DNA from: Patescibacteria group bacterium
GTDB lineage: Bacteria; Patescibacteriota; Minisyncoccia; Phycocordibacterales; Phycocordibacteraceae
Reading direction: 5' to 3'
Assembly (NCBI GenBank): GCA_038064595.1
Contig: JBBTSV010000005.1
Location: 612-64,611 of the forward strand
Length of the DNA: 64,000 nucleotides
In this document: in pieces, positions 1-64,000 of the stretch
Layout of the letters: the number at the start of each line of letters is the position of its first letter
Numbering within the stretch: the first letter of the stretch is position 1
The notes under the pieces: model-generated
Told to the model about the DNA's origin: nothing
Database searches by the model: none
The model's input: the letters and a program-made list of their open reading frames with translations, nothing else
Made by a program: the position numbers and the translations under genes

Positions 1-24
1 GGTTCAATTCCCGGCAGCCCGACA
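1..24 (+). tRNA. 3' fragment of a tRNA (T-arm plus acceptor 3' strand), truncated by window edge
   Basis: ggttcaattcccggcagcccgaca resembles T-loop plus acceptor end of the neighbouring tRNAs. Confidence 0.35.
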
Positions 25-44
25 CAGGGCATCTCCACACAAAG

Positions 45-115
45 CGGGCTATAGTATACCGGTAGTACGCATGCATGGGGTGCATGTAGACCGGGTTCGA
101 TTCCCGGTAGCCCGA
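45..115 (+). tRNA. tRNA-Pro (anticodon GGG)
   Basis: 7-bp acceptor stem cgggcta/tagcccg; anticodon stem catgc/gcatg with loop atGGGgt; T-arm ccggg-ttcgatt-cccgg; no encoded CCA. Confidence 0.75.
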
Positions 116-212
116 CTAAACGCAGTGCAGGAGGTGTAGGGAATCGAAGGCCGGAGGCCCGAAGGGGCCGAGGCGGGGTCGCGCAAATTTCTAGCAAGAA
201 ATTATGCGTGAC

Positions 213-232
213 CGATTCCCGGTAGCCCGACT
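213..232 (+). repeat. 20-nt direct duplicate of the tRNA-Pro 3' end (cgattcccggtagcccgact, also at 98-117)
   Basis: Exact 20-mer repeated 115 bp downstream; intervening 95 bp is GC-rich and has no tRNA acceptor stem. Confidence 0.6.
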
Positions 233-269
233 GAATTTCATCCCCTCGTATGCTAAAATCCTTCATCAA

Positions 270-340
270 GGGCCTATAGTTCAGCGGTAGAACGCGTCCA
301 TGGCATGGACGAGGTCGGGGTCCGACTCCCCGTAGGTCCA
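270..340 (+). tRNA. tRNA-Ala (anticodon GGC)
   Basis: Acceptor gggccta/taggtcc with G3:U70 wobble (Ala identity element); anticodon loop atGGCat; T-arm present. Confidence 0.8.
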
Positions 341-365
341 CAAATTTGATATAGTCTTTCGCAAC

Positions 366-436
366 GGGCCTATAGTAAAGTGGTATTACGCGTCATTCGC
401 ATTGACGAGGCGGGAGTCCGATTCTCCCTAGGTCCA
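366..436 (+). tRNA. tRNA-Ala (anticodon CGC)
   Basis: Same acceptor stem with G3:U70 as previous; anticodon loop ttCGCat. Confidence 0.8.
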
Positions 437-481
437 CAAATACACAAAACCTGCCCTGCGGCAGGTTTTGTGTATTTGTGG
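434..481 (+). terminator. Long perfect hairpin (22-bp stem) following the tRNA cluster
   Basis: ccacaaatacacaaaacctgcc ctgc ggcaggttttgtgtatttgtgg. Confidence 0.55.
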
Positions 482-651
482 AAGCCGCAGTGATGTTCGG
501 CTAGCAAGCCGAACCACGAGGCGGGGTAGCGGAAATCTGTGAGCGACCTAAATTTTAACGACCAAAGGGAGTATAAAATTGGAAGTACTCTCTGTGGTGT
601 GGCGACGAACAGATTATCCGTGACCACAAAAGACATAAAGATTTTGATACT

Positions 652-679
652 TTGACCGCAGAAATTTATGTGCTACAAT
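652..679 (+). promoter_or_regulatory. Canonical sigma70-type promoter TTGACC-16-TACAAT upstream of CDS 713
   Basis: -35 TTGACC, 16-nt spacer, -10 TACAAT, then AGGAGG RBS 7 nt before ATG 713. Confidence 0.5.
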
Positions 680-712
680 ATAAATTCCCAACACGTCTAG
701 GAGGAATGGGAA

Positions 713-1210
713 ATGAAGGAATTGTCGGGGGACAACCCCCACCTCGAGCTCCTTCTGAAGGAGCTCAGTGCCTGTATGCGGGCGTGTGGCGCAAACCGCG
801 CTACCCGCCACACCATGTTCGCTTACACCAGCAGCAGGCTCGTCACGCGCTTCGGCCAGCGTCGCGACGCGATAGCGCATGCGGCGCACAGCCTCAAGGC
901 GCTCCACAAGCTCCTCAAGGAGAAGCCGCCTGCTGAGAAGTTTGACGACGTAGCCATTCGTCTCGCCTTGGTCTTTGCGTGGGCGGAGTCGACTCCGAAG
1001 GAGTCGGCGGCGTTCGCCCAAGACGAGGTGCGCAACTTCACTGCGGGCGAGCGCACTGACCTTCCCGAAAAGGTCTTTGGGTTGGTTGCGACGATCAATG
1101 GCTGCAAGCCAGCCGCGACCCCCGAGGAGCACTATGTCTCGCAGGCGGGTCTGCGGGCCTATATGCTCGAACACCCGCCGCACCGCAAGGGGGCTAAGGG
1201 GCCCACGTGA
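713..1210 (+). CDS. Hypothetical protein (165 aa)
   Basis: ORF with AGGAGG RBS and host-like codon usage; the overlapping minus ORF 614..1231 is R/L-rich antisense. Confidence 0.6.
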   Translation: MKELSGDNPHLELLLKELSACMRACGANRATRHTMFAYTSSRLVTRFGQRRDAIAHAAHSLKALHKLLKEKPPAEKFDDVAIRLALVFAWAESTPKESAAFAQDEVRNFTAGERTDLPEKVFGLVATINGCKPAATPEEHYVSQAGLRAYMLEHPPHRKGAKGPT

Positions 1211-1235
1211 TCTTTCAGGCCGCCGGAGCAATCCG

Positions 1236-1282
1236 GCGTTCTGCTTTTTATAAAAGCAGAACGCCCGCTAGAGCGGGCGTTC
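1236..1282. terminator. Two overlapping GC hairpins between convergent genes (bidirectional terminator)
   Basis: ggcgttctgcttttta/taaaagcagaacgcc and gaacgcccgc-taga-gcgggcgttc. Confidence 0.5.
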
Positions 1283-1304
1283 TGCACTCCTCGAGTGGAG
1301 AGGA

Positions 1305-1553
1305 TTAACTCAGGTGTGCCGAGACGAGCTTGGTCATCTCAAACATCGTGACTTCGTCCTTGCCGAAAACCGGTCTAAGTTTGTCGTCCGCGATAATGTT
1401 GCGCTTATTCTGGGGGTTCTGGAGGTTGTGCTTCTTGATGTACTCCCAGAGCTTCTTTACCACCTCGGTTCTTGGGTACGGCCCGGCACCGATAACCGCC
1501 TCCAGTTCTGGAGAAGGAGTGAGGGGTTTTGCGAACGCTGAATTGGTTGCCAT
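1305..1553 (-). CDS. SWIB/MDM2 domain protein
   Basis: 82 aa; PRTEVVKKLWEYIKKHNLQNPQNKRNIIADDKLRPVFGKDEVTMFEMTKLVSAHL is a textbook SWIB domain. Confidence 0.85.
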   Translation of the reverse strand: MATNSAFAKPLTPSPELEAVIGAGPYPRTEVVKKLWEYIKKHNLQNPQNKRNIIADDKLRPVFGKDEVTMFEMTKLVSAHLS

Positions 1554-1624
1554 AAATGAATATAATTGTATTAAGACTAACTCCCTCTAGTATATAGCAT
1601 ACTCGAGGGGGTTTCTGCTACACT

Positions 1625-2377
1625 GTGGGTATGCACGAAGGAATACACGTCGCCCTCAAGGCGGAGCAGATAGGCTCCGTTTTCAATTTCCCCATTACTA
1701 ATTCTCTCCTGTTGGCATGGGTGATAATGGCGCTCCTCATCGGGGGAGCGTATTTCTTTGGCCGTTCGCTCCGCACCATCCCTGGCAAATTTCAAGCGGG
1801 GGTCGAATGGGCGTTTGAGGGTGCGCTCGGCTATATGAGCGAGGTTTTGGAGAGTGAGGCGCTCGCGCGCCGTTTCTTCCCGCTTATCGCGACGATCTTC
1901 CTTTTTGTCGCTGTTATAAATGTGACCGAGTTTTTCCCCGGTATTGGGTCGGTCGGCTTTCTCCATGAAGGCGAATTTTCCCCTCTGCTTCGCGCGCCGA
2001 CGACCGACCTTAACTTTACCCTCGCGCTTGCAATGATTGCGTTTTTCACGATCGAGATCACCAGCATCGCGGTGCTCGGATTTTTCAAATATGCACGGAA
2101 GTATGTTAATCTGAAGTCGCCGATCGGGTTTGCCGTCGGGCTCATTGAGCTCGTCAGCAATCTCGGTCGGCTCATCTCGTTCTCGTTTCGTCTCTTTGGG
2201 AACATTTTTGCCGGAGAGGTGCTTGTGCTTGTCGCAAGTTTCTTCATCCCGTACGTGCTCCCTGCGCCCCTCATGGGCTTTGAGATGTTTATCGGGCTCA
2301 TCCAGGCACTCGTCTTTGCAATGTTAACGCTGTTCTTTATTAAGCTGGCGATCATGGATCCACACGAGGCGCACTAA
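1625..2377 (+). CDS. atpB: F0F1 ATP synthase subunit a
   Basis: Multi-TM protein with conserved C-terminal region; first gene of the ATP synthase operon (true start may be ATG 1631). Confidence 0.9.
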   Translation: MGMHEGIHVALKAEQIGSVFNFPITNSLLLAWVIMALLIGGAYFFGRSLRTIPGKFQAGVEWAFEGALGYMSEVLESEALARRFFPLIATIFLFVAVINVTEFFPGIGSVGFLHEGEFSPLLRAPTTDLNFTLALAMIAFFTIEITSIAVLGFFKYARKYVNLKSPIGFAVGLIELVSNLGRLISFSFRLFGNIFAGEVLVLVASFFIPYVLPAPLMGFEMFIGLIQALVFAMLTLFFIKLAIMDPHEAH

Positions 2378-2448
2378 CCCTTCACCGGGCGAGAGCGTTT
2401 GGTGTGGCTCCGAGATAGTGGGCCTTTTATTCGTAATACACCCTAATC

Positions 2449-2676
2449 ATGGATGTAGAATCAGCACGTTTGATCGGGATGGCGCTCGCCGCAGGGCTTG
2501 GGGTGATCGGTCCCGGACTTGGAATTGGACTTATCGGCAGTGGGGCGATGCAGGCGATCGGGAGAAATCCAGAAGCGTCTGGCAAAATTGTGTCGAACAT
2601 GATCCTCGCGATTGTCTTTACCGAGGCGCTCGGCATCCTCGCCCTCGTCGTCGCGTTCATCATCAAGTTCGTTTAG
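2449..2676 (+). CDS. atpE: F0F1 ATP synthase subunit c
   Basis: 75-aa hairpin proteolipid with GxGxGxG-type helix and conserved acidic residue. Confidence 0.9.
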   Translation: MDVESARLIGMALAAGLGVIGPGLGIGLIGSGAMQAIGRNPEASGKIVSNMILAIVFTEALGILALVVAFIIKFV

Positions 2677-2689
2677 ATCACCACGCTCG

Positions 2690-3139
2690 ATGGACCAGCT
2701 TTTCTCAGCGTTCGGCATCGATTGGCGCCTACTCATTGCGCAGGCGATTAACTTTGCCTTGGTGCTTGTCGCGCTCCGTTACTTTCTCTACACCCCTGTG
2801 ATGGATATGCTCGCGAAGCGTAAGGCGCTGGTGGCGCAAGGAGTCGCCGATGCTGAAAAGGCGGGAGCACTCCTTGCGGGTGCTGACCACGAGGCGGCCG
2901 AGCGGGTCAGAACGGCTGATACTAAAGCACAGGAGCTCCTTGCTCGTGCGCGTGAGGCAGCGGCCGCCGAGAAGGGGCGCCTTCTCAAGGAGGCAGAGGA
3001 GCGGGCGGCCGCGCTCACGCGTGAAGCAGCTCTGCGCACAGAAGAGGCGGCCGCCCGCGGGAAGCGCGAGAGCGAGCGGGAGATCGCGCGAGTCGCCCTC
3101 CTCGCTGCAGAGAAGATTCTCAAGAAGCACTATGATTGA
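2690..3139 (+). CDS. atpF: F0F1 ATP synthase subunit b
   Basis: N-terminal TM helix then long A/E/R-rich coiled coil; ORF-track entry 2612 is an upstream extension overlapping atpE. Confidence 0.8.
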   Translation: MDQLFSAFGIDWRLLIAQAINFALVLVALRYFLYTPVMDMLAKRKALVAQGVADAEKAGALLAGADHEAAERVRTADTKAQELLARAREAAAAEKGRLLKEAEERAAALTREAALRTEEAAARGKRESEREIARVALLAAEKILKKHYD

Positions 3140-3503
3140 TACCTACACCCGCATACTCGAAGCTGCCGCGGAAGTCGAGGACAAAGAAGCGTCTGACGCA
3201 GCAGTCACCAAGCTCATCATGCACCTGAAGAGTATGGGCCGTCTCAAAATGCTGCCGCAGATTGCGCGGGAGCTGCGCAAGGTTGCCGCACGCCGCGCTG
3301 CACGGCGTCCGGTAATCGAAGTCGCGCATCACAAAGAAGCAGCTGCGGCGCTCCGCGCCGCAGCTGCAGCAGGCATTAGTGCCAGCCACACAAGCGTCAA
3401 TCACGGCCTTATTCACGGATGGCGTGCGCGCAGTCACGGCCGCCTCATCGATCATTCAGCGAAGCGTGCCCTCCTTACGATTTATCAGACCGTCACTCGG
3501 TAA
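3132..3503 (+). CDS. atpH: F0F1 ATP synthase subunit delta (OSCP), short form
   Basis: 123 aa starting at ATG overlapping the atpF stop; position in operon between b and alpha. Confidence 0.65.
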   Translation: MIDTYTRILEAAAEVEDKEASDAAVTKLIMHLKSMGRLKMLPQIARELRKVAARRAARRPVIEVAHHKEAAAALRAAAAAGISASHTSVNHGLIHGWRARSHGRLIDHSAKRALLTIYQTVTR

Positions 3504-3506
3504 CGT

Positions 3507-5057
3507 ATGAATAGCATCATCGAACGTATTGAAAAAGAGATCGCCGCATGGGCACCCGAGGTGGGTGCTGAAGAGGTGGGTGTCGTGCGCGCTACCGGCG
3601 ACGGGATCGCTGAAATCGACGGGCTCGAGAAGGCAGTCCTTTCTGAGATGGTCCTCTTTGATCCCACGTTTGATCGCACGCTTACCGAGGCGCTCGCAGA
3701 CCCCAACCCAATCTATGGACTCATTTTGAATCTTGAAGAGGACGGCGTCCGTGCGGTCATTCTGGGCGATGCGTCCAAGATCTATGAGGGGATGCTCGTG
3801 CGTCGCCTCAACCGCCTCCTCTCAATCTCGGTCGGTCCCGAGCTTGTGGGACGCGTGGTGAACCCTCTCGGCGAGCCCGTCGACGGGAAAGGCCCGACGA
3901 AGGCGAAGGAGGAGCGGCCGATCGAGCGCGAGGCGTATGGCGTGATCGATCGTGCTCCGGTGAATGTCCCACTCCATACGGGTATCAAGGCGGTGGACGC
4001 GATGATCCCGATCGGTCGTGGTCAGCGTGAGCTCATCATTGGTGATCGCGGTACCGGCAAGACCACCATCGCGATCGACACCATTATCAATCAGAAGAGT
4101 GAGTCGGCCACTACGCGTCCTATCTGTATCTATGTCGCGATCGGTCAGAAAGAGAGCAAAACCGCCAAACTCGTGGCCGAGCTCGCCGCCCGCGGCGCGA
4201 TGGAGTACAGCATTGTAGTAACTGCTCCTGCATCTAGTCCTGCTGCCTTGCAGTTCCTTGCGCCGTTTGCGGGCGCGACCATCGGTGAATATTTTATGGA
4301 GCAAGGGAAGGACGCGCTCGTCGTCTACGACGACCTCTCTAAGCAGGCCGTTGCCTATCGTCAGCTGGCGCTCCTCTTGCGTCGCCCGCCGGGCCGCGAG
4401 GCATACCCGGGTGACATCTTCTACCTCCACTCACGCCTCCTCGAGCGTGCCGCCAAGCTTTCCAAGGAGAAAGGGGGAGGTTCTTTGACTGCGCTCCCGA
4501 TTATCGAGACGCAGGAGGGCGATGTCTCGGCGTACATCCCAACCAACGTGATCTCGATCACCGACGGACAAATTTACCTCGAGACGAACCTCTTCAATAA
4601 AGGGCAGCGTCCTGCCATCAATGTTGGTATTTCTGTTTCGCGCGTGGGAAGCTCGGCACAGACGAAGGCGATGAAGAAGGTCGCCGGCAAGATTAAGCTC
4701 GAGCTCGCTCAGTTTCGAGAACTGGAAGCCTTCATGCAGTTCTCTTCTGACTTGGATCCTGAAACCAAGAAGCGCATCGATGCTGGGCGTCGCATGACCG
4801 AGATTCTCAACCAGGGACGCGGTGTTCCGCTCCCCTTTGAAATGGAGGCAGCGATTATCTTTACTGCAACCAGCGGGTACCTGAATTCTTTTGCACCAGA
4901 AGAGATTAAGGAGGTTGAGGAGAAGCTTCGCGACTACCTCTACCGCGAGGCCGGCGGCGTCCTCGCCGCGATCAAAGAATCTCGTGAGATTCGTGAAGAG
5001 ACCGAGAAAACACTTCGCGAGAAGCTCGACGCCTTTGTCGCGCAGCATAAAAACTAG
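3507..5057 (+). CDS. atpA: F0F1 ATP synthase subunit alpha
   Basis: 516 aa; Walker A GDRGTGKT, typical alpha subunit sequence. Confidence 0.95.
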
Positions 5058-5080
5058 GACACTGGGTGTCCTAACTTTGT

Positions 5081-7388
<2,308 letters not shown>

Positions 7389-7419
7389 AAGGTATGATAT
7401 ATCATACTAGCAGCACAGT

Positions 7420-7668
7420 ATGACGAAAACATTTCACCTGACGGTCGCACGGGTCGGAGAGAATCTCTTTGACGGGGAGGCGGTGTCAGTGACCCTGCCC
7501 GGAAAGGAGGGTATCTTTCAAGTCTTGCCTGAGCATGAAGCCTTTGTATCAGAGCTTGCGGTGGGACAGATGCACGTGAAGGCCGCCGATAACCAGTCGT
7601 ATCATTTTGAGATCCCTCATGGCGGGGTAGCTGAAGTCTCTCGCAATCAGGCGACTATACTTCTGTAG
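7420..7668 (+). CDS. atpC: F0F1 ATP synthase subunit epsilon, N-terminal beta-sandwich only
   Basis: 82 aa; matches epsilon N-domain, lacks the C-terminal helical hairpin. Confidence 0.75.
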   Translation: MTKTFHLTVARVGENLFDGEAVSVTLPGKEGIFQVLPEHEAFVSELAVGQMHVKAADNQSYHFEIPHGGVAEVSRNQATILL

Positions 7669-7672
7669 GCAA

Positions 7673-8104
7673 GTGGTATACTGGGGGTATATGGAAGACG
7701 GCTTCTCTGATCAGGTACCACCCGAGCGCGTGCGGCCGCACTATCACGGCGACAATTCGCGGATCCTTTTCGTGATTGCCGCGGTTATCTTGGTCGTGGC
7801 CAAGTCAACTGGCGCCACGCTCCCGCTTTCAACTATCGGGACCGTGGTCACGGCAGTGATCTTGGTCGTTCTCGCGGGAATTACGAATCCAGCACAGGGG
7901 TGGATCCATTGGGCGAACGCGGTCTTCGCGACGGTAGGGACACTCCTTTTTGGAGTCACGGCGATCAGCCGTTATCGCACAGGAGTGAGCATGACCGATC
8001 CATCATTTGTCTATGTCGAAGTGCTCGCCCTCCTCTCCCTCATTACGCTCTACCTCACGACGCGTACTATCCGCGGCTTTCATCAACGCCCTCACCTTTC
8101 ATAA
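7673..8104 (+). CDS. Hypothetical membrane protein
   Basis: Three predicted TM helices; start may be ATG 7691 after a TGGTATACT -10-like motif. Confidence 0.55.
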   Translation: MVYWGYMEDGFSDQVPPERVRPHYHGDNSRILFVIAAVILVVAKSTGATLPLSTIGTVVTAVILVVLAGITNPAQGWIHWANAVFATVGTLLFGVTAISRYRTGVSMTDPSFVYVEVLALLSLITLYLTTRTIRGFHQRPHLS

Positions 8105-8105
8105 T

Positions 8106-8339
8106 ATGTCAGTCAAAATGTTTCTTCTCAATCAGTACGCCAAGTGGAAAATGAAAGACGTTCCCGCTGATCAGCGGGAACAGATGATCACCATGGTTTC
8201 TAAAGACCCGGAGCTCTTTCAGAAGATCGGCAAGGAGATCGAGCGACGCAAGAAGGGTGGGGAGAGCGAGATGAAGGCCGCGATGGAGGTGATGAAGAAA
8301 TACCGCGCCGAGCTCTCGGGTACGATACAGCGGAAATAA
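8106..8339 (+). CDS. Small hypothetical protein (77 aa)
   Basis: ATG within ORF-track entry 8007..8339; K/E-rich soluble protein. Confidence 0.4.
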   Translation: MSVKMFLLNQYAKWKMKDVPADQREQMITMVSKDPELFQKIGKEIERRKKGGESEMKAAMEVMKKYRAELSGTIQRK

Positions 8340-8342
8340 ATC

Positions 8343-8849
8343 ATGTACAGCCTCGTCATCCTCTTCGTCTTTCTCCAAGCGCTCGGCGCCTTCACTGGCG
8401 CCTTTGCGACCATCTGGGCAGAGCTCGCCTATATCCGCGCGATGCGCGACGGCAAGGTCGACCGCGCCGAGCGCACACACCTCGACGCTATAGCCACAGG
8501 GCTCCGCTTTGGTATGACCTTGATCCTTCTCGCCTCGCTCGGGCTCGTTATCCTCGCGTATGTGAGTGACCCCGGAGTGCAGCCCGGCTTCTCACAGAGC
8601 TACTGGACCCTGATGCTCCTCTCGCTCCTTATCGTCTGGGTCTCGTGGGCGCTCTCGCGTAAGCGAGTCTCCTTTGCCTACGGTTCAGCGATCGCCTTCT
8701 CGGCATGGTGGTTTCTCGCCTACGCGACGCTCGGGTGGCTCCCGCTCCTCTCCTTTGGCGCCGTGCTCGCCTCCTTCGTCGTCGTCACGGGGATCTTTTT
8801 TGTACTCCTCCAGCTCCTGCGCACTATTTCTCTCCGCTCCCGTAAGTAA
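8343..8849 (+). CDS. Hypothetical membrane protein (168 aa)
   Basis: 4-5 hydrophobic helices, host-like codon usage. Confidence 0.6.
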   Translation: MYSLVILFVFLQALGAFTGAFATIWAELAYIRAMRDGKVDRAERTHLDAIATGLRFGMTLILLASLGLVILAYVSDPGVQPGFSQSYWTLMLLSLLIVWVSWALSRKRVSFAYGSAIAFSAWWFLAYATLGWLPLLSFGAVLASFVVVTGIFFVLLQLLRTISLRSRK

Positions 8850-8851
8850 AA

Positions 8852-8892
8852 AATATTCTTATCACTAGCCGATCGTCAAAGATAAGAATATT
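8852..8892. repeat. AT-rich 12-bp-stem hairpin AATATTCTTATC...GATAAGAATATT; related copy at 31648-31689
   Basis: Perfect 12-bp inverted repeat; the 16-mer AAATATTCTTATCACT recurs at 31647. Confidence 0.6.
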
Positions 8893-8972
8893 GACAAACC
8901 ATTTGAATAGTTTATAACCTAGGGCAGTAGTACCCGCGATTTTCGCAGACCGTTCCTCAGGGTTATCTGGGG

Positions 8973-9377
8973 TTGGAGACTTTCATGAAGACAGCTATAG
9001 TGTTCGAAGCGGAAGAGATCGACAAGCTGAAGGTGCTGGTCGCGAAGCTTAGCAAGCTGGCGATGGAAGCTGCCACGGTCGCATCGGACATCAACGTGAT
9101 CCTCGGCGAGACTGGCGGGTCGGCGCACGACCTGAACCTGCTGCAGCCGATCGAGACCCTCGAGCTTACGATCCGTGCGCGGGATTGTCTGATGGCCGAG
9201 GGCGTCTATTACATCGGCGACCTGATCCAGCGCACCGAGACCGAGCTGCTGAAGATCCCCAATCTCGGCCGCAAGAGCCTCAACGAGATCAGGGAAGCGC
9301 TGGCCTCTCGCGGCCTCCAGTTTGGCACCCAGCTCGAGAACTGGCCGCCGCCGGGCTTGCAGGACCTGCGCAAGTAG
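8973..9377 (+). CDS. Stand-alone RNA polymerase alpha-subunit C-terminal domain (alpha-CTD) protein
   Basis: Residues ~55-134 [71 protein letters not shown] align closely to E. coli RpoA 249-325; CTG/CGC/GCC-rich codon usage unlike neighbours. Confidence 0.8.
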
Positions 9378-9583
9378 CGCCGTCAAGAACGGTAGAGGAG
9401 TCCCCGAGGGAGCCACGAGTGGCACCCGAGGGGATTTCGAATTTTAATGCTGGGGAAATGGCTTATTATATGGATTGTTTTGCCCCCGGGGCCGGATGCC
9501 TGGGCGAACACGTTGACTCCGGTCTTCGTGTTCGCCCCTCGATTCAGCTTGCGACACGAGCGTGTCGTCACCTGATAGAGGAG

Positions 9584-9620
9584 AAAACCCGCGCGGCGTA
9601 GCCGCGCGGGTTTTCTGTTT
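9584..9620 (+). terminator. Rho-independent terminator
   Basis: aaacccgcgcggc-gta-gccgcgcgggttttctgtttct. Confidence 0.6.
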
Positions 9621-9646
9621 CTCGCCGCATAGTGTAGATTGGTTAG

Positions 9647-10744
9647 ATGCTTAAGATCGGTATCGTGGGTCTGCCGAACGTCGGTAAGTCGACGCTTTTT
9701 AATGCGCTCACCAAGGCGAGTGTGCCGGCAGAGAATTATCCTTTCTGCACCATCGACCCCTCGGTCGGTGTCGTCGGCGTGCCAGACGCGCGGCTCGCCA
9801 AGCTCGAGGCCTTTTCTTCGAGCGCCAAGGTGATCCCGGCGGCGATAGAATTCGTCGATATCGCAGGGCTCGTGAAGGGGGCCTCCACCGGCGAAGGGCT
9901 CGGGAACCAGTTCCTAGCCAATATCCGCGAGACCGATGCGATCCTCGAGGTGGTGCGCTTCTTTGACGACACCAGCATCCTCCACGTCGAGAATGAGGTC
10001 GAGCCGTATAAAGATATCGAGATTATCAACCTCGAGCTCGTCCTTGCCGACGCCGAGCAAGTGCGTAAGCGCCGCGACAAAATCGCACGCGACGTTACCA
10101 TGGGCGACAAGGCCGCGGTGCTTGAAGACAGCGCGCTCACCCTCCTTGCTCAAGCCTTCAGTCTCGGTAAGCTCGCGCTCCAGGCAGGGCTCTCAGAGGA
10201 TCAGAAAAGGGCAGTGCAGTCGCTCAACCTCCTTACCCTGAAGCCGATTCTTTATGCGTTTAATAAAAAGAGCGGTGGGCACAACCTCGATGAGCTTAAG
10301 GATGGGCGCGCGGAGCGCGCCATCGAGCTCGTGGAGTCGCTTGGCGGCCGCTACATCTATCTCGACGCCGCGACCGAGCGCGAGCTTAACGACGTCGCCG
10401 ATGAAGACCGTGAAGGCTTTCGCCAAGAGCTCGGGGTGAGCGAGGACGGCCTCGCGGGGCTCATCACCGCGGCATACAAGACGCTCGGGCTCATCTCCTT
10501 TTTTACGACCGGCAAAGATGAGACCCGCGCGTGGACGGTGAAGGCGGGGAGCACGGCGCCCGCGGCGGGCGCCGCCATCCACAATGACTTTTTGAATAAA
10601 TTTATCCGCGCCGAGGTTATCGAGTGGAGCACACTCCTTGCCGCTGGCTCCTACGCCGCCGCCCGCGAGAAGGGCCTCGTGCGCACAGAAGGGAAGGAGT
10701 ACGTGGTGAAGGATGGGGATGTTATAGAGTTTTTGCACGGCTGA
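9647..10744 (+). CDS. ychF: Ribosome-binding ATPase YchF (Obg-family GTPase)
   Basis: MLKIGIVGLPNVGKSTLFNALT G1 motif, 365 aa with C-terminal TGS domain. Confidence 0.9.
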   Translation: MLKIGIVGLPNVGKSTLFNALTKASVPAENYPFCTIDPSVGVVGVPDARLAKLEAFSSSAKVIPAAIEFVDIAGLVKGASTGEGLGNQFLANIRETDAILEVVRFFDDTSILHVENEVEPYKDIEIINLELVLADAEQVRKRRDKIARDVTMGDKAAVLEDSALTLLAQAFSLGKLALQAGLSEDQKRAVQSLNLLTLKPILYAFNKKSGGHNLDELKDGRAERAIELVESLGGRYIYLDAATERELNDVADEDREGFRQELGVSEDGLAGLITAAYKTLGLISFFTTGKDETRAWTVKAGSTAPAAGAAIHNDFLNKFIRAEVIEWSTLLAAGSYAAAREKGLVRTEGKEYVVKDGDVIEFLHG

Positions 10745-10790
10745 ACAGTTTGGGGCGTGAATGGTTGTTTTGTGGTATAATCGTCTACAT

Positions 10791-11753
10791 ATGGACAAAC
10801 CAAGAACAACCGCTAAAGATTTCTTCCTCTGGGCTGGCGCAATTGTCGCCTTTTATTGGAGCGTGATCGCTTACGCGGCGCTCCTCTTCGACTACATCAA
10901 CTACTCGTTCCCCAACGCGCTCTCGTATCTCCCTGCCAACCCCTACGAAAGCGGGATCAGCTTTGAGATGGCCTCGGTCGTCGTTCTCTTTCCGATATAC
11001 CTGCTCCTCATGTGGCTCATCCATAAAGATGCAGCGCGCGACCCCTCTCGCAATGAGATCTGGGTTCGCCGTTGGGCGCTCATCTTCACTCTCTTCCTCG
11101 CGGGCCTCGCGATGGCGGGCGATCTTATCGCCCTCCTCTCCCAATTCTTCAGTGGTGAAGAGCTCACCACCGCTTTTGTCCTGAAGGTGCTGGTCATCTT
11201 CCTCCTTGCGGCAGGGGTGTTTATGCATTTCGTCGCTGAACTCTCCGGCTACTGGGAACGCTTCTCCAAGCGGCGCGATGCAGTGCGTATCGGCGTCGTC
11301 GTGCTCGTCGTCGTGTCGATTGGTGCGGGTTTCTTTATCGTCGGTACGCCGGCTCAGGCGCGTCTCGCGCGCTTTGACGCACAGAAGGTGAGCGATCTGC
11401 AGAACATCCAGTCGCAGGTGTTGAACTACTATCAGGCTAAGCGAGCCCTCCCCGCTGTACTCGCTGACCTCAATTCCTCGATAAACTATTACGGTCCGAT
11501 TCCCCTTGATCCGCAGACGAATACCGACTACGAGTACCAGCCCATCGGTGCACTCTCCTTCAAGCTGTGTGCCGAGTTCAATAAGGCGGGTACCGATACA
11601 GTTTTCGAAGGGCGTTCAGTGCCTGCTGCAATGCCCATGAAGACGGGCGAGGGTGTATACCCCGTGAACAACTCATGGCAGCACGACAAGGGTCGCGTAT
11701 GCTTTAACCGTATCATCGACCCGAGCTTCTACCCACCGCTCTCCAAAAACTAA
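10791..11753 (+). CDS. Hypothetical membrane protein (4-5 TM helices plus C-terminal soluble domain)
   Basis: ATG 9 nt after TGTGGTATAAT extended -10 motif (leaderless-type start). Confidence 0.55.
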   Translation: MDKPRTTAKDFFLWAGAIVAFYWSVIAYAALLFDYINYSFPNALSYLPANPYESGISFEMASVVVLFPIYLLLMWLIHKDAARDPSRNEIWVRRWALIFTLFLAGLAMAGDLIALLSQFFSGEELTTAFVLKVLVIFLLAAGVFMHFVAELSGYWERFSKRRDAVRIGVVVLVVVSIGAGFFIVGTPAQARLARFDAQKVSDLQNIQSQVLNYYQAKRALPAVLADLNSSINYYGPIPLDPQTNTDYEYQPIGALSFKLCAEFNKAGTDTVFEGRSVPAAMPMKTGEGVYPVNNSWQHDKGRVCFNRIIDPSFYPPLSKN

Positions 11754-11791
11754 CAAGGTTAAACCTTGTTCCAAAACACCGCGTATAATCT

Positions 11792-14206
11792 ATGGCGTAC
11801 GACCACCGCGAGATCGAGAAGGCTGCCCAAGAGAAATGGGCAGCACGTGATCTGTATAAGGCCGATCTCACTGATGAGACGAAAGATCCGTATTACCTCT
11901 TGGTGGAGTTCCCGTATCCCTCCGGCGACCTGCATATCGGGCACTGGTACGCCTTTGCGGTGACCGACATCTACGCGCGCATGCTGCGGCTGCGCGGTAA
12001 AAACGTTCTCTTCCCAATAGGTTTCGACGCCTTTGGCCTCCCGGCTGAGAATGCGGCGATTAAAAATGGCGTTGACCCCAAGGAGTGGACCCTCGCCAAT
12101 ATCGAGCGGATGCGCGGACAGCTCCAGAGCATGGGTGCCTCCTTCGACTGGGGTAAAGAGGTGGTCACCTGCGACCCCGCCTACTATCAGTGGACGCAGT
12201 GGCTCTTCATAAAGCTCTTTGAGCACGGGCTCGCTGAGCACAAGGAGGCTGCGGTGAAGTGGTGCCCCAAAGACCAGACCGTGCTCGCCAACGAACAAGT
12301 TATCGACGGCCATTGCGAGCGCTGCGGCACCGAGGTAGTCGAGAAGCGGCTCACGCAATGGTTCTTGAAAATTACTGCATATGCGGATCGGCTGCTCACG
12401 GGGCTTGACCCGCTCCCGTGGCGCGAGGAGATAAAAGAGGCGCAGAGAGCGTGGATCGGTAAGAGCGAGGGCGCGCATCTCGAGTTCGCCCTTGCGGGAA
12501 GAGAAGAGAAGATACGAGTCTTCACGACTCGCCCTGACACCATCTTTGGCGCCACCTACGTCGTACTCGCGCCCGAGCACCCGCTTGTCGCCACACTTCT
12601 CCCGAGCCTCACTAACAAAAAAGAAGTCGAGGCGTATGTTACGGCGACCGCCAAGAAGAGCGAGCGCGAGCGTAGCGAGAATAAAGAGAAGACGGGTGTC
12701 GAGCTTAAAGGAGTGAAGGCAATCAATCCGGCGACCAAGGAGGAGATCCCCGTCTACATTGCCGACTACGTGCTTGCCTCCTACGGCACCGGCGCCGTGA
12801 TGGCCGTCCCTGCACACGACGAGCGCGACGGCGAGTTTGCCGCACGGATGGGACTGCCAGTTATTGAGGTGGTGGAGCGCGGAGAAAACCCATTGCCTTA
12901 CACGGGTACAGGGATACTGATGAACTCCGGTGACTTCACTCTGCGCAACAGTGAAGAGGCCAAGGCAGACATCATCGCCGCTGTGGGCGGCGAAGTAGCC
13001 ACCAACTACCGCATCCGTGATTGGCTCATCAGCCGTCAGCGCTACTGGGGCTGCCCGATCCCGATTGTCTACGATCCAGCAGGGAAGCCGCATGCCATTC
13101 CCTCTGAACACTTGCCCTGGATCCTGCCCACTGATGTCGACTTCACTCCCACTGGCAAGGCGCCCCTCGCGTCATCGAAGGAGCTTAAGGAGCGGGTCAC
13201 GAGAATATTTGGCGAGGGATGGACGCCCGAGTATGACACCTTCGACACCTTTATGGACTCGTCGTGGTATTTCCTTCGCTATCTCGACTCCAGCGATACG
13301 CATAAGTTTTCTGATGCTGCGCTCATGAAGAAGTGGATCCCGGTGAACCGCTACTCCGGCGGGAGCGAGCACACCACCATGCACCTCCTCTATGCGCGCT
13401 TCTTTATGAAGGCACTCTATGATCTCGCGCTCGTGCCGGTGGATGAACCTTTCACCGAGCGCTTCAATCGCGGGCTCATCATGGGCCCAGACGGGGCTAA
13501 GATGAGCAAATCGAAGGGGAATGTGGTCAACCCGGACGAGTTTGTGCAGAAGTATGGCGCTGACGCAGTACGGCTCTACCTCGCCTTTATCGGCCCTTAC
13601 AACGAGCCCGGGAGCTACCCATGGAATCTTGAAGGCGTTGCCTCGATGCGTAAGTTCCTCGAGCGTGTCGACCGCCTCATGTCTCGTTATCAGCAACTTG
13701 GAGGTGAAACCTCCAAGTCGAACTTGGAGGTTTCACCTCCAAGTTCTCAAAGCTTGATGGAGCAGGCGGTGGCTAAGGCAAGCGCGAAGGTGGCCGGGGA
13801 GGGAGATCGATTTAAGTTCAACACCGGAGCTGCGGCGCTGATGACGCTTCTCAATGAGCTTGAGGCTACAGAAGAAGTGCCCGCGAGCGTCCTCAAAGAT
13901 TTCTTGATTATGCTCGCGCCCTTTGCGCCGCACCTTGCTGAAAGCCTATGGGAAAAGCTCGGCGGAGAGGGTTCAGTCCACCAGCAGCCGTGGCCGGTAC
14001 GCGAGGTGGCGGCCGCCACCGAATACACGGTGGTCGTCCAGGTGTCCGGCAAGCGCCGTGGTTCGATTACACTCACCACAGGCGCCTCGGAGGAGGAGGC
14101 GGTACAGGCGGCACGCGCGCTCCCGCCGGTCGCTGCGGCGCTTGCCGGAGCCGAGCCGAGCCGAGTGGTCTACCTCCCCAACCGCCTTGTAAACTTGGTC
14201 GTCTAG
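11792..14206 (+). CDS. leuS: Leucyl-tRNA synthetase
   Basis: 804 aa; HIGH (GDLHIGHWY) and KMSKS (KMSKSKGN) motifs, editing domain. Confidence 0.95.
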   Translation: MAYDHREIEKAAQEKWAARDLYKADLTDETKDPYYLLVEFPYPSGDLHIGHWYAFAVTDIYARMLRLRGKNVLFPIGFDAFGLPAENAAIKNGVDPKEWTLANIERMRGQLQSMGASFDWGKEVVTCDPAYYQWTQWLFIKLFEHGLAEHKEAAVKWCPKDQTVLANEQVIDGHCERCGTEVVEKRLTQWFLKITAYADRLLTGLDPLPWREEIKEAQRAWIGKSEGAHLEFALAGREEKIRVFTTRPDTIFGATYVVLAPEHPLVATLLPSLTNKKEVEAYVTATAKKSERERSENKEKTGVELKGVKAINPATKEEIPVYIADYVLASYGTGAVMAVPAHDERDGEFAARMGLPVIEVVERGENPLPYTGTGILMNSGDFTLRNSEEAKADIIAAVGGEVATNYRIRDWLISRQRYWGCPIPIVYDPAGKPHAIPSEHLPWILPTDVDFTPTGKAPLASSKELKERVTRIFGEGWTPEYDTFDTFMDSSWYFLRYLDSSDTHKFSDAALMKKWIPVNRYSGGSEHTTMHLLYARFFMKALYDLALVPVDEPFTERFNRGLIMGPDGAKMSKSKGNVVNPDEFVQKYGADAVRLYLAFIGPYNEPGSYPWNLEGVASMRKFLERVDRLMSRYQQLGGETSKSNLEVSPPSSQSLMEQAVAKASAKVAGEGDRFKFNTGAAALMTLLNELEATEEVPASVLKDFLIMLAPFAPHLAESLWEKLGGEGSVHQQPWPVREVAAATEYTVVVQVSGKRRGSITLTTGASEEEAVQAARALPPVAAALAGAEPSRVVYLPNRLVNLVV
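13697..13743. repeat. 47-bp near-perfect palindrome (two inverted 21-bp self-complementary units cttggaggtgaaacctccaag) embedded in-frame in leuS
   Basis: Unit also present at 62450-62470; encodes LGGETSKSNLEVSPPSS in a variable LeuRS linker. Confidence 0.7.
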
Positions 14207-14275
14207 ACTCGGTTGACGATATTTTATATACCTGCTAGATTATAAAGGTATCCGAATGAGAGTAATGAACCATAA

Positions 14276-14545
14276 ATGAGTGAGAGCGACGAGACAAAAC
14301 CAACGGCGACAGGCACCGTTGAGGAAGTGTTGCCTAACTCTCTTTTTCGTGTTCGTTTAGACCCCTCAGAGGATCAGGCTGACGCCATAGAAGCGGGAGA
14401 CGAAGTCGCAGAGAGCGAGCTTTTGCTCGCGTATCTAGCCGGTAAAATGCGCCTCCATCGGATCCGTGTCTTGGTGGGCGACAAGGTAGAGATGGTGCTC
14501 GACCCCTACGGAGGGCGAGCACGAATCGTGCGAAGATTAACGTAA
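14276..14545 (+). CDS. infA: Translation initiation factor IF-1 (with ~20-aa acidic insertion)
   Basis: [10 protein letters not shown] ... [23 protein letters not shown] matches the IF-1 S1-like fold. Confidence 0.8.
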
Positions 14546-14558
14546 ATTATCGTATTCA

Positions 14559-14675
14559 ATGAAAGTCCGGGCATCTATCAAAGTCCAGCAACCAGGAGAT
14601 CAGCTCGTCCGTCGCGGCGGGCGCCTCTATCGTATTAATAAAAAGAATCCCCGCCGCAAGGCGCGTCAAGGTTAA
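14559..14675 (+). CDS. rpmJ: 50S ribosomal protein L36, Cys-less variant (not in ORF track)
   Basis: [38 protein letters not shown], 38 aa, between infA and rpsM as in the conserved operon; no Cys/His zinc ribbon. Confidence 0.75.
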
Positions 14676-14685
14676 TTTTTCATAC

Positions 14686-15066
14686 ATGCGTATCGCCGGT
14701 ATCACCCTTCCCGATAACAAGCAGCTCGCCTACTCGCTGCCGCTTATTTTTGGCATCGGTCCGACTCGTGCCCGCGAGATCCTCACCAAGAGCGGCATCC
14801 CCTTCACTAAGAAGGGGAGCGAGCTCACGGCCGATGAAGAGCAGAAGATCCGCGCACTCGCCGAAGGCTTCACGATCGAGGGTGAACTGCGCCGTGAGAT
14901 CGGTCAGAACGTTAAGCGCCTTAAAGATATCCGCTCGGAGCGGGGTGATCGTCATGCGCGTGGGATGCCGACGCGCGGGCAGCGCACCAAGACCAACTCG
15001 CGCACGCGTCGTGGCAACGTCCGCAAGACGATGACCTCGGGTCGCCGTACGCTCGAAAAGACGTAA
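14686..15066 (+). CDS. rpsM: 30S ribosomal protein S13
   Basis: MRIAGITLP... canonical S13. Confidence 0.95.
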   Translation: MRIAGITLPDNKQLAYSLPLIFGIGPTRAREILTKSGIPFTKKGSELTADEEQKIRALAEGFTIEGELRREIGQNVKRLKDIRSERGDRHARGMPTRGQRTKTNSRTRRGNVRKTMTSGRRTLEKT

Positions 15067-15074
15067 TCATACCT

Positions 15075-15509
15075 ATGGGAAAGAAACGTATCATTAAGAA
15101 GAGCGGTAAGGGCCTTGACCAGGGGCGCAAGGAGCGTGCACTCTCAAAGGCGACGAAGCGTCATCTCGATAAGGGAGTGCTCCACATTGAGGCGACGTTT
15201 AATAACACCAAAGCGATTCTCACTGATGAGAAAGGTAATGCGATTGTCTCTTCAAGCGCGGGCGCACTCGGCTTTTCTGGCGCGCGTAAGTCGACCCCCT
15301 ATGCGGCGGCCAAGGTGGGTGAGTTTCTCGGCGAGAAAGGGATGATGATTGGCCTCAAGGAGGCGGCAGTTGTGATCCGTGGTGTGGGAGCTGGTCGTGA
15401 GTCGGTTCTCCGCGCGTTCTCCAGCAAAGGGATCCAGATCCGCGCGATTAAAGATGTGACGCCGATCCCGCACAACGGTCCCCGGCCGCCGAAGCCGCGT
15501 CGCGTGTAA
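15075..15509 (+). CDS. rpsK: 30S ribosomal protein S11
   Basis: Canonical S11 sequence. Confidence 0.95.
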   Translation: MGKKRIIKKSGKGLDQGRKERALSKATKRHLDKGVLHIEATFNNTKAILTDEKGNAIVSSSAGALGFSGARKSTPYAAAKVGEFLGEKGMMIGLKEAAVVIRGVGAGRESVLRAFSSKGIQIRAIKDVTPIPHNGPRPPKPRRV

Positions 15510-15518
15510 TACTTTATT

Positions 15519-16130
15519 ATGAAAACGGGACCACGATACAAAATTGCAAAGCGCCTTGGCGCAACCGTCTTTGAGAAAGCGCAGACGCAGAAATTTGCTA
15601 TTTCTGCAGAACGGAGCGCAAAGAACAAGCGTCGTGGGCGTGGGCGTCAGAGCGAGTACGGCAAGCAGATGCTCGAGAAACAGAAGGTCCGCGTGACCTA
15701 CGGACTCCCGGAGCGCCAGTTCCGTAACTATGTGCGCAAGGCGCTCACGGCGCATGCGGCGCAGCCATCGGATCGTCTTCATGAACTCCTTGAGCTTCGC
15801 CTCGACAACGTGGTGTGGCGCCTCGGTCTCGCTGCCACGCGCCGCGCGGCGCGCCAGATGGTAGCACATGGTCACGTGATGGTGAACGGGAAGAAAATGC
15901 GTGTGCCTTCGTGTGCTCTCTCGGTAGGTGACGAGATCAGTATCCGCGATGGATCAAAGGAGCATGGGGTGCTGGTCGGCTTCGCTGAGCGCTTTGCCGA
16001 GCGTCCGCTCCCCTCCTGGCTTAACTGGAATGCGAGTTCGATGAGCGGGAGCGTGGTCGAGCGGCCCACCTCGGCGTCAGCAGATGTCGCAGGCGACATG
16101 GTCTCAGTGCTCTCGTTCTACACGAGGTAG
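15519..16130 (+). CDS. rpsD: 30S ribosomal protein S4
   Basis: Canonical S4 with S4 RNA-binding domain. Confidence 0.95.
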   Translation: MKTGPRYKIAKRLGATVFEKAQTQKFAISAERSAKNKRRGRGRQSEYGKQMLEKQKVRVTYGLPERQFRNYVRKALTAHAAQPSDRLHELLELRLDNVVWRLGLAATRRAARQMVAHGHVMVNGKKMRVPSCALSVGDEISIRDGSKEHGVLVGFAERFAERPLPSWLNWNASSMSGSVVERPTSASADVAGDMVSVLSFYTR

Positions 16131-16167
16131 TTTTTCATTATTATTCACTGGTAATTACGATTGCGTT

Positions 16168-17118
16168 ATGGAATACCACATTACTTTGCCAAGCAAGCCC
16201 CGTATCGTGTCTGAAGAGGACATGCAGGGCGTTTATGAAATTGATTCACTTTATCCGGGATACGGTCATACGCTGGGCAACAGCTTGCGCCGTATCATCC
16301 TCTCTTCACTCCCGGGCGCAGCGATCACCCAAGTCAAGATCGAGGGTATTCCTCACGAGTTTGCAACTATTGATGGGATGCGCGAGACGGTGATGGAGCT
16401 CCTCCTCAATCTCAAGCGCGTTCACTTTATCCTTCACGGTGATGAGCCACAAACCATCTCCCTTATCACTAAGGGCACCGGCGAGATAACCGCAAAAGAC
16501 TTTAATCTCCCCAGCCAGGTCGAGATCAAGAATCCGGGTCAGCACATCTGCGATCTCGCCGGAAAGGCAACCCTCGAGCTTGAAGCAACGATCGAACGCG
16601 GCCTCGGCTACGTGCCGCGCGAAGTGTTGACCAAAGACAAAGTCGACATCGGCACCATCGCGCTTGACGCGACGTTCACACCGATCCGTCGCGTGAACTA
16701 CGAGGTCGATAACATGCGCGTGGGAGACCGCACCGACTTCAACCGTCTCCGTATCCTGATCGAGACCAACGGCACGATCGCTCCGCGCGAAGCACTTGAA
16801 AAGTCAATCGAGACGATGATTCACCAGCTCAAGGCCGTGATTGGTTTTCAAGAGAATGAGCCGGCGCATGAACGTACGGCATCAGCTTCGGCAAAGGAGA
16901 CCGACGGCGAGCTTGATGCGACGAAGGTAAAGATTGCTGATCTCGGTCTTCCTACTCGTGTCGTTTCGGCACTCGAGGAGGCAGGGATCAAGAGTGCAGC
17001 CGGTCTCGCCCGCAAGACCGCCTCGGCACTTAAGGAGCTTGACGGTATTGGCGACAAGGCGGTTGAGGAGATCTCGACCGCGCTTGCCGGCTGCGGCCTC
17101 ACGCTCAAAGGCGAGTAA
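16168..17118 (+). CDS. rpoA: DNA-directed RNA polymerase subunit alpha (divergent CTD)
   Basis: MEYHITLP start within ORF-track entry 16084; NTD dimerisation domain conserved; CTD much more divergent than the stand-alone copy at 8973. Confidence 0.9.
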   Translation: MEYHITLPSKPRIVSEEDMQGVYEIDSLYPGYGHTLGNSLRRIILSSLPGAAITQVKIEGIPHEFATIDGMRETVMELLLNLKRVHFILHGDEPQTISLITKGTGEITAKDFNLPSQVEIKNPGQHICDLAGKATLELEATIERGLGYVPREVLTKDKVDIGTIALDATFTPIRRVNYEVDNMRVGDRTDFNRLRILIETNGTIAPREALEKSIETMIHQLKAVIGFQENEPAHERTASASAKETDGELDATKVKIADLGLPTRVVSALEEAGIKSAAGLARKTASALKELDGIGDKAVEEISTALAGCGLTLKGE

Positions 17119-17123
17119 CTACT

Positions 17124-17477
17124 ATGGCGTATACCAAGAAAGCACAGACTTTCCATCGTAAGACCGGTCAGCGCCGGGCGCTTCTCAAGTCCTTGATGCG
17201 CTCACTGGTCTTGGAGGAGCGGATCTCGACTACGGAGGCCAAGGCCAAGGCACTGCGCCCCGCGATCGAGCGTCTCGTCACGTACGGAAAGAAGAATACG
17301 CTCGCGACCCGCCGTTTCGCGCAGGCAAAACTCGGTGACAAAGAAGCAACCAAGAAGCTTTTTGACACCATAGCGCCTCGGTATGTTGATAGAAACGGCG
17401 GGTACACACGGGTCGTGAAGCGCTCGGTGCGCGGTAAGAGCGATGCACGCAAACTTGCGTATATCTCATTTGTCTAG
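17124..17477 (+). CDS. rplQ: 50S ribosomal protein L17
   Basis: Canonical L17. Confidence 0.95.
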   Translation: MAYTKKAQTFHRKTGQRRALLKSLMRSLVLEERISTTEAKAKALRPAIERLVTYGKKNTLATRRFAQAKLGDKEATKKLFDTIAPRYVDRNGGYTRVVKRSVRGKSDARKLAYISFV

Positions 17478-17493
17478 TACACCATATTTATCT

Positions 17494-17865
17494 ATGACGC
17501 GGATTATCAAACCAGAAACAACAACCTATACGATCGACGCCACCGACCGCACGCTTGGCCGTGTGGCAAGCGAGGCAGCGCACGCCCTTCTTGGGAAGCG
17601 TTCGGTCCACTTCGACAAACAAACTGCACACCCGGTTACGGTGGTAATCGAGAATGCCGGCAAGCTCCACCTTCCGCTCCGTCGCACAACGGGGAAAATC
17701 TACACCCGCTACACGGGCTATCCCGCCGGACTCCGCTCGATGACCATGGCAGAGATGGTTGCGAAGAAGGGCATTGCAGACGTTGTCAAAAAGACGGTTG
17801 ACGGGATGATCCCGCGCAACAAGCTCCGTGCACCACGGATGAAGAATCTTATTGTTAATGCGTAA
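17494..17865 (+). CDS. rplM: 50S ribosomal protein L13
   Basis: MTRIIKPETTTYTIDATDRTLGRVAS matches L13 N-terminus. Confidence 0.9.
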   Translation: MTRIIKPETTTYTIDATDRTLGRVASEAAHALLGKRSVHFDKQTAHPVTVVIENAGKLHLPLRRTTGKIYTRYTGYPAGLRSMTMAEMVAKKGIADVVKKTVDGMIPRNKLRAPRMKNLIVNA

Positions 17866-17866
17866 T

Positions 17867-18262
17867 ATGGCTACTACTTTCACTCATGCTGTTGGGCGCC
17901 GTAAGACCGCGATCGCGAGCGTGCGCATCACGCCAGCAAGCAAGTCAAGCCTCACGGTCAACGGCAAAAGCGCCAAGGATTATTTCAAGACTGCTGATCG
18001 TGCGGTTATTGCTGAAGAGGCATTTGGAAAAGCTGAGAGTGCTGAACACTACACCGTGACCGCTCATGTCTCGGGAGGTGGCATCTCTGCACAAGCAGAC
18101 GCGGTTCGCCACGCTATTAGCCGCGCGATTATTGCAGCTGAGCCGAAGACCCGCACGATTCTTAAGAAGGCCGGCTTTCTCAAGCGCGACCCGCGTGCCA
18201 AGGAGCGCAAGAAGCCGGGCCTCAAGAAAGCCCGCAAAGCGCCGCAGTGGTCTAAGAGATAA
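17867..18262 (+). CDS. rpsI: 30S ribosomal protein S9
   Basis: GRRKTAIASV ... C-terminal KKPGLKKARKAPQWSKR; start could be 17858. Confidence 0.9.
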   Translation: MATTFTHAVGRRKTAIASVRITPASKSSLTVNGKSAKDYFKTADRAVIAEEAFGKAESAEHYTVTAHVSGGGISAQADAVRHAISRAIIAAEPKTRTILKKAGFLKRDPRAKERKKPGLKKARKAPQWSKR

Positions 18263-18275
18263 AGTAATACAAAAC

Positions 18276-18303
18276 AGCAACCGCCCCAAAGGGGCGGTTG
18301 TGT
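18276..18303 (+). terminator. Rho-independent terminator after rpsI
   Basis: caaccgcccc-aaa-ggggcggttgtgtgc. Confidence 0.55.
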
Positions 18304-18361
18304 GCTATATATCAGCCAGAGCCCAGCAATCTCGCTTGGGCAACTCGAGAGAGGAGACGGT

Positions 18362-18868
18362 ATGTTGCTCGCACGACAAAACCCGTATGTCTCGGGAGAG
18401 GTCGCGCTCTTTGATACGCTGGTGAGAGCCGGAGAAGAGAAGGCATCGGTCACGCTCCCGCATGCGCTCCACGGATTTCTCGTTGACTGCTTGGTGGAGC
18501 ACCTGCGTGACCCAGAGATCACTCACGACGTCCTTGCACTCGGCTTCCTCCGTGCGGTGGAGCTGTCGGGTGAGAAGGGGAACGTCGTGCTCAAGCGTGT
18601 TGGTGACGAAGCGCTTCTGCTTGCGGGTCTTTTCCCCGAGCGCGCACTCCGCCTCCGAGTGAGCGTGCGCTACTTCAGACAGATGGGACAGAGCGCCTAC
18701 GGAAACCTTTCGGCGAAGCTTATCGCAGGAGGGAAGCCGGAGCGTAGTCACTTCTACAACACGCTCGCGCGGCAGTTTGAGCTCCTTGAGAAGGTGCTCG
18801 GCGCTGTGCGCGCCACACCAGAGAGCGAGTGGGATGCCTTCAGGCGTTTCCGCGCCCAGCTCCAGTAG
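18362..18868 (+). CDS. Hypothetical protein (168 aa)
   Basis: ORF with GGAGACGG RBS; no recognisable motif. Confidence 0.5.
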   Translation: MLLARQNPYVSGEVALFDTLVRAGEEKASVTLPHALHGFLVDCLVEHLRDPEITHDVLALGFLRAVELSGEKGNVVLKRVGDEALLLAGLFPERALRLRVSVRYFRQMGQSAYGNLSAKLIAGGKPERSHFYNTLARQFELLEKVLGAVRATPESEWDAFRRFRAQLQ

Positions 18869-18955
18869 TTCTCGCGTATGCGAACAGCCGCCATGGGCGG
18901 CTGTTCTTTTGGTGGTAGAGTTACCTTACGGGAATCCCTCCCGTAGGAGATCGTC

Positions 18956-19087
18956 ATGTTCATCGACCTCGAAGAGTTGGCGCGCCCCTTTGCGCCGCTG
19001 TTTGTCGAAATGCTCGAGTACCAGAAGCAGAACCTCCGCTTCTGGAACGGTATCCATCAGCAGGTCCTCGCTTTCTGGGGGCTCTGA
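18956..19087 (+). CDS. Small hypothetical protein (43 aa)
   Basis: AGGAG SD 6 nt upstream of ATG; stop TGA overlaps the ATG of the next ORF (TGATG coupling). Confidence 0.4.
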   Translation: MFIDLEELARPFAPLFVEMLEYQKQNLRFWNGIHQQVLAFWGL

Positions 19088-19299
19088 TGACGGCTACCGT
19101 CTGTACACGCCGCAGGTGTGGGCTTCCCATCAAGCTTGGCACCTACGTTGCCTGGCGAGGGGGTAAGCCATACCACTATGGCTGCCCCGAGATAGGGCGG
19201 GGAAGGAGGAAGCCAAGGCGGCCGAAGCCGCAACCGGAGAAGCCGAGCGCCCCTCGGCTTTTTCTATTGCCATCAACTATCCACGAAATGCTGCTATAG
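19087..19299 (+). CDS. Small Cys-containing (zinc-ribbon-like) basic protein (70 aa)
   Basis: CTRRRCGLPIKLGTYVAWRGGKPYHYGCPE; translationally coupled to the upstream small ORF; a terminator-like hairpin at ~19240-19265 lies inside its 3' end. Confidence 0.3.
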   Translation: MTATVCTRRRCGLPIKLGTYVAWRGGKPYHYGCPEIGRGRRKPRRPKPQPEKPSAPRLFLLPSTIHEMLL

Positions 19300-19509
19300 C
19301 ATGAAGTTTTGGATATGCTGGTATGATATATCATACCTTTTGCCATCTCGGACGTTACTATCAACAAAAAGTATGCTATAGCGTCGAGATTGTGGATACC
19401 TTTCAGTGACTCAAGAGATTCCGATTATTCATACAATCTGCTTGCTGTTTGCACACTACAAGAGTACAGTTTGTCTGGACGCAATTTTGCTCCATACCGG
19501 AGAAATCCG

Positions 19510-19689
19510 ATGGCCGCCAACGAACAAGTCGTTTGCAACGCCTGCAAACGCGAAGTTGTCCCACAGCTCGGCTGGCATATCTGCGAGGGGTGCGGATTGG
19601 CGCTGCTGGGCAGTGACGAATCGCCTCCAACGCTCGTCGAAGAGGAGGTCGGCGAAGCGCTCGCGGAAGCGGGCGAGCTCACCAGCTAG
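19510..19689 (+). CDS. Small zinc-ribbon protein (59 aa)
   Basis: CNAC...HICEGC two CxxC pairs; GGAGA SD upstream; internal ATG of ORF-track entry 19390..19689. Confidence 0.5.
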   Translation: MAANEQVVCNACKREVVPQLGWHICEGCGLALLGSDESPPTLVEEEVGEALAEAGELTS

Positions 19690-19713
19690 CTCGCGGCAGG
19701 GCTGGCACAAGAT

Positions 19714-19745
19714 CGCGGGACCCACGGGTCCCGCTTTCGTTTTTA
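19714..19745. terminator. Bidirectional terminator hairpin between convergent genes
   Basis: gcgggacccacgggtcccgc followed by tttcgttttt. Confidence 0.55.
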
Positions 19746-20339
19746 TTGGAGGGTTACGGGGCGGGAGAGGAGCACTGCGGGAGCACCTACCTCCTCGTAG
19801 TGGCGTGTACCCGCCTCGACTCGAGAAAAACCGAGTCGCTCATAGAGTGGCGCGTGTCGAGGATTAACGGTAATGACCGCCACTTGCGCACCCAGACTCT
19901 TTGCCCGAACGACGAGTTGATCAACCAGGTTTTTTAGGGCGGAACGAGCGAGGCCGACCGTATCCAACGTTGCGAACTGACCTATTTCGATCAGTCGCGT
20001 ACCACCCTCTTGGAGCTTTGCAACTTCTTCCTTAAAGAGGGTACCCGCAGGGAGAGACTCGGGGTTACCCGCCTCGTCTAAGAGAAGTCCGATAGTACCA
20101 ATGATTTCACCGGTCTCGTCGTAGATCGCGAGACGCTCACCGCGTGTATCATAGGCCGCAATCACCACTGGCTCATAACCGACCCGCATATACTCGTCGC
20201 GCAAGAGCTCCTGGCAGATGGTCTTGGCGTTCTCGTCGAGTTCAGTCGAGAGGCTGATTTGATTCACGAGTCTCTTGGACTTCTCTGGTGCAGGTGTCAC
20301 GGCTTCAGTCTGTATTTTTTGTGGAGGCAGTTCGCTCAT
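19743..20339 (-). CDS. GNAT-family N-acyltransferase
   Basis: C-terminal VITVNPRHAPLYERLGF resembles the GNAT acyl-CoA binding motif. Confidence 0.6.
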   Translation of the reverse strand: MSELPPQKIQTEAVTPAPEKSKRLVNQISLSTELDENAKTICQELLRDEYMRVGYEPVVIAAYDTRGERLAIYDETGEIIGTIGLLLDEAGNPESLPAGTLFKEEVAKLQEGGTRLIEIGQFATLDTVGLARSALKNLVDQLVVRAKSLGAQVAVITVNPRHAPLYERLGFSRVEAGTRHYEEVGAPAVLLSRPVTLQ

Positions 20340-20401
20340 ACACCCCAGTATACCATCGAGCGACTTTTGACTCCGTGCGCGACTTCAGGCATAGTGGAGA
20401 C

Positions 20402-20986
20402 ATGAAGGAGTGGCACGGAGATGATATTGCGGAAGAAGACATAAGCGAGCACGTCGTCGTAGAGGACGGCGATGAGGTCGCGGCCGCAGCGGCCGCGAAG
20501 GTGGCTAAGCTGAAAGAGGAGATCGAGAGCCTGCGTAAAGAGAAGCAAGAATATATGGACGGTTGGCAGCGCGCCAAGGCCGACTACGTGAATCTCCTCA
20601 AGCGCATCGAGAGCGACACCAAGGCGGCTGAAGGGAGGGGGAAGGTGAAGGCCATTGAGTCGCTCCTCCCAGCACTCGACGCTCTCGAGCGCGCCGGAGC
20701 ACACGGTGAGTTGCCGAGTGGCTTTGATGCGATTGTGAAGCAACTCGAGAGCGCGTTCGCTGGCCTCGGCCTCACGGCGCTCGGCGAGGTGGGCGAGACA
20801 TTTGACCCCAGTCTCCACGAGGCTCTCGGCCAAGATGTCGTCGCGACACTTGAAAATGATGATACGGTTACGGTAGTATTAGAAAAAGGCTGGAAGCTTT
20901 CCTCGGCGGAGCTCGGAACAGGCGGCGAAGTCGTCATCCGCCCCGCGAAGGTCAGGGTCGCACACTTTAATAGTAGTAATCAGTAA
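20402..20986 (+). CDS. grpE: Nucleotide exchange factor GrpE
   Basis: Coiled-coil then GrpE beta domain; immediately upstream of dnaK. Confidence 0.85.
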
Positions 20987-20997
20987 CCATTTTAACT

Positions 20998-22899
20998 ATG
21001 GCTAAAATTCTCGGCATTGATTTGGGCACTACCAATTCTGCGATGGCGATCGTCGAGGGTGGCGAGCCGCGTGTCTTAGAGAACGCCGAGGGCGCCCGCA
21101 CGACGCCCTCAATCGTCGCGGTGGGGAAGACCGGCGAGCGCATCGTCGGTACCCTCGCCAAGCGTCAGTCGGTGACTAATCCGCTCAATACTATCTTCCA
21201 GATCAAGCGCTTTATCGGGCACTCGTTTGATGAGCCAGAGGTGCAGAAGGATAAGGCCGTGGTCCCCTTTGAGATGCAGAAGGCGGCTAACGGGGGTATC
21301 GAGGTCAAGATGAACGACAAGTGGTACCGCCCTGAAGAAATTTCAGCGATGATTCTCTCGAAGCTAAAGACCGATGCCGAGGCCAAGCTCGGCGAGAAGA
21401 TCACCGAGGCGGTGATCACCGTGCCTGCCTACTTCAACGACGATCAGCGCAGCGCGACCAAGGCCGCAGGGCAGATCGCCGGTCTCGACGTGAAGCGCAT
21501 CATCAACGAGCCGACCGCGGCCGCGCTCGCCTACGGTTTTAATAAAAAGAAGGACGAGAAGATTGCAGTCTTTGACTTCGGCGGCGGGACCTTCGACATC
21601 TCCGTCTTGGAGGTGGGTGGCGACGTGATCGAGGTGAAGAGTACCGACGGCGACGCACACCTCGGCGGTAAAGACATCGACCAGAAGATTATCAACTGGC
21701 TCGCTGACGAGTTTAAGCGAGAGAGCGGGATCGATGTACGCACCGACGCCCTCGCGCGCCAACGCCTCGACGAGGCCGCCGAGAAGGCCAAGATCGAGCT
21801 CTCGAGCGCGATGGAGAGTGAGGTGAATATCCCGTTTCTCACGAGTGATGCCTCTGGCCCGCGCCACCTGCTTATCAAGATGACGCGCGCCAAGCTCGAG
21901 GAGCTCTCGAGTGAGTTTGTCGAGCGCGCGATGGCTATCACCAAGCGCGCGATGGAGGCCTCGCCCTTCAAGATCTCCGATATTAATGAAGTGATCCTCG
22001 TCGGCGGCCAGACCCGCATGCCGCTCATCCAGAGTGAGGTCGAGAAGTTCTTCGGCAAGAAGCCCAATATGAGTGTGAACCCGGACGAGGTGGTCGCGGT
22101 GGGTGCTGCGATTCAGGCCGGCATTCTCCAGGGTGACGTGAAGGATATCCTCCTCGTGGACGTGATCCCACTCTCGCTCTCTATAGAGACCATGGGTGGG
22201 GTGGCGACTAAGCTCGTGGAGCGCAACACGGCGATCCCCACTATCCGCTCACAAACTTTTTCAACGGCTGCGGATAATCAACCATCCGTGGAAATTCATA
22301 TTACTCAGGGCGAACGCGCGATGAGCGCCGATAACAAGTCACTCGGCAAGTTTATGCTCGACGGGATCCCGCCGGCGCCGCGCGGTATGCCCCAAGTAGA
22401 GGTCATCTTCGATGTTGACGCTTCTGGCATCCTCACTGTGAAGGCAAAAGAGAAGACCACTGGCAAGGAGCAGTCGATTCGCATTGAGGGCTCGACGGGT
22501 CTCTCGAAGGAAGATATTGAGAAGATGAAGACTGATGCCGAGACTAATGCGGCTGACGATGAGAAGCGTAAGGAGCTGGTTGAGGTTCGTAATATGGCCG
22601 ACCAGGCGATTTATGCGGCAGAGAAGGCGGTCAAGGAGCACGGCGAGAAGGCCGGGGCAGAAGTGGTCAAGGACGTGCAGGACAAGATTGACGCGCTCAA
22701 GGTCACCCACAAGGGTGAGGACGCGGTGCTCATCAAGACCGCCACCGAGACGCTCTCGGCGGCGATGATGAAGATCGGGGAGGCGATGGCCAAGAGTAGT
22801 GAGCAGCCGACAGCTCCACCGACCGGAGGTGAAGCCGCAGGTCCTGACGGCCCTGCTGCAGGGCCGAAGGACGCCGACTTTAAAGAAAAGCCAGAATAA
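20998..22899 (+). CDS. dnaK: Molecular chaperone DnaK (Hsp70)
   Basis: 633 aa; [18 protein letters not shown] signatures. Confidence 0.97.
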
Positions 22900-23194
22900 C
22901 TAGGGAAGTCAGACTTCACTAGTTGAGCAAAGCGGCGCGAGACTCTCGTGGGGTTGCGTTTCGCTAAATATTGTGCATAATAGATTTATGCGGAATTTTC
23001 CGCGAAGAAGGAGAGCCCCTTGGATATCACCAGGTTTGGTCGGGTCACATCAAAGTGGGGAGTTGTGGCCTGGTTTTTGGGCCTCATGCTCTCCCTGAGC
23101 GCAGTGACCGGGTGTCTGGTCTGGCTGGTGATTGTCGCCGTCAGCAGGAATCCCGTTTCATGAGTCCTGCCGGTGCCAGTTGGCCAGAGGCCCC

Positions 23195-23230
23195 AGGCGC
23201 GAGGAAGACTCCTCGCGCCTTCCTTTTTTG
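23195..23230 (+). terminator. Rho-independent terminator inside the dnaK-dnaJ spacer
   Basis: aggcgcgaggaagactcctcgcgcct tcc tttttt. Confidence 0.55.
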
Positions 23231-23263
23231 CATACAAAATGAAGAACGAGTATACTGAACAAA

Positions 23264-24361
23264 ATGGCAACGACCAAAGACTATTACAGCGTGCTGGGCG
23301 TCGACAAGAAGGCGACACCAGACGATATTAAAAAAGCGTTCCGCAAGTTGGCACACAAGTACCACCCCGATAAGGGCGGCACCGACGAGTCCAAGTTTAA
23401 AGAGATCACCGAGGCCTACTCAATCCTCTCCGACGAGAGGAAGAGGCGTGAGTATGACACCTACGGTCAGGCGTTCCCCGGAGGAGGAGCGGCGGCAGGA
23501 GCAGGAGCACAAGGGAATCCGTTTGGCGGCTTTGACTTCTCCCAGTTTCAGCAGGGCTTTGGGCAGGGCGGGGTGGAGTTCGACTTTGGCGATATATTTG
23601 GCGATATCTTCGGCGGCCGCGGCGGCCGCCGTGCCACCCCGCGTGGGCGCGACATCTCAATCGATCTTGAGATTCCCTTTAAAGACGCTGTCTTCGGCAC
23701 CACCCGCACGGTCCTCTTGGCCAAGGTCTCTACCTGTAGCACCTGCTCGGGGAGTGGGGCCAAGCCCGGCACAACCCTCGACACGTGCAGTACTTGCAAC
23801 GGCAGCGGTCGCATCCACGAGACGCGCAACTCTATCCTTGGCCAGTTCAGTAGCGTACGCACCTGCAACGTCTGTGAGGGCACGGGCAAAATTTCTAAAG
23901 AGAAGTGTGCCGACTGTAAGGGTCATGGCGTGAAGCGAAAAGAAGAAGAGATGAAGATAAACATTCCAGCCGGTATCGACAACGGCGAGATGATCCGCCT
24001 TCCTGGTAAGGGAGAGGCGGTCAAGACCGGCACGCCGGGCGATCTTTACGTTAAAATCCACGTGAAGCCGCACCCCGCTTTCCGCCGCGACGGCTTCAAT
24101 CTCATCATGGATTTGCCGGTCAAGCTCACCGACGCTCTCTTAGGTACTACCGTCTCTGTTGAGACGCTCGAAGGCAAGACCCTAGAGGTCAAGATCCCCG
24201 TGATGCACAAGGTAGAGGAGCTCCTGCGGGTGGCGGGGAAGGGGATCCCGGTCGAGGGCGGCCGCGGCGACCTCATCATCCGCCTTGAGGTCGCGCTCCC
24301 GCATAAGCTCTCCGGCCGTGCCAAGCAGTCCGTCGCAGACCTCAAATCCGAGGGTCTCTAG
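23264..24361 (+). CDS. dnaJ: Molecular chaperone DnaJ
   Basis: J domain with HPD, G/F region, four CxxCxGxG repeats. Confidence 0.95.
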
Positions 24362-24382
24362 GGAAGGGTGTATACTGGTCCC

Positions 24383-24904
24383 ATGCCAGACGCCAGTAGC
24401 ATCGCCGAGGTGACCAGTATCGCCGGGCCGCTCGCGAGTACGCTGTGGCACTCGATAAGCGACTTCGTCATCATTTTAGTGATTGTGCTCTTTTTTATCC
24501 TCTTCTCGCGTTACGTGGGGCGCGGTCAATTTGTCGCTGTTATCCTTGCGATCTATAGCGCGTATGCGCTCTATGTCGCATTTCCCTACGAGTCATATCT
24601 CCCCCAGGCGCCAGAGATCACCGCCTTCGCCACCCACCTCGGGCTTTTCCTCGCGCTCGCCTTTATGTTCTACATCATCCTCCGGCGCATCGTCGTCTCT
24701 GACTTTCTCGACATTGGCTCGCTCTCACTCATCTTTCTCTCCTTCCTCATAGCGGGGATACTGATCGCGCTTGGGTATCACGTGTTCGACATCACCAATT
24801 TTTATCAGTTCACTCCCCCGATTGACGCTCTCTTTGCACCTAAAGAATATTTCTTCTGGTGGTTTGTCGCTCCTGCGATTGGTCTCTTCTTCCTCGCGCA
24901 CTAG
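24383..24904 (+). CDS. Hypothetical integral membrane protein
   Basis: 5 TM helices; ATG 24383 lies 7 nt after a TGTATACTGG -10-like motif (leaderless-type); ORF track gives 24368. Confidence 0.55.
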   Translation: MPDASSIAEVTSIAGPLASTLWHSISDFVIILVIVLFFILFSRYVGRGQFVAVILAIYSAYALYVAFPYESYLPQAPEITAFATHLGLFLALAFMFYIILRRIVVSDFLDIGSLSLIFLSFLIAGILIALGYHVFDITNFYQFTPPIDALFAPKEYFFWWFVAPAIGLFFLAH

Positions 24905-26695
24905 CTAGTCTTCCAAAAATCCTCCTGACTGGTGACCCCAGAGTTTGGCATACACACCGTTCTGTCGGAGAAGTTCGTCATGGGTACCTTCCTCGACGAT
25001 TGCACCCTCGTTGAGCACGACGATTCGGTCAAGATGTTTGATCGTTGAGAGGCGGTGTGCGATCACAATCGCGGTCTTGCCCTGCATCAGCTCCCACAAC
25101 CCCTCTTGGATGTATTTTTCTGACTCTGAGTCGAGCGCGCTCGTTGCTTCGTCAAGGACGAGAATCGGGGCGTTCTTTAAGATCGCGCGGGCGATCGCGA
25201 CGCGTTGACGTTGACCACCGGAGAGCTTCACTCCGCGTTCGCCGACCAAGGTCTCGTAGCCTTGGGGCAAGGTGGTGATGAAGTCGTGTGCGTGTGCGAG
25301 CGTGGCCGCACGCTCGACCTCTTTGCGCGAGGCACCCACACTCCCGTAGGCAATGTTGTCGAAAAGTGAGCGGTGGAAGAGGAGCGGTTCTTGGGGTACG
25401 TATCCAACGGCACTGCGAAGCGACTGTTGGGTCACCTTCGTAATATCTTGACCATCAATCGTAATCACCCCAGCTTCTACCTCAGCAAAGCGCAAGAGGA
25501 GCTTGGTGATAGTCGTTTTGCCACCACCGCTCGGACCCACGAGTCCCACTCGCTCCCCGCTTTTAATCGAGAAAGAAAAGTTTTTAAAGAATGGTTCGCG
25601 CGCCTCGCCATAGCGGAAGGTGATAGCGTTGAAGTGGATCTGTGCGTCCTGTACGACAAGCGGAGCAGCATCCACGGAGTCGGTAATCGTCGGTTTCTCG
25701 AGCATTAGTTCGGCAAATTCGGCCGCCTCAGTGACGGAAGACTCAAGCTGGCGATAAATGTGATTGATCTCCCAGAAAACGCGAGTGACTTGAGTGTAAT
25801 AGGAGAAGACGACAAGGAGCGTTCCGACCGCGAGACCCAAGGGCGCGGCGAGAAAAATGACGAGCGTGAGCCCGATCACATTCGTAAGGACATACAAGGG
25901 GGAGAGAATGGTTTCGAGCCGAAGGTTTTGGAAGTTGGCCGCCTGGGTGAACTTACTGACGTAGGCCGTAAGGTCATCCTTATTGCGGGCTTCTTCAGCT
26001 CCCTCGCGCGCATATGACTTGACCATGATCACGTTGGTGAGCGCGTCAGAGAGCGTGCCTGAGACCTTGCTTCCGGCCGCGTGGCGCTCGGCGACAAGAT
26101 GTGAACGCATGCGGATAATCGGGATAGAGACCGATATCACGAGGAGCACGGCGCCCAGAAGTACGGCGGGAAGGATCCACGAGTAGCGGGAGAGCACGAT
26201 AAGCGCAAAGATGAGCGGGAAGAGGTTAGTGAGGATATTGAAGGCAAAGATATCCGTGAATGTCTCAAAGCCGCGTGCGTACGCGAGCGCCTTTTTGGTG
26301 AGCGATCCCACAAAGTTATCGGTGAAGAAGTCGTAGTCGCGACCAAGGAGATCGGCGAGCGCGGTCTCTCCTAGGAGTTGTTTACCCTTTGCTTCGAGTT
26401 TGATCATAAAGTGGATCCCGACGCGCCACAGAAGCTCCCCAAAAATCCATGAGGCACCAAAGAGGCCAATGAGCGGGAGGGTATGCGGAAGGTCAAGTGT
26501 GTTGCTTGCTGCTTTATTTACAATCTCAGCCACAAAGAGTGGCGGGATAAAGAAAACAAATATCGTCCCGATTGCCGGGAACATAAATGACCCGAGCGCA
26601 AGCCATGGGTGCGCGCGATACTGTCGCCCGTAGTCGCGGAGCACACGTCGTATAGCGCGACTATTTACTTTGTGATCAGATGAGGAAAGATGCAT
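24905..26695 (-). CDS. ABC transporter, fused permease/ATPase (MsbA/exporter type)
   Basis: 596 aa; six N-terminal TM helices, Walker A GPSGGGKTT, ABC signature LSGGQRQR, Walker B ILVLDEATS. Confidence 0.9.
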   Translation of the reverse strand: MHLSSSDHKVNSRAIRRVLRDYGRQYRAHPWLALGSFMFPAIGTIFVFFIPPLFVAEIVNKAASNTLDLPHTLPLIGLFGASWIFGELLWRVGIHFMIKLEAKGKQLLGETALADLLGRDYDFFTDNFVGSLTKKALAYARGFETFTDIFAFNILTNLFPLIFALIVLSRYSWILPAVLLGAVLLVISVSIPIIRMRSHLVAERHAAGSKVSGTLSDALTNVIMVKSYAREGAEEARNKDDLTAYVSKFTQAANFQNLRLETILSPLYVLTNVIGLTLVIFLAAPLGLAVGTLLVVFSYYTQVTRVFWEINHIYRQLESSVTEAAEFAELMLEKPTITDSVDAAPLVVQDAQIHFNAITFRYGEAREPFFKNFSFSIKSGERVGLVGPSGGGKTTITKLLLRFAEVEAGVITIDGQDITKVTQQSLRSAVGYVPQEPLLFHRSLFDNIAYGSVGASRKEVERAATLAHAHDFITTLPQGYETLVGERGVKLSGGQRQRVAIARAILKNAPILVLDEATSALDSESEKYIQEGLWELMQGKTAIVIAHRLSTIKHLDRIVVLNEGAIVEEGTHDELLRQNGVYAKLWGHQSGGFLED

Positions 26696-26735
26696 ACTGA
26701 AAAGGTTATTTTACCATGTGTGGTATAATCTTCAC

Positions 26736-27989
26736 ATGAAATTCACTGAAGACTTGGCGGGCCGCGGGCTCTTGGAGCACACCTCAACGGCGCCCGAGCA
26801 TATCTTCTCTAAGCCGCGCACGGTCTACCTGGGCGTCGACCCCACCGCCGACTCGCTCCACGTGGGCCACCTGGTACCCATCCTCCTTATGAAGCGGCTT
26901 GCCGCGGCAGGGAACAAGCTCATCTTCTTGGTCGGTGGCGGGACCGGTATGATCGGTGATCCGCGCGAGCAGGGCGAGCGCGTGATGCTCGACGAGAAGG
27001 CGGTGGCCGCCAACACGCGTGCGCTAAAGAGCCAGCTCAAGCGCATCCTCGGCTCGGTGTCTTTCAAGATGGTGGACAACGCTGACTGGCTTCTCGACAT
27101 TAAGCTCGTGCCGTTTCTGCGTGGCATCGGGAAGTTCTTCACGGTCAATGACCTGGTCAAACGCGAGATCATCAAGAAGCGTCTCGACACCCCCGACGAG
27201 AGCATCTCCTATACCGAGTTTACGTACGCACTCCTCCAAGGCTATGACTACTTTGTCCTTAATCAGAAATATGGTTGTGATCTGCAGGTGGGCGCGAGTG
27301 ATCAGTGGACCAATATCCTCTCGGGAGTCGACCTGATCCACAAGAAGCTGGGAGAAGATGTCTATGCCTGCACCGTGCCGCTCATCACCGACGCCTCGGG
27401 CAAGAAGTTCGGCAAGAGCGAGGGCAATGCCGTGTGGCTCGACCCAGCTAAGACCTCACCCTTCCAGTTCTACCAGTTCTGGATCAATCTCCCCGATGAA
27501 AACCTCGAGCAGTACCTCAAGGTCTACACCTTTCTCCCGCTTCAAGAGATCGCTGCGCTCCTCGAGCTGCATAAGCGGAGCCCGGGCGAGCGCCAAGCAC
27601 AGGAGACGCTGGCGCGTCTCGTGACCGAGATCGTGCACGGCCCGGCCGCGGTGGCGCAGGCAGCGGCCGCCACCGACGCGCTCTTTGGCGACACCCCCTT
27701 CCACGAGCTCTCACGCGAGGCGTTCCAGGTGGCGCTTGCCGAGGCGCCAAGCGTGACCCTCACCAAGCGCGACGTTGAAGATGGCGCCTCGCTCTGTGAG
27801 GCGCTCGTCGCGGGCGGCCTCGCGAGCTCCAAGAGTGATGCTCGCCGCCTGATAGAAGGGAAGGCGATCACCCTCTCGGGCCTCCCGATAGAGAATCCGG
27901 ATCAGAAAATATTTGTGAGTGACCTCTCCGGCGGCCACGCCCTCATCCGCAAGGGCAAGCAGGGCGTCCTCGTTTTAGTACTAAAGTAA
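26736..27989 (+). CDS. tyrS: Tyrosyl-tRNA synthetase
   Basis: HVGH (HIGH) and KFGKS (KMSKS) motifs; C-terminal S4 domain; ATG follows TGTGGTATAAT. Confidence 0.92.
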   Translation: MKFTEDLAGRGLLEHTSTAPEHIFSKPRTVYLGVDPTADSLHVGHLVPILLMKRLAAAGNKLIFLVGGGTGMIGDPREQGERVMLDEKAVAANTRALKSQLKRILGSVSFKMVDNADWLLDIKLVPFLRGIGKFFTVNDLVKREIIKKRLDTPDESISYTEFTYALLQGYDYFVLNQKYGCDLQVGASDQWTNILSGVDLIHKKLGEDVYACTVPLITDASGKKFGKSEGNAVWLDPAKTSPFQFYQFWINLPDENLEQYLKVYTFLPLQEIAALLELHKRSPGERQAQETLARLVTEIVHGPAAVAQAAAATDALFGDTPFHELSREAFQVALAEAPSVTLTKRDVEDGASLCEALVAGGLASSKSDARRLIEGKAITLSGLPIENPDQKIFVSDLSGGHALIRKGKQGVLVLVLK

Positions 27990-28043
27990 ACATTTCTGTG
28001 CATAAGTCCGTTTGACTCTCAATTTTCTTGAGAGAATGGCGGT

Positions 28044-28670
28044 ATGCCCTTCCCGGCAGCACTTTCATCAGAAGGTCAGAAGGAGGCCGCTCGGCTCTAC
28101 AGCTGCGGCCTTAGTGCGCAGCAGGTAGCAGATACGCTCAAGGTCAGTCTCAATGCGACCTACTACGCGCTGCGTCATCTGAAGGTTCAGCGGCGCACGG
28201 CGAAGCAGACAAATCAAATTCGCTTTGAGGCAAAACCGCTTTCATATAGTCTAAAAACCTCTCTCACGGAGAAGGACGAACGTTTGAAGGCCGCCGCAAT
28301 CATGCTGTACTGGGCAGAAGGGTATAAGGTCGGGCGAAACACAGTAGATTTTGCAAATTCTGATGCGCAAATGGCCCTGATCTTTAAGCGATTTCTTTCA
28401 GAAATTTGCCGGGTCGATGAAAGACGGATCCGAGGACATATTTATTGCTATGAAGGTCAGAATGTGGCTGAGCTGACTCGATACTGGAGTCGTCTCCTTT
28501 CAATACCTGAAAAGCAATTTATTAAACCCTATATAAAGAAGGCAGCTGAACCAGGGCCGCGAGGTCCGAGGATGCTTCACGGTCTTGTACATATAGTGTA
28601 TTCTGATCAGAAGTTGTTGAGGCAAATACTCGCATGGATAGAGGAGTATCATAAGGACTTGACAAAATGA
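28044..28670 (+). CDS. HTH DNA-binding domain fused to a LAGLIDADG-like homing-endonuclease-like domain
   Basis: N-terminal ARLYSCGLSAQQVADTLKVSLNATYYALRH (HTH); then LYWAEGYK...NSDAQMALIFKRFLSEI resembling a single LAGLIDADG motif; stop is 1 nt before tRNA-Tyr. Confidence 0.45.
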   Translation: MPFPAALSSEGQKEAARLYSCGLSAQQVADTLKVSLNATYYALRHLKVQRRTAKQTNQIRFEAKPLSYSLKTSLTEKDERLKAAAIMLYWAEGYKVGRNTVDFANSDAQMALIFKRFLSEICRVDERRIRGHIYCYEGQNVAELTRYWSRLLSIPEKQFIKPYIKKAAEPGPRGPRMLHGLVHIVYSDQKLLRQILAWIEEYHKDLTK

Positions 28671-28754
28671 GCGTCGGTGGCGGAGTGGTCAATCGCACGA
28701 GACTGTAAATCTCGCGGACATAGTCCTACGAAGGTTCGAATCCTTCCCGGCGCA
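28671..28754 (+). tRNA. tRNA-Tyr (anticodon GTA), class II long variable arm
   Basis: Acceptor gcgtcgg/ccggcgc (one G:U); anticodon stem cgaga/tctcg with loop ctGTAaa; T-arm gaagg-ttcgaat-ccttc. Confidence 0.75.
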
Positions 28755-28811
28755 CAGAGCGAAAAGAGAAATCCCCGTAAGGGGATTTCTCTTTTCGGGT
28801 ATACTGGTGCG

Positions 28812-30128
28812 ATGCACTGGCGCGGAACTATTGTAATACGGTCAGTCATCGTCGGCGCGCTCACGGCGCTCCTCGTGATCGGCTTTCTCTCAGCCCAGAA
28901 GTCCCCGATCAGCTATGCTACCCCCGAGGAGGCTGACCCCTATGTGCGCTTTGCGATGGAGGCATTTGACCAGATCAGCGAGAAGTACTGGATTAAGCCG
29001 GGCTCCTTTGCACAGTTTAACTCTCCCGAGTTGCCGCAACTCTTTCAGCTCGCGCTCGCTAAAGGGGGCGTGAGCGCGACTCTGGCCACCTCCACCCGCG
29101 CAGGCACCGCCGCGCTTATCGCCGATGCGCTCAAGAATGCGACCTCAACCGAGGTTAAGAAGAAGCTCGTCACTGACACCGTGAGTCTCGTGCTCTACAA
29201 CCTCATCCCCTATGGGCGTAACGCCCTCTACTCCGAGCAACAGGTCACCCAGTTGCGCAACGAGGTGGCGAACGTAAACCCCGAGAAAGATTTGTATAAA
29301 AACTTGGGCGTTGAGAAAGGAGCCTCCGAGACTGAGATCCAGAAAGCCTATACCGAGAAGGCTGCCACACTCGCCGCGTCGAGCTCGAGCGCGGCGAAGG
29401 AGGAGCTGAAGGCAGTGGACTATGCGCACAAGGTCTTGAGCAGTGCGCCGCAGAAGCAGCTCTATGACACGGCGCAGGTTGAGCCGAGCGTCTTCTCGCA
29501 TACGCTCGGCCGCACGCTCTACGTAAGCTTTAATAAAATCTCGCCCACGACGCTGCAGGAATTTGGCTGGGCGGTGCTCGCCGCCTCGACCACTCCCGGG
29601 CTCGACTCGCTTATTCTCGACATGCGGGGCAACGTAGGTGGCTCACTCGACTTTGCCCCTGCATTTGTCGGCCTCTTTATCGGTGCTAATCAGTATGCGT
29701 TTGACCTTTATCATCAGGGCGAGAACGATCCACAGCGCACTACCCTCGGTCAGTTCCCCGAGCTCTCCCGCTACCGCGAGGTGGCGGTCCTCACCGATCC
29801 GATGACCCAGTCGACCGCCGAGACCACCACCGCGGTGCTCAAGCGCCTCCGGCTCGCGCATGTGGTGGGGGAGCGCACTCGTGGCTGGGGCTCGGTTGAG
29901 AATACGTATCCCCTTAAAACTGAAATTGACCCTGCGACTACCTACGCGCTCTTCTTGGTCAACTCACTCACGCTGCGCGACGACCAACAGCCGATTGAAC
30001 AGAATGGTGTGTTACCCGACGTCGACACGAGTGCGAGCGGCTGGCAGCGCAAGCTTTCAAATTATTTCTCCTCGCCGTCTCTTATAAGCGCGCTCACCGC
30101 GCGCGCCGCCGCCCCGCCACTTCGGTAA
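28812..30128 (+). CDS. S41-family C-terminal processing peptidase-like protein with N-terminal membrane anchor
   Basis: LDMRGNVGGS and AVLTDPMTQSTAETT motifs typical of S41 peptidases; ATG follows GGTATACTGG. Confidence 0.6.
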   Translation: MHWRGTIVIRSVIVGALTALLVIGFLSAQKSPISYATPEEADPYVRFAMEAFDQISEKYWIKPGSFAQFNSPELPQLFQLALAKGGVSATLATSTRAGTAALIADALKNATSTEVKKKLVTDTVSLVLYNLIPYGRNALYSEQQVTQLRNEVANVNPEKDLYKNLGVEKGASETEIQKAYTEKAATLAASSSSAAKEELKAVDYAHKVLSSAPQKQLYDTAQVEPSVFSHTLGRTLYVSFNKISPTTLQEFGWAVLAASTTPGLDSLILDMRGNVGGSLDFAPAFVGLFIGANQYAFDLYHQGENDPQRTTLGQFPELSRYREVAVLTDPMTQSTAETTTAVLKRLRLAHVVGERTRGWGSVENTYPLKTEIDPATTYALFLVNSLTLRDDQQPIEQNGVLPDVDTSASGWQRKLSNYFSSPSLISALTARAAAPPLR

Positions 30129-30136
30129 AACAAACA

Positions 30137-30164
30137 GCCGCCCGACCCGTAAAGGGTGGGCGGC
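30137..30164. terminator. Bidirectional terminator hairpin
   Basis: gccgcccgacccgtaaagggtgggcggc. Confidence 0.5.
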
Positions 30165-30191
30165 CATTCTCTCCGCGGCTTCGCCGCGGAG

Positions 30192-30899
30192 TCAGAGCGG
30201 GAAGATTCTCGGGAAGGATGTCAGCTTGACCTTCCCGTCGACGACGTCGAACTCGAACCATGCCATGTCCCCCTTCGCGAAGAGCTCGAAGTTGAGCTGT
30301 CCGAGCCCGACGAACGAGGAGAGCGCTGCTTCGCAGAGCGGACTGTGGGTGACGAGGAGTGCTGCCTCACCCGGCCCGATCACGCCTGTCACCACGGTGT
30401 GGATCACGCCAGCCATTTGCAAGCCGCAGTTTGCGAAGAGTTGTGGGTCGGCCTTGGCGAGCGCCTGGGGTGTCATGCTCTCGCATTTCGCGATGCGCTT
30501 CCATATCTCGGCGTTCTCGTAATCGGGCGGCGTGAGCCCGATCAACTGTTCCATCGAGTTGGGTGGGCTGGGGAGACACACTCCGGCAGTCTGGAGCGTG
30601 CGCAGTGCGGCCGAGTAGCCGCAATACGCAAAGTCCATCCCGGTCAGGAATGCCCGGATCCGCTCTGCATGCGGCAGAGCCTCCGACCAGTCGAGAGGAT
30701 CGTTCATCCCCCAGTCTGTCGGAGGGCGGTCGAGATGTGTCATCTGCCGCAAGTGCCGCATGAGACACACCGTCCGCACCACCGGGTTAAGTGGCGGCCT
30801 GTTCAGATACATCGAGATCTCCTTGGGGTTGAGAACCCGGCCTACGGCCGGGGGTAAAAGGGTCAAATTCCCGTGCTGACAATAGAGTATTAACGACAT
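30192..30899 (-). CDS. Hypothetical protein, possibly histidine-phosphatase superfamily
   Basis: 235-aa ORF; C-terminal ALLVTHSPLCEAAL resembles the phosphatase VTHG region; the overlapping + ORF 30156..30857 is R/H/C-rich antisense. Confidence 0.4.
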   Translation of the reverse strand: MSLILYCQHGNLTLLPPAVGRVLNPKEISMYLNRPPLNPVVRTVCLMRHLRQMTHLDRPPTDWGMNDPLDWSEALPHAERIRAFLTGMDFAYCGYSAALRTLQTAGVCLPSPPNSMEQLIGLTPPDYENAEIWKRIAKCESMTPQALAKADPQLFANCGLQMAGVIHTVVTGVIGPGEAALLVTHSPLCEAALSSFVGLGQLNFELFAKGDMAWFEFDVVDGKVKLTSFPRIFPL

Positions 30900-30982
30900 C
30901 CTGTCAAATCGCTTGGGAGAGGTAATAGAAGTGTGGATGCAGCGGCATGAGGGTATACAGCCGCATGAACGAATTTCTCAAG

Positions 30983-31231
30983 ATGGATATCTTTTTCTTC
31001 GTCACCACTGTGATTGCAGTTATCTTTGGCGTTCTGGGTGCCTACGTTCTCTGGCGGGTGGGGCGGATCCTCACGCATATCGAGCATATTTCTGAAGCGG
31101 TGGTAATGGAGAGCGCGCTGGTGCGGCAAGATCTAGCAGAGCTGCGAGAGAATATACGGGGTGGGGGAGGCCGCATCCGACCATTCTTTAGCTTCTTCAA
31201 GAAGTGGGCGCTGCGTAATAAGAAGAAATAG
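30983..31231 (+). CDS. Small membrane protein (one TM helix)
   Basis: MDIFFFVTTVIAVIFGVLGAYVLW then charged tail; start uncertain (30947/30965/30983). Confidence 0.4.
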   Translation: MDIFFFVTTVIAVIFGVLGAYVLWRVGRILTHIEHISEAVVMESALVRQDLAELRENIRGGGGRIRPFFSFFKKWALRNKKK

Positions 31232-31254
31232 CTTACCCATTTACCTACACCACC

Positions 31255-31620
31255 ATGGCTACTCACACCGGACTCAAGGTCAAGACAGGCGTCGCGCTCG
31301 GGCTCGCGGCAGCCGCAGCCGCAGGCTACTACTTTTACGGCAGCGACAAGGCCAAGCAGCACCGCAAGATCGCTACGCGCTGGGCGGCCGATATGAAAGA
31401 TGATGTGATGAGTAAAGCCGCGCAGCTCAAAGAGATGAGCGCGAAGGACTTTGCCACCATCGTCGACACTGTCTCGGCCACCTACGCGGGTGCCCGCGCC
31501 ATCGACGCGAGCGACCTCAAGCGTGCCGCGCAGGAGCTCAAGGATAACTGGAAGGAGGTCCAGAAGGAGCTCGTCACTAAGGCCTCCAAGGCGGCCGCCA
31601 AAGCCCGCAAAGCGGGCTAG
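31255..31620 (+). CDS. Hypothetical protein (121 aa), N-terminal hydrophobic segment then Ala/Lys-rich helix
   Basis: Clean ORF ending in hairpin gcccgc-aaa-gcgggc and T-run. Confidence 0.55.
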   Translation: MATHTGLKVKTGVALGLAAAAAAGYYFYGSDKAKQHRKIATRWAADMKDDVMSKAAQLKEMSAKDFATIVDTVSATYAGARAIDASDLKRAAQELKDNWKEVQKELVTKASKAAAKARKAG

Positions 31621-31647
31621 TCTCGCGGGCTCTCGTTTTTTTGTTGA

Positions 31648-31689
31648 AATATTCTTATCACTCGACGGTCGGCCATACATAAGGATATT
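31648..31689. repeat. Second copy of AT-rich hairpin AAATATTCTTATCACT...ATAAGGATATT (see 8852-8892)
   Basis: Shares 16-mer with 8851-8866; stem retained with a compensated loop. Confidence 0.55.
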
Positions 31690-31780
31690 TGATCGGTGAC
31701 CGACCATACACAATCATGACGCTATAGCGTGAAGATTAGGTATACCCGCCGCGGAAGTTTAACTTCCGCAGCACCCTTAT

Positions 31781-31843
31781 CCGCCAGCTTTTGAAATAAG
31801 CGCAGTAGCGGCGATTGACTTTTAGCATGGATAGCGCTATCCT
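31781..31843 (+). promoter_or_regulatory. Promoter-like module CCGCCAGCTTTTGAAATAAG-N14-TTGACT-N17-TATCCT
   Basis: Same 20-nt AT-rich element plus N14 plus TTGACW recurs at 32589-32628. Confidence 0.45.
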
Positions 31844-31847
31844 GAGG

Positions 31848-31906
31848 GCATAACCATAGAGAAAACCCTGTTGCATATCCGTATGCAATGGGGGTTTCTC
31901 TTTTTA
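31848..31906 (+). ncRNA. Candidate ~55-nt sRNA ending in a nested terminator hairpin plus T5
   Basis: Hairpin gagaaaaccc ... ggggtttctc enclosing ttgcata-tccg-tatgcaa, followed by ttttt; 3' end overlaps the NYN gene stop on the opposite strand. Confidence 0.3.
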
Positions 31907-32422
31907 GGGCGACGCTCTTTCAGAAAACTTGTGGTACAGATCGTTGAGGAAGACTAGGTCTGTATTTTTATTGCGAAGCAGAAATGAGCACTTTTGTTTA
32001 TTCGGAGCGATTACGCTATGCATCGCCTTATGCTCGACAAGGAATTCGACGAGGCAGCCAAAGTCGCCGTCACCGGTGACCAATACGCACTGGTCGTACT
32101 CTTTTTCATAAAACTGTGACGTTGCTTTAAGCACCAGCTCGGCGTCGCAGTTACCCTTGACCTCTCCATCTACCGAGATTGTTTGCTTGAAGATAAGAAT
32201 GAAGCCGCACTGCTGCAAATGCTCATACAGCTTCGTTTTGCCGGGAATAAGACCGATGAAGAGATAGACATTGGTCGGGTTGTACTTTTGGCGTAGCCAC
32301 CCACGGAACTTTTTGTAGTCGATACGGAACCCGAGCTCGGCAGAGGCGCGATGCAGATTTGCGCTGTCGATATAGACGTTGATGCGAGCGGCGTCCATGC
32401 CGTAAGCATAGCAGATCACCAC
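31904..32422 (-). CDS. NYN-domain (LabA/PIN-like) ribonuclease family protein
   Basis: INVYIDSANL ... GNCDAELVLKA ... VLVTGDGDF match the NYN acidic motifs; likely start at MDAAR (32398). Confidence 0.7.
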   Translation of the reverse strand: MVICYAYGMDAARINVYIDSANLHRASAELGFRIDYKKFRGWLRQKYNPTNVYLFIGLIPGKTKLYEHLQQCGFILIFKQTISVDGEVKGNCDAELVLKATSQFYEKEYDQCVLVTGDGDFGCLVEFLVEHKAMHSVIAPNKQKCSFLLRNKNTDLVFLNDLYHKFSERASP

Positions 32423-32425
32423 GTT

Positions 32426-32501
32426 CCCCTAGGACCGTCCTAGGGGGATCATCCACGGTGAGACTATCCGCAAGGTGTCACCTCGAGGTGACACCTTGCG
32501 G
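32426..32501. promoter_or_regulatory. Operator-like palindromes: 21-bp (cccctaggac c gtcctagggg) and a perfect 34-bp palindrome (ccgcaaggtgtcacctc|gaggtgacaccttgcgg)
   Basis: Located between divergent NYN gene and the 32702 gene. Confidence 0.55.
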
Positions 32502-32588
32502 AATAAATATACAGATCGGATTCGGTAGGGGAGGTGCTGGGGATGCTCAAGGCAGCATCGCCGAGGGCCGGACCGCCGCGATCCTCTT

Positions 32589-32651
32589 CCGCCACCTTTT
32601 GAAATAAACTTAGTTAGGCTGTTTGACAGTACATACGCAATGTGCTATAAA
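32589..32651 (+). promoter_or_regulatory. Promoter CCGCCACCTTTTGAAATAAA-N14-TTGACA-17-TATAAA
   Basis: Canonical -35/-10 with upstream AT-rich UP-like element; ~45-nt leader with AGGAGA SD before ATG 32702. Confidence 0.55.
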
Positions 32652-32701
32652 AGAATTAGACGGAATTGGTCCGTCGTATCGAATCTACACAGGAGAGTTT
32701 G

Positions 32702-33334
32702 ATGTCCCATAGCAACGCAAGAACTGGTGCCAGTGTTCCGCTTCTCACGCAAAAGCTGGCGCAGACTGGCCTCTACGAGTTACTGAATCTCGACGGCGGG
32801 TTCACAGACAAGAAGCTGTACTGGAGCCAACGTGATTGCAACGAGTGTGTTCTCGAGGAGCATCCGTTCGGGCTTGATACGTCCACGGGCTCGGAAACGC
32901 AATTGGATCATGGGGTCCGACTCATCGCATGCGATGGCGGCACCGACACTTCGGTCAAGGCGATGAAGCTCATGCTCGGCCATCATGCCGCGGTCCATCC
33001 CGTCAGCGGCCGCTTAGACTTCCGTCTGCGGATCATCCGCATCCGGAAAGCCGCAGAACATTGGGAGCGCCCGGGGCAATTCATCCACGACCTGTACTTC
33101 GAGCTGATCACCTGCGTCGGGAGCTTCATGTGCGGTGGCGTCAACGACCATACCGGCGAAGGCGGGTACGGCGGAGAGCAGTTGGAGGCAATCTTCCGCT
33201 TCATCGCCGCTCTCTACGACAAGCCGCTCGAAGAAGTCGTGATCCCCCAGGCCGACGCCGAGCCAGCACGGCGGAAGCTATCCGCCGCATACGGCAAGTT
33301 TGTCGAGCGGAAGAGGAGTGCGGTGGAAGCGTGA
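32702..33334 (+). CDS. Hypothetical Cys/His-rich protein (210 aa), unknown family
   Basis: Own promoter and terminator; CNEC, IACDGG, CVGSFMCGG clusters; CTG/CCG/CGG codon bias unlike core genes. Confidence 0.5.
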   Translation: MSHSNARTGASVPLLTQKLAQTGLYELLNLDGGFTDKKLYWSQRDCNECVLEEHPFGLDTSTGSETQLDHGVRLIACDGGTDTSVKAMKLMLGHHAAVHPVSGRLDFRLRIIRIRKAAEHWERPGQFIHDLYFELITCVGSFMCGGVNDHTGEGGYGGEQLEAIFRFIAALYDKPLEEVVIPQADAEPARRKLSAAYGKFVERKRSAVEA

Positions 33335-33354
33335 CCTGGGCAGTACCTTCACGA

Positions 33355-33394
33355 AGGCCCACGATTAGGCTCATAGCCAGATCGTGGGCCTTTT
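33355..33394 (+). terminator. Rho-independent terminator
   Basis: aaggcccacgat...atcgtgggcctttt. Confidence 0.55.
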
Positions 33395-33443
33395 CGTTTC
33401 CTATGACGAAGGGGTTGTGGGACGAAATGATATACTGGGGACC

Positions 33444-34265
33444 ATGACGGTCGCCGAGAGAAAAATCCTTTCTGTAGTCGCCCAAAAACCTTATTTCTTG
33501 AAGGACAACTTCGTTCTATATCACGGAGACTCAATAAACGTTCTCGCGCAGCTGCCCGAGAATTCGATCGACATGATCTTCGCCGATCCGCCGTACAATC
33601 TCTCCAATGGCGGCTTCACGGTGCACGCCGGACGCATGGTGAGCGTCAACAAAGGTGTCTGGGACATTAGCAAAGGATTTGAAGACGATTACGCCTTCCA
33701 CTATCGTTGGCTTGAGGCCTGCAAGCGCGTTTTGAAGCCTGAGGGCACACTCTGGGTGAGCGGCACCTATCACTCTATCTATCAGTGCGGTCATGCACTC
33801 CAATCCCTCGGCTACCATATCCTCAACGACATTTCATGGTTCAAGCCGAATGCCTCGCCAAACTTGAGCTGCCGATTCTTCACCGCGAGCCACGAGACAA
33901 TCGTCTGGGCGCGCAAAGATAAGAAGGCAAAACATACTTTCAATTATGAGCTAATGAAAGAAGGGAACTGGCCCGAGGATCAGTTGAAGAAGCCGGGACT
34001 CCAGATGCGCTCCGTATGGTCCATGGGCACCCCTCGCCCGGAGGAGAAGAAATACGGCAAGCATCCCACCCAGAAGCCGCTCGACCTGCTCAAGCGCATA
34101 GTGCTTTCGAGCACCAACAAAGGTAACGTCGTCCTCGACCCATTTACAGGCAGCTCCACGACGGGCATCGCCGCCGCTCTAAATGGGCGTAAATTCATCG
34201 GCATAGACATGGAAAAGAAGTACCTTGATCTTTCAATAAAAAGATTTAATGATCTTCGTGTATGA
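33444..34265 (+). CDS. Beta-class (DPPY then FxGxG) DNA N6-adenine/N4-cytosine methyltransferase
   Basis: IFADPPYNL motif IV upstream of DPFTGSSTTG motif I; ATG follows GATATACTGG; stop overlaps next gene. Confidence 0.85.
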   Translation: MTVAERKILSVVAQKPYFLKDNFVLYHGDSINVLAQLPENSIDMIFADPPYNLSNGGFTVHAGRMVSVNKGVWDISKGFEDDYAFHYRWLEACKRVLKPEGTLWVSGTYHSIYQCGHALQSLGYHILNDISWFKPNASPNLSCRFFTASHETIVWARKDKKAKHTFNYELMKEGNWPEDQLKKPGLQMRSVWSMGTPRPEEKKYGKHPTQKPLDLLKRIVLSSTNKGNVVLDPFTGSSTTGIAAALNGRKFIGIDMEKKYLDLSIKRFNDLRV

Positions 34266-34882
34266 AAATTGTTACGCGTACTATAGCAATAAGAAATTTG
34301 AAGAAATACATCGGGAAAGATTTGCGTCCACTCGCACTCAAGCATGGCATAACTACCTACGAGACCGGAAAGCAAAACAAAGGTTGGAAAGGTTTAGTTT
34401 TAGGACCATTGGCAGGTCTAACGAATAATAATTTGAAGGCCCCAAATGGCTTAGGTTTTGAGTTAAAGTCAGTTGCTTTCCATAAAGTAAAGGGCGAGCT
34501 CGTACCCAAGGAAACAATGGCGATCACAATGATCAACCCCAATGAGCTGCGGAAACACACATTCTATAAGAGCCACTGTTGGGAGAAACTGAAAGGCTTA
34601 GTTTTCTGTGCGGTTGAGTGGAGTGGCAAAAACTCTGGGGAAGCGAGGTTGCTCAAAGTGGCGAGCTTGGATTTTGCTGAAGATGACAAGCTTATAAAAG
34701 AGGTTAAGGCAGATTACGATCTCATTCGTAAAAAGCTAATTGCGGAAGGTTTCGACGCCTTGACGGGCAAGGACGGTAAATGGATACAAGCTCGAACCAA
34801 AGGATCCGGGCACGGTTCCACTAGCCGTGCATTCTATGCACGTACCTCATTCGTAAAGAAAATTTTCGAAACAGCAAGTTGA
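34262..34882 (+). CDS. MutH/Sau3AI-family type II restriction endonuclease (GATC-family fold)
   Basis: NKGWKG, GLGFELKSV and AFYARTSFVKKIF parallel E. coli MutH DKGWVG, ALGVELKTIP, RGFYLKKNFT. Confidence 0.7.
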   Translation: MKIVTRTIAIRNLKKYIGKDLRPLALKHGITTYETGKQNKGWKGLVLGPLAGLTNNNLKAPNGLGFELKSVAFHKVKGELVPKETMAITMINPNELRKHTFYKSHCWEKLKGLVFCAVEWSGKNSGEARLLKVASLDFAEDDKLIKEVKADYDLIRKKLIAEGFDALTGKDGKWIQARTKGSGHGSTSRAFYARTSFVKKIFETAS

Positions 34883-34889
34883 AGTCAAT

Positions 34890-35504
34890 ATGGAACTCCT
34901 TTACATAACTTTAGGATGGTTGTTTGGCTTACTCACGCCTCCCATTTCTTCTAGAATAGACAGAAAATATAAAGAAAAAGACTTTAGATTTGCAATATGT
35001 TCGGAGCTCAAAAATCTTGCTACTAGGATCGCGGGGCTTTCCTTTAAAGTCCATCTTCATTTGGGGAGTTTAGACAAACCATCATTAAGGTGGATTGGGG
35101 ATGTCTATAAAAAGTACAATGATGGCATGGTAACACCTGAAATGGAAAAAATATTCGGAGCGTCAGATGCAGATTTTAAAACGGTAATGGAGAAATATAA
35201 AGCATCTGAAAACAGATCGCTTGCTATCAAGACTTTCTCACTCCCAGTTATGGACTCTTTGTTGGGAGACATATGGGTTTTTGATTCACAATTTCAACGA
35301 GAAATCTTGGAATTGAGAAGTCAGGTGGATATTTTAAATCAAGAAATTGAAAATTGCATGCAATACTTTTTTCTAACTTTTGACCCTAGTACAATGAGTG
35401 CAAATGCGACTGTTTTAAATACGAATCTAAAAGAGAGTCACGGACTCATTGCAGACAGATGTAAAATTGTAGTGAGTAAAATTGACGTGATTATTGATAA
35501 ATAA
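34890..35504 (+). CDS. Hypothetical protein, very AT-rich gene, N-terminal TM helix
   Basis: 204-aa ORF; clearly AT-rich by eye in a higher-GC genome. Confidence 0.5.
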   Translation: MELLYITLGWLFGLLTPPISSRIDRKYKEKDFRFAICSELKNLATRIAGLSFKVHLHLGSLDKPSLRWIGDVYKKYNDGMVTPEMEKIFGASDADFKTVMEKYKASENRSLAIKTFSLPVMDSLLGDIWVFDSQFQREILELRSQVDILNQEIENCMQYFFLTFDPSTMSANATVLNTNLKESHGLIADRCKIVVSKIDVIIDK

Positions 35505-35532
35505 CACTTCGTTTTGTGGTATCGTACAGAGC

Positions 35533-35628
35533 ATGAATACAGGAGGAGAAGATGGGGGAGGGAAACCGGTGCTGGTGTCGGGGGTGAAGCCGACGGGGGA
35601 GCTGCATATCGGGAAGGGTGTATTATAA
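35533..35628 (+). pseudogene. Duplicated trpS promoter plus first 27 codons, running into an early stop (31-aa remnant)
   Basis: ~97 bp at ~35512-35608 is ~96% identical to 36417-36514 (the trpS start); reads MNTGGEDGGGKPVLVSGVKPTGELHIGKGVL*. Confidence 0.6.
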
Positions 35629-35633
35629 AGCGA

Positions 35634-36278
35634 GTGAAAACATTATTTGTTGACGAATCGGGCAATCTTGGGACAAAAGATCGATACTTTGTGCTCGTTC
35701 TATTTGCTCCTCAACGGAGCAAGCGCGTAGTGAATTTTATGAGGAAGTTCTGTGCCACAAATAAGCTGTCTGAAGTGAAGGCGAGCAGACTGTCTTTCCC
35801 TCAAAAGCAAGAGATTTTTAATAAACTCTGCAGTGCCAATGACTATACGATTTCATACATCGTCGCGGATAAGCAGAATATTGATAATAAGAAATTGTTT
35901 GAGGATAAAAACCTCTGCTACAACTACTTGTTTTCGTTCTTGGTGAAAAAGACCATAAAAAGTTCCCCGGAAGATCTGTCCATTCTGCTTGATAATCACT
36001 CGACTAAGGTCGGTTCTATTAACTCTCTTTCTGACTACATTAAGATAAAAGCGTTTACGCAGTTTGGCTACCAGCATAACCTGCAAATTGCGTACACAAA
36101 CTCGGAACATTCCAAGGTGGTGCAGGCGGTTGATGTGATTGCGAATGCAATTTGGGCGCATTACAACTATGGTGCGAGCCATTTCTATAACATGCTGACG
36201 ATCAGTGAATCGATTCGATTTCCGCAGAACAAATTTGGACAAAATCTCGTTATCCCCACGGCTCCTATCTCACCTTGA
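35634..36278 (+). CDS. DUF3800-like protein
   Basis: GTG start; KTLFVDESGNLG N-terminus typical of DUF3800; AT-rich gene; ORF-track entry 35514 is an out-of-frame read through the trpS repeat. Confidence 0.55.
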   Translation: MKTLFVDESGNLGTKDRYFVLVLFAPQRSKRVVNFMRKFCATNKLSEVKASRLSFPQKQEIFNKLCSANDYTISYIVADKQNIDNKKLFEDKNLCYNYLFSFLVKKTIKSSPEDLSILLDNHSTKVGSINSLSDYIKIKAFTQFGYQHNLQIAYTNSEHSKVVQAVDVIANAIWAHYNYGASHFYNMLTISESIRFPQNKFGQNLVIPTAPISP

Positions 36279-36377
36279 TTTTATCTGCAATTTCATATAC
36301 TATTAACTTGATGTAAATCCGGTGTGGAGCTTATAGCAAGTAAGTGGCGTATTCCGTCACCGAAACACTGGTAATCT

Positions 36378-36402
36378 AGAAAAGCCCTGCGGGGCTTTTC
36401 TG
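36378..36402 (+). terminator. Rho-independent terminator upstream of trpS
   Basis: gaaaagccctgcggggcttttctgcttt. Confidence 0.55.
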
Positions 36403-36437
36403 CTTTCTAGGTTAATTTTTGTGGTATCGTACAGAGC

Positions 36438-37415
36438 ATGAATACAGGAGGAGACAATGGGGGAGGGAAGCCGGTGCTGGTGTCGGGGGTCAAGCCGACG
36501 GGGGAGCTGCATATAGGCAACTACTTTGGCGCGATGCGCCAGTTTGTCGAGCTGACCAAGGAGGGCAAGTATCGGCCCTTCGTCTTTGTCGCCGACTATC
36601 ACGCGCTCAACTCGGTGCAGGATCAGGGGGAGATGAAGCGGCGCACCCGAGAGGTGGTGATGGCCTACCTCGCTATCGGGCTCGACCCCGAGCAGGTGAC
36701 GATCTTCAAGCAGTCGGAGGTCCCGGCGCACACCGAGCTCTGCTGGATCTTCGACACCCTCACCACGATGCCGTATCTCATGCGCGCGCACGCCTTCAAG
36801 GATGCCGAGGCCAAGAATAAGGAGATCAATGTCGGGACCTTCAACTACCCGATCCTCATGGCTGCCGATGTCCTCCTCTATGACGCCGCCGTGGTGCCAG
36901 TGGGGCAGGATCAGAAGCAGCATATCGAGATCATGCGCGACATCGCAGAGAAGTTTAACCGGATATATAAAACGGAGGTGTTCAAGCTCCCCGAGCCCAT
37001 GATCGTGCCCGAGGTGGCGGTGGTGCCGGGCACTGATGGCGGCAAGATGAGTAAGAGCGAGGGCAACGTGATCCCCCTCTTCGGCACACGCGACGAGCTC
37101 GCGAAGGCGGTGATGAGTATTGTCACTGACTCTGCTGGCGGCCGGCCGGAGAATGTCTACGCTATCCATAAACTAGTGCGCAGCGAGCAGGAGCTCGAGG
37201 CAGTCTATGCCGAGCACGAAGGGAATTACAAAATGCTCAAAGAAATTTTGATTGAGGATCTCGACCGCGTTCTCGCGCCTATGCGCGCGAAGTATGAGGC
37301 GCTCAAGGAGGACTCGAGAGAGGTGGACGTGATCCTCGGCCGCGGTGGGCAAGTGGCACGTGAGGTGAGCGAGGCCAAGATGGCGCAGGTCCGCGCAGCG
37401 ATCGGGGTTGCATAA
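36438..37415 (+). CDS. trpS: Tryptophanyl-tRNA synthetase
   Basis: GELHIGNYFGA (HIGH) and KMSKS motifs; ATG 7 nt after GTGGTATCGT -10-like motif; alternative GTG start at 36483. Confidence 0.9.
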   Translation: MNTGGDNGGGKPVLVSGVKPTGELHIGNYFGAMRQFVELTKEGKYRPFVFVADYHALNSVQDQGEMKRRTREVVMAYLAIGLDPEQVTIFKQSEVPAHTELCWIFDTLTTMPYLMRAHAFKDAEAKNKEINVGTFNYPILMAADVLLYDAAVVPVGQDQKQHIEIMRDIAEKFNRIYKTEVFKLPEPMIVPEVAVVPGTDGGKMSKSEGNVIPLFGTRDELAKAVMSIVTDSAGGRPENVYAIHKLVRSEQELEAVYAEHEGNYKMLKEILIEDLDRVLAPMRAKYEALKEDSREVDVILGRGGQVAREVSEAKMAQVRAAIGVA

Positions 37416-37439
37416 GTCAACAAGTTTTGTAGAGTACGA

Positions 37440-37730
37440 GAGGACTGCGCCTCCTGATTGCTGGAGCGTGAGCCGCGGGTCGAAGCCGGGTTTCGGCAAT
37501 ACTCACGACTTCTCGACCCCTCTTGATCTGCTCCAGCGATCCACCGTAGTCTGCGGGTGTTACTCCTGCACCCGCCTCGACAGCTACCGCCGCCCCCGGT
37601 TGATGGGATTTGGCCGTTCTTCACCCCTAGGCGCGGGGTTCTGTCGAGAGGGGCTCGCAGGGTTGAGACCCCTGGCGAGCTACCTATTTCAAAAGCCGCC
37701 TCACGTGTACGTGGGCGGCTTTTACCATTT
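37440..37730 (+). other. Highly structured 330-bp spacer between trpS and aspS (candidate ncRNA or long leader) ending in a terminator at 37691-37723
   Basis: Nested stems (gctggagc/gctccagc; gggtcga/tcgaccc; gcgggtg/cacccgc; ~10-bp stem 37651-37682) then aaaagccgcctcacgtgtacgtgggcggctttt. Confidence 0.3.
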
Positions 37731-37752
37731 AGTTGTGGTATTTTATACCCAT

Positions 37753-39078
37753 ATGAAGAGAACACTTATCGGGGAGCTGGGGCAGAACGTAGGCAAGGAG
37801 GTGATGATCTCGGGCTGGGTCGACGTGCGCCGCGACCACGGCAAGCTCGTCTTCCTCGATATCCGCGACCGCTCGGGCTCTGTTCAGAGTGTCTGCCTAC
37901 CCAATCATGCAGAGGCTCTCGAGACCGCGCAGAAGCTGCGGCCTGAATGGGTGGTCACTATCGAAGGCGTGGTCAACGAGCGCCCCGAGAAGATGCGCAC
38001 CGACGGAGTCAACGGGAGCATCGAGCTCGAGGCGACTGCCGTGAGCGTGCTCGCCGAGGCAGCCGAGCTCCCATTCCCCAAAGACGAGGAGGTCAATCTC
38101 GACACGCGACTCGACAACCGCCCGCTCACGCTCCGGAGCGCGCGCGAGCGCGCAATCTTCTCCGTGCAGGCGACTATTGTCGACGCGTATCGTCGCTCAC
38201 TCGCGCGCCAAGGCTTCACTGAGTTTATGGCTCCCGGGCTTGTGGGCGGCGACGCCGAGGGCGGCGCCGCAGTCTTCAAGGTTGGCTACTATGACCACCC
38301 CGCCGCTTACCTCGCGACCTCGCCGCAGCTCTACAAGCAGATCATGGTAGGCGTCTATGAGCGCGTCTCGACTATCGCCAAGGTCTTCCGCGCCGAGAAG
38401 AGCTCCACCACTCGCCACCTCTCGGAGTCGACACAAATGGACTTTGAGATTGGCTTTATCAAAGATGAAAATGATGTGATGGACGTCTTGGAGACCACGA
38501 TCCGCGATGTGGTGAAGGAGGTCAGCGAGAAGCATGCCGGCGCCTTCGCTCTGCTCGGCGCGGAGGCGCCACAGCTCGGTGATAAGTTCCCGCGCATCAC
38601 GCTCCGCGAGGCGCAGGAGATCGTCGGCAGCAGCGAGGACGATATGGACCCAGAAGGGGAGCGCACAATCTGCGAGTGGGCCAAGAAGGAGCACGGGAGC
38701 GACTTCATCTTCATCACCAAGTTCCCCGCTAAGGTGCGCGCCTTCTATACCATGCCGGACGAAGCGGCGGGAGAAGGGCTCTCACGCGGCTTTGACCTCC
38801 TCTTCCGTGGGCTGGAGATCAACAGCGGCGCACAGCGCATCCACCAGTACGACGAGATGGTGAAGCGCTTTGAGGCACGCGGGATGGACCCCAAGAAGTT
38901 CTCCTTCTATCTCCAAGCATTTAAATATGGCATGCCGCCGCACGGCGGCTGCTCCACCGGCCTCGATCGCTTCACGATGAAAATGCTCGGCCTCGAGAAC
39001 GTGCGCGAGAGCTCTCTCTTCCCGCGCGACATGAACCGCATCGACACGCGCCTCACTCTCGATGAAGATAACGCTTAA
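37753..39078 (+). CDS. aspS: Aspartyl-tRNA synthetase, archaeal/eukaryal-like short form
   Basis: 441 aa; FRAEKSSTTRHLSE motif 2 region and GGCSTGLDRFTM motif 3; no bacterial GAD insertion; ATG follows TTGTGGTATTTTA. Confidence 0.85.
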   Translation: MKRTLIGELGQNVGKEVMISGWVDVRRDHGKLVFLDIRDRSGSVQSVCLPNHAEALETAQKLRPEWVVTIEGVVNERPEKMRTDGVNGSIELEATAVSVLAEAAELPFPKDEEVNLDTRLDNRPLTLRSARERAIFSVQATIVDAYRRSLARQGFTEFMAPGLVGGDAEGGAAVFKVGYYDHPAAYLATSPQLYKQIMVGVYERVSTIAKVFRAEKSSTTRHLSESTQMDFEIGFIKDENDVMDVLETTIRDVVKEVSEKHAGAFALLGAEAPQLGDKFPRITLREAQEIVGSSEDDMDPEGERTICEWAKKEHGSDFIFITKFPAKVRAFYTMPDEAAGEGLSRGFDLLFRGLEINSGAQRIHQYDEMVKRFEARGMDPKKFSFYLQAFKYGMPPHGGCSTGLDRFTMKMLGLENVRESSLFPRDMNRIDTRLTLDEDNA

Positions 39079-40561
39079 CAAAGGCTCGTACGACAGCGCA
39101 CCAAAAGAGTACGTGCGTACTGTGCTCACTGACGACGCCAAGGATCACCAGAAGTTTCTCAAAGAGAACGGCATCGAGACCCTCCTGCTTGGAACAGGCC
39201 TGCCTGCCGGCAAGGCAGGGAAAAGTGAGGAGATGAATCTCCGGCAGTTCCGGCTCCTCTGTCGCCGGATAGTCAACGTCGCCAAGAAGAATAAGATTAA
39301 GAAGATAGCGATCCAGTTTGACCGTACTCCATCCCTTTTTAAAAACTTACACGGCATCTCGCCGGAGAAAATTTCAGAAGTCGCTGCCGAGAGCTTTCTG
39401 ATGGCGGGCTACGAGCACATCAGTTTCAAGACCAAGCCCAAAGAAGGGTGGGGTGGGGTTGAGGAGCTGCGTGCCTACTCACATGTTGGACGTACGACGT
39501 CCAACATTGAGGCGGGGGTGAGGCGGGGGCAGGAGATCGGGCGAGCGGTGAACGCGTGCCGTGAGCTCGCCAACACCCCCGCCGGGCACATGACCCCGAG
39601 CGTGCTCGCCGCAGCAGCCAAGAAGGCGGTGAAGGGCCTGCCGGTTAAGGTAACCGTGCTCGGTGAAGCCCAGATGAAGAAGCTCGGCATGGGCGCGATC
39701 CTCGGCGTCGCCAAGGGGTCAAGCGAGAAGCCGACCTTTACGATCATGAGTTACAGCCCCTCGACGGGTTCGACAAGCTCACCACAAGCAAAAGCTCGGG
39801 GCAATAAGAACAACGGCAGACCGATTGTTCTTATCGGTAAAGGCGTTACCTTTGACAGTGGCGGGCTCAATTTGAAACCTTCGAGCAGTATCTACGAGAT
39901 GCATCTCGATATGTCGGGCGCGGCGGCGGTGATCCACGCAGTGGCGCTCGCCGCACGCCTGAAGGTGAAGCGCTCGGTCATCGGGATCTTCCCAGCGGTT
40001 GAGAACATGCCGGGTAATGAGGCGTATCGCCCGGGTGACGTCTTGACGTCACTCTCGGGTAAGACGATTGAGGTCCTCGACACCGATGCCGAGGGGCGAC
40101 TCATCCTTGCCGATGCGATCACGTATGCGAAGCGTTTTAAGCCCGCGGTGGTGGTCGACGTCGCGACCTTGACCGGCGCTGCTCTCGGAGCCTTGGGCCA
40201 ACACGCGAACGCCTTCCTCACTCGCGACGAGAAACTCGCGAAACAGGTGGAGGAGAGTGCCGAGCGCTCCGGCGACTACAGCTGGCGCCTGCCACTCTGG
40301 GATGAGTATGAAGAACGAGTGAGGGGCACCTTTGCCGACCTTAAGAATGTCCCGGGTGGCTCGACGAGCCGCTACGGTGGGGCGATCGACGGGGCGATGT
40401 TTCTCTGGCAATTTGCCAAAGAGCTCGAGTGCCCTTGGGCACACATAGATATGGCTCCACGGATGACGAGCGTGAAGGGTGACGAGCTTGCCGAGGGTGC
40501 CTGTGGCGAGCCGGTGCGCCTCCTCTTCGACCTGATCGAGAATTATGCCGTACACGATTAA
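39062..40561 (+). CDS. pepA: M17 leucyl aminopeptidase
   Basis: NTDAEGRLILAD signature and metal-binding residues. Confidence 0.9.
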   Translation: MKITLNKGSYDSAPKEYVRTVLTDDAKDHQKFLKENGIETLLLGTGLPAGKAGKSEEMNLRQFRLLCRRIVNVAKKNKIKKIAIQFDRTPSLFKNLHGISPEKISEVAAESFLMAGYEHISFKTKPKEGWGGVEELRAYSHVGRTTSNIEAGVRRGQEIGRAVNACRELANTPAGHMTPSVLAAAAKKAVKGLPVKVTVLGEAQMKKLGMGAILGVAKGSSEKPTFTIMSYSPSTGSTSSPQAKARGNKNNGRPIVLIGKGVTFDSGGLNLKPSSSIYEMHLDMSGAAAVIHAVALAARLKVKRSVIGIFPAVENMPGNEAYRPGDVLTSLSGKTIEVLDTDAEGRLILADAITYAKRFKPAVVVDVATLTGAALGALGQHANAFLTRDEKLAKQVEESAERSGDYSWRLPLWDEYEERVRGTFADLKNVPGGSTSRYGGAIDGAMFLWQFAKELECPWAHIDMAPRMTSVKGDELAEGACGEPVRLLFDLIENYAVHD

Positions 40562-41267
40562 AACGCCAGAATACGAGGGGCCCTTTGAGATCCTGCTTGA
40601 TCTTATCGAGGAGCGTAAGCTCTTGGTTAACGATCTAGCACTCTCGCAAATCACTGAAGACTTTATTCAACACGTGCGTGCACAGGCAGATTTTCCCATC
40701 GAGGAGACCGCCACCTTCATCCAGATCGCGGCGACCCTCATTTTAATTAAATCGAAGTCGCTCATTCCTGATCTTACTCTCTCTGAAGATGAAAATGCGG
40801 ATGTTGAAGACCTGAAGCGGCGCCTCGCCGCCTATGAGAAGGTGCGTGAGGCCTCGCGCGAGCTCGGGAGAGCGTGGGGTCACCATCCGCTCTTCACGAT
40901 CGGCGAGCGCGCGATCGAACCCTTCTTCTCTCCTGCGCGCGACCTCTCAGCCGGAGCGCTCGCTGAGGCGCTCGCGCGCGTCCTCGCGGCGCGTAAGGAG
41001 GTGGAGGAGCTGCCCGAAGCGAGAGTGAAGCCGCTGGTTACCATCGAGGAGATGATGGACGCGCTCGCCAAGCGTGTGCAGAGCGCCATGACGCTCTCCT
41101 TTAAAGAGTTTTCCGGAAGTAATAAAGAGAAGATCGAGGTGATCGTTTCTTTCCTCGCGCTCCTTGAGCTCGTGAAGCAGGGGGCGATAGAGGCCGAGCA
41201 ATTCGACCAACACGGCGATATCCGCCTCAAGCACACCGCTTCCGCCTCCGTGCCTCATTATGGCTAA
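40545..41267 (+). CDS. scpA: Segregation and condensation protein A
   Basis: 240 aa kleisin with LVNDLALSQITEDF N-terminus and C-terminal winged helix. Confidence 0.8.
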   Translation: MPYTIKTPEYEGPFEILLDLIEERKLLVNDLALSQITEDFIQHVRAQADFPIEETATFIQIAATLILIKSKSLIPDLTLSEDENADVEDLKRRLAAYEKVREASRELGRAWGHHPLFTIGERAIEPFFSPARDLSAGALAEALARVLAARKEVEELPEARVKPLVTIEEMMDALAKRVQSAMTLSFKEFSGSNKEKIEVIVSFLALLELVKQGAIEAEQFDQHGDIRLKHTASASVPHYG

Positions 41268-41344
41268 CTAGCCAAGTCTGACTTAGCTAGTTCCCCCAAG
41301 CAAAACATTGCTCACGAGGGAGGGCGCGACTATACTAGAGGACA

Positions 41345-41950
41345 ATGCTCACGCCTCCTGCCGCTGTTCATGCCCTCCTCTTTGCCGCGAGTGGCCCCTT
41401 GACTAAAGAGCATCTCGGCGAGCTCTTGAATCTAGATCAAAAGGAGCTCGCGCTTGTGCTTAACGCTACCGCCGCGCTTCTGAAGGGGAGCGGTGAGACC
41501 TTGATCGAGACCGCCGATGAGGTGGAGCTCCGCACGAGCTTTGAGGCTGCGCCGATCGTGAAGAAGCTCCGCGAGAGCGAGCTCTCGCGCGATGTGGGGA
41601 AGGCGAGTATGGAAACCTTGGCGGTGATTGCATACTCAACCCCGACGTCGAAAGTCGGGGCTCCGACCGGAAGCGTCGGAGATGGCGCGACGCGCGGCGA
41701 GGTCGACTGGGTCCGCGGGGTAAACTCTTCTGCCTCACTCCGCACGCTTCTGATGCGCGGGCTCATCGAGGGGAGGGAAGACCCCACCGATAAACGCCGT
41801 ATCCGTTATACGCTCACCACCGAGGCGCTCGCACACCTCGGTATCACCAGCGTGAAGGATCTCCCGCGTGCTGAAGAGCTCCATGCGGGTGCCGCCGCGA
41901 TTATTGAACACGAAAAGGCTGATGCCGCCACCTTCCCTGACCCTGAATAA
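41345..41950 (+). CDS. scpB: Segregation and condensation protein B
   Basis: Two winged-helix repeats; follows scpA. Confidence 0.75.
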   Translation: MLTPPAAVHALLFAASGPLTKEHLGELLNLDQKELALVLNATAALLKGSGETLIETADEVELRTSFEAAPIVKKLRESELSRDVGKASMETLAVIAYSTPTSKVGAPTGSVGDGATRGEVDWVRGVNSSASLRTLLMRGLIEGREDPTDKRRIRYTLTTEALAHLGITSVKDLPRAEELHAGAAAIIEHEKADAATFPDPE

Positions 41951-41951
41951 T

Positions 41952-42890
41952 ATGGACTCTCAACAGCTGCACCAGCTCGCCAAGCAGAAGCGCTCAAACC
42001 GTGAGGTCGGGATCACGCTCCTCATTTCATCGGCGATCCTCGCCCTTTTTCTTTTTGTCCCTCTCGACGCGCCCGCGCCGCCGACACCGATTGCAGCACC
42101 TCCAACGACTACGGCGTTTGATCGGGTACCGATCGAGGCGACGGCCGCTATCGTCTATGATCTTGCTACGGGCGAAACGCTCTTTGCTAAAAACGCTGAT
42201 GCGCAGCTCCCCTTGGCCTCACTCACCAAGCTCCTTACCGTCTACACAGCACTCCAGTATCTCGCGCTTGATACCCCGATCACCATCCCTAGAGAGGCGA
42301 CTACGCTTGAAGCGCCGCGGGCTTTTGCCGCAGGCCAAGTGTTTAGTCTCTCTGACGTTGCTCGACTAACCCTCACAGCATCGCTCAACGACGGCGCTGC
42401 GGCGATTCTTGCTGCCGCTGCTGCACAGATGGACCGCACACCAGAAGAGGCGCTCGCAGGTGCCGCTGCGGCACTCAACCTCTCGCAGACCTATGCAGTG
42501 AACGGGAGCGGGCTTGATGTCACGGGTATGATCTCTGGTGGCTATGGCTCGGCACGCGACCTCGCACTCCTCTCCGGCGCGCTTGTGGAGCGCGCACCCA
42601 CCGTTGCAGCGGCGACAACGCTCCCAGAGGCAAGTGCGACTTCAAAGGGCGGGACCTCCTTCACGGTACTCAACACCGACCCGATCGTCGAGACCATTCC
42701 CCATATCCTTCTCTCCAAAACAGGGTACACGAATCTCGCTGACGGCAACCTCGCCCTTGTTTTTGACGTGGGGATCGACCATCCTATCGCGGTGGTCGTG
42801 CTCGGCTCGAGTAAAACGGCACGCTTTACCGACGGGGCCGCGCTCGTTGCCGCCACGCTCGCTCACTTTGCCGGAGTGTCTTCTCTATGA
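41952..42890 (+). CDS. D-alanyl-D-alanine carboxypeptidase (S11 family, PBP5-like)
   Basis: SLTK (SxxK) and KTGYT (KTG) motifs after an N-terminal signal anchor. Confidence 0.8.
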   Translation: MDSQQLHQLAKQKRSNREVGITLLISSAILALFLFVPLDAPAPPTPIAAPPTTTAFDRVPIEATAAIVYDLATGETLFAKNADAQLPLASLTKLLTVYTALQYLALDTPITIPREATTLEAPRAFAAGQVFSLSDVARLTLTASLNDGAAAILAAAAAQMDRTPEEALAGAAAALNLSQTYAVNGSGLDVTGMISGGYGSARDLALLSGALVERAPTVAAATTLPEASATSKGGTSFTVLNTDPIVETIPHILLSKTGYTNLADGNLALVFDVGIDHPIAVVVLGSSKTARFTDGAALVAATLAHFAGVSSL

Positions 42891-43951
42891 TCACGAGCAG
42901 TATCGTTGATGTGTTTATCCCAGCCGCTGCGGCCTTCGTCTACGGCATCGTGAGCGCCCCTCTCCTCACGCATTACCTTTTTAAATATCGGGTGTGGAAG
43001 AAGGTGGTCGCCAAGACGGCACTCGACGGTACCCCCGCAGTCGAGTTTGAGCAGCTGCGTGGTGAAGCCGAGACCAGTACGCCCCGCATGGGCGGGGTGC
43101 TCATCTGGGCGAGTGTCGCCGTGGTCACACTCGGCATCTGGGGGCTCGCGCGAGCGATGCCGACGCCGTTTCTCACGCAGCTTGACTTCTTGAGCCGTTC
43201 GCAGACCTGGATCCCGCTCTTTACCCTAGTCGCGGGTGGCGTGATGGGCTTTGTGAACGATCTCTTTGACATCCGCCCAGCGGGGGAGCGGGGCGTACCG
43301 CTGCGCTGGCGCCTCCTCTTTGTCACGATTGTTTCGCTCGGGATCGGCACATGGTTTTTTGTAAAGTTGGGGGTGGCCACGGTCGCGCTCCCGGGCCTCG
43401 ATGCGCTCACGCTCGGCGTGTGGATCGTCCCGCTCTTTGTCATCACATCGCTCTGGCTCTATGCGGGCGGCGTGATCGACGGGATCGATGGCCTCTCTGG
43501 AGGCGTCTTCGGCGGTATCTACATGGCCTATGCAGGCATTGCATACTTTCAAAACCAAATCGATCTTGCAGCCTTTTGTGCGACCGTTGCTGGCGCTATT
43601 CTCGCCTTTCTCTGGTTTAACATCCCGCCCGCGCGTTTCTGGATGACCGAGACCGGCACGATGGGGCTCACCATGACTCTCGCTGTGGTCGCCTTTATGA
43701 CCGACACCCCCGGCGGCGGCCACGGGATCATCGCACTTCCCGTGATTGCGTTCCCCCTCGTGATCACGGTCGCCTCCAACATTATCCAGGTGACGTCAAA
43801 GCGACTGCGGGGCAAAAAGGTGTTTCGCATCGCCCCGCTTCACCACCACTTTGAAGCGATCGGCTGGCCCTCCTACAAGGTGACGATGCGTTACTGGATT
43901 ATCTCGGTCATGTGCGCGATTATCGGTATGACGCTCGCACTCTTGAAGTAG
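42887..43951 (+). CDS. mraY: Phospho-N-acetylmuramoyl-pentapeptide transferase
   Basis: 10-TM protein with DGIDGL motif. Confidence 0.9.
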   Translation: MITSSIVDVFIPAAAAFVYGIVSAPLLTHYLFKYRVWKKVVAKTALDGTPAVEFEQLRGEAETSTPRMGGVLIWASVAVVTLGIWGLARAMPTPFLTQLDFLSRSQTWIPLFTLVAGGVMGFVNDLFDIRPAGERGVPLRWRLLFVTIVSLGIGTWFFVKLGVATVALPGLDALTLGVWIVPLFVITSLWLYAGGVIDGIDGLSGGVFGGIYMAYAGIAYFQNQIDLAAFCATVAGAILAFLWFNIPPARFWMTETGTMGLTMTLAVVAFMTDTPGGGHGIIALPVIAFPLVITVASNIIQVTSKRLRGKKVFRIAPLHHHFEAIGWPSYKVTMRYWIISVMCAIIGMTLALLK

Positions 43952-43952
43952 T

Positions 43953-45056
43953 ATGAAGCTCGTATCGGGTGACAAAGTGTTTGTGCTCCTTGTGCTTATC
44001 ACGGTGCTCGCCGGGCTGGGGATCTTCTCATCAGCGACACTCGGGCTCCTCGCGCGAGAAAATGCCTCGGTCGCCCAAGACATTTTATTTCAGGCGGGGG
44101 TAGGGTTTGGTCTCGGTGCGATTGCGTTTCTAAGCGCTCGCGCTATCCCTCTCACATTCATTCGTCGGTACGCCCTCCTTCTTTTTGTACTCTCTCTGTG
44201 TGCGACCGCACTCGTTTTTGTTCCCGGACTCGGGTTCAATGCAGGAGGAGCAACTCGTTGGATTGACATCGGCTTCACGACCGTTCAACCGGCCGAGTTT
44301 CTCAAGATCGGTTTCGTGATCATGCTCGCTGCGCTTTTGTCGTCACGCGCTCATCATCTCAAAACGATCCGTCTAGGCCTCCTGCCGTTTGGTCTCGTGC
44401 TCGCCGTGCCTGCGGCGATCCTTCTTGCGCAACCCAATACCTCGACCACCCTCCTCCTCTTGGCAACCGGCTCGGCGATGTACTTTGCCGCGGGCGCTCC
44501 GCTGCGTGACTTTGGCATACTCTTTGTCTGTGCGGTGGTGGCTCTCGGCCTCGTGGTTGCGTCACGGCCCTATGTCCTTGACCGCATCACCACCTTTATT
44601 CATCCGACGCGAGACTCATTCGGCAGCGGCTATCAGATCCAGCAGTCGCTTATTGCGGTCGGCTCGGGCGGATTGTTTGGTCGCGGTTTTGGTCAGAGTG
44701 TCGAGAAGTTTAACTATCTCCCCGAGCCTGATGGCGACTCCATCTTCGCCGTCTTTGCTGAAGAGACGGGTTTTGTGGGAGCCGTATTGCTGGTGCTCCT
44801 CTTTCTTGGTCTCGTGGCGCGCGGGATCGTGATCGCTGGCAAGGCGCGGGATATGTTTAGCGGATTGTTGGCGCTGGGGTTCTCCTTTCTCATAGGAATC
44901 CAAGTATTTATGAATATCGGAGCGATGTTGGGGATGATCCCTCTCACGGGCCTGCCGCTCCCGTTTATCTCGCACGGTGGGACCGCGCTTGTGGCAATGC
45001 TTGTTATGTGTGGTCTTATCCTGAACGTTGCTGCCCACCGTACCGAGACAACGTAG
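43953..45056 (+). CDS. ftsW: SEDS-family peptidoglycan glycosyltransferase FtsW/RodA
   Basis: 367 aa multi-TM, conserved SEDS C-terminal region, between mraY and murG. Confidence 0.85.
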   Translation: MKLVSGDKVFVLLVLITVLAGLGIFSSATLGLLARENASVAQDILFQAGVGFGLGAIAFLSARAIPLTFIRRYALLLFVLSLCATALVFVPGLGFNAGGATRWIDIGFTTVQPAEFLKIGFVIMLAALLSSRAHHLKTIRLGLLPFGLVLAVPAAILLAQPNTSTTLLLLATGSAMYFAAGAPLRDFGILFVCAVVALGLVVASRPYVLDRITTFIHPTRDSFGSGYQIQQSLIAVGSGGLFGRGFGQSVEKFNYLPEPDGDSIFAVFAEETGFVGAVLLVLLFLGLVARGIVIAGKARDMFSGLLALGFSFLIGIQVFMNIGAMLGMIPLTGLPLPFISHGGTALVAMLVMCGLILNVAAHRTETT

Positions 45057-45082
45057 CCCCCTATACGCTATACTTCTGACCA

Positions 45083-46222
45083 ATGACCATCGTGTTTACG
45101 GGAGGAGGGACAGGAGGGCATTTTTACCCCATTATTGCTATTTCAGAGGCGATACAGGATCTCGTGCGAGAGAAACATTTGATCGCTCCCAAGCTCTATT
45201 TTCTCGCACCCGCACCCTTTGACCAGAACGCCCTCTTTGAAAACGGGATCGGCTATATCCATACGCCAGCAGGGAAGATGCGCCGCTACTTCTCGCTCCG
45301 CAATATTACCGACTTCTTTGTCACGCTAGCGGGGACATTTTCGGCGCTCGTGACTCTGTACCGACTCTACCCGGATGTGGTGGTGAGCAAGGGGGGCTAC
45401 GCGAGCGTGCCTGCGGTCTTTGCTGCATGGCTCCTGCGGATCCCGGTAATCATCCACGAATCAGATGCGAAGCCGGGACGCGCCAACCTCTTCGCCGCGA
45501 AGTTCGCAAAGAAAATTGCGATCTCATTTGACTCTGCGGCAGCTTTCTTCCCTAAGAAGGTACAGAACAGGATTGCTCTCACGGGGATCCCAATCAGGAA
45601 AGCGCTCATGCGTGTTGAAACAGAAGGTGCAAACCAGTACCTCACCCTCGAGCCCGAGGTGCCCACCGTTTTCATCCTCGGTGGATCGCAGGGCGCGCAG
45701 CGGATTAATGAAGTCGTGCTTTCAGCGCTCCCCGATCTCGTGCGCATCTCCAATGTCATCCATCAAACGGGCCGTGCCAACTTTAAAAACGTGCAGGGAA
45801 TCTCTCAAGTTATTCTCGCCAAAGAGGTTCATGCGAATCGGTATCATCCGGTCGACTACCTTTCCGAGATCTCGATGCAACGCGCGGCTGGCGTCGCATC
45901 GATTATCGTCTCGCGTGCGGGCGCGAACGCGCTCGCCGAGATTGGACTCTGGAAGCGCCCCGCAATCATCATCCCTATCCCCGAGTCGGTGAGCCATGAC
46001 CAGCACAGTAATGCCTACAGCTACGCACGCACCGGCGCAGGTGTGGTGCTTGAAGAGGCCAATCTCACCCCGCACGTCCTCGTCTCCGAGATCCAGCGCA
46101 TCACGAGCGATAAGGCACTCTCGGCGAAGATGGCAGCTGCGGCTGAAGGTTTTACCAATCCAGACGCGGCAAAGATTCTTGCGGAGCAGGTGCTCGCACT
46201 CGCACTTTCGCACGAACTATGA
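45083..46222 (+). CDS. murG: UDP-GlcNAc:lipid I GlcNAc transferase MurG
   Basis: GGTGGHFYP N-terminal motif. Confidence 0.9.
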   Translation: MTIVFTGGGTGGHFYPIIAISEAIQDLVREKHLIAPKLYFLAPAPFDQNALFENGIGYIHTPAGKMRRYFSLRNITDFFVTLAGTFSALVTLYRLYPDVVVSKGGYASVPAVFAAWLLRIPVIIHESDAKPGRANLFAAKFAKKIAISFDSAAAFFPKKVQNRIALTGIPIRKALMRVETEGANQYLTLEPEVPTVFILGGSQGAQRINEVVLSALPDLVRISNVIHQTGRANFKNVQGISQVILAKEVHANRYHPVDYLSEISMQRAAGVASIIVSRAGANALAEIGLWKRPAIIIPIPESVSHDQHSNAYSYARTGAGVVLEEANLTPHVLVSEIQRITSDKALSAKMAAAAEGFTNPDAAKILAEQVLALALSHEL

Positions 46223-47550
46223 GCAGCGTCGTTACTCGTTTTGCCCCGTCTCCTACCGGCCTCAAGCATGCCGGTAATTACCGCACCGCAGTTTTTTGTT
46301 ATCTCTTTGCAAAGAAACATAACGGCTCATTCTTGATCCGTATAGAAGACACCGATGCAGCACGCGAAAAGGAGGGGGCAGAGCAAATCATCTTTGACAC
46401 TCTCGCGTGGCTTGGACTCACGTATACCGAGCCCGCCACGCGCTCGAGCGACCGTATTGAGAGACATAAAGAACTGCTACAGAAATTAGTTTCTGAAGAT
46501 AAGGCTTACCTATCCCACGAGCCAAAAAAAGACGACCCGACGCAAACGGTTGACGTGGTGCGTCTCCGCAATCCAAAAACAAACATTACCTTTCACGACG
46601 AGGTACGGGGTGACATTACCTTTGATACTACCGAACACGGCGATTTTGTTATCGCGCGCGCCATCGATGACCCTCTCTATCACTTTGCCGTCGTTGTGGA
46701 CGACGGTGATGCGGGCATCACTCACATCATTCGCGGTGAAGACCATATTTCCAACACGCCACGACATATCCTCATCCAGCGAGCGCTTGGCTTTAGTCAA
46801 CCAAGCTATACCCATTTGCCACTTCTTCTTGGCACTGACCGTTCAAAACTCTCAACACGCAATGGCGCCAAACCGCTTATTGAATACCGCGATACGGGGG
46901 TCCTGTCCGAAGCGATGCTCAACTACCTCGCCCTTTTAGGGTGGAACCCGGGAGATGAACGAGAATACCTATCCAAACAAGAATTAATCGACTCTTTCGA
47001 TCTCTCTCGGGTGCAAAGAGGCGGTGCGGTCTTCGACGAGGTGAAGCTCTTCTCGGTCAACCACCACTGGATGCGCAAGCTCTCAGTCGACGACTACCTC
47101 TCGCACCTCAATATGAAAGACCTCGGAGGTCTTTCATTACAGAAGGTGGTGCCGCTTCTGCAGGAGCGGGCCAAAACCTTTGGCGAAGCACGAGAGATGC
47201 TCACGGGCGAGCTCTCCTGCTTCTTCGAGGAACCGACCCTCGAGCGGGAAAAGCTCCTTATGAAGGAGCTTCCGGAGCGGCCTGGCGTGGCCAAAACGGC
47301 TCTGGAGGGCCTCTTTGGGCTCATTTCTGGCCTCCCTGAAGGCCTTTCTCCGGAGTCGGTAAAAGAGGCCATTATGCCCGTGGCCGACGAGCAGGAGGCA
47401 GTAGGGAAGGGAGGTCGCGGAGCCGTTCTCTGGCCACTCCGCTACGCTCTCTCGGGTAAGGAGCGCTCGCCCGACCCCTTCACCCTCATCTCAATATTAG
47501 GTGTTCCCGTCGCTACTGCGCGGATACAGAGCGCTATTGCTATACTGTAA
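46219..47550 (+). CDS. gltX: Glutamyl-tRNA synthetase (short form)
   Basis: PSPTGLKHAGN (HIGH-type) and KLSTR (KMSKS-type). Confidence 0.9.
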   Translation: MSSVVTRFAPSPTGLKHAGNYRTAVFCYLFAKKHNGSFLIRIEDTDAAREKEGAEQIIFDTLAWLGLTYTEPATRSSDRIERHKELLQKLVSEDKAYLSHEPKKDDPTQTVDVVRLRNPKTNITFHDEVRGDITFDTTEHGDFVIARAIDDPLYHFAVVVDDGDAGITHIIRGEDHISNTPRHILIQRALGFSQPSYTHLPLLLGTDRSKLSTRNGAKPLIEYRDTGVLSEAMLNYLALLGWNPGDEREYLSKQELIDSFDLSRVQRGGAVFDEVKLFSVNHHWMRKLSVDDYLSHLNMKDLGGLSLQKVVPLLQERAKTFGEAREMLTGELSCFFEEPTLEREKLLMKELPERPGVAKTALEGLFGLISGLPEGLSPESVKEAIMPVADEQEAVGKGGRGAVLWPLRYALSGKERSPDPFTLISILGVPVATARIQSAIAIL

Positions 47551-47552
47551 GG

Positions 47553-48791
47553 ATGAACCGATGGTTATCGACGATCCTTTTTATCCTCATATCACTATTG
47601 TGGTGGAGCGCACCAGGCAGTGCTCTTGCGGTCGAATCTTCACTCCAGTCTCTCATTGATGCAAACAACGCACAGCTTCTTTCACTCCAAAATAAAATTG
47701 CCGAATATCAGAAACAGCTTGATGCTCTTGGAACTGAAAAAACGACTCTGAAAGCGGCCATCGATTCACTCACGATTACCCAACAAAAACTGACGACTCA
47801 GATCCAAGCCACTCAAAATAAGATACAGTCAGCAAATCTCCAGATTCAAAAACTCTCGGAGTCAATCGGGAACACTGAGGAAACGATTGGCGAAAACCAG
47901 TATGCGATAGCTAAAACGCTTCGAGAGATCGCACAGGCACAGACTGAATCATCATCACTTATCACTCACGTGCTTGCCACACACTCTTTTACCGATGCGT
48001 GGAAGATTACCGATGAGGCGATTCAGTTTAATACAGCGCTCGCTTCTGACATCGAGAAACTACGCGCCACAAAGCAACAGCTCTCGACAAACCGTTCGGC
48101 AGTGACAAAGACCAAAGAATCACTGGTCTCCCTGCAGCAAGATCTCTCGACCCAGAAACGTCAGGTACTTGCGAGTAAAACCGCCCAGCAAGAGCTCCTG
48201 ACTCAAACAAAAAATCAGGAGTCGAATTATCAAAAACTTCTTTCTCTTGCCAAATCAGAACTCGCAAGCTATTCGACCTTCACCACCAACGCTGGCGGCT
48301 CTAAGCTCTTGGCCAATCAGACTTCCTGTGACGACTGGGGTTGCTACTACAGTCAGCGTGACACACTTTGGGGAAACATGCCGCTCAATGGCACGCGCTT
48401 TCGACTCGCAAGCGATGGGTGTCTCGTCACGGCAATGGCGATGATAATGACTCACTATGGACATCGCGACGTAACGCCCGTAACCATTAATGTTGATTCA
48501 AATAATTTTGCCTCCTATTATCCGGCGTATCTCCTTTTCACGATCCGCGTCGATGGTGTGACCGCTACCCGCAAAGCAGCCACAATCGATGCGTCGCTTA
48601 ATAAAGGCGAGCCAGTGGTAGTCGGTGTGCATGCCTATGGCGGCACGCACTACGTGGTGCTCACCAGTGGGAGCCGCGGCAATTACCTCATGCGCGATCC
48701 CTATGTGGCGAATGGGAAAGATATCAGCTTCTCGAAACACTACTCGGTGAGCAATATCTTTGGTGTCTCCCGCGTGATTATCAGCGGCTAG
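47553..48791 (+). CDS. Secreted coiled-coil protein with C-terminal papain-like (C39-like) cysteine-peptidase domain
   Basis: Signal peptide, ~230-aa Q/L/T-rich coiled coil, then Cys-rich globular C-terminal domain; gene is AT-rich by eye compared with flanking murG/gltX. Confidence 0.55.
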   Translation: MNRWLSTILFILISLLWWSAPGSALAVESSLQSLIDANNAQLLSLQNKIAEYQKQLDALGTEKTTLKAAIDSLTITQQKLTTQIQATQNKIQSANLQIQKLSESIGNTEETIGENQYAIAKTLREIAQAQTESSSLITHVLATHSFTDAWKITDEAIQFNTALASDIEKLRATKQQLSTNRSAVTKTKESLVSLQQDLSTQKRQVLASKTAQQELLTQTKNQESNYQKLLSLAKSELASYSTFTTNAGGSKLLANQTSCDDWGCYYSQRDTLWGNMPLNGTRFRLASDGCLVTAMAMIMTHYGHRDVTPVTINVDSNNFASYYPAYLLFTIRVDGVTATRKAATIDASLNKGEPVVVGVHAYGGTHYVVLTSGSRGNYLMRDPYVANGKDISFSKHYSVSNIFGVSRVIISG

Positions 48792-49407
48792 TTCCGTCGC
48801 GCAGGCGCCAGAGGAGTAGGGAAGCGAAGGTACGAAAAGGCGCCCATTTCTCTGCTAGAGCAAGGGCTTTTTTATGTGACGTGTCTTTAGGCAGATCATA
48901 GAGCGTTTCCATAGCCCGAATGAGACCGAGGTCACCGACTGAAAAGACGTCCTCGCGCCCTAGGGCAAAAATAAGAAACATCTCGGTTGACCAAGGTCCT
49001 AAACCCCATATTTCCTGGAGTTTTTGACCCGCCTCTGCCTCGGGGAGCTTGCGTAGAGTAAGGAGGTCAAGGGAGCCATCTCGGCAAGCCGAGGCTATGG
49101 CCTTGAGCGTCTTCATCTTCGACCCTGACAGGCCAGCGGCGCGGAGTTTAAGATCGCTTGTCTTGAGGACAGACGTGGGGGTGAGCCGTTGTCCACAGGC
49201 AGCTTTAACCCTCTTATATATAGAATCAGCAGCTTTGGTCGCCAGTTGTTGAGAAACGACGATACCGCATAGCTCCTCAAAAAGCTTCGGACGGGAGGTT
49301 TTGCACGGTAATTCAGGAGGAATTGACTTATGGTATGCCAGTGTTGCGGTATAGAAGTGCGGGTCAACGCGCTTGAAGTGTTGCAGGGCAACAGTGCGCC
49401 GAGTCAT
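48781..49407 (-). CDS. HhH-GPD DNA glycosylase (AlkA-like 3-methyladenine glycosylase II)
   Basis: GLGPWSTEMFLIFALGREDVFSVGDLGL helix-hairpin-helix GPD motif with catalytic Asp. Confidence 0.8.
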   Translation of the reverse strand: MTRRTVALQHFKRVDPHFYTATLAYHKSIPPELPCKTSRPKLFEELCGIVVSQQLATKAADSIYKRVKAACGQRLTPTSVLKTSDLKLRAAGLSGSKMKTLKAIASACRDGSLDLLTLRKLPEAEAGQKLQEIWGLGPWSTEMFLIFALGREDVFSVGDLGLIRAMETLYDLPKDTSHKKALALAEKWAPFRTFASLLLWRLRDGTSR

Positions 49408-49457
49408 GCCAAGATCATACCACCGGTAGCGGGCCGTGATATACTGGAGGGCATCAT

Positions 49458-49653
49458 GATCCGGACCATCTTTTGGGTCTTTGTGTTCGTTCTCGCACTT
49501 TCATTTTTTGGTATCTCGATCCGCGCCATTGTAATGTCTCCTGCTGGTCAAGACAATTTTGTCTACCTCTTTCATCTCCTCATTCAAGCTTGGCAATGGA
49601 TAGTCGGCATTGTCGCTTCGATCTTCTACACGCTGACACACCTCTGGGCCTAG
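49458..49653 (+). CDS. Small membrane protein (65 aa)
   Basis: ATG 9 nt after GATATACTGG; two hydrophobic helices. Confidence 0.45.
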
Positions 49654-49740
49654 TGCGCAAAGCGATTGTGAACACTCCTCCTGAAGTGTTCACAATCCGA
49701 TCTTTTGCGAACCAGCCCCTCTGGGCCTAGTTCGCAAAAG
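49641..49740. repeat. Two 22-25-bp direct repeats flanking a 34-bp hairpin, between convergent genes
   Basis: cctctgggcctagtgcgcaaag (49641-49662), cctctgggcctagttcgcaaaag (49717-49740), hairpin gattgtgaacac...gtgttcacaatc (49664-49697). Confidence 0.6.
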
Positions 49741-49810
49741 ATATATTGTGCGCACTCTATACAGAGAGCCCGTGGCGTCAAAAACTCATATCCCCCCACT
49801 CTTCTCGTCA

Positions 49811-50554
49811 CTAACAGGTCACGTGCGCAATGATGTAGTCAAATGCTTCATCGACAGTGTCGACAAGGGTATAGAGATGCATATCTTCTTTATCAATCGC
49901 TTTATACTTTTCATACAGTACCGTTTCAAATACCTGTAACACAGGCGTCCAGTATTCCTTCCCTACCAAGACGAGGGGGACATTGCGGATCTTCTTGGTC
50001 TGGATGAGCGTGAGGATTTCAAAAAATTCATCCAGGGTGCCGAAGCCACCCGGGAAGTAGACATACACCTCGGAGGCGTAGGTGAGCATCACCTTGCGGA
50101 CAAAGAAGTGGTCGAAGCCAAATTTCTCGGTGAGGTAGGGGTTGTAATCCTGGGCTTGGGGTAGGTTGATGTTGAGTCCCACCGAGACCCCGCCGGCGTC
50201 AAAGGCGCCCTTATTGGCCGCCTGCATGATCCCCGAGCTCCCGCCGGTGATGACCGCGAAGCCACGCTTGGAGAGCCGGCCGGCGAGCTCAACCGCCTGC
50301 TTGTAGGAAGGGTCTTCAGGAGTCGCGCGGGCGCTCCCGAAGAAGGAGACCGCGAGCCCGTAGCGACGGATGATGTCAAATCCCTCGACAAACTCTGACA
50401 TGATCTTAAAGACACGCCACGACTCAATCTTCTTGGGCTTGCAGACCAGGAGTGGTTTGTCGACCGGTATGGTGCGATGCCCTTCGTGCACGATGTGCGC
50501 AAGACGCTCGGCGGTGTCATGCAGTGGAGCGCCTTGGACGAGCTCATCATTCAT
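49811..50554 (-). CDS. LOG-family protein (cytokinin riboside 5'-monophosphate phosphoribohydrolase-like, TIGR00730)
   Basis: PGGFGTLDEFFE and GGSSGIM motifs. Confidence 0.85.
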   Translation of the reverse strand: MNDELVQGAPLHDTAERLAHIVHEGHRTIPVDKPLLVCKPKKIESWRVFKIMSEFVEGFDIIRRYGLAVSFFGSARATPEDPSYKQAVELAGRLSKRGFAVITGGSSGIMQAANKGAFDAGGVSVGLNINLPQAQDYNPYLTEKFGFDHFFVRKVMLTYASEVYVYFPGGFGTLDEFFEILTLIQTKKIRNVPLVLVGKEYWTPVLQVFETVLYEKYKAIDKEDMHLYTLVDTVDEAFDYIIAHVTC

Positions 50555-50571
50555 GTGAGCATTGTAGCAGA

Positions 50572-50934
50572 TTAGAGCCCTTTACAACCAGACGCCGGAG
50601 CATAACCCGCGGCGAGAGCGGCTGCCGCAGAGGCAAAATAGACTTTATTCTTCTCCGAGATCCGATCCGCACCGCTGCAGGAAGTGAGATAATATTTGGT
50701 GCCGTACTTTGAGGCCACGATCTGCGTCATACTAGAAGACTCAATCTGGGGTGTGCCTCCTGCTCCTGCCTGCTGCGAACTCAGCTCTCTCCCCTGCCCC
50801 ACCGTCTGATGCGAGGCATAGCCGAGCCAAAAACTGATACTTGAGGCCACGATAATGAGCCCGACCACAAGAACATCTCGTGGGATTCTGGCCAAGAGAG
50901 TTTTGCATTTCTCCCGCGTATCTGCTATACTCAT
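50572..50934 (-). CDS. Hypothetical membrane-anchored protein (120 aa)
   Basis: One TM helix then Cys-containing periplasmic domain. Confidence 0.5.
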   Translation of the reverse strand: MSIADTREKCKTLLARIPRDVLVVGLIIVASSISFWLGYASHQTVGQGRELSSQQAGAGGTPQIESSSMTQIVASKYGTKYYLTSCSGADRISEKNKVYFASAAAALAAGYAPASGCKGL

Positions 50935-50953
50935 GCAGTAAAACTATACCACT

Positions 50954-51226
50954 ATGGCATCGACTAAAGCCGGCGGATCAGCCAAAAATCTCACCGATAG
51001 TAACCCACAGTATCTGGGGGTGAAGCTCGGTGATGGTGCTGCTGCTCGCCCGGGGATGGTGATCGTCCGCCAGCGCGGGACCAAAATCGAAGCTGGCAAG
51101 AATGTGAAGGTCGGCAAGGACCACACCCTCTTCTCCATCGCCACGGGCAAAGTCTCCTTCCGCAACCGCCGCAAGACGACCTTCGCCGGTCGCATCCTCA
51201 CCAAGAAAGTCGTCGACGTTATTTAA
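50954..51226 (+). CDS. rpmA: 50S ribosomal protein L27
   Basis: GGSAKN ... IVRQRGTKIEAGKNV ... KDHTLF canonical L27. Confidence 0.9.
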   Translation: MASTKAGGSAKNLTDSNPQYLGVKLGDGAAARPGMVIVRQRGTKIEAGKNVKVGKDHTLFSIATGKVSFRNRRKTTFAGRILTKKVVDVI

Positions 51227-51233
51227 ATAAAAG

Positions 51234-51265
51234 AAAACGCGGCGCCCTAGAGGGCGCCGCGTTTT
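51234..51265. terminator. Bidirectional rho-independent terminator
   Basis: aaaacgcggcgccc-taga-gggcgccgcgttttatttttg. Confidence 0.65.
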
Positions 51266-51272
51266 ATTTTTG

Positions 51273-51716
51273 TTATTCACTCTGAACAGTGACGGAGAAC
51301 TTGCCGAAGGTGTCGCCCACGGAGACGGGGATGTCGAAGGTACCGGCTTCTTTAATCGGCTTCTCGAGCTTAATCGCGTCCTCGGGGAGCTCGACGTGTG
51401 CCTGCTCCTTCACTGCTGCGAGTATCTCGGCCTCTTTGACGGCATCATAGAGGTGCCCCTTCTCATTGACCTTGGCAGTGACCACGATGCGCGCCTCGGC
51501 GAGCGTCGCGAGATTTTGCGCGAGGAGCGCGTGGTCGAGCTCTGCCCTATCACCCTCGGCCTTACGGCGCAGCCCTGCCTGTTGCTTGGCCACGGTGGTG
51601 GCCGCTATCGCGAGCTTCTTAGGAATTAAAAAGTTGAGCGCGTACCCGTCGGCAACGGTTATCTCTTCATGTGTGCGCCCACGCCCCTTCACATCTTTGG
51701 TCAAAATTACTTTCAT
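51273..51716 (-). CDS. rplI: 50S ribosomal protein L9
   Basis: [13 protein letters not shown]...; internal start of ORF-track entry 51273..51752. Confidence 0.9.
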
Positions 51717-51862
51717 ATCCCCCACCCTACTCGAAAGTGGAGAGAGTCGCAAGTGTATTTGGACAAGTCAGACTTGTATCCTTCATTCCATACTAAATCC
51801 TATAGGACAAATTATGGAACTTGAAAGTTTTGAACGAGTGCTGAGATTCTTGGACGGCATGC

Positions 51863-52438
51863 TTAGACCTTGAGTTTGAAATGTTCCCGAAAAGCTTTAT
51901 CTGACTCGAGGGCTTCAGCAACAAAAAAGCGCATCTCGCCAACGCCGCTCTTGAGATGTGCACGCACGAGAGAAATAAACTCGTCGCAAGGATACGGGTA
52001 TACCCAAACGCTGTCTTGCATACGTATAAATCCAGCTCCGTGGAGGAGCCGACGGAGCTGGGTACGAGCGCGACGTCGACGTTCGCTTATGTCGAAAATA
52101 AGCACACGCCACTTCCCGTCCCAAAATGCTGGTTCGGGGATCGCATACTCTCCAAACTCGATCTGTGCCATCAGCTCACGACCTTTGTCGGTTATCCAAA
52201 CGCGCTCACTCCTCCGTTCCCCAGTGACAGTCACGAGACCTGCACTTTTGAGTCGACTGATTCCTTGTGTGATACGTCGATACAGTTGTGTACGATTTTT
52301 TGCGGGACGATCCAATTCTTTCAGAAGACGCGTCATCTGCGGCGCAATGAGTGCGACGCTTATCACTCCAACAGTAACGAGTGAGCGAAGTAACAGATTT
52401 CGCATCGGTACCCGTCGTTGTTTCTGTTCTTTGGCCAT
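51863..52438 (-). CDS. PaaX-family transcriptional regulator-like protein
   Basis: Winged-helix (GLVTVTGERRSERVWITDKGRE) then PAFWDGKWRVLIF matching the PaaX PAWDGKWLLLL core. Confidence 0.6.
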   Translation of the reverse strand: MAKEQKQRRVPMRNLLLRSLVTVGVISVALIAPQMTRLLKELDRPAKNRTQLYRRITQGISRLKSAGLVTVTGERRSERVWITDKGRELMAQIEFGEYAIPEPAFWDGKWRVLIFDISERRRRARTQLRRLLHGAGFIRMQDSVWVYPYPCDEFISLVRAHLKSGVGEMRFFVAEALESDKAFREHFKLKV

Positions 52439-52533
52439 TGTTCCATATTATAGCCTATAGGATGTATCAAGGAATATTCGAAATCGTGTATCGTCGTGTA
52501 TCTGTGTGGTGAGGAATTCTCACCACATTGCAG

Positions 52534-53781
52534 CTATGTACCGGTCGTCAAAAATTCAACGGCGCGGGCTTTTTGCGGGTCAGTCTTGGCAGCCGCATCT
52601 TTGGCGCTATAGGGCACGATGATGTCGGGGGTGATGCCGTTACCCATAATCCAATGCCCGGCGGGAGTGACCCAGCGCGCGACGGTGACTTTGAGTGAGC
52701 CGCCATCAAGGTCGATGAGTGTCTGTACTGAACCTTTGCCAAATGACTTCGTCCCTATGACAGTCGCGACTTTGGCGTCTTGGAGTGCGCCCGCGACGAT
52801 CTCTGACGCTGAAGCAGAGCCGCCATCGACAAGCACGACGACCTTTGTCCCACTCGGGAGATCGTTGTAGCCAGCGCTTGTGTGCACCGCCTTCTCTTGA
52901 GTATCACCAAAATCTTCTATCACGACTTGTGCCCCTTTGGGGAGGAAGTGGCTTGCGATATCGACTGCCGCATCGAGGTAGCCGCCCGGATTCCCGCGCA
53001 AATCGACTATGAGCCTCGTCGCGCCCGACTCCTTGAAACGTCCGAATGCTTGATTAAAGAGGTCGGCGGAGTTGACGGTGAACTGATAAAGAGCGATTCG
53101 GTAGACTGGAGTATCTTTGACAAAGCCATCCTCCGTCTCAGGGACCTGGATCGTCGCGCGCGTGACCGAGACATCAAACGATTTACGGTCACGGATGAGG
53201 GTGAGCGTCACCACTGTCCCGATTGGCCCACGGATTTTGCTCACCGCCTCGTCGGTTGAGATACCGTCAGTCGACCTCCCGTCAATCGCGGCGATAATGT
53301 CGCCCGGCTGCATCCCCGCCGCTTCAGCAGGCGTCCCTTTCAATGGGGCGACCACCGTCAGTACGCGATCTTTCACATCGATCTCAACGCCGAGGCCGCC
53401 AAAACTCCCAGAGATACTCTCGGCAAACTTCTTTGCCTCAACGGGTGGGAAGAAGACGGTATAGGGATCGTTATACGAGTCGGCGAGCCCGCTGATCGCT
53501 CCATACAGTCGATCCTTGACGCTGGGGAGCGAGGTCGAGGCGTGGGTGATAACGTAGTTTTGGTTGAGTGCATTCCACGCTTTCCAAAAACTTGAGAGAT
53601 CGGCGCGCTGATCCGGCGTTGCGTCAAGCTGATCGCCAAAAAAGGGGGCGCGCTCGGCGATTACTGCGGGCGCGCCACTCCCTCCGACAACAACCCCTCC
53701 AATAAAAAAGGCTGCCGCAACGAGCGCATAGGAGACAGCGTGCTTGGTTACGCGTGGCGCACGACCGTGACTGTCCGACAT
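52534..53781 (-). CDS. Carboxyl-terminal processing protease (S41, PDZ-containing)
   Basis: IVDLRGNPGGYL and VLVDGGSASASEI S41 motifs, PDZ domain, N-terminal anchor. Confidence 0.85.
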   Translation of the reverse strand: MSDSHGRAPRVTKHAVSYALVAAAFFIGGVVVGGSGAPAVIAERAPFFGDQLDATPDQRADLSSFWKAWNALNQNYVITHASTSLPSVKDRLYGAISGLADSYNDPYTVFFPPVEAKKFAESISGSFGGLGVEIDVKDRVLTVVAPLKGTPAEAAGMQPGDIIAAIDGRSTDGISTDEAVSKIRGPIGTVVTLTLIRDRKSFDVSVTRATIQVPETEDGFVKDTPVYRIALYQFTVNSADLFNQAFGRFKESGATRLIVDLRGNPGGYLDAAVDIASHFLPKGAQVVIEDFGDTQEKAVHTSAGYNDLPSGTKVVVLVDGGSASASEIVAGALQDAKVATVIGTKSFGKGSVQTLIDLDGGSLKVTVARWVTPAGHWIMGNGITPDIIVPYSAKDAAAKTDPQKARAVEFLTTGT

Positions 53782-53840
53782 CGGTGCAGTGTACCACACC
53801 CCTTTTTTCAACCACACATACACTGTGGTATCCTACTCTC

Positions 53841-54761
53841 ATGATATTTCGACACGAGTACCGTGGGGGTGTCTGGGTCGATCTAGAGAAGCCTACGCCC
53901 GCTGAGATCCGCACGGTCTCTCTGGAGTTTGCGCTTAGTGAACGTTTTGAACGAGAGCTCCTCTCCCCCACCCCGACCCCACTCGTAACCGGGACTGAGC
54001 AAGAGGCCCTCTTGGTGCTCCACTTCCCTACCCAAGGCAGTGAGGAAGGTGAGACGAAGAGTCAAGAAATCGACTTCGTTGTCGGAAAAGATTTTATCCT
54101 CACCGTGCGCTATGAGATCATCGCACCTCTCCACCACCTCAAGAAACTCCTTGAAGCGCAGCAACTCATCGAGGGTAAAACGCAGATAACGACTGACGTA
54201 CTCCTCGAGATCCTCTTCGCGCATCTCTATACCTCTATGCGCGACCATATAAACCACATCGCCGACCATCTCACCCATGTTGAAAAAGATATGTTCGACG
54301 GACACGAGCGTGCCACGGTGCGTTCTATCTCAAACATCAGCCGCTCCTTCCTTCACCTTGAGGCGGCGCTCGCTAGCCAGGAGGAGTCGATGGCACACTT
54401 CTTTGATACCCTTATTCAGCGGGGTCTCTTTGGACGCACGTTTGTCAGCCGCTCGGAGCGGATAATGGGCGAGCGAGCGCATATCGCCCGAATCGTGAAG
54501 ACACACCGTGCAACGACTACCGAGCTGCGTGAGACCAATATCGCCTTGGTTGAGACACGTCAAAATGAAATCATGCGCACTCTGACGATCGTCAATATCA
54601 TCTTCCTCCCGCTCGGCCTCATCAGCTGGGTATTTGCGATGCGCGCCGAAGGGATGCCGATCATCGACTCGCCACACGCGTTCTGGATTATCCTCGCCGG
54701 CATGCTTTGCGTCGCTGTCACGATGATTGTGTTCTTTATACGAAAAAAGTGGATCTTCTAG
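53841..54761 (+). CDS. CorA-family divalent-cation transporter
   Basis: Cytoplasmic domain plus two C-terminal TM helices with (GMN-like) AEGMP loop; ATG follows TGGTATCCTACT. Confidence 0.7.
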   Translation: MIFRHEYRGGVWVDLEKPTPAEIRTVSLEFALSERFERELLSPTPTPLVTGTEQEALLVLHFPTQGSEEGETKSQEIDFVVGKDFILTVRYEIIAPLHHLKKLLEAQQLIEGKTQITTDVLLEILFAHLYTSMRDHINHIADHLTHVEKDMFDGHERATVRSISNISRSFLHLEAALASQEESMAHFFDTLIQRGLFGRTFVSRSERIMGERAHIARIVKTHRATTTELRETNIALVETRQNEIMRTLTIVNIIFLPLGLISWVFAMRAEGMPIIDSPHAFWIILAGMLCVAVTMIVFFIRKKWIF

Positions 54762-54764
54762 GGT

Positions 54765-56231
54765 ATGCACTGGTTCCGCGCGCTCTTCAAGAAAAAAACT
54801 TCTTCAATAATCCCGACAGCGGCGCCGGTTTTCTTCACTAATACCCTCTCTGGAAATAAAGAGACCTTCGTCTCAATTAAACCGGGTCTGGTGCTCCTCT
54901 ATACCTGCGGACCTACCGTCTACGGCCCCGCACTTGTTGGTAACTTGCGTGCCTATATCTTCTCTGACACGATTGTCCGCGCCCTCGAGGGTGCTGGGTA
55001 TCGCGTAAAGCGGGTCATCAACATAACTGACTTTGGTCACCTGGTCTCTGACGGCGACGAGGGTGAAGACAAGATGACCAAGGGGCTTAAGCGGGAGCAC
55101 ATGAAGCTCACTATGGAGAACATGCACATCCTCGCTGAGCGCTATGCCGACACATTTATAGCCGACCTTGAGTCGCTTGCGGTTGACGTGAGCGTGATCT
55201 CCTTTCCGCGGGCGAGTGATTATGTCGCCGAACAGATCGCGCTTATCAGTACACTCGAGCAGAAGGAGTATGCCTACCGCACTAAAGCGGGGGTCTACTT
55301 CGACACATCCCGCTTCCCGAGCTACGGGAAGCTCGGACACCTAAACCTAGAAGCACAACAAGAGAGCGGGCGAGCGCTTGAGAACATTGAGAAGCGACAT
55401 CCCGCTGACTTTGTCCTCTGGAAGCCAGATGCGAAGCTCGGGTGGCCAAGTCCGTGGGGTCACGGTTTTCCGGGTTGGCATGTTGAGTGTTCTGCAATGT
55501 CACGTGCGCTCCTCGGTCAAGAGATCGACATTCACACCGGAGGTGAGGACCATATCGCGGTGCACCACAACAACGAGATCGCCCAGTCTGAAGCAGCAAG
55601 TGGCCGCACCTTTGTCCACTACTGGATGCACAACGCCTTTCTCACCGCCGGCGGGGAGAAGATCTCAAAGTCACTCGGCAATGGCTTCACGCTTGCTGAT
55701 GTCGTCGAGAAAGGCATCCACCCGCTCGCGCTCCGCTACTTCTTTCTCCAGGCACACTACCGCACCCCGCTCTCCTTCTCCTTCGACGCACTCGCAGGCG
55801 CCGCAGAAGCGCTGAATCGCTTGTGGAAGTTCTCACGAGAAATAAGCACAGAGTCACTGCAGGAGACGGCACCGTCAGAGGCACTCCAGCGCTTTCTGGC
55901 AGCGATGCGCGACGATCTGGCGACACCCCAAGCAATCGGCATTCTTTGGGAGTCGCTCAAGAGTGAAGATCTTACGCCGGAGGAGAAGTGGGGGCTTCTC
56001 GTGGCGGCCGACGAACACTTAGGTCTTTCGCTAAAGACCCCACCCGTGCTCAAAACACTCGCCGCTGCTGATCTCTCCCCCGAGCTGCAGGACATATTGA
56101 CAAGGCGCGAAGAAGCTCGTAAAAAGGGGGACTTTGTCCACGCTGACCTCCTCCGAGATGAACTTCAAAAACGGGGATATCGTGTGGATGACGGGCTACA
56201 CGGCCCCGTGTTGACTCCGACCACTCTTTGA
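54765..56231 (+). CDS. cysS: Cysteinyl-tRNA synthetase
   Basis: CGPTVY, HIGH-like region, KISKS (KMSKS); start uncertain (N-terminal extension). Confidence 0.9.
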   Translation: MHWFRALFKKKTSSIIPTAAPVFFTNTLSGNKETFVSIKPGLVLLYTCGPTVYGPALVGNLRAYIFSDTIVRALEGAGYRVKRVINITDFGHLVSDGDEGEDKMTKGLKREHMKLTMENMHILAERYADTFIADLESLAVDVSVISFPRASDYVAEQIALISTLEQKEYAYRTKAGVYFDTSRFPSYGKLGHLNLEAQQESGRALENIEKRHPADFVLWKPDAKLGWPSPWGHGFPGWHVECSAMSRALLGQEIDIHTGGEDHIAVHHNNEIAQSEAASGRTFVHYWMHNAFLTAGGEKISKSLGNGFTLADVVEKGIHPLALRYFFLQAHYRTPLSFSFDALAGAAEALNRLWKFSREISTESLQETAPSEALQRFLAAMRDDLATPQAIGILWESLKSEDLTPEEKWGLLVAADEHLGLSLKTPPVLKTLAAADLSPELQDILTRREEARKKGDFVHADLLRDELQKRGYRVDDGLHGPVLTPTTL

Positions 56232-56243
56232 TACACTGGGGGG

Positions 56244-57602
56244 ATGGCCACCTCGGATCGCATTCCTCCACAATCGCTCGAGTCTGAGCGCGCGCTCCTG
56301 GGAGCTCTATTACTTAAACCAGAGGCGATTCACGACGTTTCGGATCTCATCCATTCAGAATCGTTTTATGCCGAAAAGCACCGACTTATCTTTGCGGCGA
56401 TGCGCGAGCTTGCTGACCGAGGTAACCCGATCGATCAACTCTCCCTTTCCGAACGTCTTCTCGACCAGGGACTTCTGGAGCGCGCTGGCGGCCGCAGCTA
56501 CCTCGCCGAGCTCGCAGGCTCCGCACCCACGCCCGGAAACTTCTCGCACTATGCAGAGCTCGTCTCACGCAAATATTTAATGCGTGCCCTCATCGACGCC
56601 GCCTACGGGATCACCGAGTCCGCCTTTGACGATGCGCGCGAGACGATGGAGGTCTTGGATGAGGCAGAGAAAAGTATCTACGCCATCGGTAACGCTTCTG
56701 CCGCGCACAAGTTCACCGCCATCGGCGATAAAATTCACGAAGCGTGGGAGCGTATTGAAGCGCTCTCGCATAAAGAAGACGGAATCCGTGGCGTCCCCTC
56801 CGGCTTCCCTACCCTCGATAACCTCCTCTCTGGCTTCCATCCGTCTGATCTCATCATCCTCGCTGCGCGCCCCTCGATGGGTAAGACCTCCTTAGCGCTC
56901 GATATCGCGCGCAACGCAGCGGTACGCCACAACGTACCGGTCGGCATTTTCTCCCTAGAGATGAGCTCGGAGCAGCTCATTGACCGTATGCTCGCGGCAG
57001 AGTCGTTCGTCAACTCATGGAAGCTGCGCACGGGCCAAGTCAAAGAGGAGGAGGACTTTAACCGCATCCGCGACGCGCTTGAGGTACTCTCCAAGGCGCC
57101 GATCTATATCGACGACAAGCCCGGTAACAATATCCTCGCGATGCGTGCGGTCGCGCGCCGCCTCAAGCGCGAGCGCGGGATTGGCCTCATTGTGGTCGAC
57201 TATCTCCAGCTTATGGCGCCCACAACCACCAAAGCGTCTGACTCTATGGTGCAGCAGGTGACCGAGATCTCGCGCTCACTCAAGTCGCTTGCGCGCGAGC
57301 TCGAGGTGCCCGTCATAGCACTCTCACAGCTCTCGCGCGCCGTCGAGCAGCGCGGCGGCAAGCCTCGTCTCTCTGACTTGCGCGACTCGGGCTCGATCGA
57401 GCAAGACGCTGACGTCGTGATGTTCATCCACCGTGAGGATAAAAGCAATAAAGAGAGCGATCGCCCCGGCGTTGCTGAAATTCTTATTGAGAAACACCGC
57501 AATGGCCCCACCGGGAAGACCGAGCTCTACTTCGACGAGAAGCGCGCGACCTTCCAGCCGATGGACACCGCAGGCTACGGAGAGCTCGCGCAAGAATTTT
57601 AA
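56244..57602 (+). CDS. dnaB: Replicative DNA helicase DnaB
   Basis: 452 aa; Walker A GARPSMGKTS, DnaB N- and C-domains. Confidence 0.95.
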   Translation: MATSDRIPPQSLESERALLGALLLKPEAIHDVSDLIHSESFYAEKHRLIFAAMRELADRGNPIDQLSLSERLLDQGLLERAGGRSYLAELAGSAPTPGNFSHYAELVSRKYLMRALIDAAYGITESAFDDARETMEVLDEAEKSIYAIGNASAAHKFTAIGDKIHEAWERIEALSHKEDGIRGVPSGFPTLDNLLSGFHPSDLIILAARPSMGKTSLALDIARNAAVRHNVPVGIFSLEMSSEQLIDRMLAAESFVNSWKLRTGQVKEEEDFNRIRDALEVLSKAPIYIDDKPGNNILAMRAVARRLKRERGIGLIVVDYLQLMAPTTTKASDSMVQQVTEISRSLKSLARELEVPVIALSQLSRAVEQRGGKPRLSDLRDSGSIEQDADVVMFIHREDKSNKESDRPGVAEILIEKHRNGPTGKTELYFDEKRATFQPMDTAGYGELAQEF

Positions 57603-58204
57603 TGGACCATATTGAAGAACTCGCCCGTGCGCTCGCGAAGCTCCCCGGTATTGGTCCGCGCCAAGGGAAACGTTTTGTCTATTACCTTCTCGCGGTACCT
57701 GCAGCTGAACGCGCACATCTCGCCGAACTCATTTCAGTATTAGGAAAAAGCGTGCATCAGTGTCCCGCGTGTTACCGTTTCTATAATGGCACGACTGCCA
57801 CTGTGTGTACCTACTGCTTTGACCCGCGGCGTGATGACGCACAGCTCATGCTTGTAGAAAAGGATCAGGACCTCGCTGCACTTGAGCGCGCCGGAACCTA
57901 TAAGGGCCGCTACTTTGTCCTCGGCGGCGTGCTCACGCTTACGGGTAAGGGCACGATCCGCGAGAAAGAATTGTTGAAAGCCGTTGAGGAGCGTCTCAAG
58001 AAGGGGCTCCGTGAGGTAGTGCTCGCGCTCTCGGCCACAAGCGAGGGAGAGCATACTGCTGATCACGTGCGGCAGCTCCTCGCACCCCACCGTAACCATC
58101 TCACGATCTCCGAGCTCGGGCGTGGTCTCGCGACCGGCAGTGAGCTTGAATATTCTGACGCTGAGACCCTCCGAGCCGCCCTCATAAACCGCAAGGAGAC
58201 TTGA
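57602..58204 (+). CDS. recR: Recombination protein RecR
   Basis: HhH, C4 zinc finger (CPACYRF...CTYC), Toprim. Confidence 0.9.
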   Translation: MDHIEELARALAKLPGIGPRQGKRFVYYLLAVPAAERAHLAELISVLGKSVHQCPACYRFYNGTTATVCTYCFDPRRDDAQLMLVEKDQDLAALERAGTYKGRYFVLGGVLTLTGKGTIREKELLKAVEERLKKGLREVVLALSATSEGEHTADHVRQLLAPHRNHLTISELGRGLATGSELEYSDAETLRAALINRKET

Positions 58205-58229
58205 TGCAGACCCTCTAGAATCTGATACT

Positions 58230-58628
58230 ATGGTGCATATGTTTAGAAAAGTTGTGCATTTCTTCGACCGGGCCGAGGACAGAATTCGAGGCGCCCTGAG
58301 CCATCATCCCATCTTTTACTCATTTGTAGGCGGGATCGGCATCATCCTTTTCTGGAAGGGGGTGTGGGAGACTGCCGCACTCTTCCCCGTTCTACACGGG
58401 ATCGGATCGCTGGTGCTCGGCATGCTTATCCTCCTTATGACTGGCCTTATGGTGTCCATCCTTATCGGCGACAGCATCATCCTCTCTGGTCTGAAGGGAG
58501 AGAAGAAATTGATCGAAAAAACAGAAACCGAGCTCGAGGAGGAAGGGGACGTTGATGAGCGTATTTTGGAAGAACTCCATACTATCGAAGAAACCCTCAC
58601 GCACCGAGAAGAACATCACAAAGGTTAA
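58230..58628 (+). CDS. Hypothetical membrane protein with acidic C-terminal tail
   Basis: Two TM helices then E-rich region. Confidence 0.5.
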   Translation: MVHMFRKVVHFFDRAEDRIRGALSHHPIFYSFVGGIGIILFWKGVWETAALFPVLHGIGSLVLGMLILLMTGLMVSILIGDSIILSGLKGEKKLIEKTETELEEEGDVDERILEELHTIEETLTHREEHHKG

Positions 58629-58676
58629 TCGGAATAAGGGTTTACGAAACCCTTATGGTACAGGCCGCAAAGGAGC

Positions 58677-59036
58677 TCAATTCTCTTGCTTGTGTAGTTC
58701 ACTGGCAGCTTCAGGAGTCGAGACGGTCTTCCCCATCAGCAAGAGTCTTATGATGCCGAGTGCAAGCATCCAGTAGACGAGCATCGCGAGCAGCGTCGTC
58801 CACTCGATGATGTTCCCTTCCATCTGCGTCCGTTGAAACACGTTCAGGAACGGTTGTGCAAGCGGATAACTGAGGTTGTAGATGAAGCTGCTGAAGCCGG
58901 CGGATGCGTTAGCGCCCAAGAGCTTCAGTACAAAGCGGAATGCAAGTAGTACCTCGAGTAGCCCCAGAATATACCAGACAATCTGTGTTCCTCGATACAG
59001 CGGCTTGGTGCTAGGAGAAGAATAGGAAGAGTCCAT
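58677..59036 (-). CDS. YggT-family membrane protein
   Basis: VWYILGLLEVLLAFRFVLKLL ... IIEWTTLLAMLVYW matches the YggT/Ycf19 pattern. Confidence 0.7.
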   Translation of the reverse strand: MDSSYSSPSTKPLYRGTQIVWYILGLLEVLLAFRFVLKLLGANASAGFSSFIYNLSYPLAQPFLNVFQRTQMEGNIIEWTTLLAMLVYWMLALGIIRLLLMGKTVSTPEAASELHKQEN

Positions 59037-59041
59037 AGAAT

Positions 59042-59173
59042 TTAATTAAGCATCCGTGCGATAAAGACAACAAGGGCGATCACGAGTAGGGCGTGGATGA
59101 GATTCCCTCCAACATTAAAACTGAAACCAAGAAGCCAGAGAACAAGGAGAACGATAAGGATTGACCACGCCAT
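59042..59173 (-). CDS. Small two-helix membrane protein (lmo0937/GlsB-like)
   Basis: MAWSILIVLLVLWLLGFSFNVGGNLIHALLVIALVVFIARML; internal start of ORF-track entry 59042..59251. Confidence 0.5.
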   Translation of the reverse strand: MAWSILIVLLVLWLLGFSFNVGGNLIHALLVIALVVFIARMLN

Positions 59174-59183
59174 AGAAGAAAAA

Positions 59184-60284
59184 TTAAGGGGTAACGGCGG
59201 ATGCCATCGTCGTGAAGGAGACGATCGCACCGCGTACGGTAGTGCTCCCATTATTGACGATTAGTTGATAGTAATACTTGGTGCGCTGCGTGAGCGTGGT
59301 GAGCTTTGCCGAGACCTTTTTCACTCCTGATCCGCTCAGTGTGGTGTGTGTGGTACTGCCCAGAATGCTCCCCCCGAGCGGGTCGGCCCCATACTGAAAC
59401 CAGTACGTCACCGTCCCTCCGTTGGGATTGAGGGAGCCGTTGAGGAGTACTCCCGTGTCAGTCACGGTGGTCGCGGCGGCGGTCGTAACGCTGAGAATGG
59501 CAGGTGGTGGTGTGGTGCCGATTGGACCGCTGGTCGTGAAGCGATTGGTGCCGCCCGTCATCGTGCCAAACTGATTTTGTGCGTTCACCCGGAAGTAGTG
59601 TGCCGTCATTGGCTTGAGGCCACTCAGCATGACCGAGACGGACTTCGCGCCAGATCCATTCCCTGCAGACTGTAGTACCGTCGTTTCTCCAAGCTCGGCC
59701 GTCTCTCCGTACTCAAACCAGTACGTCGTCTCATGGCTGTTGGGGTTTACTTGCCCACTTGCAACCGCCGTAGTGCGAGTCACCGCCGTTGCAGCATCGG
59801 TCCGTATCGTGGGGCCGAGTCCTGTGATGGGCGGGTTCTGGTTGGTCATAAAACTATAGGTCACGCCGCGAACGGTCCCGTATCCGTTTTGTGCACTCAG
59901 ACGATAGAAATAGGTCGTATTTGCCGCAAGTCCTGTTATGATTCCCGGTGTTGCAATACTGGCATACCCAGAACCGACGCTCTGTTCGGTGGTGAGTGCC
60001 CCAAGACTCTCGGTGCGACCATAGTCATACCAATACGAGGTGAATGCGCCATTTGGGATTACGGTCCCGGTAACCACAGCAGTCGCATTTGACGCGACAA
60101 CCAGCGTACCCGTGGTACCGAAGGGCGCGACTGGTGTGCGAACAACCGACGGCGTGACCACCGGTGGGGTTGTGGTAGCCGTGGGCGCGGGCTCCCCACT
60201 TGAAGACCCATACACTAGGTAGCCGATACCGCCAATGATTACAAACGCGCCAATGATGAGTCCCGCAAGAGTATAGTTGTTCAT
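59184..60284 (-). CDS. Membrane-anchored surface protein with three ~100-aa tandem beta-rich repeats
   Basis: Repeated V.PNG..T.YWF.YG.T..LG ... Y.YR..A.N..GT ... F.T blocks at residues ~75, ~175, ~275. Confidence 0.6.
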   Translation of the reverse strand: MNNYTLAGLIIGAFVIIGGIGYLVYGSSSGEPAPTATTTPPVVTPSVVRTPVAPFGTTGTLVVASNATAVVTGTVIPNGAFTSYWYDYGRTESLGALTTEQSVGSGYASIATPGIITGLAANTTYFYRLSAQNGYGTVRGVTYSFMTNQNPPITGLGPTIRTDAATAVTRTTAVASGQVNPNSHETTYWFEYGETAELGETTVLQSAGNGSGAKSVSVMLSGLKPMTAHYFRVNAQNQFGTMTGGTNRFTTSGPIGTTPPPAILSVTTAAATTVTDTGVLLNGSLNPNGGTVTYWFQYGADPLGGSILGSTTHTTLSGSGVKKVSAKLTTLTQRTKYYYQLIVNNGSTTVRGAIVSFTTMASAVTP

Positions 60285-60362
60285 GAAAGAATGAGATTGA
60301 TATAAGGAGTAGGAGCTCCTCTTGCGTGTATAGACGCCGACCCTCTCGTGTTATGACACGCG

Positions 60363-60887
60363 CTAGCGCGGTGAACGTTGGTACAAGACCTTGAGCTTTG
60401 CGATACCCCGATGCAACTGCACGGCAAGAGTATTCTTCGACTGACCAGTGAGAAGCGACATCTCATGGAGTGAGAGATCCTGAATGTAACGCATGTAAAT
60501 CACCTTGCGGTACGGCTCGGGGAGCTGTTTGAGGAGAATAATCGCTGCCTTTCCATCGAGCATGTTCACGAGATGTTCGGTGGGATCCTCCTTAGCGGGC
60601 TCATAACCATTCTCGAGGAGCACGTCAAGCGAGGGGAGCTTCTTCTTACGGTACTCGTCGATGATGATGTTGTTAAGTACATGGTAGAGAAAAGCCCTCA
60701 TCAGCTGGATCTTTCCCTCTTTTATGAGATATTTCCAAGTCTTGAGAAAGCTGTCCTGGACGGCGTCCTCTCCCGCCGCACGATCTTTAAGCTTATAGAA
60801 TGCGTAGGAAGAGAGCCCTTTTGCATAGTCATCGTGAGCAAGGGAGAGGAGCGACCGTCGCAGGAGCTCTTGTTTGGGAGTCATCAT
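60363..60887 (-). CDS. ECF-type sigma-70 family RNA polymerase sigma factor
   Basis: Region 2 (DAVQDSFLKTWKY) and region 4 HTH (LSLHEMSLLTGQSKNTLAVQLHRGIAKL). Confidence 0.8.
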   Translation of the reverse strand: MMTPKQELLRRSLLSLAHDDYAKGLSSYAFYKLKDRAAGEDAVQDSFLKTWKYLIKEGKIQLMRAFLYHVLNNIIIDEYRKKKLPSLDVLLENGYEPAKEDPTEHLVNMLDGKAAIILLKQLPEPYRKVIYMRYIQDLSLHEMSLLTGQSKNTLAVQLHRGIAKLKVLYQRSPR

Positions 60888-61015
60888 AGATGAAGCCGAA
60901 CGAACACCCCGGAAGATTACACGGGCATTACAGAATTCAGGCATCCCCGAGCGCAAAGCTCAAGGATAGGCGATACATTAAATGTACATCAAAACATGGT
61001 GAAAAGCAATCTGTA

Positions 61016-61606
61016 ATGACTTACGCTCTTTTACGGCGTCCCTACTGTATGACTACAAACACACGCACAGAAAATTATATTTTTGATGAGCGGTGGGAGG
61101 AGAGTTGGACCTATATTAAAACAGTCGTTGATGTGGTACACGAACCCGTACTGATTCTCGACAAGGAGCTGCGAGTCTTGGCCGCCAACGACCCCTTTTA
61201 TCGCACATTTCAGGTCGAGAGTAAGGACACAGAACAGAGAGTGATCTATGAACTCGGGAACGGGCAATGGAACATTCCGGCGCTCAAAAAGCTTCTCGAG
61301 GATATCTTACCCAAAAACACCTTCTTTAAGGGCTTCGAGGTCGATTATGACTTCCCGGTCATCGGACGAAAGATCATGATCCTCAACGCACGCGAAATTC
61401 ATTACAAAGGAGATTCGACTGCCACTCCGTTCCCTCCCATCATTCTTCTCGCTATCGAAGACGTCACGGACATGATGATTGTCGCCGAAAAACTCGCCGA
61501 ACACGCTGAGAACACAGAGGCGCGCCTCGCCATGGAGACAAAGAAGCTTGAGAGCAAGATCTCCAAGTTGGAGATAGAAATTGCTAAACTCTCCATCAAA
61601 CGGTAA
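61016..61606 (+). CDS. PAS-domain protein with C-terminal coiled coil
   Basis: PAS-like core (ILDKELRVLAANDPFYRTF...GRKIMILNAREI); divergent from the sigma-factor gene; start 61016 or 61049. Confidence 0.5.
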   Translation: MTYALLRRPYCMTTNTRTENYIFDERWEESWTYIKTVVDVVHEPVLILDKELRVLAANDPFYRTFQVESKDTEQRVIYELGNGQWNIPALKKLLEDILPKNTFFKGFEVDYDFPVIGRKIMILNAREIHYKGDSTATPFPPIILLAIEDVTDMMIVAEKLAEHAENTEARLAMETKKLESKISKLEIEIAKLSIKR

Positions 61607-61687
61607 TCATTACAGACTTCACGCGGCAGTATCCGTAGAGGTTGAACCCATACTCCAACCCCCTTATCCACCCCCTCACCTTATCTT

Positions 61688-62389
61688 ATGAACACCTCCC
61701 CCCTCGTTCGCAAAAACCTTGCCTTTGTCGGCAGTGTGCTCGCAGTATTTCTTATCTTTACCTTGAGCGTTGGCTCGTTCACCGCACACGCAGCTACGAT
61801 TAGTCGTCAGCTTGACCGCGGTGATACCGGAACCGATGTCTCCGTCCTCCAGTCCTACCTCTCCGGCAACGCAGCCTGGTACCCGGCCGCACTCGTGACC
61901 GGCTACTTTGGTCAACTCACCGAAGGCGGCGTGCAGAAGTTCCAGACTGCTCAAGGCATTGTCTCAAGTGGCTCACCCTCAACAACCGGCTATGGTCGCG
62001 TTGGACCCACGACCCTCAATACCTTGAACATGATGATGAACTCGGGCAACACAGGCAATCAGTCCACGCTCTACACTGCCCCGGTACTCGGCCCCCTGAT
62101 GATCCAAACAAGTCCGACCACCGTAACGTTCACGTGGAGCACGAATGAGCCGACGATTGGTCAAGTGTACTGGAACCTCGGCTCCGTCTACGCCGATGAG
62201 GCTACGGGCCCTCGTCAGACACCGTATGTGAGCGGTACCCTCGCGCTTGATGCGGGTGGTCTCCAGACCACGCACGTAATCACTGTCTCAAATCTTCAGA
62301 TGAACACGGTGTACGGCTACTTCGTACGTAGCATCGATGCCTCTGGCGACGTGAGTGTGATGCTAGAAAATACCTTCCGCACCAACTAA
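61688..62389 (+). CDS. Secreted protein with peptidoglycan-binding domain and Fn3-like domain
   Basis: Signal peptide; LDRGDTGTDVSVLQSYL...GYFGQLTEGGVQKFQ matches PG_binding_1. Confidence 0.6.
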   Translation: MNTSPLVRKNLAFVGSVLAVFLIFTLSVGSFTAHAATISRQLDRGDTGTDVSVLQSYLSGNAAWYPAALVTGYFGQLTEGGVQKFQTAQGIVSSGSPSTTGYGRVGPTTLNTLNMMMNSGNTGNQSTLYTAPVLGPLMIQTSPTTVTFTWSTNEPTIGQVYWNLGSVYADEATGPRQTPYVSGTLALDAGGLQTTHVITVSNLQMNTVYGYFVRSIDASGDVSVMLENTFRTN

Positions 62390-62413
62390 CGTCTGGTGCT
62401 CAAGCAAAGCAAA

Positions 62414-62446
62414 AAGAATCGCCCGCTCCGCGGGCGATTCTTTTTA
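62414..62446 (+). terminator. Rho-independent terminator
   Basis: aagaatcgcccgc-tcc-gcgggcgattcttttt. Confidence 0.65.
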
Positions 62447-62449
62447 TCA

Positions 62450-62470
62450 CTTGGAGGTGAAACCTCCAAG
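62450..62470. repeat. 21-bp self-complementary unit cttggaggtgaaacctccaag (same as the leuS insertion)
   Basis: Exact 21-mer match to 13697-13717. Confidence 0.65.
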
Positions 62471-62474
62471 TTGA

Positions 62475-63833
62475 TTAACGGTCCTGAACAAAGGTGAGAG
62501 CCTTGCCCTTCATCTCTGCGCGGCCGGTGCGGCCAATACGGTGGACGTAATCCTCATAGGTCGAAGGGAGGTCAAAGTTGATCACGTGTGAGACGGCAGG
62601 GATGTCGAGGCCGCGCGCCGCGACGTCGGTCGCCACAAGCGCGGTCACCCGGCCAGCTTTGAACGCTTCGAGAGCGCGGATGCGCGCACCAAACGTCTTG
62701 TTGCCGTGAATACTCTCGGCAAAAATATGCTGGCGGGAGAGCGCCTTGGCGAGTTTCTCGACACCAAACTTGGTGCGTCCAAAGACGAGAACGCGGCTGA
62801 AATCGCGATCTTTAAGGAGCTCGACGAGGACGTCGAACTTGTCCTTCCCGCGCGGGATCCGCACCACGTCTTGGTCAACGTTCCGTGACGTATCCTGCGT
62901 CTTGACCGAGATAATTACCGGCTGACTCAAGAAATCACCAATGAGTCGCTCGATCTCTTTGGACATTGTCGCAGAGAAGAAGAGGGTGTGGCGCTCCTTG
63001 CGCATCCTTGAGAGAATCATCTTCATGTCGTCGATAAAGCCCATATCGAGCATACGGTCAGCTTCGTCGAGGACGACGGTGCCAAAACCGGAGAGATCGA
63101 GCGCCTTGCGCTCCATGAGGTCCTTGAGACGGCCCGGGGTGCCGATCACAAATGCGGGATCGTGTTTCAATTGAGAAATTTGTGGGCCGATGTTGGCACC
63201 ACCGACCGCGACCATACCGCGAAAACCGAGGCCACGGGCGAAGCCCGCGAGCTCCTTCTCGATCTGGACTGCGAGTTCCCGAGTGGGTGCCATGATAAGT
63301 ACGCGCTCCCCTTTTTGCTTCATCACCTTGTCGATAAGGGGGATCAGAAATGCGGCCGTCTTACCGGTGCCCGTCTCCGCGAGGCCAACCACGTCTTGGC
63401 CAAGGAGCGCGTGCGGGATCGCCTTGTCCTGGATGGGAGTCGGCGAGATATACTTGCGCGCCTCAATGTTCTTCTTGAGGTTGAGGTTGATATCAAAGTC
63501 GGAGAACTTATGCTCGGCAACGAAGACGGGTTCAGAGGTGGTCACCACCGTCTTGTGCATAAACTTGGCGATCTCGGCCTCGGTCTCCCCGAACGTACCG
63601 AAGCCCCCACGGCGCGCTGGCGCGCGCCCGTAGGACGGTTTGCCGCCATACCCACCAGACGGATAGCGACTCCCGCCCGAACTTCCGCGCGAGGGGAAGC
63701 GGTTTCCACCACGACTGACTGACTCGTCCCGACGCGGCCCTGCGGGCCGCGGTGAATACGGACGGCTACTGCCGCTTCTGACGGGTCCTGACGAATTGCT
63801 CGATGACTGATGATTCCAACGCCCTACTTGCAT
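62475..63833 (-). CDS. DEAD-box ATP-dependent RNA helicase with RG/S-rich N-terminus
   Basis: Q motif, AETGTGKT, DEAD, SAT, HRIGRTGR; start at MQVGRW (ORF track extends to 63872). Confidence 0.9.
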   Translation of the reverse strand: MQVGRWNHQSSSNSSGPVRSGSSRPYSPRPAGPRRDESVSRGGNRFPSRGSSGGSRYPSGGYGGKPSYGRAPARRGGFGTFGETEAEIAKFMHKTVVTTSEPVFVAEHKFSDFDINLNLKKNIEARKYISPTPIQDKAIPHALLGQDVVGLAETGTGKTAAFLIPLIDKVMKQKGERVLIMAPTRELAVQIEKELAGFARGLGFRGMVAVGGANIGPQISQLKHDPAFVIGTPGRLKDLMERKALDLSGFGTVVLDEADRMLDMGFIDDMKMILSRMRKERHTLFFSATMSKEIERLIGDFLSQPVIISVKTQDTSRNVDQDVVRIPRGKDKFDVLVELLKDRDFSRVLVFGRTKFGVEKLAKALSRQHIFAESIHGNKTFGARIRALEAFKAGRVTALVATDVAARGLDIPAVSHVINFDLPSTYEDYVHRIGRTGRAEMKGKALTFVQDR

Positions 63834-63910
63834 AGTTGTTTGTAAATAGATAAGTAAAAATAGTGTAGACACCCTGTGTCTACGGTAGGCCTGCTCTCTA
63901 TAGAAAAAGA

Positions 63911-64000
63911 TTAAGAAATCGCGTCGATCAGTACCTTCACGACCGGCTGGCGGTGGCCATTACGCTTATAGTAGCGGCTCTTTGGCTTATACTTCACTAC
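63911..64000 (-). CDS. 3' end of a gene encoding a basic protein (partial, runs off window)
   Basis: Minus-strand frame reads ...VVKYKPKSRYYKRNGHRQPVVKVLIDAIS*; identity not determinable. Confidence 0.3.
   Translation of the reverse strand, partial: VVKYKPKSRYYKRNGHRQPVVKVLIDAIS

Follow-up and report, generated by a model that had tools for sequence, protein, structure and literature searches.

A stand-alone RNA polymerase alpha-CTD gene, derived from a Burkholderiales-type rpoA, inserted upstream of ychF in a Patescibacteria genome

The window, a stretch of 64,000 nucleotides from a Patescibacteria genome, harbours a small gene (8985..9377, + strand) encoding a 130-aa protein. This protein consists of a helix, a linker and a canonical RNA polymerase alpha-subunit C-terminal domain (alpha-CTD), a composition that is firmly established. 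Equally firm is the conclusion that the gene was acquired horizontally, is specific to this lineage and derives from a Burkholderiales-type rpoA by truncation at the 5' end. It lies in an insertion, its reading frame is intact and its evolution has been accelerated. UP elements and class I activators dock mainly on the alpha-CTD. To our knowledge, pieces of core information-processing genes seldom pass from one phylum to another and persist there as open genes. We give an about even chance to the reading that the captured 3' part of rpoA has been kept as an insulated unit, and that its product is a free, trans-acting alpha-CTD serving as a competitor or decoy. A decaying relic is the main and a serious rival to this reading; phage cargo, an effector or an assembly error are less likely.

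The coding sequence was recognized from the ORF list and from Pfam, PDB and protein-database matches. A Shine-Dalgarno-like GGAG, read from the sequence, is present at 8975..8978 (+), 6 nt 5' of the ATG at 8985, and use of an alternative TTG start at 8973 (+) would give a 134-aa product. Pfam detected RNA_pol_A_CTD (PF03118) at aa 51-107 of the 130-aa protein with 76 bits, against a cut-off of 23.8 bits (E 1.9e-21), and a phmmer search of the PDB matched the alpha-CTD of E. coli at 3.3e-30, gap-free across residues 45-127. The domain comprises aa 49-125 (9129..9359, +), as delimited by Pfam, PDB, Foldseek and DNA matches, and corresponds to residues 250-326 of E. coli alpha; E. coli numbering, used below, is the position in the 130-aa protein plus 201. 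The amino acid identity is 63-65% with the alpha-CTD of E. coli and Salmonella and 73%, over 77 residues, with a Burkholderiales-type RpoA consensus. The earlier note had described a free alpha-CTD gene about 70% identical to the CTD of E. coli RpoA; these matches and the missing N-terminal domain (NTD, see below) support the gene and the identity of its domain, while the percentage was set a little too high. An AF2 model of the protein predicted a long helix at aa 9-41 and, with low confidence, a disordered linker at aa 34-47; the CTD was modelled with confidence (pLDDT 82-88 for aa 50-120). Foldseek superimposed the modelled CTD on 3N97, 3N4M and 1LB2 with a TM score of 0.96 and an rmsd of 0.8-0.9 A, values that come from a model built on 115 homologues in an rpoA alignment and therefore biased towards the alpha-CTD fold.

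It is also firmly established that this stand-alone protein is not an alpha subunit. Neither of the NTD domains PF01193 and PF01000 was found by Pfam in the 130-aa product. The thresholds of both RpoA equivalogs were missed (68.6 bits versus 227.8 for TIGR02027 and 104 versus 302 for NF003513), with only the C-terminal part of either model being matched. Furthermore, the gene sits between orf168 and ychF, outside the rpsM-rpsK-rpsD-rpoA-rplQ operon. Since the alpha NTD is absent, the 130-aa protein cannot dimerise into RNA polymerase or assemble with it. The N-terminal 48 codons (8985..9128, +), predicted to encode the helix and the linker, are orphan sequence: among 1.84 billion representatives these 48 residues had no homologue and matched only themselves. 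Comparison with the ends of rpoA NTDs, that is with the last alpha-NTD helix, scored 9.3 bits, which is marginal (95th percentile of shuffles 6.6, maximum 12). The collinear resemblance to that helix amounts to K-[IV]-L-V-x-x-L, and several NCBIfam rpoA models place residues 15-22 of the protein on alpha positions 212-218. None of the other frames of the N-terminal region matched rpoA, so frameshifted homology was not found. On inspection the N-terminal helix appears amphipathic, and dimerisation through it might be possible.

The genome possesses its own full-length rpoA at 16168..17118 (+), in an infA-rpsM-rpsK-rpsD-rpoA-rplQ context outside the insertion, which was used as comparison gene. 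It is complete, with RNA_pol_L and RNA_pol_A_bac (NTD and insert domain) as well as RNA_pol_A_CTD detected by Pfam. That its CTD is far more diverged, as had been proposed, was borne out: it scores just 41.7 bits against RNA_pol_A_CTD, versus 76 bits for the stand-alone CTD, and BLASTP gave no local alignment between the two.

Among 5.8 billion clustered proteins, the sole close match to the alpha-CTD protein was the protein itself. The next-best matches, with ~59% identity over 85% of the query or 70-74% across the CTD alone, carry both PF01193 and PF03118, and one of them is named Burkholderiaceae. Housekeeping rpoA, either broken or incomplete and located in an rpsD-rpoA-rplQ operon, accounted for the best non-self matches. 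Database matches of 110-132 aa were considered as a possible stand-alone family and rejected: the two that were examined turned out to be housekeeping rpoA with a frameshift, set in the usual rpsM-rpsK-rpsD-rpoA-rplQ operon, and rpoA truncated by the end of a contig was also found. At the DNA level, positions 9128-9349 are 78% identical to proteobacterial rpoA over 222 nt without gaps. No DNA similarity to rpoA was detected outside 9128-9355, neither flank matches a donor rpoA-rplQ, and a search for an rplQ/L17 remnant 3' of the gene found none. Thirteen positions separate the beta consensus from E. coli; the protein is of the beta type at 8/13 and of the E. coli type at 0/13.

Composition also sets the gene apart. 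Its GC3 is 0.85, versus a host mean of 0.67 and a maximum of 0.80 for host genes in the window. Leucine is encoded by CTG at 12 of 21 positions (57%), versus 12% in host genes (P ~9e-7), which is outside the range of all host genes in the window; in the host, CTC accounts for 54% of leucine codons. The foreign codon usage claimed from CTG, GCC and CGC thus stands for CTG, and for GC3, and falls for the other two: alanine codons of the gene are mostly GCG, as in the host, and CGC is the arginine codon preferred by the host itself. The overall synonymous-codon likelihood of the gene is not unusual. The suspected horizontal acquisition is upheld by these atypical GC3 and CTG values, by absence of the gene from relatives (see below) and by its nearest homologues, the best non-self matches being proteobacterial rpoA and hence from another phylum.

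The insertion extends from the orf168 stop codon (TAA, 8847-8849) to the conserved ychF upstream region (8850..9625, +), and was recognized from the orf168-ychF spacing in relatives. In the nearest species representative, whose YchF is 81% identical, orf168 and ychF are ~20 bp apart, and in four metagenomic relatives the gap is 23-45 bp. Since the short spacer of the relatives (TAGAAT/TAGGTT-ATG) aligns with 9628-9646 of the window (CATAGTGTAGATTGGTTAG-ATG), the insertion runs from 8850 to about 9625. Its size is ~776-797 bp with the right end placed at about 9625/9646, which confirms the segment of roughly 750 bp described earlier; a hairpin at 8852-8892 and a terminator at 9582-9616 bound it. 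Related genomes lack the insert wherever they were surveyed: the alpha-CTD is absent from 43/43 CPR ychF loci and from 8/8 metagenomic orf168 loci. The slot upstream of ychF is occupied by other genes in more distant relatives and is hence a variable position.

The identical 130-aa protein was called on nine contigs with the same gene order (ATP synthase, three small ORFs, alpha-CTD, ychF, DUF5671, leuS). In all five contigs compared at the DNA level (the MAG GCA_964356635.1 and the Logan assemblies SRR32696708, SRR32696710, SRR32696712 and ERR3858120, from at least two accession series), the sequence is 100% identical to the window, both junctions included. Traces of the insertion event are scarce. 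The search for a target-site duplication gave merely a weak 14-nt imperfect repeat (8824-8837 and 9615-9628, 86% identical) of uncertain meaning, no integron attC site or transposon ends were recognized by eye at the insertion, and the 0.78-kb insert is devoid of integrase and transposase genes, of terminal repeats and of other phage genes.

The gene is flanked on both sides by signals resembling those of the host. On the left lies a palindromic repeat (8850..8893) with arms AATATTCTTATC (8852-8863) and GATAAGAATATT (8881-8892), 12 bp each and 100% complementary, around a 17-nt loop. A second copy of this palindrome at 31646-31690, 81% identical with the loop included, identifies it as a host repeat, as the first description of a host-like hairpin had held. 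A putative promoter close to consensus, TTGACA-16 nt-TATAAC (8891..8918, +), was read from the sequence and has a -35 element overlapping the right arm of the palindrome; a consensus scan did not list this site because the last base of its -10 element is C instead of T. Downstream of the gene, RNA folding predicted a structured 3' untranslated region (9378..9581, +) with hairpins at, for example, 9397-9438, 9502-9537 and 9544-9575, and the predicted fold of 9378-9646 has an energy of -130.7 kcal/mol (z = -6.5 versus shuffles). An Rfam search of 8700-9750 gave just sub-threshold terminator-like matches and no family at threshold, and no homologue was found for the ~200-nt region 3' of the stop codon. 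A hairpin search located an intrinsic-terminator-like perfect 16-bp hairpin at 9582..9616 (+), AGAAAACCCGCGCGGC-GTA-GCCGCGCGGGTTTTCT followed by GTTTCT, which shares its A-tract/GC-stem/T-tract style with host terminators at 36378 (36378-36401), 51234, 62411 and 28760. Judged from these motifs, the foreign piece appears to be embedded in host-style signals as a self-contained unit just 5' of ychF, an arrangement that would insulate ychF.

The residues through which an alpha-CTD makes its contacts have been partly retained. Of the 265 determinant (R265, N268, C269, G296, K298, S299), which we take to be the surface for DNA binding and UP-element contact, five of six residues are kept, R265, C269, G296, K298 and S299. 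The sixth, N268, is replaced by Asp, with A267R beside it. N268 was found to be invariant in 115/115 aligned rpoA fragments, and its replacement may weaken DNA binding. In the 261 patch, presumably the contact site for sigma region 4 (sigma-70), E261 is kept and D258E and D259T are changed. In the 287 patch, which we assume to contact CAP-type activators, E288, L289, L290, G315 and L318 are kept and R317 is replaced by Gln; K271M and R255Q are further changes. From these residues it would appear that the alpha-CTD scaffold is intact while the contact surfaces have shifted, and N268D, A267R and the changes in the 261 and 287 patches point to a specificity that has moved away from that of the donor polymerase.

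In the reading to which we give an even chance, a Patescibacteria lineage (Paceibacteria-like CPR) would have captured a Burkholderiales-type rpoA in its 3' part only, and this fragment would have been kept as a small insulated unit exactly between orf168 and ychF. Transcription would start from the TTGACA-16-TATAAC promoter and end at the 9582-9616 hairpin, and the protein would act in trans as a free alpha-CTD. Its helix-hairpin-helix surface, with R265, C269, G296, K298 and S299, could occupy A/T-rich minor-groove UP-like DNA; alternatively, the protein may bind partners that usually dock on the alpha-CTD. By either route it would be a competitor or decoy and not a polymerase subunit. Given how strongly the alpha-CTD of the genome's rpoA differs, recognition of a Burkholderiales-type CTD by host activators is unlikely, and a decoy role within the cell is therefore not obvious. 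The UP-like TTTTGAAATAA elements to which the earlier note had drawn attention are real, with four matches in the window versus 0.5 expected by chance. Exact copies are present at 31789 and 32597, and each precedes a TTGAC -35-like hexamer by 16 nt; the two promoter regions that contain them are paralogous, their similarity extending beyond the A/T tract. A link between the TTTTGAAATAA motifs and the alpha-CTD protein is speculative, as nothing connects the two.

The main rival holds that the gene is a non-functional relic, i.e. proteobacterial DNA, from a neighbour or host for example, that has been drifting after illegitimate recombination beside the host repeat, its frame, Shine-Dalgarno sequence and promoter being fortuitous. 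We consider this rather unlikely, and yet a serious rival. By the Nei-Gojobori method, the CTD is separated from the closest rpoA by a dN of 0.20 and a dS of 0.56, compared to 0.057 and 0.80 for two genuine rpoA genes. A three-taxon split assigned a dN of ~0.18 and a dS of ~0.26 to the query branch, hence an omega of ~0.7 that is, with ~60 synonymous sites, indistinguishable from neutrality; the rpoA branches have an omega of ~0.07. Non-synonymous evolution has thus been ~10-fold faster than in rpoA, and the difference in omega indicates a copy released from polymerase constraint. The dN/dS ratio within the lineage was not computable, every recovered copy being identical. Compared to the Burkholderiales-type consensus, 21/77 positions of the alpha-CTD differ, of which 13 are at sites that are at least 99% conserved. 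A relic would also account for N268D at an invariant DNA-contact residue, for an N-terminus of 48 aa that is unrecognisable, and for a gene confined to a single strain-level lineage in a slot that is variable among relatives. The promoter-like -10 element without the conserved final T speaks against the main reading.

The state of the reading frame argues against decay. At ~0.2 substitutions per site from rpoA, the 130-codon frame is without a stop and the 77 CTD codons are without an indel. When neutral divergence of 0.2 per site was simulated, the frame was still open in 12-14% of trials, and when indels were assumed to be 5-20% as frequent as substitutions, an unmeasured ratio, the CTD remained gap-free in at most 10% of cases. 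The joint neutral probability of an open, gap-free frame is roughly 0.01 or less under this assumed indel:substitution ratio. Furthermore, conservative changes are numerous among the replacements, and the predicted fold is a confident one. The CTD is far better conserved than the adjoining segment: identity to the consensus is 73% for the CTD and 39% for the helix region before it, a region with 89% conservation among rpoA genes. A complete host-style unit of promoter, Shine-Dalgarno sequence and terminator, which would insulate ychF, is likewise not what a relic would be expected to show.

CPR bacteria are generally episymbionts. There is a small chance that an episymbiotic CPR bacterium has domesticated, as a mimic, an alpha-CTD taken from a Burkholderiales-type host or neighbour. 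Free and possibly dimeric, this mimic would titrate UP-like DNA, transcription activators or those phage or toxin factors that target an alpha-CTD, in the partner cell or in its own, and would then be the first 'polymerase-tail decoy' from nature. In the form of a host-mimicry effector, a CPR cell living on a Burkholderiales-type host would deliver the captured alpha-CTD, or use it at the interface, to titrate activators, UP elements and alpha-CTD-targeting factors of that host. This we regard as improbable. The lifestyle general among CPR bacteria would fit, and so would a Burkholderiales-like donor, the synonymous divergence of 0.56 being within the range between two such rpoA genes (0.80). 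Retention of the core interaction scaffold with changed surface patches is also consistent with it. However, inspection of the sequence showed no signal peptide or recognisable secretion signal, the neighbours (ATP synthase, small membrane proteins, ychF) include no secretion or effector genes, and departure of the 261 and 287 determinants and of N268 from the donor state argues against faithful mimicry.

Phage or other mobile-element cargo, that is a phage-borne stand-alone alpha-CTD used to redirect transcription, is very unlikely. Viral contigs of IMG/VR and Bacillus phage vB_BmeM-Goe8 do encode stand-alone alpha-CTDs, in ORFs of 132-184 aa. However, these phage proteins are 45-51% identical over the core, versus 73% for Burkholderiales rpoA. 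PHROGs gave no match to the alpha-CTD protein, phage genes are lacking both in the neighbourhood and in the insert, which is devoid of mobility functions as described above, and the flanking signals are host-style. The phage derivation that had been put forward is therefore not supported. The top tblastn matches in phage and plasmid collections were rejected as mobile homologues, since they are chromosomal rpoA that had been wrongly assigned there. With PADLOC, the HhH region of PglW was matched weakly, and nothing else was found. Scarcely credible, finally, is an assembly chimera or contamination joining proteobacterial reads to a CPR contig, which was raised at the outset and for which the foreign composition and the proteobacterial best match might speak: the chimera is excluded by junctions that agree base for base in five separately assembled records (GCA_964356635.1 and the four Logan assemblies), no sampled proteobacterial rpoA is closer than ~73% aa or 78% nt, so that the fragment is not a contaminating housekeeping gene, and its flanks are host-style.

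A functional protein would provide a minimal CPR genome with a simple regulatory device, a competitor of natural origin that acts in trans. The Burkholderiales-type origin might also hint at the organisms that live with this uncultured CPR lineage. Should the gene be a mere relic, it still shows that a CPR bacterium took up foreign housekeeping DNA and integrated it. Searches of the literature on free or stand-alone alpha-CTD proteins found no characterised regulator as precedent and no functional study, and those on horizontal gene transfer between CPR bacteria and their hosts found nothing relevant.

Compared to known systems, the gene is closest to the CTD of Burkholderiales-type RpoA, in amino acid sequence (73% over 77 residues) and in DNA sequence (78% over 222 nt, ungapped) as well as in the beta-specific residues Y276, I282, T287, R297, N301, E305, G325 and L326. 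Unlike this RpoA, it encodes a stand-alone protein without the NTD for dimerisation and beta/beta' assembly, and is located outside rpsD-rpoA-rplQ. The E. coli alpha-CTD (1LB2, 3K4G, 3N97, 1COO) is similar in predicted fold (TM 0.96, rmsd 0.8-0.9 A), in sequence (63-65% identity) and in the contact residues R265, C269, G296, K298, S299, E261, E288, L289, L290, G315 and L318. The protein encoded in the window differs from it by the replacements N268D, A267R, K271M, R255Q, D258E, D259T and R317Q, and by being untethered from the polymerase. In the alpha1/alpha2 subunits of Francisella (PDB 6WMP), which were matched at 9.5e-21 and 1.4e-18, a second alpha-derived gene per genome is likewise present. 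However, both Francisella subunits are full-length and assemble into RNA polymerase, which the protein encoded in the window cannot do.

Small proteins consisting of an alpha-CTD are already known from databases, viral contigs and a Bacillus phage. Three stand-alone alpha-CTDs in IMG/VR and the protein of Bacillus phage vB_BmeM-Goe8, annotated as 'RNA polymerase subunit alpha', also combine a single HhH-type domain with a short extension and are encoded apart from rpoA. NCBIfam PRK07758, a 95-aa hypothetical protein, is a small alpha-CTD-domain protein as well, but the match to it reaches 26 bits versus a cut-off of 115. These phage, plasmid and PRK07758 proteins differ from the one described here in that they share 37-51% core identity with it and have unrelated extensions. 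The gene in the window arose recently from a cellular rpoA and does not belong to the phage and plasmid alpha-CTD lineages. It has been derived independently of them, and is set apart by its cross-phylum origin from a housekeeping gene and by its residence in a CPR genome.

The roughly 200 nt that separate the stop codon of the alpha-CTD gene, which encodes a stand-alone RNA polymerase alpha C-terminal domain, from the terminator (window 9378-9581) fold far better than their shuffles (z = -6.5) and contain three or four hairpins. No Rfam family and no homologue was found for this stretch, and a 42-aa ORF within it (9447-9575) gave no hits.

Downstream, a TAGATT/TAGAAT/TAGGTT/TAGGGT box lies approximately 7-9 nt 5' of the ychF ATG in the window (9628-9646), in the nearest species representative L006 (5980-6000) and in the metagenomic relatives L092 (1345-1388) and L093 (2641-2666). 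The box suggests a -10 element, with a ychF leader that would be very short or absent. In genomes related more distantly, a gene of ~192 aa, flavodoxin-like/NAD(P)H-dehydrogenase-like, takes the place of orf168 between orf77 and ychF (L007 5198-5776; L008 5218-5799; L009 4253-4840), and L009 harbours two further ORFs there. Gene content at this position, upstream of ychF, varies among these genomes.

Elsewhere in the window, two neighbouring ORFs (34262-35504) have a GC3 of 0.33-0.46, very low compared to the host mean of 0.67, and may represent another foreign segment. They adjoin a DNA methyltransferase-like gene (33384-34265), a call made by motifs only. A paralogous pair of promoter-like regions (31782-31845 and 32590-32650) shares the arrangement TCCGCCAnCTTTTGAAATAA-N16-TTGAC(T/A)-N17-TAT. 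The A/T motif TCCGCCAnCTTTTGAAATAA occurs 4 times in the window, where chance predicts 0.5, and lies at roughly the position of an UP element or activator site.

Several short repeats were also observed. The hairpin element ACTTGGAGGTGAAACCTCCAAGT, present as a tandem pair at 13695-13746 and as a single copy at 62449-62471, represents, beside the palindrome described below, a further family of short palindromic repeats in this genome. A 206-nt repeat (window 428-631 and L001 287-490, 88% identical) has one copy beside the tRNA-Ala genes at the window start; the other lies on that contig too, ~1 kb upstream of the first. To the left of the alpha-CTD gene lies a palindromic repeat of ~45 bp with the layout AAATATTCTTATC-N17/19-GATAAGAATATT. 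Its two copies in the window (8850-8893 and 31646-31690) share 81% identity, loop included, and both are located directly 3' of a plus-strand gene; the palindrome represents a REP-like element or, alternatively, a protein-binding site of the host.

Follow-up and report, generated by a model that had tools for sequence, protein, structure and literature searches.

How did about 4.8 kb of accessory DNA (31621-36416) come to lie between a YtxH-like gene and trpS in an uncultured Paceibacteria-type bacterium of the candidate phyla radiation (CPR, Patescibacteria) from Hainich groundwater? Contigs identical to this one were recovered from wells at Hainich (samples named Hain_H41 0.1 um). The original prediction described the six genes of the segment as one defence-like island inserted at the 5' end of trpS. 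We analysed the whole stretch of 64,000 nucleotides (the window) and favour, with a probability of roughly 65%, a composite accessory islet: its modules would be independent and would stem from several separate acquisitions, and a small cassette would lie between two diverged trpS alleles.

Comparison of the locus with related genomes

The gene order in the relatives is h94, YtxH, then a pyrD-like (dihydroorotate-dehydrogenase-like) gene, other content or nothing, and then trpS and aspS. The proposal that the segment is accessory and lies between core genes was borne out. The YtxH-like gene at 31255 directly precedes trpS in one relative (L015) and is separated from it by the pyrD-like gene in others; trpS never follows these six genes elsewhere. 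Among about 150 related loci, the six segment proteins are absent near trpS, with the restriction-modification pair of locus L161 as the sole exception. A search for pyrD in the 64-kb window found none. The modules of the segment occur separately in other genomes, in unrelated contexts of other lineages. No empty-site or intermediate genome was found among the relatives, of which the closest has a TrpS just 84% identical, and so we can only infer the order and mechanism of the acquisitions.

The domain calls made earlier (NYN, methyltransferase, MutH-like and DUF3800) all proved right by Pfam, which gave no family for the genes at 32702-33334 and 34890-35504. PADLOC matched MTase_II, REase_II and NYN, plus a weak PDC-M04A. 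The segment lacks an integrase or transposase, as had been noted, and no large serine recombinase was found across the 64 kb. The segment is an accessory, compositionally mosaic stretch of defence type, at a position that varies among relatives and with no recombinase of its own. The features are listed in Table 1.

Table 1. Features of the segment (positions in the window)
Feature	Position	Strand	Basis or remark
Imperfect hairpin (AATATTCTTA...TAAGGATATT), left edge of variable segment	31646-31695		16-nt arm repeated exactly at 8851-8866
Promoter-like stretch (TTGACT, 17 nt, TATCCT)	31775-31843	+	diverged direct copy of 32583-32651
Terminator-like hairpin and T-run	31866-31903	+	adjoins NYN stop codon
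NYN-domain (LabA-like) predicted RNase, 164 aa	31904-32398	-	Pfam, PADLOC; core-like GC3 and codon adaptation
Perfect 18+18 palindrome between divergent NYN and 210-aa genes	32467-32502		
210-aa protein, small uncharacterised family	32702-33334	+	no Pfam family
Beta-class N6-adenine DNA methyltransferase	33444-34265	+	N6_N4_Mtase (Pfam); DPPY and FTGSSTTG motifs
MutH/Sau3AI-fold endonuclease, 206 aa	34262-34882	+	MutH and Sau3AI models
204-aa protein, N-terminal membrane helix and helical bundle	34890-35504	+	GC 0.356, lowest of the genes
Upstream repeat copy: trpS extended -10 promoter and 27 codons	35512-35615	+	
DUF3800 cassette, discrete unit	35620-36406	+	nucleotide homology to other CPR cassettes starts and stops here
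DUF3800 gene, GTG start, 214 aa	35634-36278	+	Pfam; DE and QxxD motifs
Conserved structured small RNA, about 95 nt	36310-36405	+	covariation, -10-like box upstream, terminator
RNA helix P0	36310-12 with 36374-76		
RNA helix P1	36319-25 with 36365-71		
RNA helix P2	36329-32 with 36338-41		
RNA helix P3	36344-49 with 36355-60		
RNA terminator	36379-87 with 36392-400		
Downstream repeat copy: working trpS promoter (TGGTATCGT) and codons 1-28	36417-36520	+	

Composition and codon usage

GC content is about 0.59 in the flanks but 0.37-0.45 at 34200-36400, which confirms the predicted drop. Only three of the six genes deviate in GC3, with z-scores of -2.7 (MutH-like gene), -4.4 (204-aa gene) and -2.1 (DUF3800). 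The claim of a foreign, mosaic composition thus holds for the right half formed by these genes but not for the native-like left half; the segment's genes are absent from the relatives. A preference for CTG and CGG codons had been ascribed to both the 210-aa gene and the methyltransferase gene. The former is enriched in CGG and CTG, whereas the latter is not (CTG 0.08, CGG 0.00) and is core-like in GC3 and codon adaptation. Since the NYN, 210-aa and methyltransferase genes have a core-like composition, they could be old residents rather than acquisitions.

One may extend this idea and regard the whole segment as native and vertically inherited, its low-GC genes being under unusual amino-acid or expression constraints. 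Core-like codon usage in three of the six genes agrees with such a view, as does the saturation of synonymous sites in the DUF3800 and restriction-modification genes against all sampled homologues, so that no recent donor was identified. We nevertheless regard vertical inheritance as extremely improbable: relatives have pyrD or other genes in place of these at this position, the GC3 z-scores go down to -4.4, and the same genes are found in unrelated contexts of other lineages.

Genes of the left and middle parts

The left-end hairpin had been said to have a second copy elsewhere in the window. An exact 16-nt repeat was indeed found at 31647 and 8851, each copy inside a hairpin, and none of 100 shuffles gave four matches. 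The NYN domain (PF01936) scored 55.2 bits against a cut-off of 24.2 in Pfam and 2.9e-11 in PADLOC. Its gene is bracketed by the promoter region of the 210-aa gene (32583-32651) and the diverged copy of that region; the NYN RNase would be a stand-alone gene flanked by a weak duplication of the neighbouring promoter. Besides the perfect palindrome there is another at 32426-32446, and the palindromes between the NYN and 210-aa genes are possibly an operator. The 210-aa protein belongs to a family with 114 cluster representatives. Its AlphaFold2 model is confident (pLDDT 89), and its sole fold relative is a Thermus hypothetical protein. The 204-aa protein has a rare family of eight proteins, one of them encoded inside a defence island, and may constitute a rare membrane-anchored helical module.

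The restriction-modification pair

The methyltransferase, for which 33384 is an alternative start, scored 202 bits with N6_N4_Mtase and has the SAM-binding and DPPY motifs. Its best solved relative is CcrM (E = 2e-59), whose C-terminal domain it lacks. The methyltransferase and endonuclease genes are co-oriented and overlap by 4 bp at 34262-34265, and the same pair is present in L161. A single operon with this overlap, intact methyltransferase motifs and endonuclease matches to both the MutH and Sau3AI models place the pair beside type II systems that combine a beta-class, CcrM/HinfI-like methyltransferase with an endonuclease of MutH/Sau3AI fold. Across CPR the pair is common and strongly conserved. 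For a restriction enzyme, the conservation of the endonuclease family is unusual, with a mean identity of 89% over the CPR classes and more than 3600 relatives.

The endonuclease encoded here carries E48G and R49P and departs from its family at 7 of 25 near-invariant columns. At the position that aligns with E56 of MutH, this copy has Gly and 19 of 19 relatives have Glu; ELK is present. This copy is probably decaying, judging from the loss of that Glu, and the methyltransferase may effectively be an orphan because its partner has lost a probable catalytic residue. The whole family has Asn at the position of the catalytic Asp70 of MutH, so that its active site may differ in arrangement and E48G may not inactivate the enzyme. 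No depletion of GATC or GANTC was found in the window, a result that neither confirms nor refutes restriction. The original prediction had named the genes rightly but overlooked this probable decay, as well as the structured RNA described below.

The DUF3800 cassette and its small RNA

The cassette consists of an apparently leaderless DUF3800 gene, a predicted structured RNA of about 95 nt and a terminator. Its homologues are 65-90% identical and occur in many CPR genomes in varied contexts, among them a large serine recombinase, FtsX, pyrG, RNase P RNA and an S49 peptidase. The protein matched DUF3800 (PF12686) with 46.3 bits against a cut-off of 21 (E = 9e-12) and PHROG 9243 with E = 1e-24. 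By the motif criterion described in PMC7736814, its translation has the N-terminal DE in MKTLFVDESG and the C-terminal QxxD in VVQAVDV. A conserved TATTAT box 6-9 nt ahead of the start codon suggests that the mRNA is leaderless. Selection on DUF3800 shows in a pN of 0.07-0.19 against saturated synonymous sites.

Behind the gene, the RNA forms a compact three-way junction. A -10-like box (TAnnnT) precedes it by 6-7 nt, at a fixed distance in 10 of 10 sequences. In the alignment 99% of cells are paired, and compensatory changes occur at 9 of 29 pairs, distributed over four helices; these values were reached in 0 of 500 shuffles, and slid controls collapsed. The conserved core pattern was found in each of the 29 DUF3800 loci compared for it. 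The RNA model detected one copy in the window and none in 2.09 Mb of CPR DNA that lacks the gene. A 251-nt query had no match in Rfam 15 at E up to 10, and seven homologous loci had none either; DUF3800-I and -IX, out of eleven published DUF3800 motifs, were confirmed to be present in this library. The structure of the RNA is conserved, and the RNA is found only with this DUF3800 gene and, as far as sampled, only in Patescibacteria.

The conserved 130 bp behind DUF3800 might instead be a DNA-level recombination site, or a 3' UTR with its terminator. The stretch sits at the edge of the cassette, and relatives with a recombinase have inverted repeats and contig breaks just beyond it. We consider both possibilities distinctly unlikely. 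Compensatory changes occur in four helices, and conserved G-U pairs (in 9 of 10 and 7 of 10 sequences) fit the sense strand but become C-A mismatches on the other strand. A fixed-distance -10-like box upstream and a canonical terminator downstream also argue for an RNA gene, which agrees with a published class of DUF3800-associated RNAs (PMC5737381).

The trpS repeat and the origin of the segment

A direct repeat of roughly 97 bp, comprising the trpS promoter and start, had been taken as the right end of the 4.8-kb island. The repeat exists (104 nt, 94% identical, spanning trpS from -21 to +83) but does not bound the island. It encloses only 801 bp (35616-36416) with DUF3800, leaving the other five genes outside, and neither a repeat partner nor a matching attachment site or second trpS 5' end was found near 31620. 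What stands of the island reading is the accessory, defence-type mosaic without a recombinase. The limits of the repeat imply that the segment was built in several steps.

The downstream copy begins the intact trpS gene (36438-37415), whose transcript is probably leaderless. The upstream copy reads as a dead-end ORF of 31 codons (35533-35628), which ends 5 nt short of the start codon of DUF3800. The two copies differ at few positions, six in total: five of these are third codon positions, and the 21 non-coding bases are free of mismatches (p of about 0.02 for at least five at third positions under neutrality). Because third codon positions account for nearly all the mismatches, the copies most likely come from two diverged trpS alleles. 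This pattern suggests 5' ends of diverged lineages rather than the footprint of a transposase.

Alternatively, the repeat could have arisen in situ as a target duplication during insertion of the cassette, for instance if widely staggered nicks were filled in, with the mismatches arising later. It ends within 4 to 10 bp of the cassette, and the same footprint recurs in a distant relative (L086), where a decayed copy of the trpS 5' end lies 5.8 kb upstream of trpS. One would expect a dead copy to decay everywhere, however, and not at third positions in five of six cases with its 21 non-coding nucleotides intact. To our knowledge, no transposase yields duplications of about 100 bp. A target duplication is thus unlikely.

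The L086 copy brackets an insert with Nudix, YcaO, hydrolase and C39-peptidase genes, and this also fits a single 4.8-kb integrative island that entered the trpS 5' end by site-specific recombination, leaving the repeat as an attachment-site scar, with the recombinase lost or acting from elsewhere. Integrases that bring along a replacement for a gene end classically leave an island with a duplicated gene end behind, and cassette homologues elsewhere adjoin large serine recombinases and tRNA genes. That only 801 bp are enclosed and five genes lie outside makes one island rather doubtful; so do the heterogeneous composition, the separate occurrence of the modules in other genomes and the absence of a recombinase within 64 kb. 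We also know of no serine recombinases that produce 104-bp repeats.

In the composite islet that we favour, the 0.8-kb cassette would comprise two minimal transcription units, a leaderless gene for an RNase-H-fold nuclease and an RNA of about 95 nt with its own -10 box and terminator. The downstream trpS copy would preserve the essential gene, and the upstream copy would be a stub running into DUF3800. The two alleles may have been joined by recombination between related lineages, which appears likelier than a transposase-made target duplication. The joining could have come about by single-crossover insertion of a circle with a trpS 5' piece or by homology-anchored illegitimate recombination.

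Relation to known systems

Some integrative elements bring a replacement gene end with them, for instance the phages e14 and 21, which sit in icd of E. coli. As in such elements, the frame of the essential gene is intact here and a partial copy with mostly synonymous differences lies on the far side of the insert. In contrast, the duplicated end is the 5' end with its promoter, not the 3' end, and the insert, only 0.8 kb long, lacks an integrase. The original prediction left the means of mobilisation unclear, and this is now partly answered by close cassette homologues that travel with large serine recombinases. The elements at L167-L171 and L173-L182 share the cassette with the same limits and about 76% nucleotide identity. 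Unlike the window, they have a neighbouring gene for a 500-aa serine recombinase in divergent orientation, its start codon and that of DUF3800 being about 20 nt apart, as well as inverted repeats of 55-110 nt near the unit and an adjoining tRNA gene.

DUF3800 genes associate with 11 unrelated RNA motifs (DUF3800-I to -XI), several with terminators, whose function is unknown (PMC5737381, Weinberg et al. 2017). The RNA described here shares with them a tight linkage to a DUF3800 gene, a Rho-independent terminator behind the structure and UAA triplets in unpaired stretches. It differs in its constant place immediately 3' of the gene and in the same orientation, in its compact three-way junction and in having no match in Rfam 15, where motifs I and IX alone were confirmed; it may still correspond to another of the eleven. 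DUF3800 has an RNase H fold and is an accessory of retron type VII and Cas12a2 (PMC7736814, PMC10910872, PMC12669027). The nucleases of retron type VII and of Cas12a2 / type VI-F loci have in common with the present protein the Pfam family and the DE and QxxD motifs, and the present protein would likewise have a non-coding nucleic acid as its partner. The present protein, however, is stand-alone, with 214 aa, and no reverse transcriptase, TPR domain or CRISPR array lies nearby. Type III toxin-antitoxin systems (ToxIN-like) differ in their tandem RNA repeats; here the RNA is present in a single copy.

RNase-H-fold enzymes with a structured RNA encoded at the edge of the element are also known from TnpB with omega RNA and IS110 with bridge RNA. 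By analogy, the DUF3800 protein and its RNA could form an RNA-directed nuclease or recombination unit that helps the cassette to move itself. This would account for the sharp limits of the cassette, its many CPR contexts and the duplication of the trpS 5' end, but we hold it to be highly unlikely. The protein is small (214 aa) and the RNA has no obvious variable guide segment. The serine-recombinase neighbour, frequent elsewhere, is a simpler means of transport.

The segment is a real yet fairly ordinary patchwork, and we regard the islet as a further instance of known defence-type kinds. Its most interesting part is the cassette of a DUF3800 nuclease gene and a small structured RNA. The RNA may serve beside the nuclease as its partner, regulator or neutraliser, and we infer that the protein and the predicted RNA would act together as a defence or addiction module.

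Results

Composition and codon usage

The segment between the YtxH-like gene and trpS (31621-36416) is a small composite accessory islet and not the single element of the original prediction. An abrupt change of composition had been expected there and was found, GC content falling from about 0.59 to 0.37-0.45 at 34200-36400. Pfam, PADLOC and NCBIfam agree with all the domain calls (NYN, beta-class N6_N4 methyltransferase, MutH/Sau3AI-fold endonuclease and DUF3800). Also as predicted, the methyltransferase and endonuclease genes overlap (by 4 bp), the left-edge hairpin recurs in the window (a 16-nt exact arm at 8851), and the islet carries no integrase or transposase; a large serine recombinase query matched nothing in the 64 kb.

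GC3 and the codon-adaptation index were compared with those of the 46 other long ORFs of the window. The predicted shift holds for the MutH-like gene, the 204-aa gene and the DUF3800 gene (GC3 z of -2.7, -4.4 and -2.1, respectively), but the NYN gene, the 210-aa gene and the methyltransferase lie within one standard deviation of the core by both measures. The CTG/CCG/CGG codon preference ascribed to the 210-aa gene and the methyltransferase is present in the former only. The right-hand 2.2 kb of the islet is thus compositionally foreign, and the left-hand genes may be older.

Features of the window and of comparison loci (L-numbers; other genomes and metagenome contigs)
Locus	Feature	Position	Remark
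Window	Hairpin element, two copies	8845-8893; 31646-31695	Common 16-nt arm AAATATTCTTATCACT
Window	ORFs of low GC3 (0.46-0.53)	28044-28670; 47553-49407; 51870-52460	
Window	Left flank: tRNA-Tyr, S41 peptidase, 235-aa gene, 94-aa gene (h94), YtxH-like gene	28671-28755 (tRNA-Tyr)	Ordinary genes
Window	Direct repeat bracketing NYN gene	31775-31843; 32583-32651	Weak
Window	Palindromes, NYN/210-aa divergent intergenic region	32426-32446; 32467-32502	One perfect (18+18)
Window	210-aa gene	32702-33334	
Window	204-aa gene	34890-35504	
Window	trpS repeat, two copies	35512-35615; 36417-36520	
Window	Homology to six DUF3800 loci	35620 or 35635 to 36406	Every case
Window	DUF3800 gene	35634-36278	
Window	Predicted RNA	36310-36405	
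Window	trpS start, with additional DNA	36438-36470	AGGAGG, then out-of-frame ATG at 36457
Window	Right flank: trpS, aspS		Ordinary genes
L086	Second, divergent TrpS-like gene	466-1449	
L086	trpS start, two copies	3996-4125; 9938-10076	
L161	Small accessory cluster	15165-18327	
L167	Inverted repeat arms	4529-4636; 6874-6985	
L169	Inverted repeat arms	4532-4643; 6865-6978	
L183	Inverted repeat arms	1-96; 1978-2073	
L173, L176	Block inverted between them	1-3240; 1-3240	
L167-L171, L173-L182	Cassette context		Divergent beside 500-aa large serine recombinase; 55-110-nt inverted repeats nearby; tRNA gene at recombinase end
L183-L192	Cassette context		After HTH and short-chain dehydrogenase pair, within 96-nt inverted repeats
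L193, L196	Cassette context		After FtsX; in L196 before pyrG
L197	Cassette context	5823-6170	Directly upstream of RNase P RNA gene
L172	Cassette context		Adjoins S49 peptidase

The locus in relatives

TrpS scans, covering one genome per species as well as metagenome contigs, yielded 160 trpS loci. In those with recognisable left anchors, h94 and YtxH are followed by a gap of variable length (0 to 2.5 kb) and then by trpS and aspS. The gap holds a dihydroorotate-dehydrogenase-like (pyrD-like) gene, sometimes with one further gene, in five relatives, a membrane protein gene in L101 and a small secreted protein gene in L033; it is empty in L015. No trace of the pyrD-like gene was found within the window. 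None of the six islet proteins is encoded near trpS in any relative, with the sole exception of L161, a low-GC CPR genome (TrpS 61% identical) in which the same methyltransferase/endonuclease pair lies downstream of trpS, at a distance of about 4 kb; the two proteins are 74% and 77% identical. Because the relatives differ in gap content and, L161 apart, have none of the six genes near trpS, the position is variable and its content in the window is lineage-specific. Genes for an SDH-type ClpP-like serine protease and a DUF6680 protein follow the L161 pair, so that this small accessory cluster, too, lies within a few kb of trpS.

Contigs from Hainich groundwater (sample names Hain_H41, 0.1 um) match the window at 100%, as do short contigs of other runs. 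By TrpS, the nearest genomes belong to Paceibacteria and Kaiserbacteria-type Patescibacteria, with 84% identity or less. In the search for an empty site, exact-protein look-ups gave only identical copies of the window contig, from several samples, and the genome and metagenome TrpS scans gave no relative above 84% identity; any order of insertions is therefore proposed and not read directly. Integration at the tRNA-Tyr gene was rejected, because 3 kb of DNA with conserved genes separates it from the islet. The low-GC3 ORFs elsewhere in the window, which include genes for a C39-like peptidase-domain protein and an HhH-GPD glycosylase, may be further accessory patches.

The trpS direct repeat

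A direct repeat of the trpS start had been taken as the right end of the 4.8-kb segment. It exists (104 nt, 94% identical), but it encloses 35616-36416 only, and does not mark the end of the longer segment. It takes in the 21 nt ahead of the start codon and the coding sequence as far as codon 28, at the HIGN signature. Within these 21 nt, TGGTATCGT forms an extended -10 box. Because this box is kept in relatives 6-8 nt from the ATG, trpS would be leaderless in the window, with its whole minimal promoter inside the repeat. The box of the relatives, TG(G/A)TATCGT, suggests leaderless trpS across the group. Window TrpS also has six additional N-terminal residues (GGDNGGG-type) that are absent in relatives.

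The upstream copy is a 31-codon stub whose stop lies 5 nt ahead of the DUF3800 start codon. An assembly artefact was rejected as the origin of the repeat, since independent assemblies agree and the copies differ by 6%. Five of the six mismatches fall at third codon positions and one at a first position, with none in the 21 non-coding bases; this third-position excess (p about 0.02) is suggestive at most, as there are six sites only. Duplication in place followed by decay fits this pattern less well than two trpS alleles that diverged while coding and were then joined, and recombination between lineages would be the source of the repeat. A trpS fragment upstream of trpS was found in two lineages only among the 151 trpS loci tested, that of the window and the distantly related L086. 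There, 5.8 kb separate trpS from an upstream, frameshifted copy of its own promoter and first 39 codons, and the two copies bracket an insert encoding Nudix, YcaO, alpha/beta-hydrolase and C39-like peptidase proteins. L086 also has a second TrpS-like gene.

The DUF3800 cassette

The last 0.9 kb of the islet is a separately defined cassette, inserted with the duplicated trpS start. Its limits, seen as nucleotide homology to six other DUF3800 loci, approximate those of the DNA between the repeat copies; on the left is a conserved TATTAT box, 6-9 nt ahead of the start codon, and on the right a terminator. A homologue search gave at least 185 DUF3800 proteins; the best 120 of them are all 64-90% identical, many on very short contigs. 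Since pN against all these homologues is 0.07-0.19 and synonymous sites are saturated, the gene is old and under strong constraint, with no recent donor among those sampled. Saturation likewise led us to reject recent transfer of the restriction-modification pair from its sampled homologues.

Mobilisation, left unclear in the original prediction, is partly explained, because the same cassette travels with large serine recombinases in other genomes of the candidate phyla radiation (CPR), though not in the window. The recombinase-DUF3800 and HTH-dehydrogenase-DUF3800 units are surrounded by inverted repeats of 55-110 nt (88-99% identical), in which the short contigs L170 and L171 terminate exactly. 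In L167 and L169 the left arm is inside the recombinase coding region, and the recombinase end overlaps the tRNA gene. A 3.2-kb block is exactly inverted between two samples (L173 and L176); it holds an HTH gene and an Eco57I-type restriction-modification gene just past the recombinase 3' end, with a breakpoint about 246 nt beyond the stop codon. This recombinase may be an invertase, or the element may be present in two orientations.

A structured RNA downstream of DUF3800

The 130 bp past the DUF3800 stop codon are about 80% conserved despite the saturated synonymous sites. The consensus from 10 aligned distinct sequences has a short outer helix and a junction that bears two hairpins and is closed by a 7-bp helix, with a terminator after them. 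Standard pairs occupy 99% of cells, with both partners changed in 9 of 29 pairs. None of 500 shuffles matched these values, and pairing fell to 42-48% once the partners were displaced by 1-3 columns. At two positions most sequences have G-U, as would fit a sense-strand RNA; the window sequence has a folding z of -3.9. Each of the ten sequences has a TAnnnT box ending 6-7 nt ahead of its first paired base, from which we infer that the RNA has its own promoter and is about 95 nt long.

A covariance model matched the window once (114.8 bits); across 2.09 Mb of CPR loci without the DUF3800 gene it had no match. All of the 29 DUF3800 loci examined for it had the core sequence pattern, which was not found in viral contigs. 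No Rfam 15 family matches the RNA. Eleven mutually unrelated DUF3800-associated RNA motifs have been described, several with terminators, their function not being known (PMC5737381). Because these likewise accompany DUF3800, several with terminators, we file our RNA as a further member of that class, direct comparison reaching the Rfam models (I and IX) and not motifs II-VIII, X and XI. DUF3800 has been assigned to the RNase H fold and is an accessory of retrons and Cas12a2 (PMC7736814, PMC10910872, PMC12669027). The RNA would work together with the DUF3800 nuclease.

Other genes of the islet

The methyltransferase has intact motifs and is closest to CcrM (E 2e-59); its score with the NCBIfam CcrM model (7e-73) is under the cut-off because the C-terminal domain is absent. 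The endonuclease aligns with MutH over its full length. Its family has 3678 matches, and 20 members from different CPR groups, all of 206 aa, average 89% identity. The window protein is an outlier at 76-81% and deviates at 7 of 25 nearly invariant columns, with changes that include E48G and R49P. E48 aligns with MutH E56, a metal-binding residue. The window endonuclease is likely to be inactive or decaying, judging from these substitutions. The active site of the whole family may be unusual, because Asn replaces MutH D70 throughout. Neither GATC (observed/expected 1.03) nor GANTC (210 vs. 226 expected) is depleted, which offers no hint of specificity.

The 210-aa and 204-aa proteins have no match in Pfam, PADLOC or NCBIfam. 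The latter, in which a membrane helix at the N terminus precedes a helical bundle, has seven relatives only, and one of these lies in defence-island company (MmeI-type enzyme, AAA_13 ATPase, Ymh-family protein and RmuC). The repeat bracketing the NYN gene has a 20-nt core at 95% identity, with collinear TTGAC and GCTAT, and coincides with the promoter region of the next gene; its layout is that of the trpS repeat round DUF3800, only older or weaker. The palindromes between the NYN and 210-aa genes may be an operator. The hairpin copy at 8851 lies between two convergent ORFs of 168 aa with no Pfam match.

Discussion

Most of the islet is ordinary: a restriction-modification pair, probably decaying, an NYN RNase and two uncharacterised proteins. 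Since 2017, at least eleven structured RNAs, unrelated to one another, have been known as partners of DUF3800 genes, for a reason that is not known (PMC5737381). The cassette encodes a single small protein with the RNase H fold and a single RNA of about 95 nt. Because it is minimal, strongly constrained and widespread in CPR, and each part has its own putative minimal promoter, it is a convenient candidate for testing such a protein-RNA pair. The locus also shows how small CPR genomes add accessory modules beside an essential gene, which stays undisrupted, by duplicating its promoter and start, and L086 provides a second, independent case of module gain beside trpS with a duplicated start.

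What the first reader, a model, noticed from the sequence alone, without database searches (positions are those of the whole stretch)
33444..34882. Type II R-M candidate: beta-class DPPY methyltransferase overlapping a MutH/Sau3AI-fold endonuclease
The methyltransferase has motif IV (DPPY) before motif I (FTGSSTTG), making it an N6A/N4C beta-class enzyme. The downstream ORF overlaps its stop (ATGA). That ORF parallels E. coli MutH at three signature blocks (DKGWVG / GVELKTIP / GFYLKKNF). MutH-fold restriction enzymes such as Sau3AI cut at GATC, so GATC or a related site is a reasonable specificity guess. A Dam/MutH-style repair module is less likely because no mutS or mutL is in the window and the methyltransferase is not Dam-like alpha class.
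Basis: partly seen in the sequence, partly recalled or inferred. Interest (0 to 1): 0.55.

Follow-up and report, generated by a model that had tools for sequence, protein, structure and literature searches.

The report
GATC restriction-modification cassette, nuclease likely dead
This is a two-gene DNA restriction-modification module, probably specific for GATC, that is widespread in ultrasmall Patescibacteria; in this genome the methylase looks intact but the cutting enzyme has lost a key catalytic residue, so the finding is a well-supported but fairly ordinary defence module.

Summary
A 273-aa beta-class (DPPY before FxGxxG) N6/N4 methyltransferase (33444-34265) overlaps by ATGA a 206-aa MutH/Sau3AI-fold endonuclease (34262-34882).

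The pair is a conserved cassette. The methylase lies directly upstream of the endonuclease in 79 of 79 testable Patescibacteria genomes, in varying neighbourhoods.

GATC is supported from three sides:
- The methylase is 52% identical, end to end, to the DpnA-type methylase of the LlaDCHI/DpnII-type plasmid pSRQ700.
- More distant relatives of the endonuclease pair with Dam-class methylases.
- The endonuclease keeps the MutH residues tied to GATC recognition, including the methyl-sensing Tyr212.

It is not MutH: it lacks the MutL-responsive hairpin, scores far below MutH cut-offs, and is distributed like a mobile gene. It is not Sau3AI either: it has no effector domain and no C5 methylase partner.

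New here: this copy alone, against 119 and 80 relatives, has Gly-Pro where all the others have Glu (and nearly all Arg), at the equivalent of MutH Glu56. MutH E56A is catalytically dead. The variant recurs in several samples, and the methylase is intact. So this genome probably methylates GATC but no longer restricts.

The finding is a new variant of a known kind, of modest interest.

The parts
33444..34265 (+). M gene: a 273-aa beta-class N6-adenine DNA methyltransferase of the DpnA / M.LlaDCHIB type. It looks intact.
   Evidence: PF01555 E=1.2e-59. 52% identity over 270 aa to the middle methylase of pSRQ700. PADLOC MTase_II E=4e-98. Only one private substitution (D228N) at conserved columns, which is within the normal range.
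33585..33596 (+). Motif IV, DPPY (catalytic motif).
   Evidence: Read from the sequence. Conserved across 75 homologues.
34143..34166 (+). Motif I, FTGSSTTG (AdoMet binding). It lies after motif IV, which is the beta-class order.
   Evidence: Read from the sequence. GSSTTG is the family consensus.
34262..34265 (+). ATGA overlap of the M stop codon and the R start codon, indicating translational coupling.
   Evidence: Sequence and ORF table.
34262..34882 (+). R gene: a 206-aa single-domain MutH/Sau3AI-fold endonuclease.
   Evidence: PF02976 E=4.3e-10. NCBIfam Sau3AI 6e-14 and MutH 2.4e-12, both far below their cut-offs. Foldseek finds MutH at TM 0.67 and Sau3AI. A family profile hits Sau3AI at 2e-20. 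3678 homologues.
34403..34408 (+). Codons 48-49, GGA CCA (Gly-Pro). Relatives have Glu-Arg here. Position 48 is the equivalent of MutH Glu56, the metal-B ligand, so this is the probable inactivating lesion.
   Evidence: E in 119/119 other top hits and in 80/80 GTDB representatives. Aligned to MutH E56. MutH E56A is described as catalytically dead. The same protein occurs in several independent samples.
34442..34447 (+). Pro61-Asn62, the 'PD' position of the PD-(D/E)XK motif (equivalent to MutH Asp70). It is Asn throughout the Patescibacteria subfamily.
   Evidence: N in 120/120 and 81/81. D and N are mixed (52 to 18) across the wider family.
34460..34468 (+). Glu67-Leu-Lys69, the (D/E)XK catalytic motif (equivalent to MutH E77/K79).
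   Evidence: Invariant. Alignments.
34793..34840 (+). The R178-T-K180...F191-Y192 segment, equivalent to the MutH 184-190 GATC-recognition loop and the methyl-sensing Tyr212. About 14 residues are missing where MutH has its 192-207 hairpin.
   Evidence: Alignments. Residue roles from PMC10940147, PMC3848065 and the cryo-EM preprint.
34164..34262 (.). Compositional break. Third-codon-position GC (GC3) falls from about 0.6-0.8 over most of M to about 0.3-0.6 in R, suggesting a mosaic cassette.
   Evidence: In 79 other loci GC3(M) minus GC3(R) is 0.006 with SD 0.051 and maximum 0.169. Here the difference is 0.19.

Best explanation
The two genes form a Type IIP restriction-modification cassette that most likely targets GATC.

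**How it normally works (inferred).** The upstream enzyme is a DpnA-type beta-class methyltransferase that would make G(m6A)TC. The downstream enzyme is a small single-domain, presumably monomeric, MutH-like nuclease. It would cut unmethylated GATC one strand at a time, and adenine methylation would block it through a conserved Tyr equivalent to MutH Tyr212. It needs neither MutL nor a Sau3AI-type effector domain.

**Distribution (shown).** The cassette is strongly conserved and scattered across Patescibacteria in changing genomic positions.

**This genome (partly shown, partly inferred).** The methylase is intact. The nuclease carries Gly48-Pro49 where all relatives sampled have Glu and nearly all have Arg, at the metal-binding glutamate. 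It is therefore probably catalytically dead or strongly weakened, which would leave a GATC-methylating genome without restriction.

Shown: gene identities, linkage, conservation and the lesion. Inferred: GATC specificity, m6A protection, monomeric cutting and loss of activity.
For: **Identity of the two proteins**
- Methyltransferase.
- Endonuclease.

**Linkage**
- A DpnA-type methylase lies directly upstream on the same strand in 79/79 testable GTDB loci and.
- Neighbours differ between loci and are often defence-like or mobile: HEPN, Peptidase_M78+DUF4411, a serine recombinase, and here NYN and DUF3800.

**GATC specificity**
- 52% full-length identity to the pSRQ700 methylase, which sits between a D12 Dam-class methylase and a DpnII-family nuclease. 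pSRQ700 carries LlaDCHI, described as related to DpnII. DpnII acts on GATC and DpnA is its second methylase.
- Relatives of the nuclease at 60% and 40% identity sit next to D12 methylases.
- In 80 metagenome loci, 47 have a DpnA-type and 8 a Dam-type methylase directly upstream.
- MutH K48, E91, R184, K186, Y212, H112 and K116 are all conserved. Their roles are described.

**Selection**
- Synonymous differences (dS) are saturated; dN/dS is about 0.05 where it can be computed.

**The lesion**
- E48G/R49P is unique among 119 plus 80 relatives.
- MutH E56A is catalytically dead.
- The variant protein is seen in at least 5 sample sets.
- The methylase has only one private substitution.
Against: - No biochemical or methylome data exist for any member, so GATC rests on homology. 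52% identity does not guarantee the same target.
- The best solved-structure match of the methylase is CcrM, which recognises GANTC by my own knowledge.
- GATC is not under-represented in the window (403 sites, observed/expected 1.03).
- The subfamily has Asn instead of the canonical first Asp (MutH D70). Its catalytic chemistry may therefore differ from MutH, and the effect of losing Glu48 could differ too.
- The nuclease ORF is still full length, with only 4 private substitutions at conserved columns. Any inactivation would be recent, or the protein is still in use.
- The structure model has only moderate confidence (pLDDT 65).
Confidence: 0.62

Rival explanations
1. Same GATC restriction-modification cassette, but still fully restriction-proficient in this genome. 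The Gly48-Pro49 change is tolerated because this subfamily's active site (E-N-E-K rather than E-D-E-K) works differently from MutH, or another acidic residue takes over.
For: - The ORF is intact and translationally coupled to M.
- There are only 4 private substitutions at conserved columns.
- The variant persists in several samples.
- Asp/Asn interchange at the first metal ligand shows some active-site plasticity in the family.
Against: - Glu48 is kept in 199 of 199 close relatives examined, and Glu or Asp in 66 of 71 sequences in the diverse alignment (64 E and 2 D, including MutH and the query).
- The homologous MutH E56A is catalytically dead.
- The adjacent Pro would also disturb the helix that carries this residue.
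Confidence: 0.2
2. The pair recognises a different site, for example GANTC as CcrM and HinfI methylases do, or another GATC-like sequence.
For: The best solved-structure and NCBIfam hits of the methylase are CcrM (2.2e-59; 8.9e-73).
Against: - The CcrM hit scores 245 bits against a cut-off of 830, and the CcrM C-terminal domain is missing.
- CcrM residues L38, L42 and R44, which I recall as recognition residues, read N, T and H here (alignment).
- The pSRQ700 DpnA-type methylase scores higher (283 against 204 bits) and aligns end to end.
- Dam-class partners of related nucleases and conserved MutH base-contact residues both point to GATC.
Confidence: 0.1
3. A methyl-directed repair or strand-discrimination module like Dam/MutH, not a defence system. 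The nuclease would nick the unmethylated daughter strand at hemimethylated GATC.
For: - Nearly all MutH functional residues, including the methyl sensor Tyr212, are conserved.
- Purifying selection is very strong for a restriction enzyme.
- Some distant family members are solitary genes among housekeeping-like genes.
Against: - The tight M-R operon contrasts with E. coli, where by my own knowledge dam and mutH are unlinked.
- The distribution is sporadic: 585 matches across the 185,579 species genomes, with changing genomic positions.
- The flanks are defence-like or mobile.
- The 14 residues corresponding to the MutH hairpin that MutL pulls on are missing.
- MutH equivalog models score about 46 and 33 bits against cut-offs of 243 and 230.
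- No mutS or mutL was found among the 10 large window ORFs scanned.
Confidence: 0.04
4. In this genome the nuclease-dead protein has been kept for a new job, as a methylation-sensitive GATC-binding protein used for regulation or for marking the replication origin.
For: The full-length ORF carries an active-site lesion, but all DNA-recognition residues are intact. The variant is stable across samples.
Against: A young pseudogene-to-be looks exactly the same. There is no sign of selection specific to this lineage, because synonymous differences are saturated. No other family member shows the change.
Confidence: 0.04

Closest known systems
DpnII / LlaDCHI (MboI-type) GATC restriction-modification systems, specifically their second methylase DpnA / M.LlaDCHIB
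   Same: - The methylase is the same kind: beta-class, about 270 aa, 52% identical end to end to the pSRQ700 enzyme.
- The predicted protective mark, G(m6A)TC, is the same.
- The genes are co-oriented and overlapping.
   Different: - The nuclease is MutH-fold, not DpnII-family PF04556.
- There is no Dam-class first methylase, so the DpnA-type enzyme is the sole methylase in the Patescibacteria cassette. A few relatives do have the order Dam, nuclease, DpnA.
Sau3AI (GATC Type II restriction enzyme with two MutH-like domains)
   Same: It has a homologous catalytic domain (family profile E=2e-20; Foldseek match) and the same presumed target, GATC.
   Different: - This protein has 206 aa and a single domain. 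It lacks the C-terminal allosteric effector domain: only positions 12-189 of the 475-position model match, and the score is 52 bits against a cut-off of 300.
- Its partner is an N6-adenine methylase, not the C5-cytosine methylase that I recall for Sau3AI.
- The methyl-adenine-sensing Tyr is retained.
MutH (methyl-directed mismatch repair nickase of gamma-proteobacteria)
   Same: - Same fold and size class.
- E56, E77, K79, K116, H112, K48, E91, R184, K186 and Y212 are conserved in the family consensus.
   Different: - Only about 20% identity.
- Asn replaces D70.
- The MutL-responsive hairpin 192-207 is absent.
- It is operon-linked to a methylase, mobile, and sporadically distributed.
- This copy also lacks the E56 equivalent.
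BcnI / MvaI monomeric restriction enzymes
   Same: They are small single-domain nucleases related to MutH (profile hit to BcnI at 1.9e-5; weak Pfam MvaI_BcnI hit). They are the likely model for how one monomer cuts both strands in turn.
   Different: Their targets differ (CCSGG and CCWGG). Sequence similarity is marginal. Monomeric action here is inferred, not tested.
CcrM (cell-cycle-regulated GANTC methylase)
   Same: It is the closest solved structure to the methylase catalytic domain (2.2e-59).
   Different: - This methylase has no C-terminal domain.
- The recalled recognition residues L38, L42 and R44 are not conserved.
- The score is far below the equivalog cut-off (245 against 830 bits).
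- It is paired with a nuclease rather than solitary.

Membership tests
Beta-class N6/N4 amino-methyltransferases (Pfam PF01555) | Motif IV (DPPY) lies N-terminal to motif I (FxGxG), and the Pfam score is above the gathering threshold. | tested here: met
   DPPY is at aa 48-51 and FTGSSTTG at aa 234-241. The score is 202 bits against a cut-off of 26.7.
DpnA / M.LlaDCHIB-type GATC methylases | Full-length homology to a member that sits inside a DpnII-type GATC operon. | tested here: met
   52% identity over 270 aa, E=5e-101, to the pSRQ700 middle methylase. That gene is flanked by a D12 methylase and a DpnII-family nuclease.
DpnA / M.LlaDCHIB-type GATC methylases | Methylates the adenine of GATC, including in single-stranded DNA. 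| not testable with these tools
   This needs an enzyme assay or methylome data.
CcrM (NCBIfam NF050803 equivalog) | Score above the curated cut-off and presence of the C-terminal DNA-binding domain. | tested here: not met
   245 bits against a cut-off of 830. Only model positions 6-249 of 350 are matched.
MutH/Sau3AI endonuclease family (Pfam PF02976) | Domain score above the gathering threshold, and the MutH fold. | tested here: met
   39.8 bits against 23. Foldseek top hits are MutH (TM 0.67) and Sau3AI.
MutH/Sau3AI endonuclease family (Pfam PF02976) | A complete catalytic set E56-D70-E77-K79 plus K116 (MutH numbering). | tested here: not met
   This copy reads G48-N62-E67-K69-K109. The subfamily consensus is E-N-E-K-K.
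MutH proper (NCBIfam PRK05070 / TIGR02248 equivalogs) | Score above the curated cut-off, and the MutL-responsive elements (hairpin 192-207). | tested here: not met
   46.5 and 33 bits against cut-offs of 243 and 230. There are 12 residues from K180 to Y192, against 26 from K186 to Y212 in MutH. The role of the hairpin is described.
Sau3AI family (NCBIfam NF040973 equivalog) | Two MutH-like domains (catalytic N-terminal, effector C-terminal) and a score above the cut-off. | tested here: not met
   51.8 bits against 300. Only model positions 12-189 of 475 match, and the protein is 206 aa.
Type II restriction-modification system | Methylase and nuclease genes are adjacent, and the linkage is conserved across genomes. 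| tested here: met
   ATGA overlap here. The methylase is directly upstream in 79/79 testable loci.
Type II restriction-modification system | The nuclease cleaves the unmodified site and is blocked by the cognate methylation. | not testable with these tools
   This needs biochemistry. Conservation of the Tyr212 equivalent is only suggestive.

The most novel reading that the evidence does not exclude
The Patescibacteria cassette could be a distinct, unusually constrained type of GATC system.

- Its nuclease would be an autonomous single-domain MutH-like enzyme with an E-N-E-K active site.
- Its only methylase is of the DpnA type, which in pneumococcus methylates single-stranded DNA.
- Such a methylase could protect DNA taken up by the natural competence machinery, which is conserved across these bacteria. 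That might explain why this one cassette persists at 71-81% protein identity across the whole radiation.
- In this genome, the nuclease-dead variant could be retained as a methylation-reading GATC-binding protein rather than being a decaying gene.
Probability: 0.1. Interest if true: 0.6.

Novelty: new variant of a known kind. Interest (0 to 1): 0.36.

Why it matters
- **For annotation.** The 206-aa 'MutH/Sau3AI family endonuclease' genes annotated in thousands of Patescibacteria sequences are best read as the R half of a GATC restriction-modification pair, not as mismatch-repair genes. Their partner 'site-specific methyltransferase' is a DpnA-type GATC methylase.
- **For enzymology.** The family offers a minimal, probably self-sufficient MutH-like GATC nuclease. 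It may be a useful contrast to MutH (activated by MutL) and Sau3AI (activated by a second domain). It also carries a natural Asp-to-Asn change at the first metal ligand.
- **For this genome.** It is a clean natural example of a restriction-modification system losing its nuclease through an active-site substitution while keeping the methylase. It also predicts that this groundwater population carries G(m6A)TC. That matters for anyone trying to transform or bin these organisms using methylation signals.

Tried and rejected
- **GATC avoidance.** Observed/expected in the window is 1.03, and no 4-mer palindrome is strongly depleted. This is uninformative.
- **CcrM/GANTC lead.** Rejected. See the rival explanation on a different recognition site.
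- **Asn62 as a sign of an inactive family.** Rejected. Asp and Asn alternate repeatedly across the wider family, whose members remain methylase-linked.
- **Phage carriage as the vehicle of spread.** Only 2 of 2.9 million viral contigs carry a relative.
- **Promoter and terminator scan of 33200-36600.** Counts were no higher than in shuffled sequence.
- **Downstream genes as part of the system.** ORF3 (34890-35504) and the DUF3800 gene have no homologues beside the cassette in about 160 other loci, so they are excluded.
- **dN/dS on the window lineage.** Synonymous sites are saturated against all 57 comparators, so relaxed selection on this copy could not be tested.
- **Literature.** Ban & Yang 1998 was not available. 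A search for E56A papers returned noise. No Patescibacteria GATC methylome paper was found.
- **Metagenome scan.** A narrower alignment worked.
Full report
**What is there.** The window comes from a Patescibacteria (CPR) metagenome-assembled genome with about 56% GC. An identical copy of the downstream protein is annotated in NCBI as 'MutH/Sau3AI family endonuclease [Patescibacteria group bacterium]'. It occurs on contigs from Hainich groundwater well H41 and from several other sequencing runs.

Between a 222-aa ORF with no family hit and trpS lie four co-oriented genes:
- a methyltransferase (33444-34265)
- a MutH-like ORF (34262-34882)
- an ORF with no family hit (34890-35504)
- a DUF3800 gene (35634-36278)

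- DPPY (33585-33596) precedes FTGSSTTG (34143-34166).
- The methylase stop and the next start overlap as ATGA.
- The second protein matches PF02976 MutH above threshold, the NCBIfam Sau3AI and MutH models far below their equivalog cut-offs, and E. coli and H. influenzae MutH in the PDB.
- A family profile hits Sau3AI at 2e-20, MutH at 2e-17 and BcnI at 2e-5.
- An AlphaFold2 model of moderate confidence (pLDDT 65, pTM 0.68) retrieves only MutH (TM 0.67) and Sau3AI as significant structural neighbours.

**It is a conserved two-gene cassette.** The endonuclease has 3678 homologues at E<=1e-3. The best 120 are almost all exactly 206 aa and 76-81% identical to the query.

In one-genome-per-species GTDB data, 585 stretches encode a relative. 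The best 80 (71-81% identity) carry labels from many Patescibacteria lineages, among them Parcubacteria/Paceibacterota groups, Saccharibacteria, Gracilibacteria, Berkelbacteria and Curtissbacteria. A few MAGs carry non-CPR labels.

In 79 of the 79 loci that have upstream sequence, a homologue of the window's methylase (62-88% identity) lies directly upstream on the same strand. Flanking genes differ from locus to locus and are often defence-like or mobile:
- SDH_protease with DUF6680
- HEPN_RiboL-PSP next to a serine recombinase and a Rep gene
- Peptidase_M78 with DUF4411 near type IV secretion genes
- here, an NYN gene and a DUF3800 gene with PADLOC hits

Between this genome and the one behind L001, housekeeping proteins are 33-61% identical (AspS 33, ScpB 34, ScpA 39, TrpS 61). 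The methylase and nuclease are 74% and 77% identical. Synonymous differences between nuclease genes are saturated, and dN/dS is about 0.05 in the pairs where it can be computed. The protein is therefore under strong, long-term purifying selection. That argues that the family is functional.

**Specificity.** The best solved structure for the methylase is CcrM, but that lead fails:
- The score is 245 bits against an equivalog cut-off of 830, and the CcrM C-terminal domain is absent.
- The CcrM residues I recall as recognition residues (L38, L42, R44) read N, T and H in the alignment.

The closest annotated plasmid relative is the middle methylase of Lactococcus plasmid pSRQ700. It is 52% identical over the whole length (E=5e-101), including the PNLSCR(F/Y)FT segment. 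That gene lies between a D12 (Dam-class) methylase and a DpnII-family nuclease. pSRQ700 carries LlaDCHI, described as related to pneumococcal DpnII. DpnII restricts unmethylated GATC, and DpnA is its second methylase, active on single-stranded DNA.

Independent support comes from relatives of the nuclease:
- Relatives at 60% and 40% identity on two viral contigs sit beside D12 methylases.
- Among 80 metagenome loci of a more distant branch, 47 have a DpnA-type and 8 a Dam-type methylase directly upstream. Five of the Dam loci also have a DpnA-like gene fragment downstream.
- That is about 55 of the 65 loci with enough upstream sequence. Two methylase classes that are known to act on the same site (GATC) in the DpnII/LlaDCHI-type systems are thus interchangeable partners of this nuclease family.

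The nuclease also keeps the MutH residues tied to GATC recognition and to catalysis:

| MutH residue | Here |
|---|---|
| K48 | K40 |
| E91 | E84 |
| R184 / K186 | R178 / K180 |
| Y212 | Y192 |
| H112 | H105 |
| K116 | K109 |
| E77 / K79 | E67 / K69 |

Their roles are documented as follows:
- K48A, R184A and Y212S abolish MutH-dependent activity; loop 184-190 and E91 contact GATC (PMC10940147).
- Tyr212 reads the methylation state (PMC3848065).
- K116 and H112 act in catalysis (bioRxiv 10.64898/2026.04.21.719898).

Retention of the methyl sensor fits protection by N6-adenine methylation. By my own recollection, not tested here, this contrasts with Sau3AI, which is blocked by cytosine methylation. 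GATC is not depleted in the window (observed/expected 1.03), which neither helps nor hurts.

**Why it is neither MutH nor Sau3AI.**
- MutH and Sau3AI are latent nucleases switched on by MutL in trans or by a second MutH-like domain in cis.
- This protein has no second domain (206 aa; only positions 12-189 of the 475-position Sau3AI model match).
- It has only 12 residues between K180 and Y192, where MutH has 26 between K186 and Y212. The hairpin 192-207 that MutL pulls on therefore has no counterpart. HMMER's local alignment of this C-terminal part differs from MAFFT's. However, the length deficit and the matching R-x-F-Y-x4-F spacing favour the deletion.
- The tight methylase linkage, sporadic distribution and changing positions fit a mobile defence module, not a repair gene.
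- Some distant single-domain relatives are solitary among housekeeping-like genes, so a repair-like role cannot be excluded for those branches.

**Active site.** The Patescibacteria subfamily has Pro-Asn at the 'PD' position (MutH D70) in 120/120 and 81/81 sequences. Across the diverse alignment, Asp (52) and Asn (18) alternate in several lineages. Many loci of a more distant branch are still methylase-linked. I therefore read Asn as a tolerated metal ligand rather than a sign of inactivity.

The window's own copy is different. At codons 48-49 it reads GGA CCA (Gly-Pro), where all 119 other top hits and all 80 GTDB representatives have Glu and nearly all have Arg. This Glu aligns with MutH Glu56. 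Glu56 coordinates metal B, and its replacement by Ala gives the 'catalytically dead' MutH used for cryo-EM.

The same variant protein is found on contigs from at least five sample sets. It is therefore a real, fixed variant, not an assembly error. The methylase has a single private substitution, within the normal range, and intact motifs. The most likely state of this genome is modification without restriction. This is the usual first step in the decay of such systems. That general statement and the loss of activity are inferences.

**Mosaic composition.** Third-codon-position GC (GC3) by gene:

| Gene(s) | GC3 |
|---|---|
| Host genes (upstream 222-aa ORF, trpS, aspS) | 0.73-0.80 |
| Methylase | 0.66 |
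| Nuclease | 0.46 |
| ORF3, DUF3800 | 0.33, 0.32 |

The drop occurs near the 3' end of the methylase gene. In 79 other loci the two genes have equal GC3 (difference 0.006, SD 0.051, maximum 0.169). Methylase and nuclease identities to the window are only weakly correlated across loci (r=0.27). This suggests recombination within the cassette: an older or differently sourced M joined to a more recently arrived R and downstream genes. I did not test this further.

**Verdict.** This is a Type II restriction-modification cassette, most likely for GATC with m6A protection. It combines a DpnA-type methylase with a single-domain MutH-like nuclease. That differs from both the DpnII and the Sau3AI architectures, and I found no characterised member with the tools at hand. 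It is a new variant of a known kind, already labelled at family level in public annotation. The added points of interest are its breadth and conservation in Patescibacteria and the active-site lesion in this copy. Interest is modest.

Noticed in passing
window 35512-35615 and 36417-36520 (with 35634-36278 between them): A 104-nt direct repeat (94% identical) duplicates the trpS upstream region and its first ~29 codons. Copy 1 is a dead trpS stub that ends at TAA 35626-35628. Copy 2 heads the real trpS (36438-37415). Between them lie a low-GC DUF3800 gene (weak PADLOC candidate hit, PDC-M04A) and a terminator-like hairpin around 36378-36400. The layout looks like single-crossover insertion of a circular DNA carrying DUF3800 plus trpS 5' homology.
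   Followed up: partly
window 31775-32627: An NYN-domain gene (31904-32422, minus strand; Pfam 1.6e-14, PADLOC NYN 3e-11; GC3 0.53 against host values near 0.78) is flanked by an imperfect 45-nt direct repeat (31775-31819 and 32583-32627, 73% identical). A perfect 36-bp palindrome (32467-32502) lies just upstream of its start. This may be another small inserted module.
   Followed up: no
window 34890-35504: A 204-aa ORF with a hydrophobic N-terminus and 36% GC sits directly after the nuclease gene. It has no hit in Pfam, NCBIfam or PADLOC, and no homologue next to the cassette in about 160 other loci. It is found only in this population.
   Followed up: partly
window 33354-33392: An 18-nt-arm hairpin (89% complementary, 3-nt loop) followed by a T-rich run lies between the upstream ORF's stop and the methylase start. 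It contains a GATC. It is probably the upstream gene's terminator and leaves only about 50 nt for a methylase promoter.
   Followed up: no
L028, L033, L037, L039, L049, L057, L078, L083, L084, L087 (between the M and R genes): In about 10 of 79 Patescibacteria loci a 400-600-bp gap separates the methylase and nuclease genes. Six of these gaps hold a 125-186-aa ORF, of at least four unrelated kinds.
   Followed up: partly
L098-L102, L113, L147, L151, L160, L174: These more distant single-domain MutH-like genes have no Dam-type or DpnA-type methylase within 2.5 kb. In the three loci inspected (L098, L151, L147) the neighbours are housekeeping-like: a histidine kinase, peptidases and a YkuD transpeptidase. 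They may be orphan nucleases or true repair-type MutH relatives.
   Followed up: partly
L107, L135, L137, L159, L169: The gene order here is Dam-class methylase, MutH-like nuclease, then a DpnA-like match. This is a DpnII-like three-gene set with a different nuclease and a different order. Only in L107 does the downstream match span a full gene (247 aa); in the other four it is 54-83 aa, two of them cut by the contig end.
   Followed up: no
L094 (contig CAWAFE010000035.1, labelled Alphaproteobacteria) and other MAGs with non-CPR labels (L038 Aenigmatarchaeota, L056/L058 Lutibacter, L075 Verrucomicrobiia, L089 Deltaproteobacteria): Cassettes with 72-77% protein identity occur in MAGs not labelled Patescibacteria. 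In L094 the cassette GC3 is 0.82-0.84, matching a 61% GC genome. These cases reflect either transfer beyond Patescibacteria or mis-binning or mislabelling.
   Followed up: no
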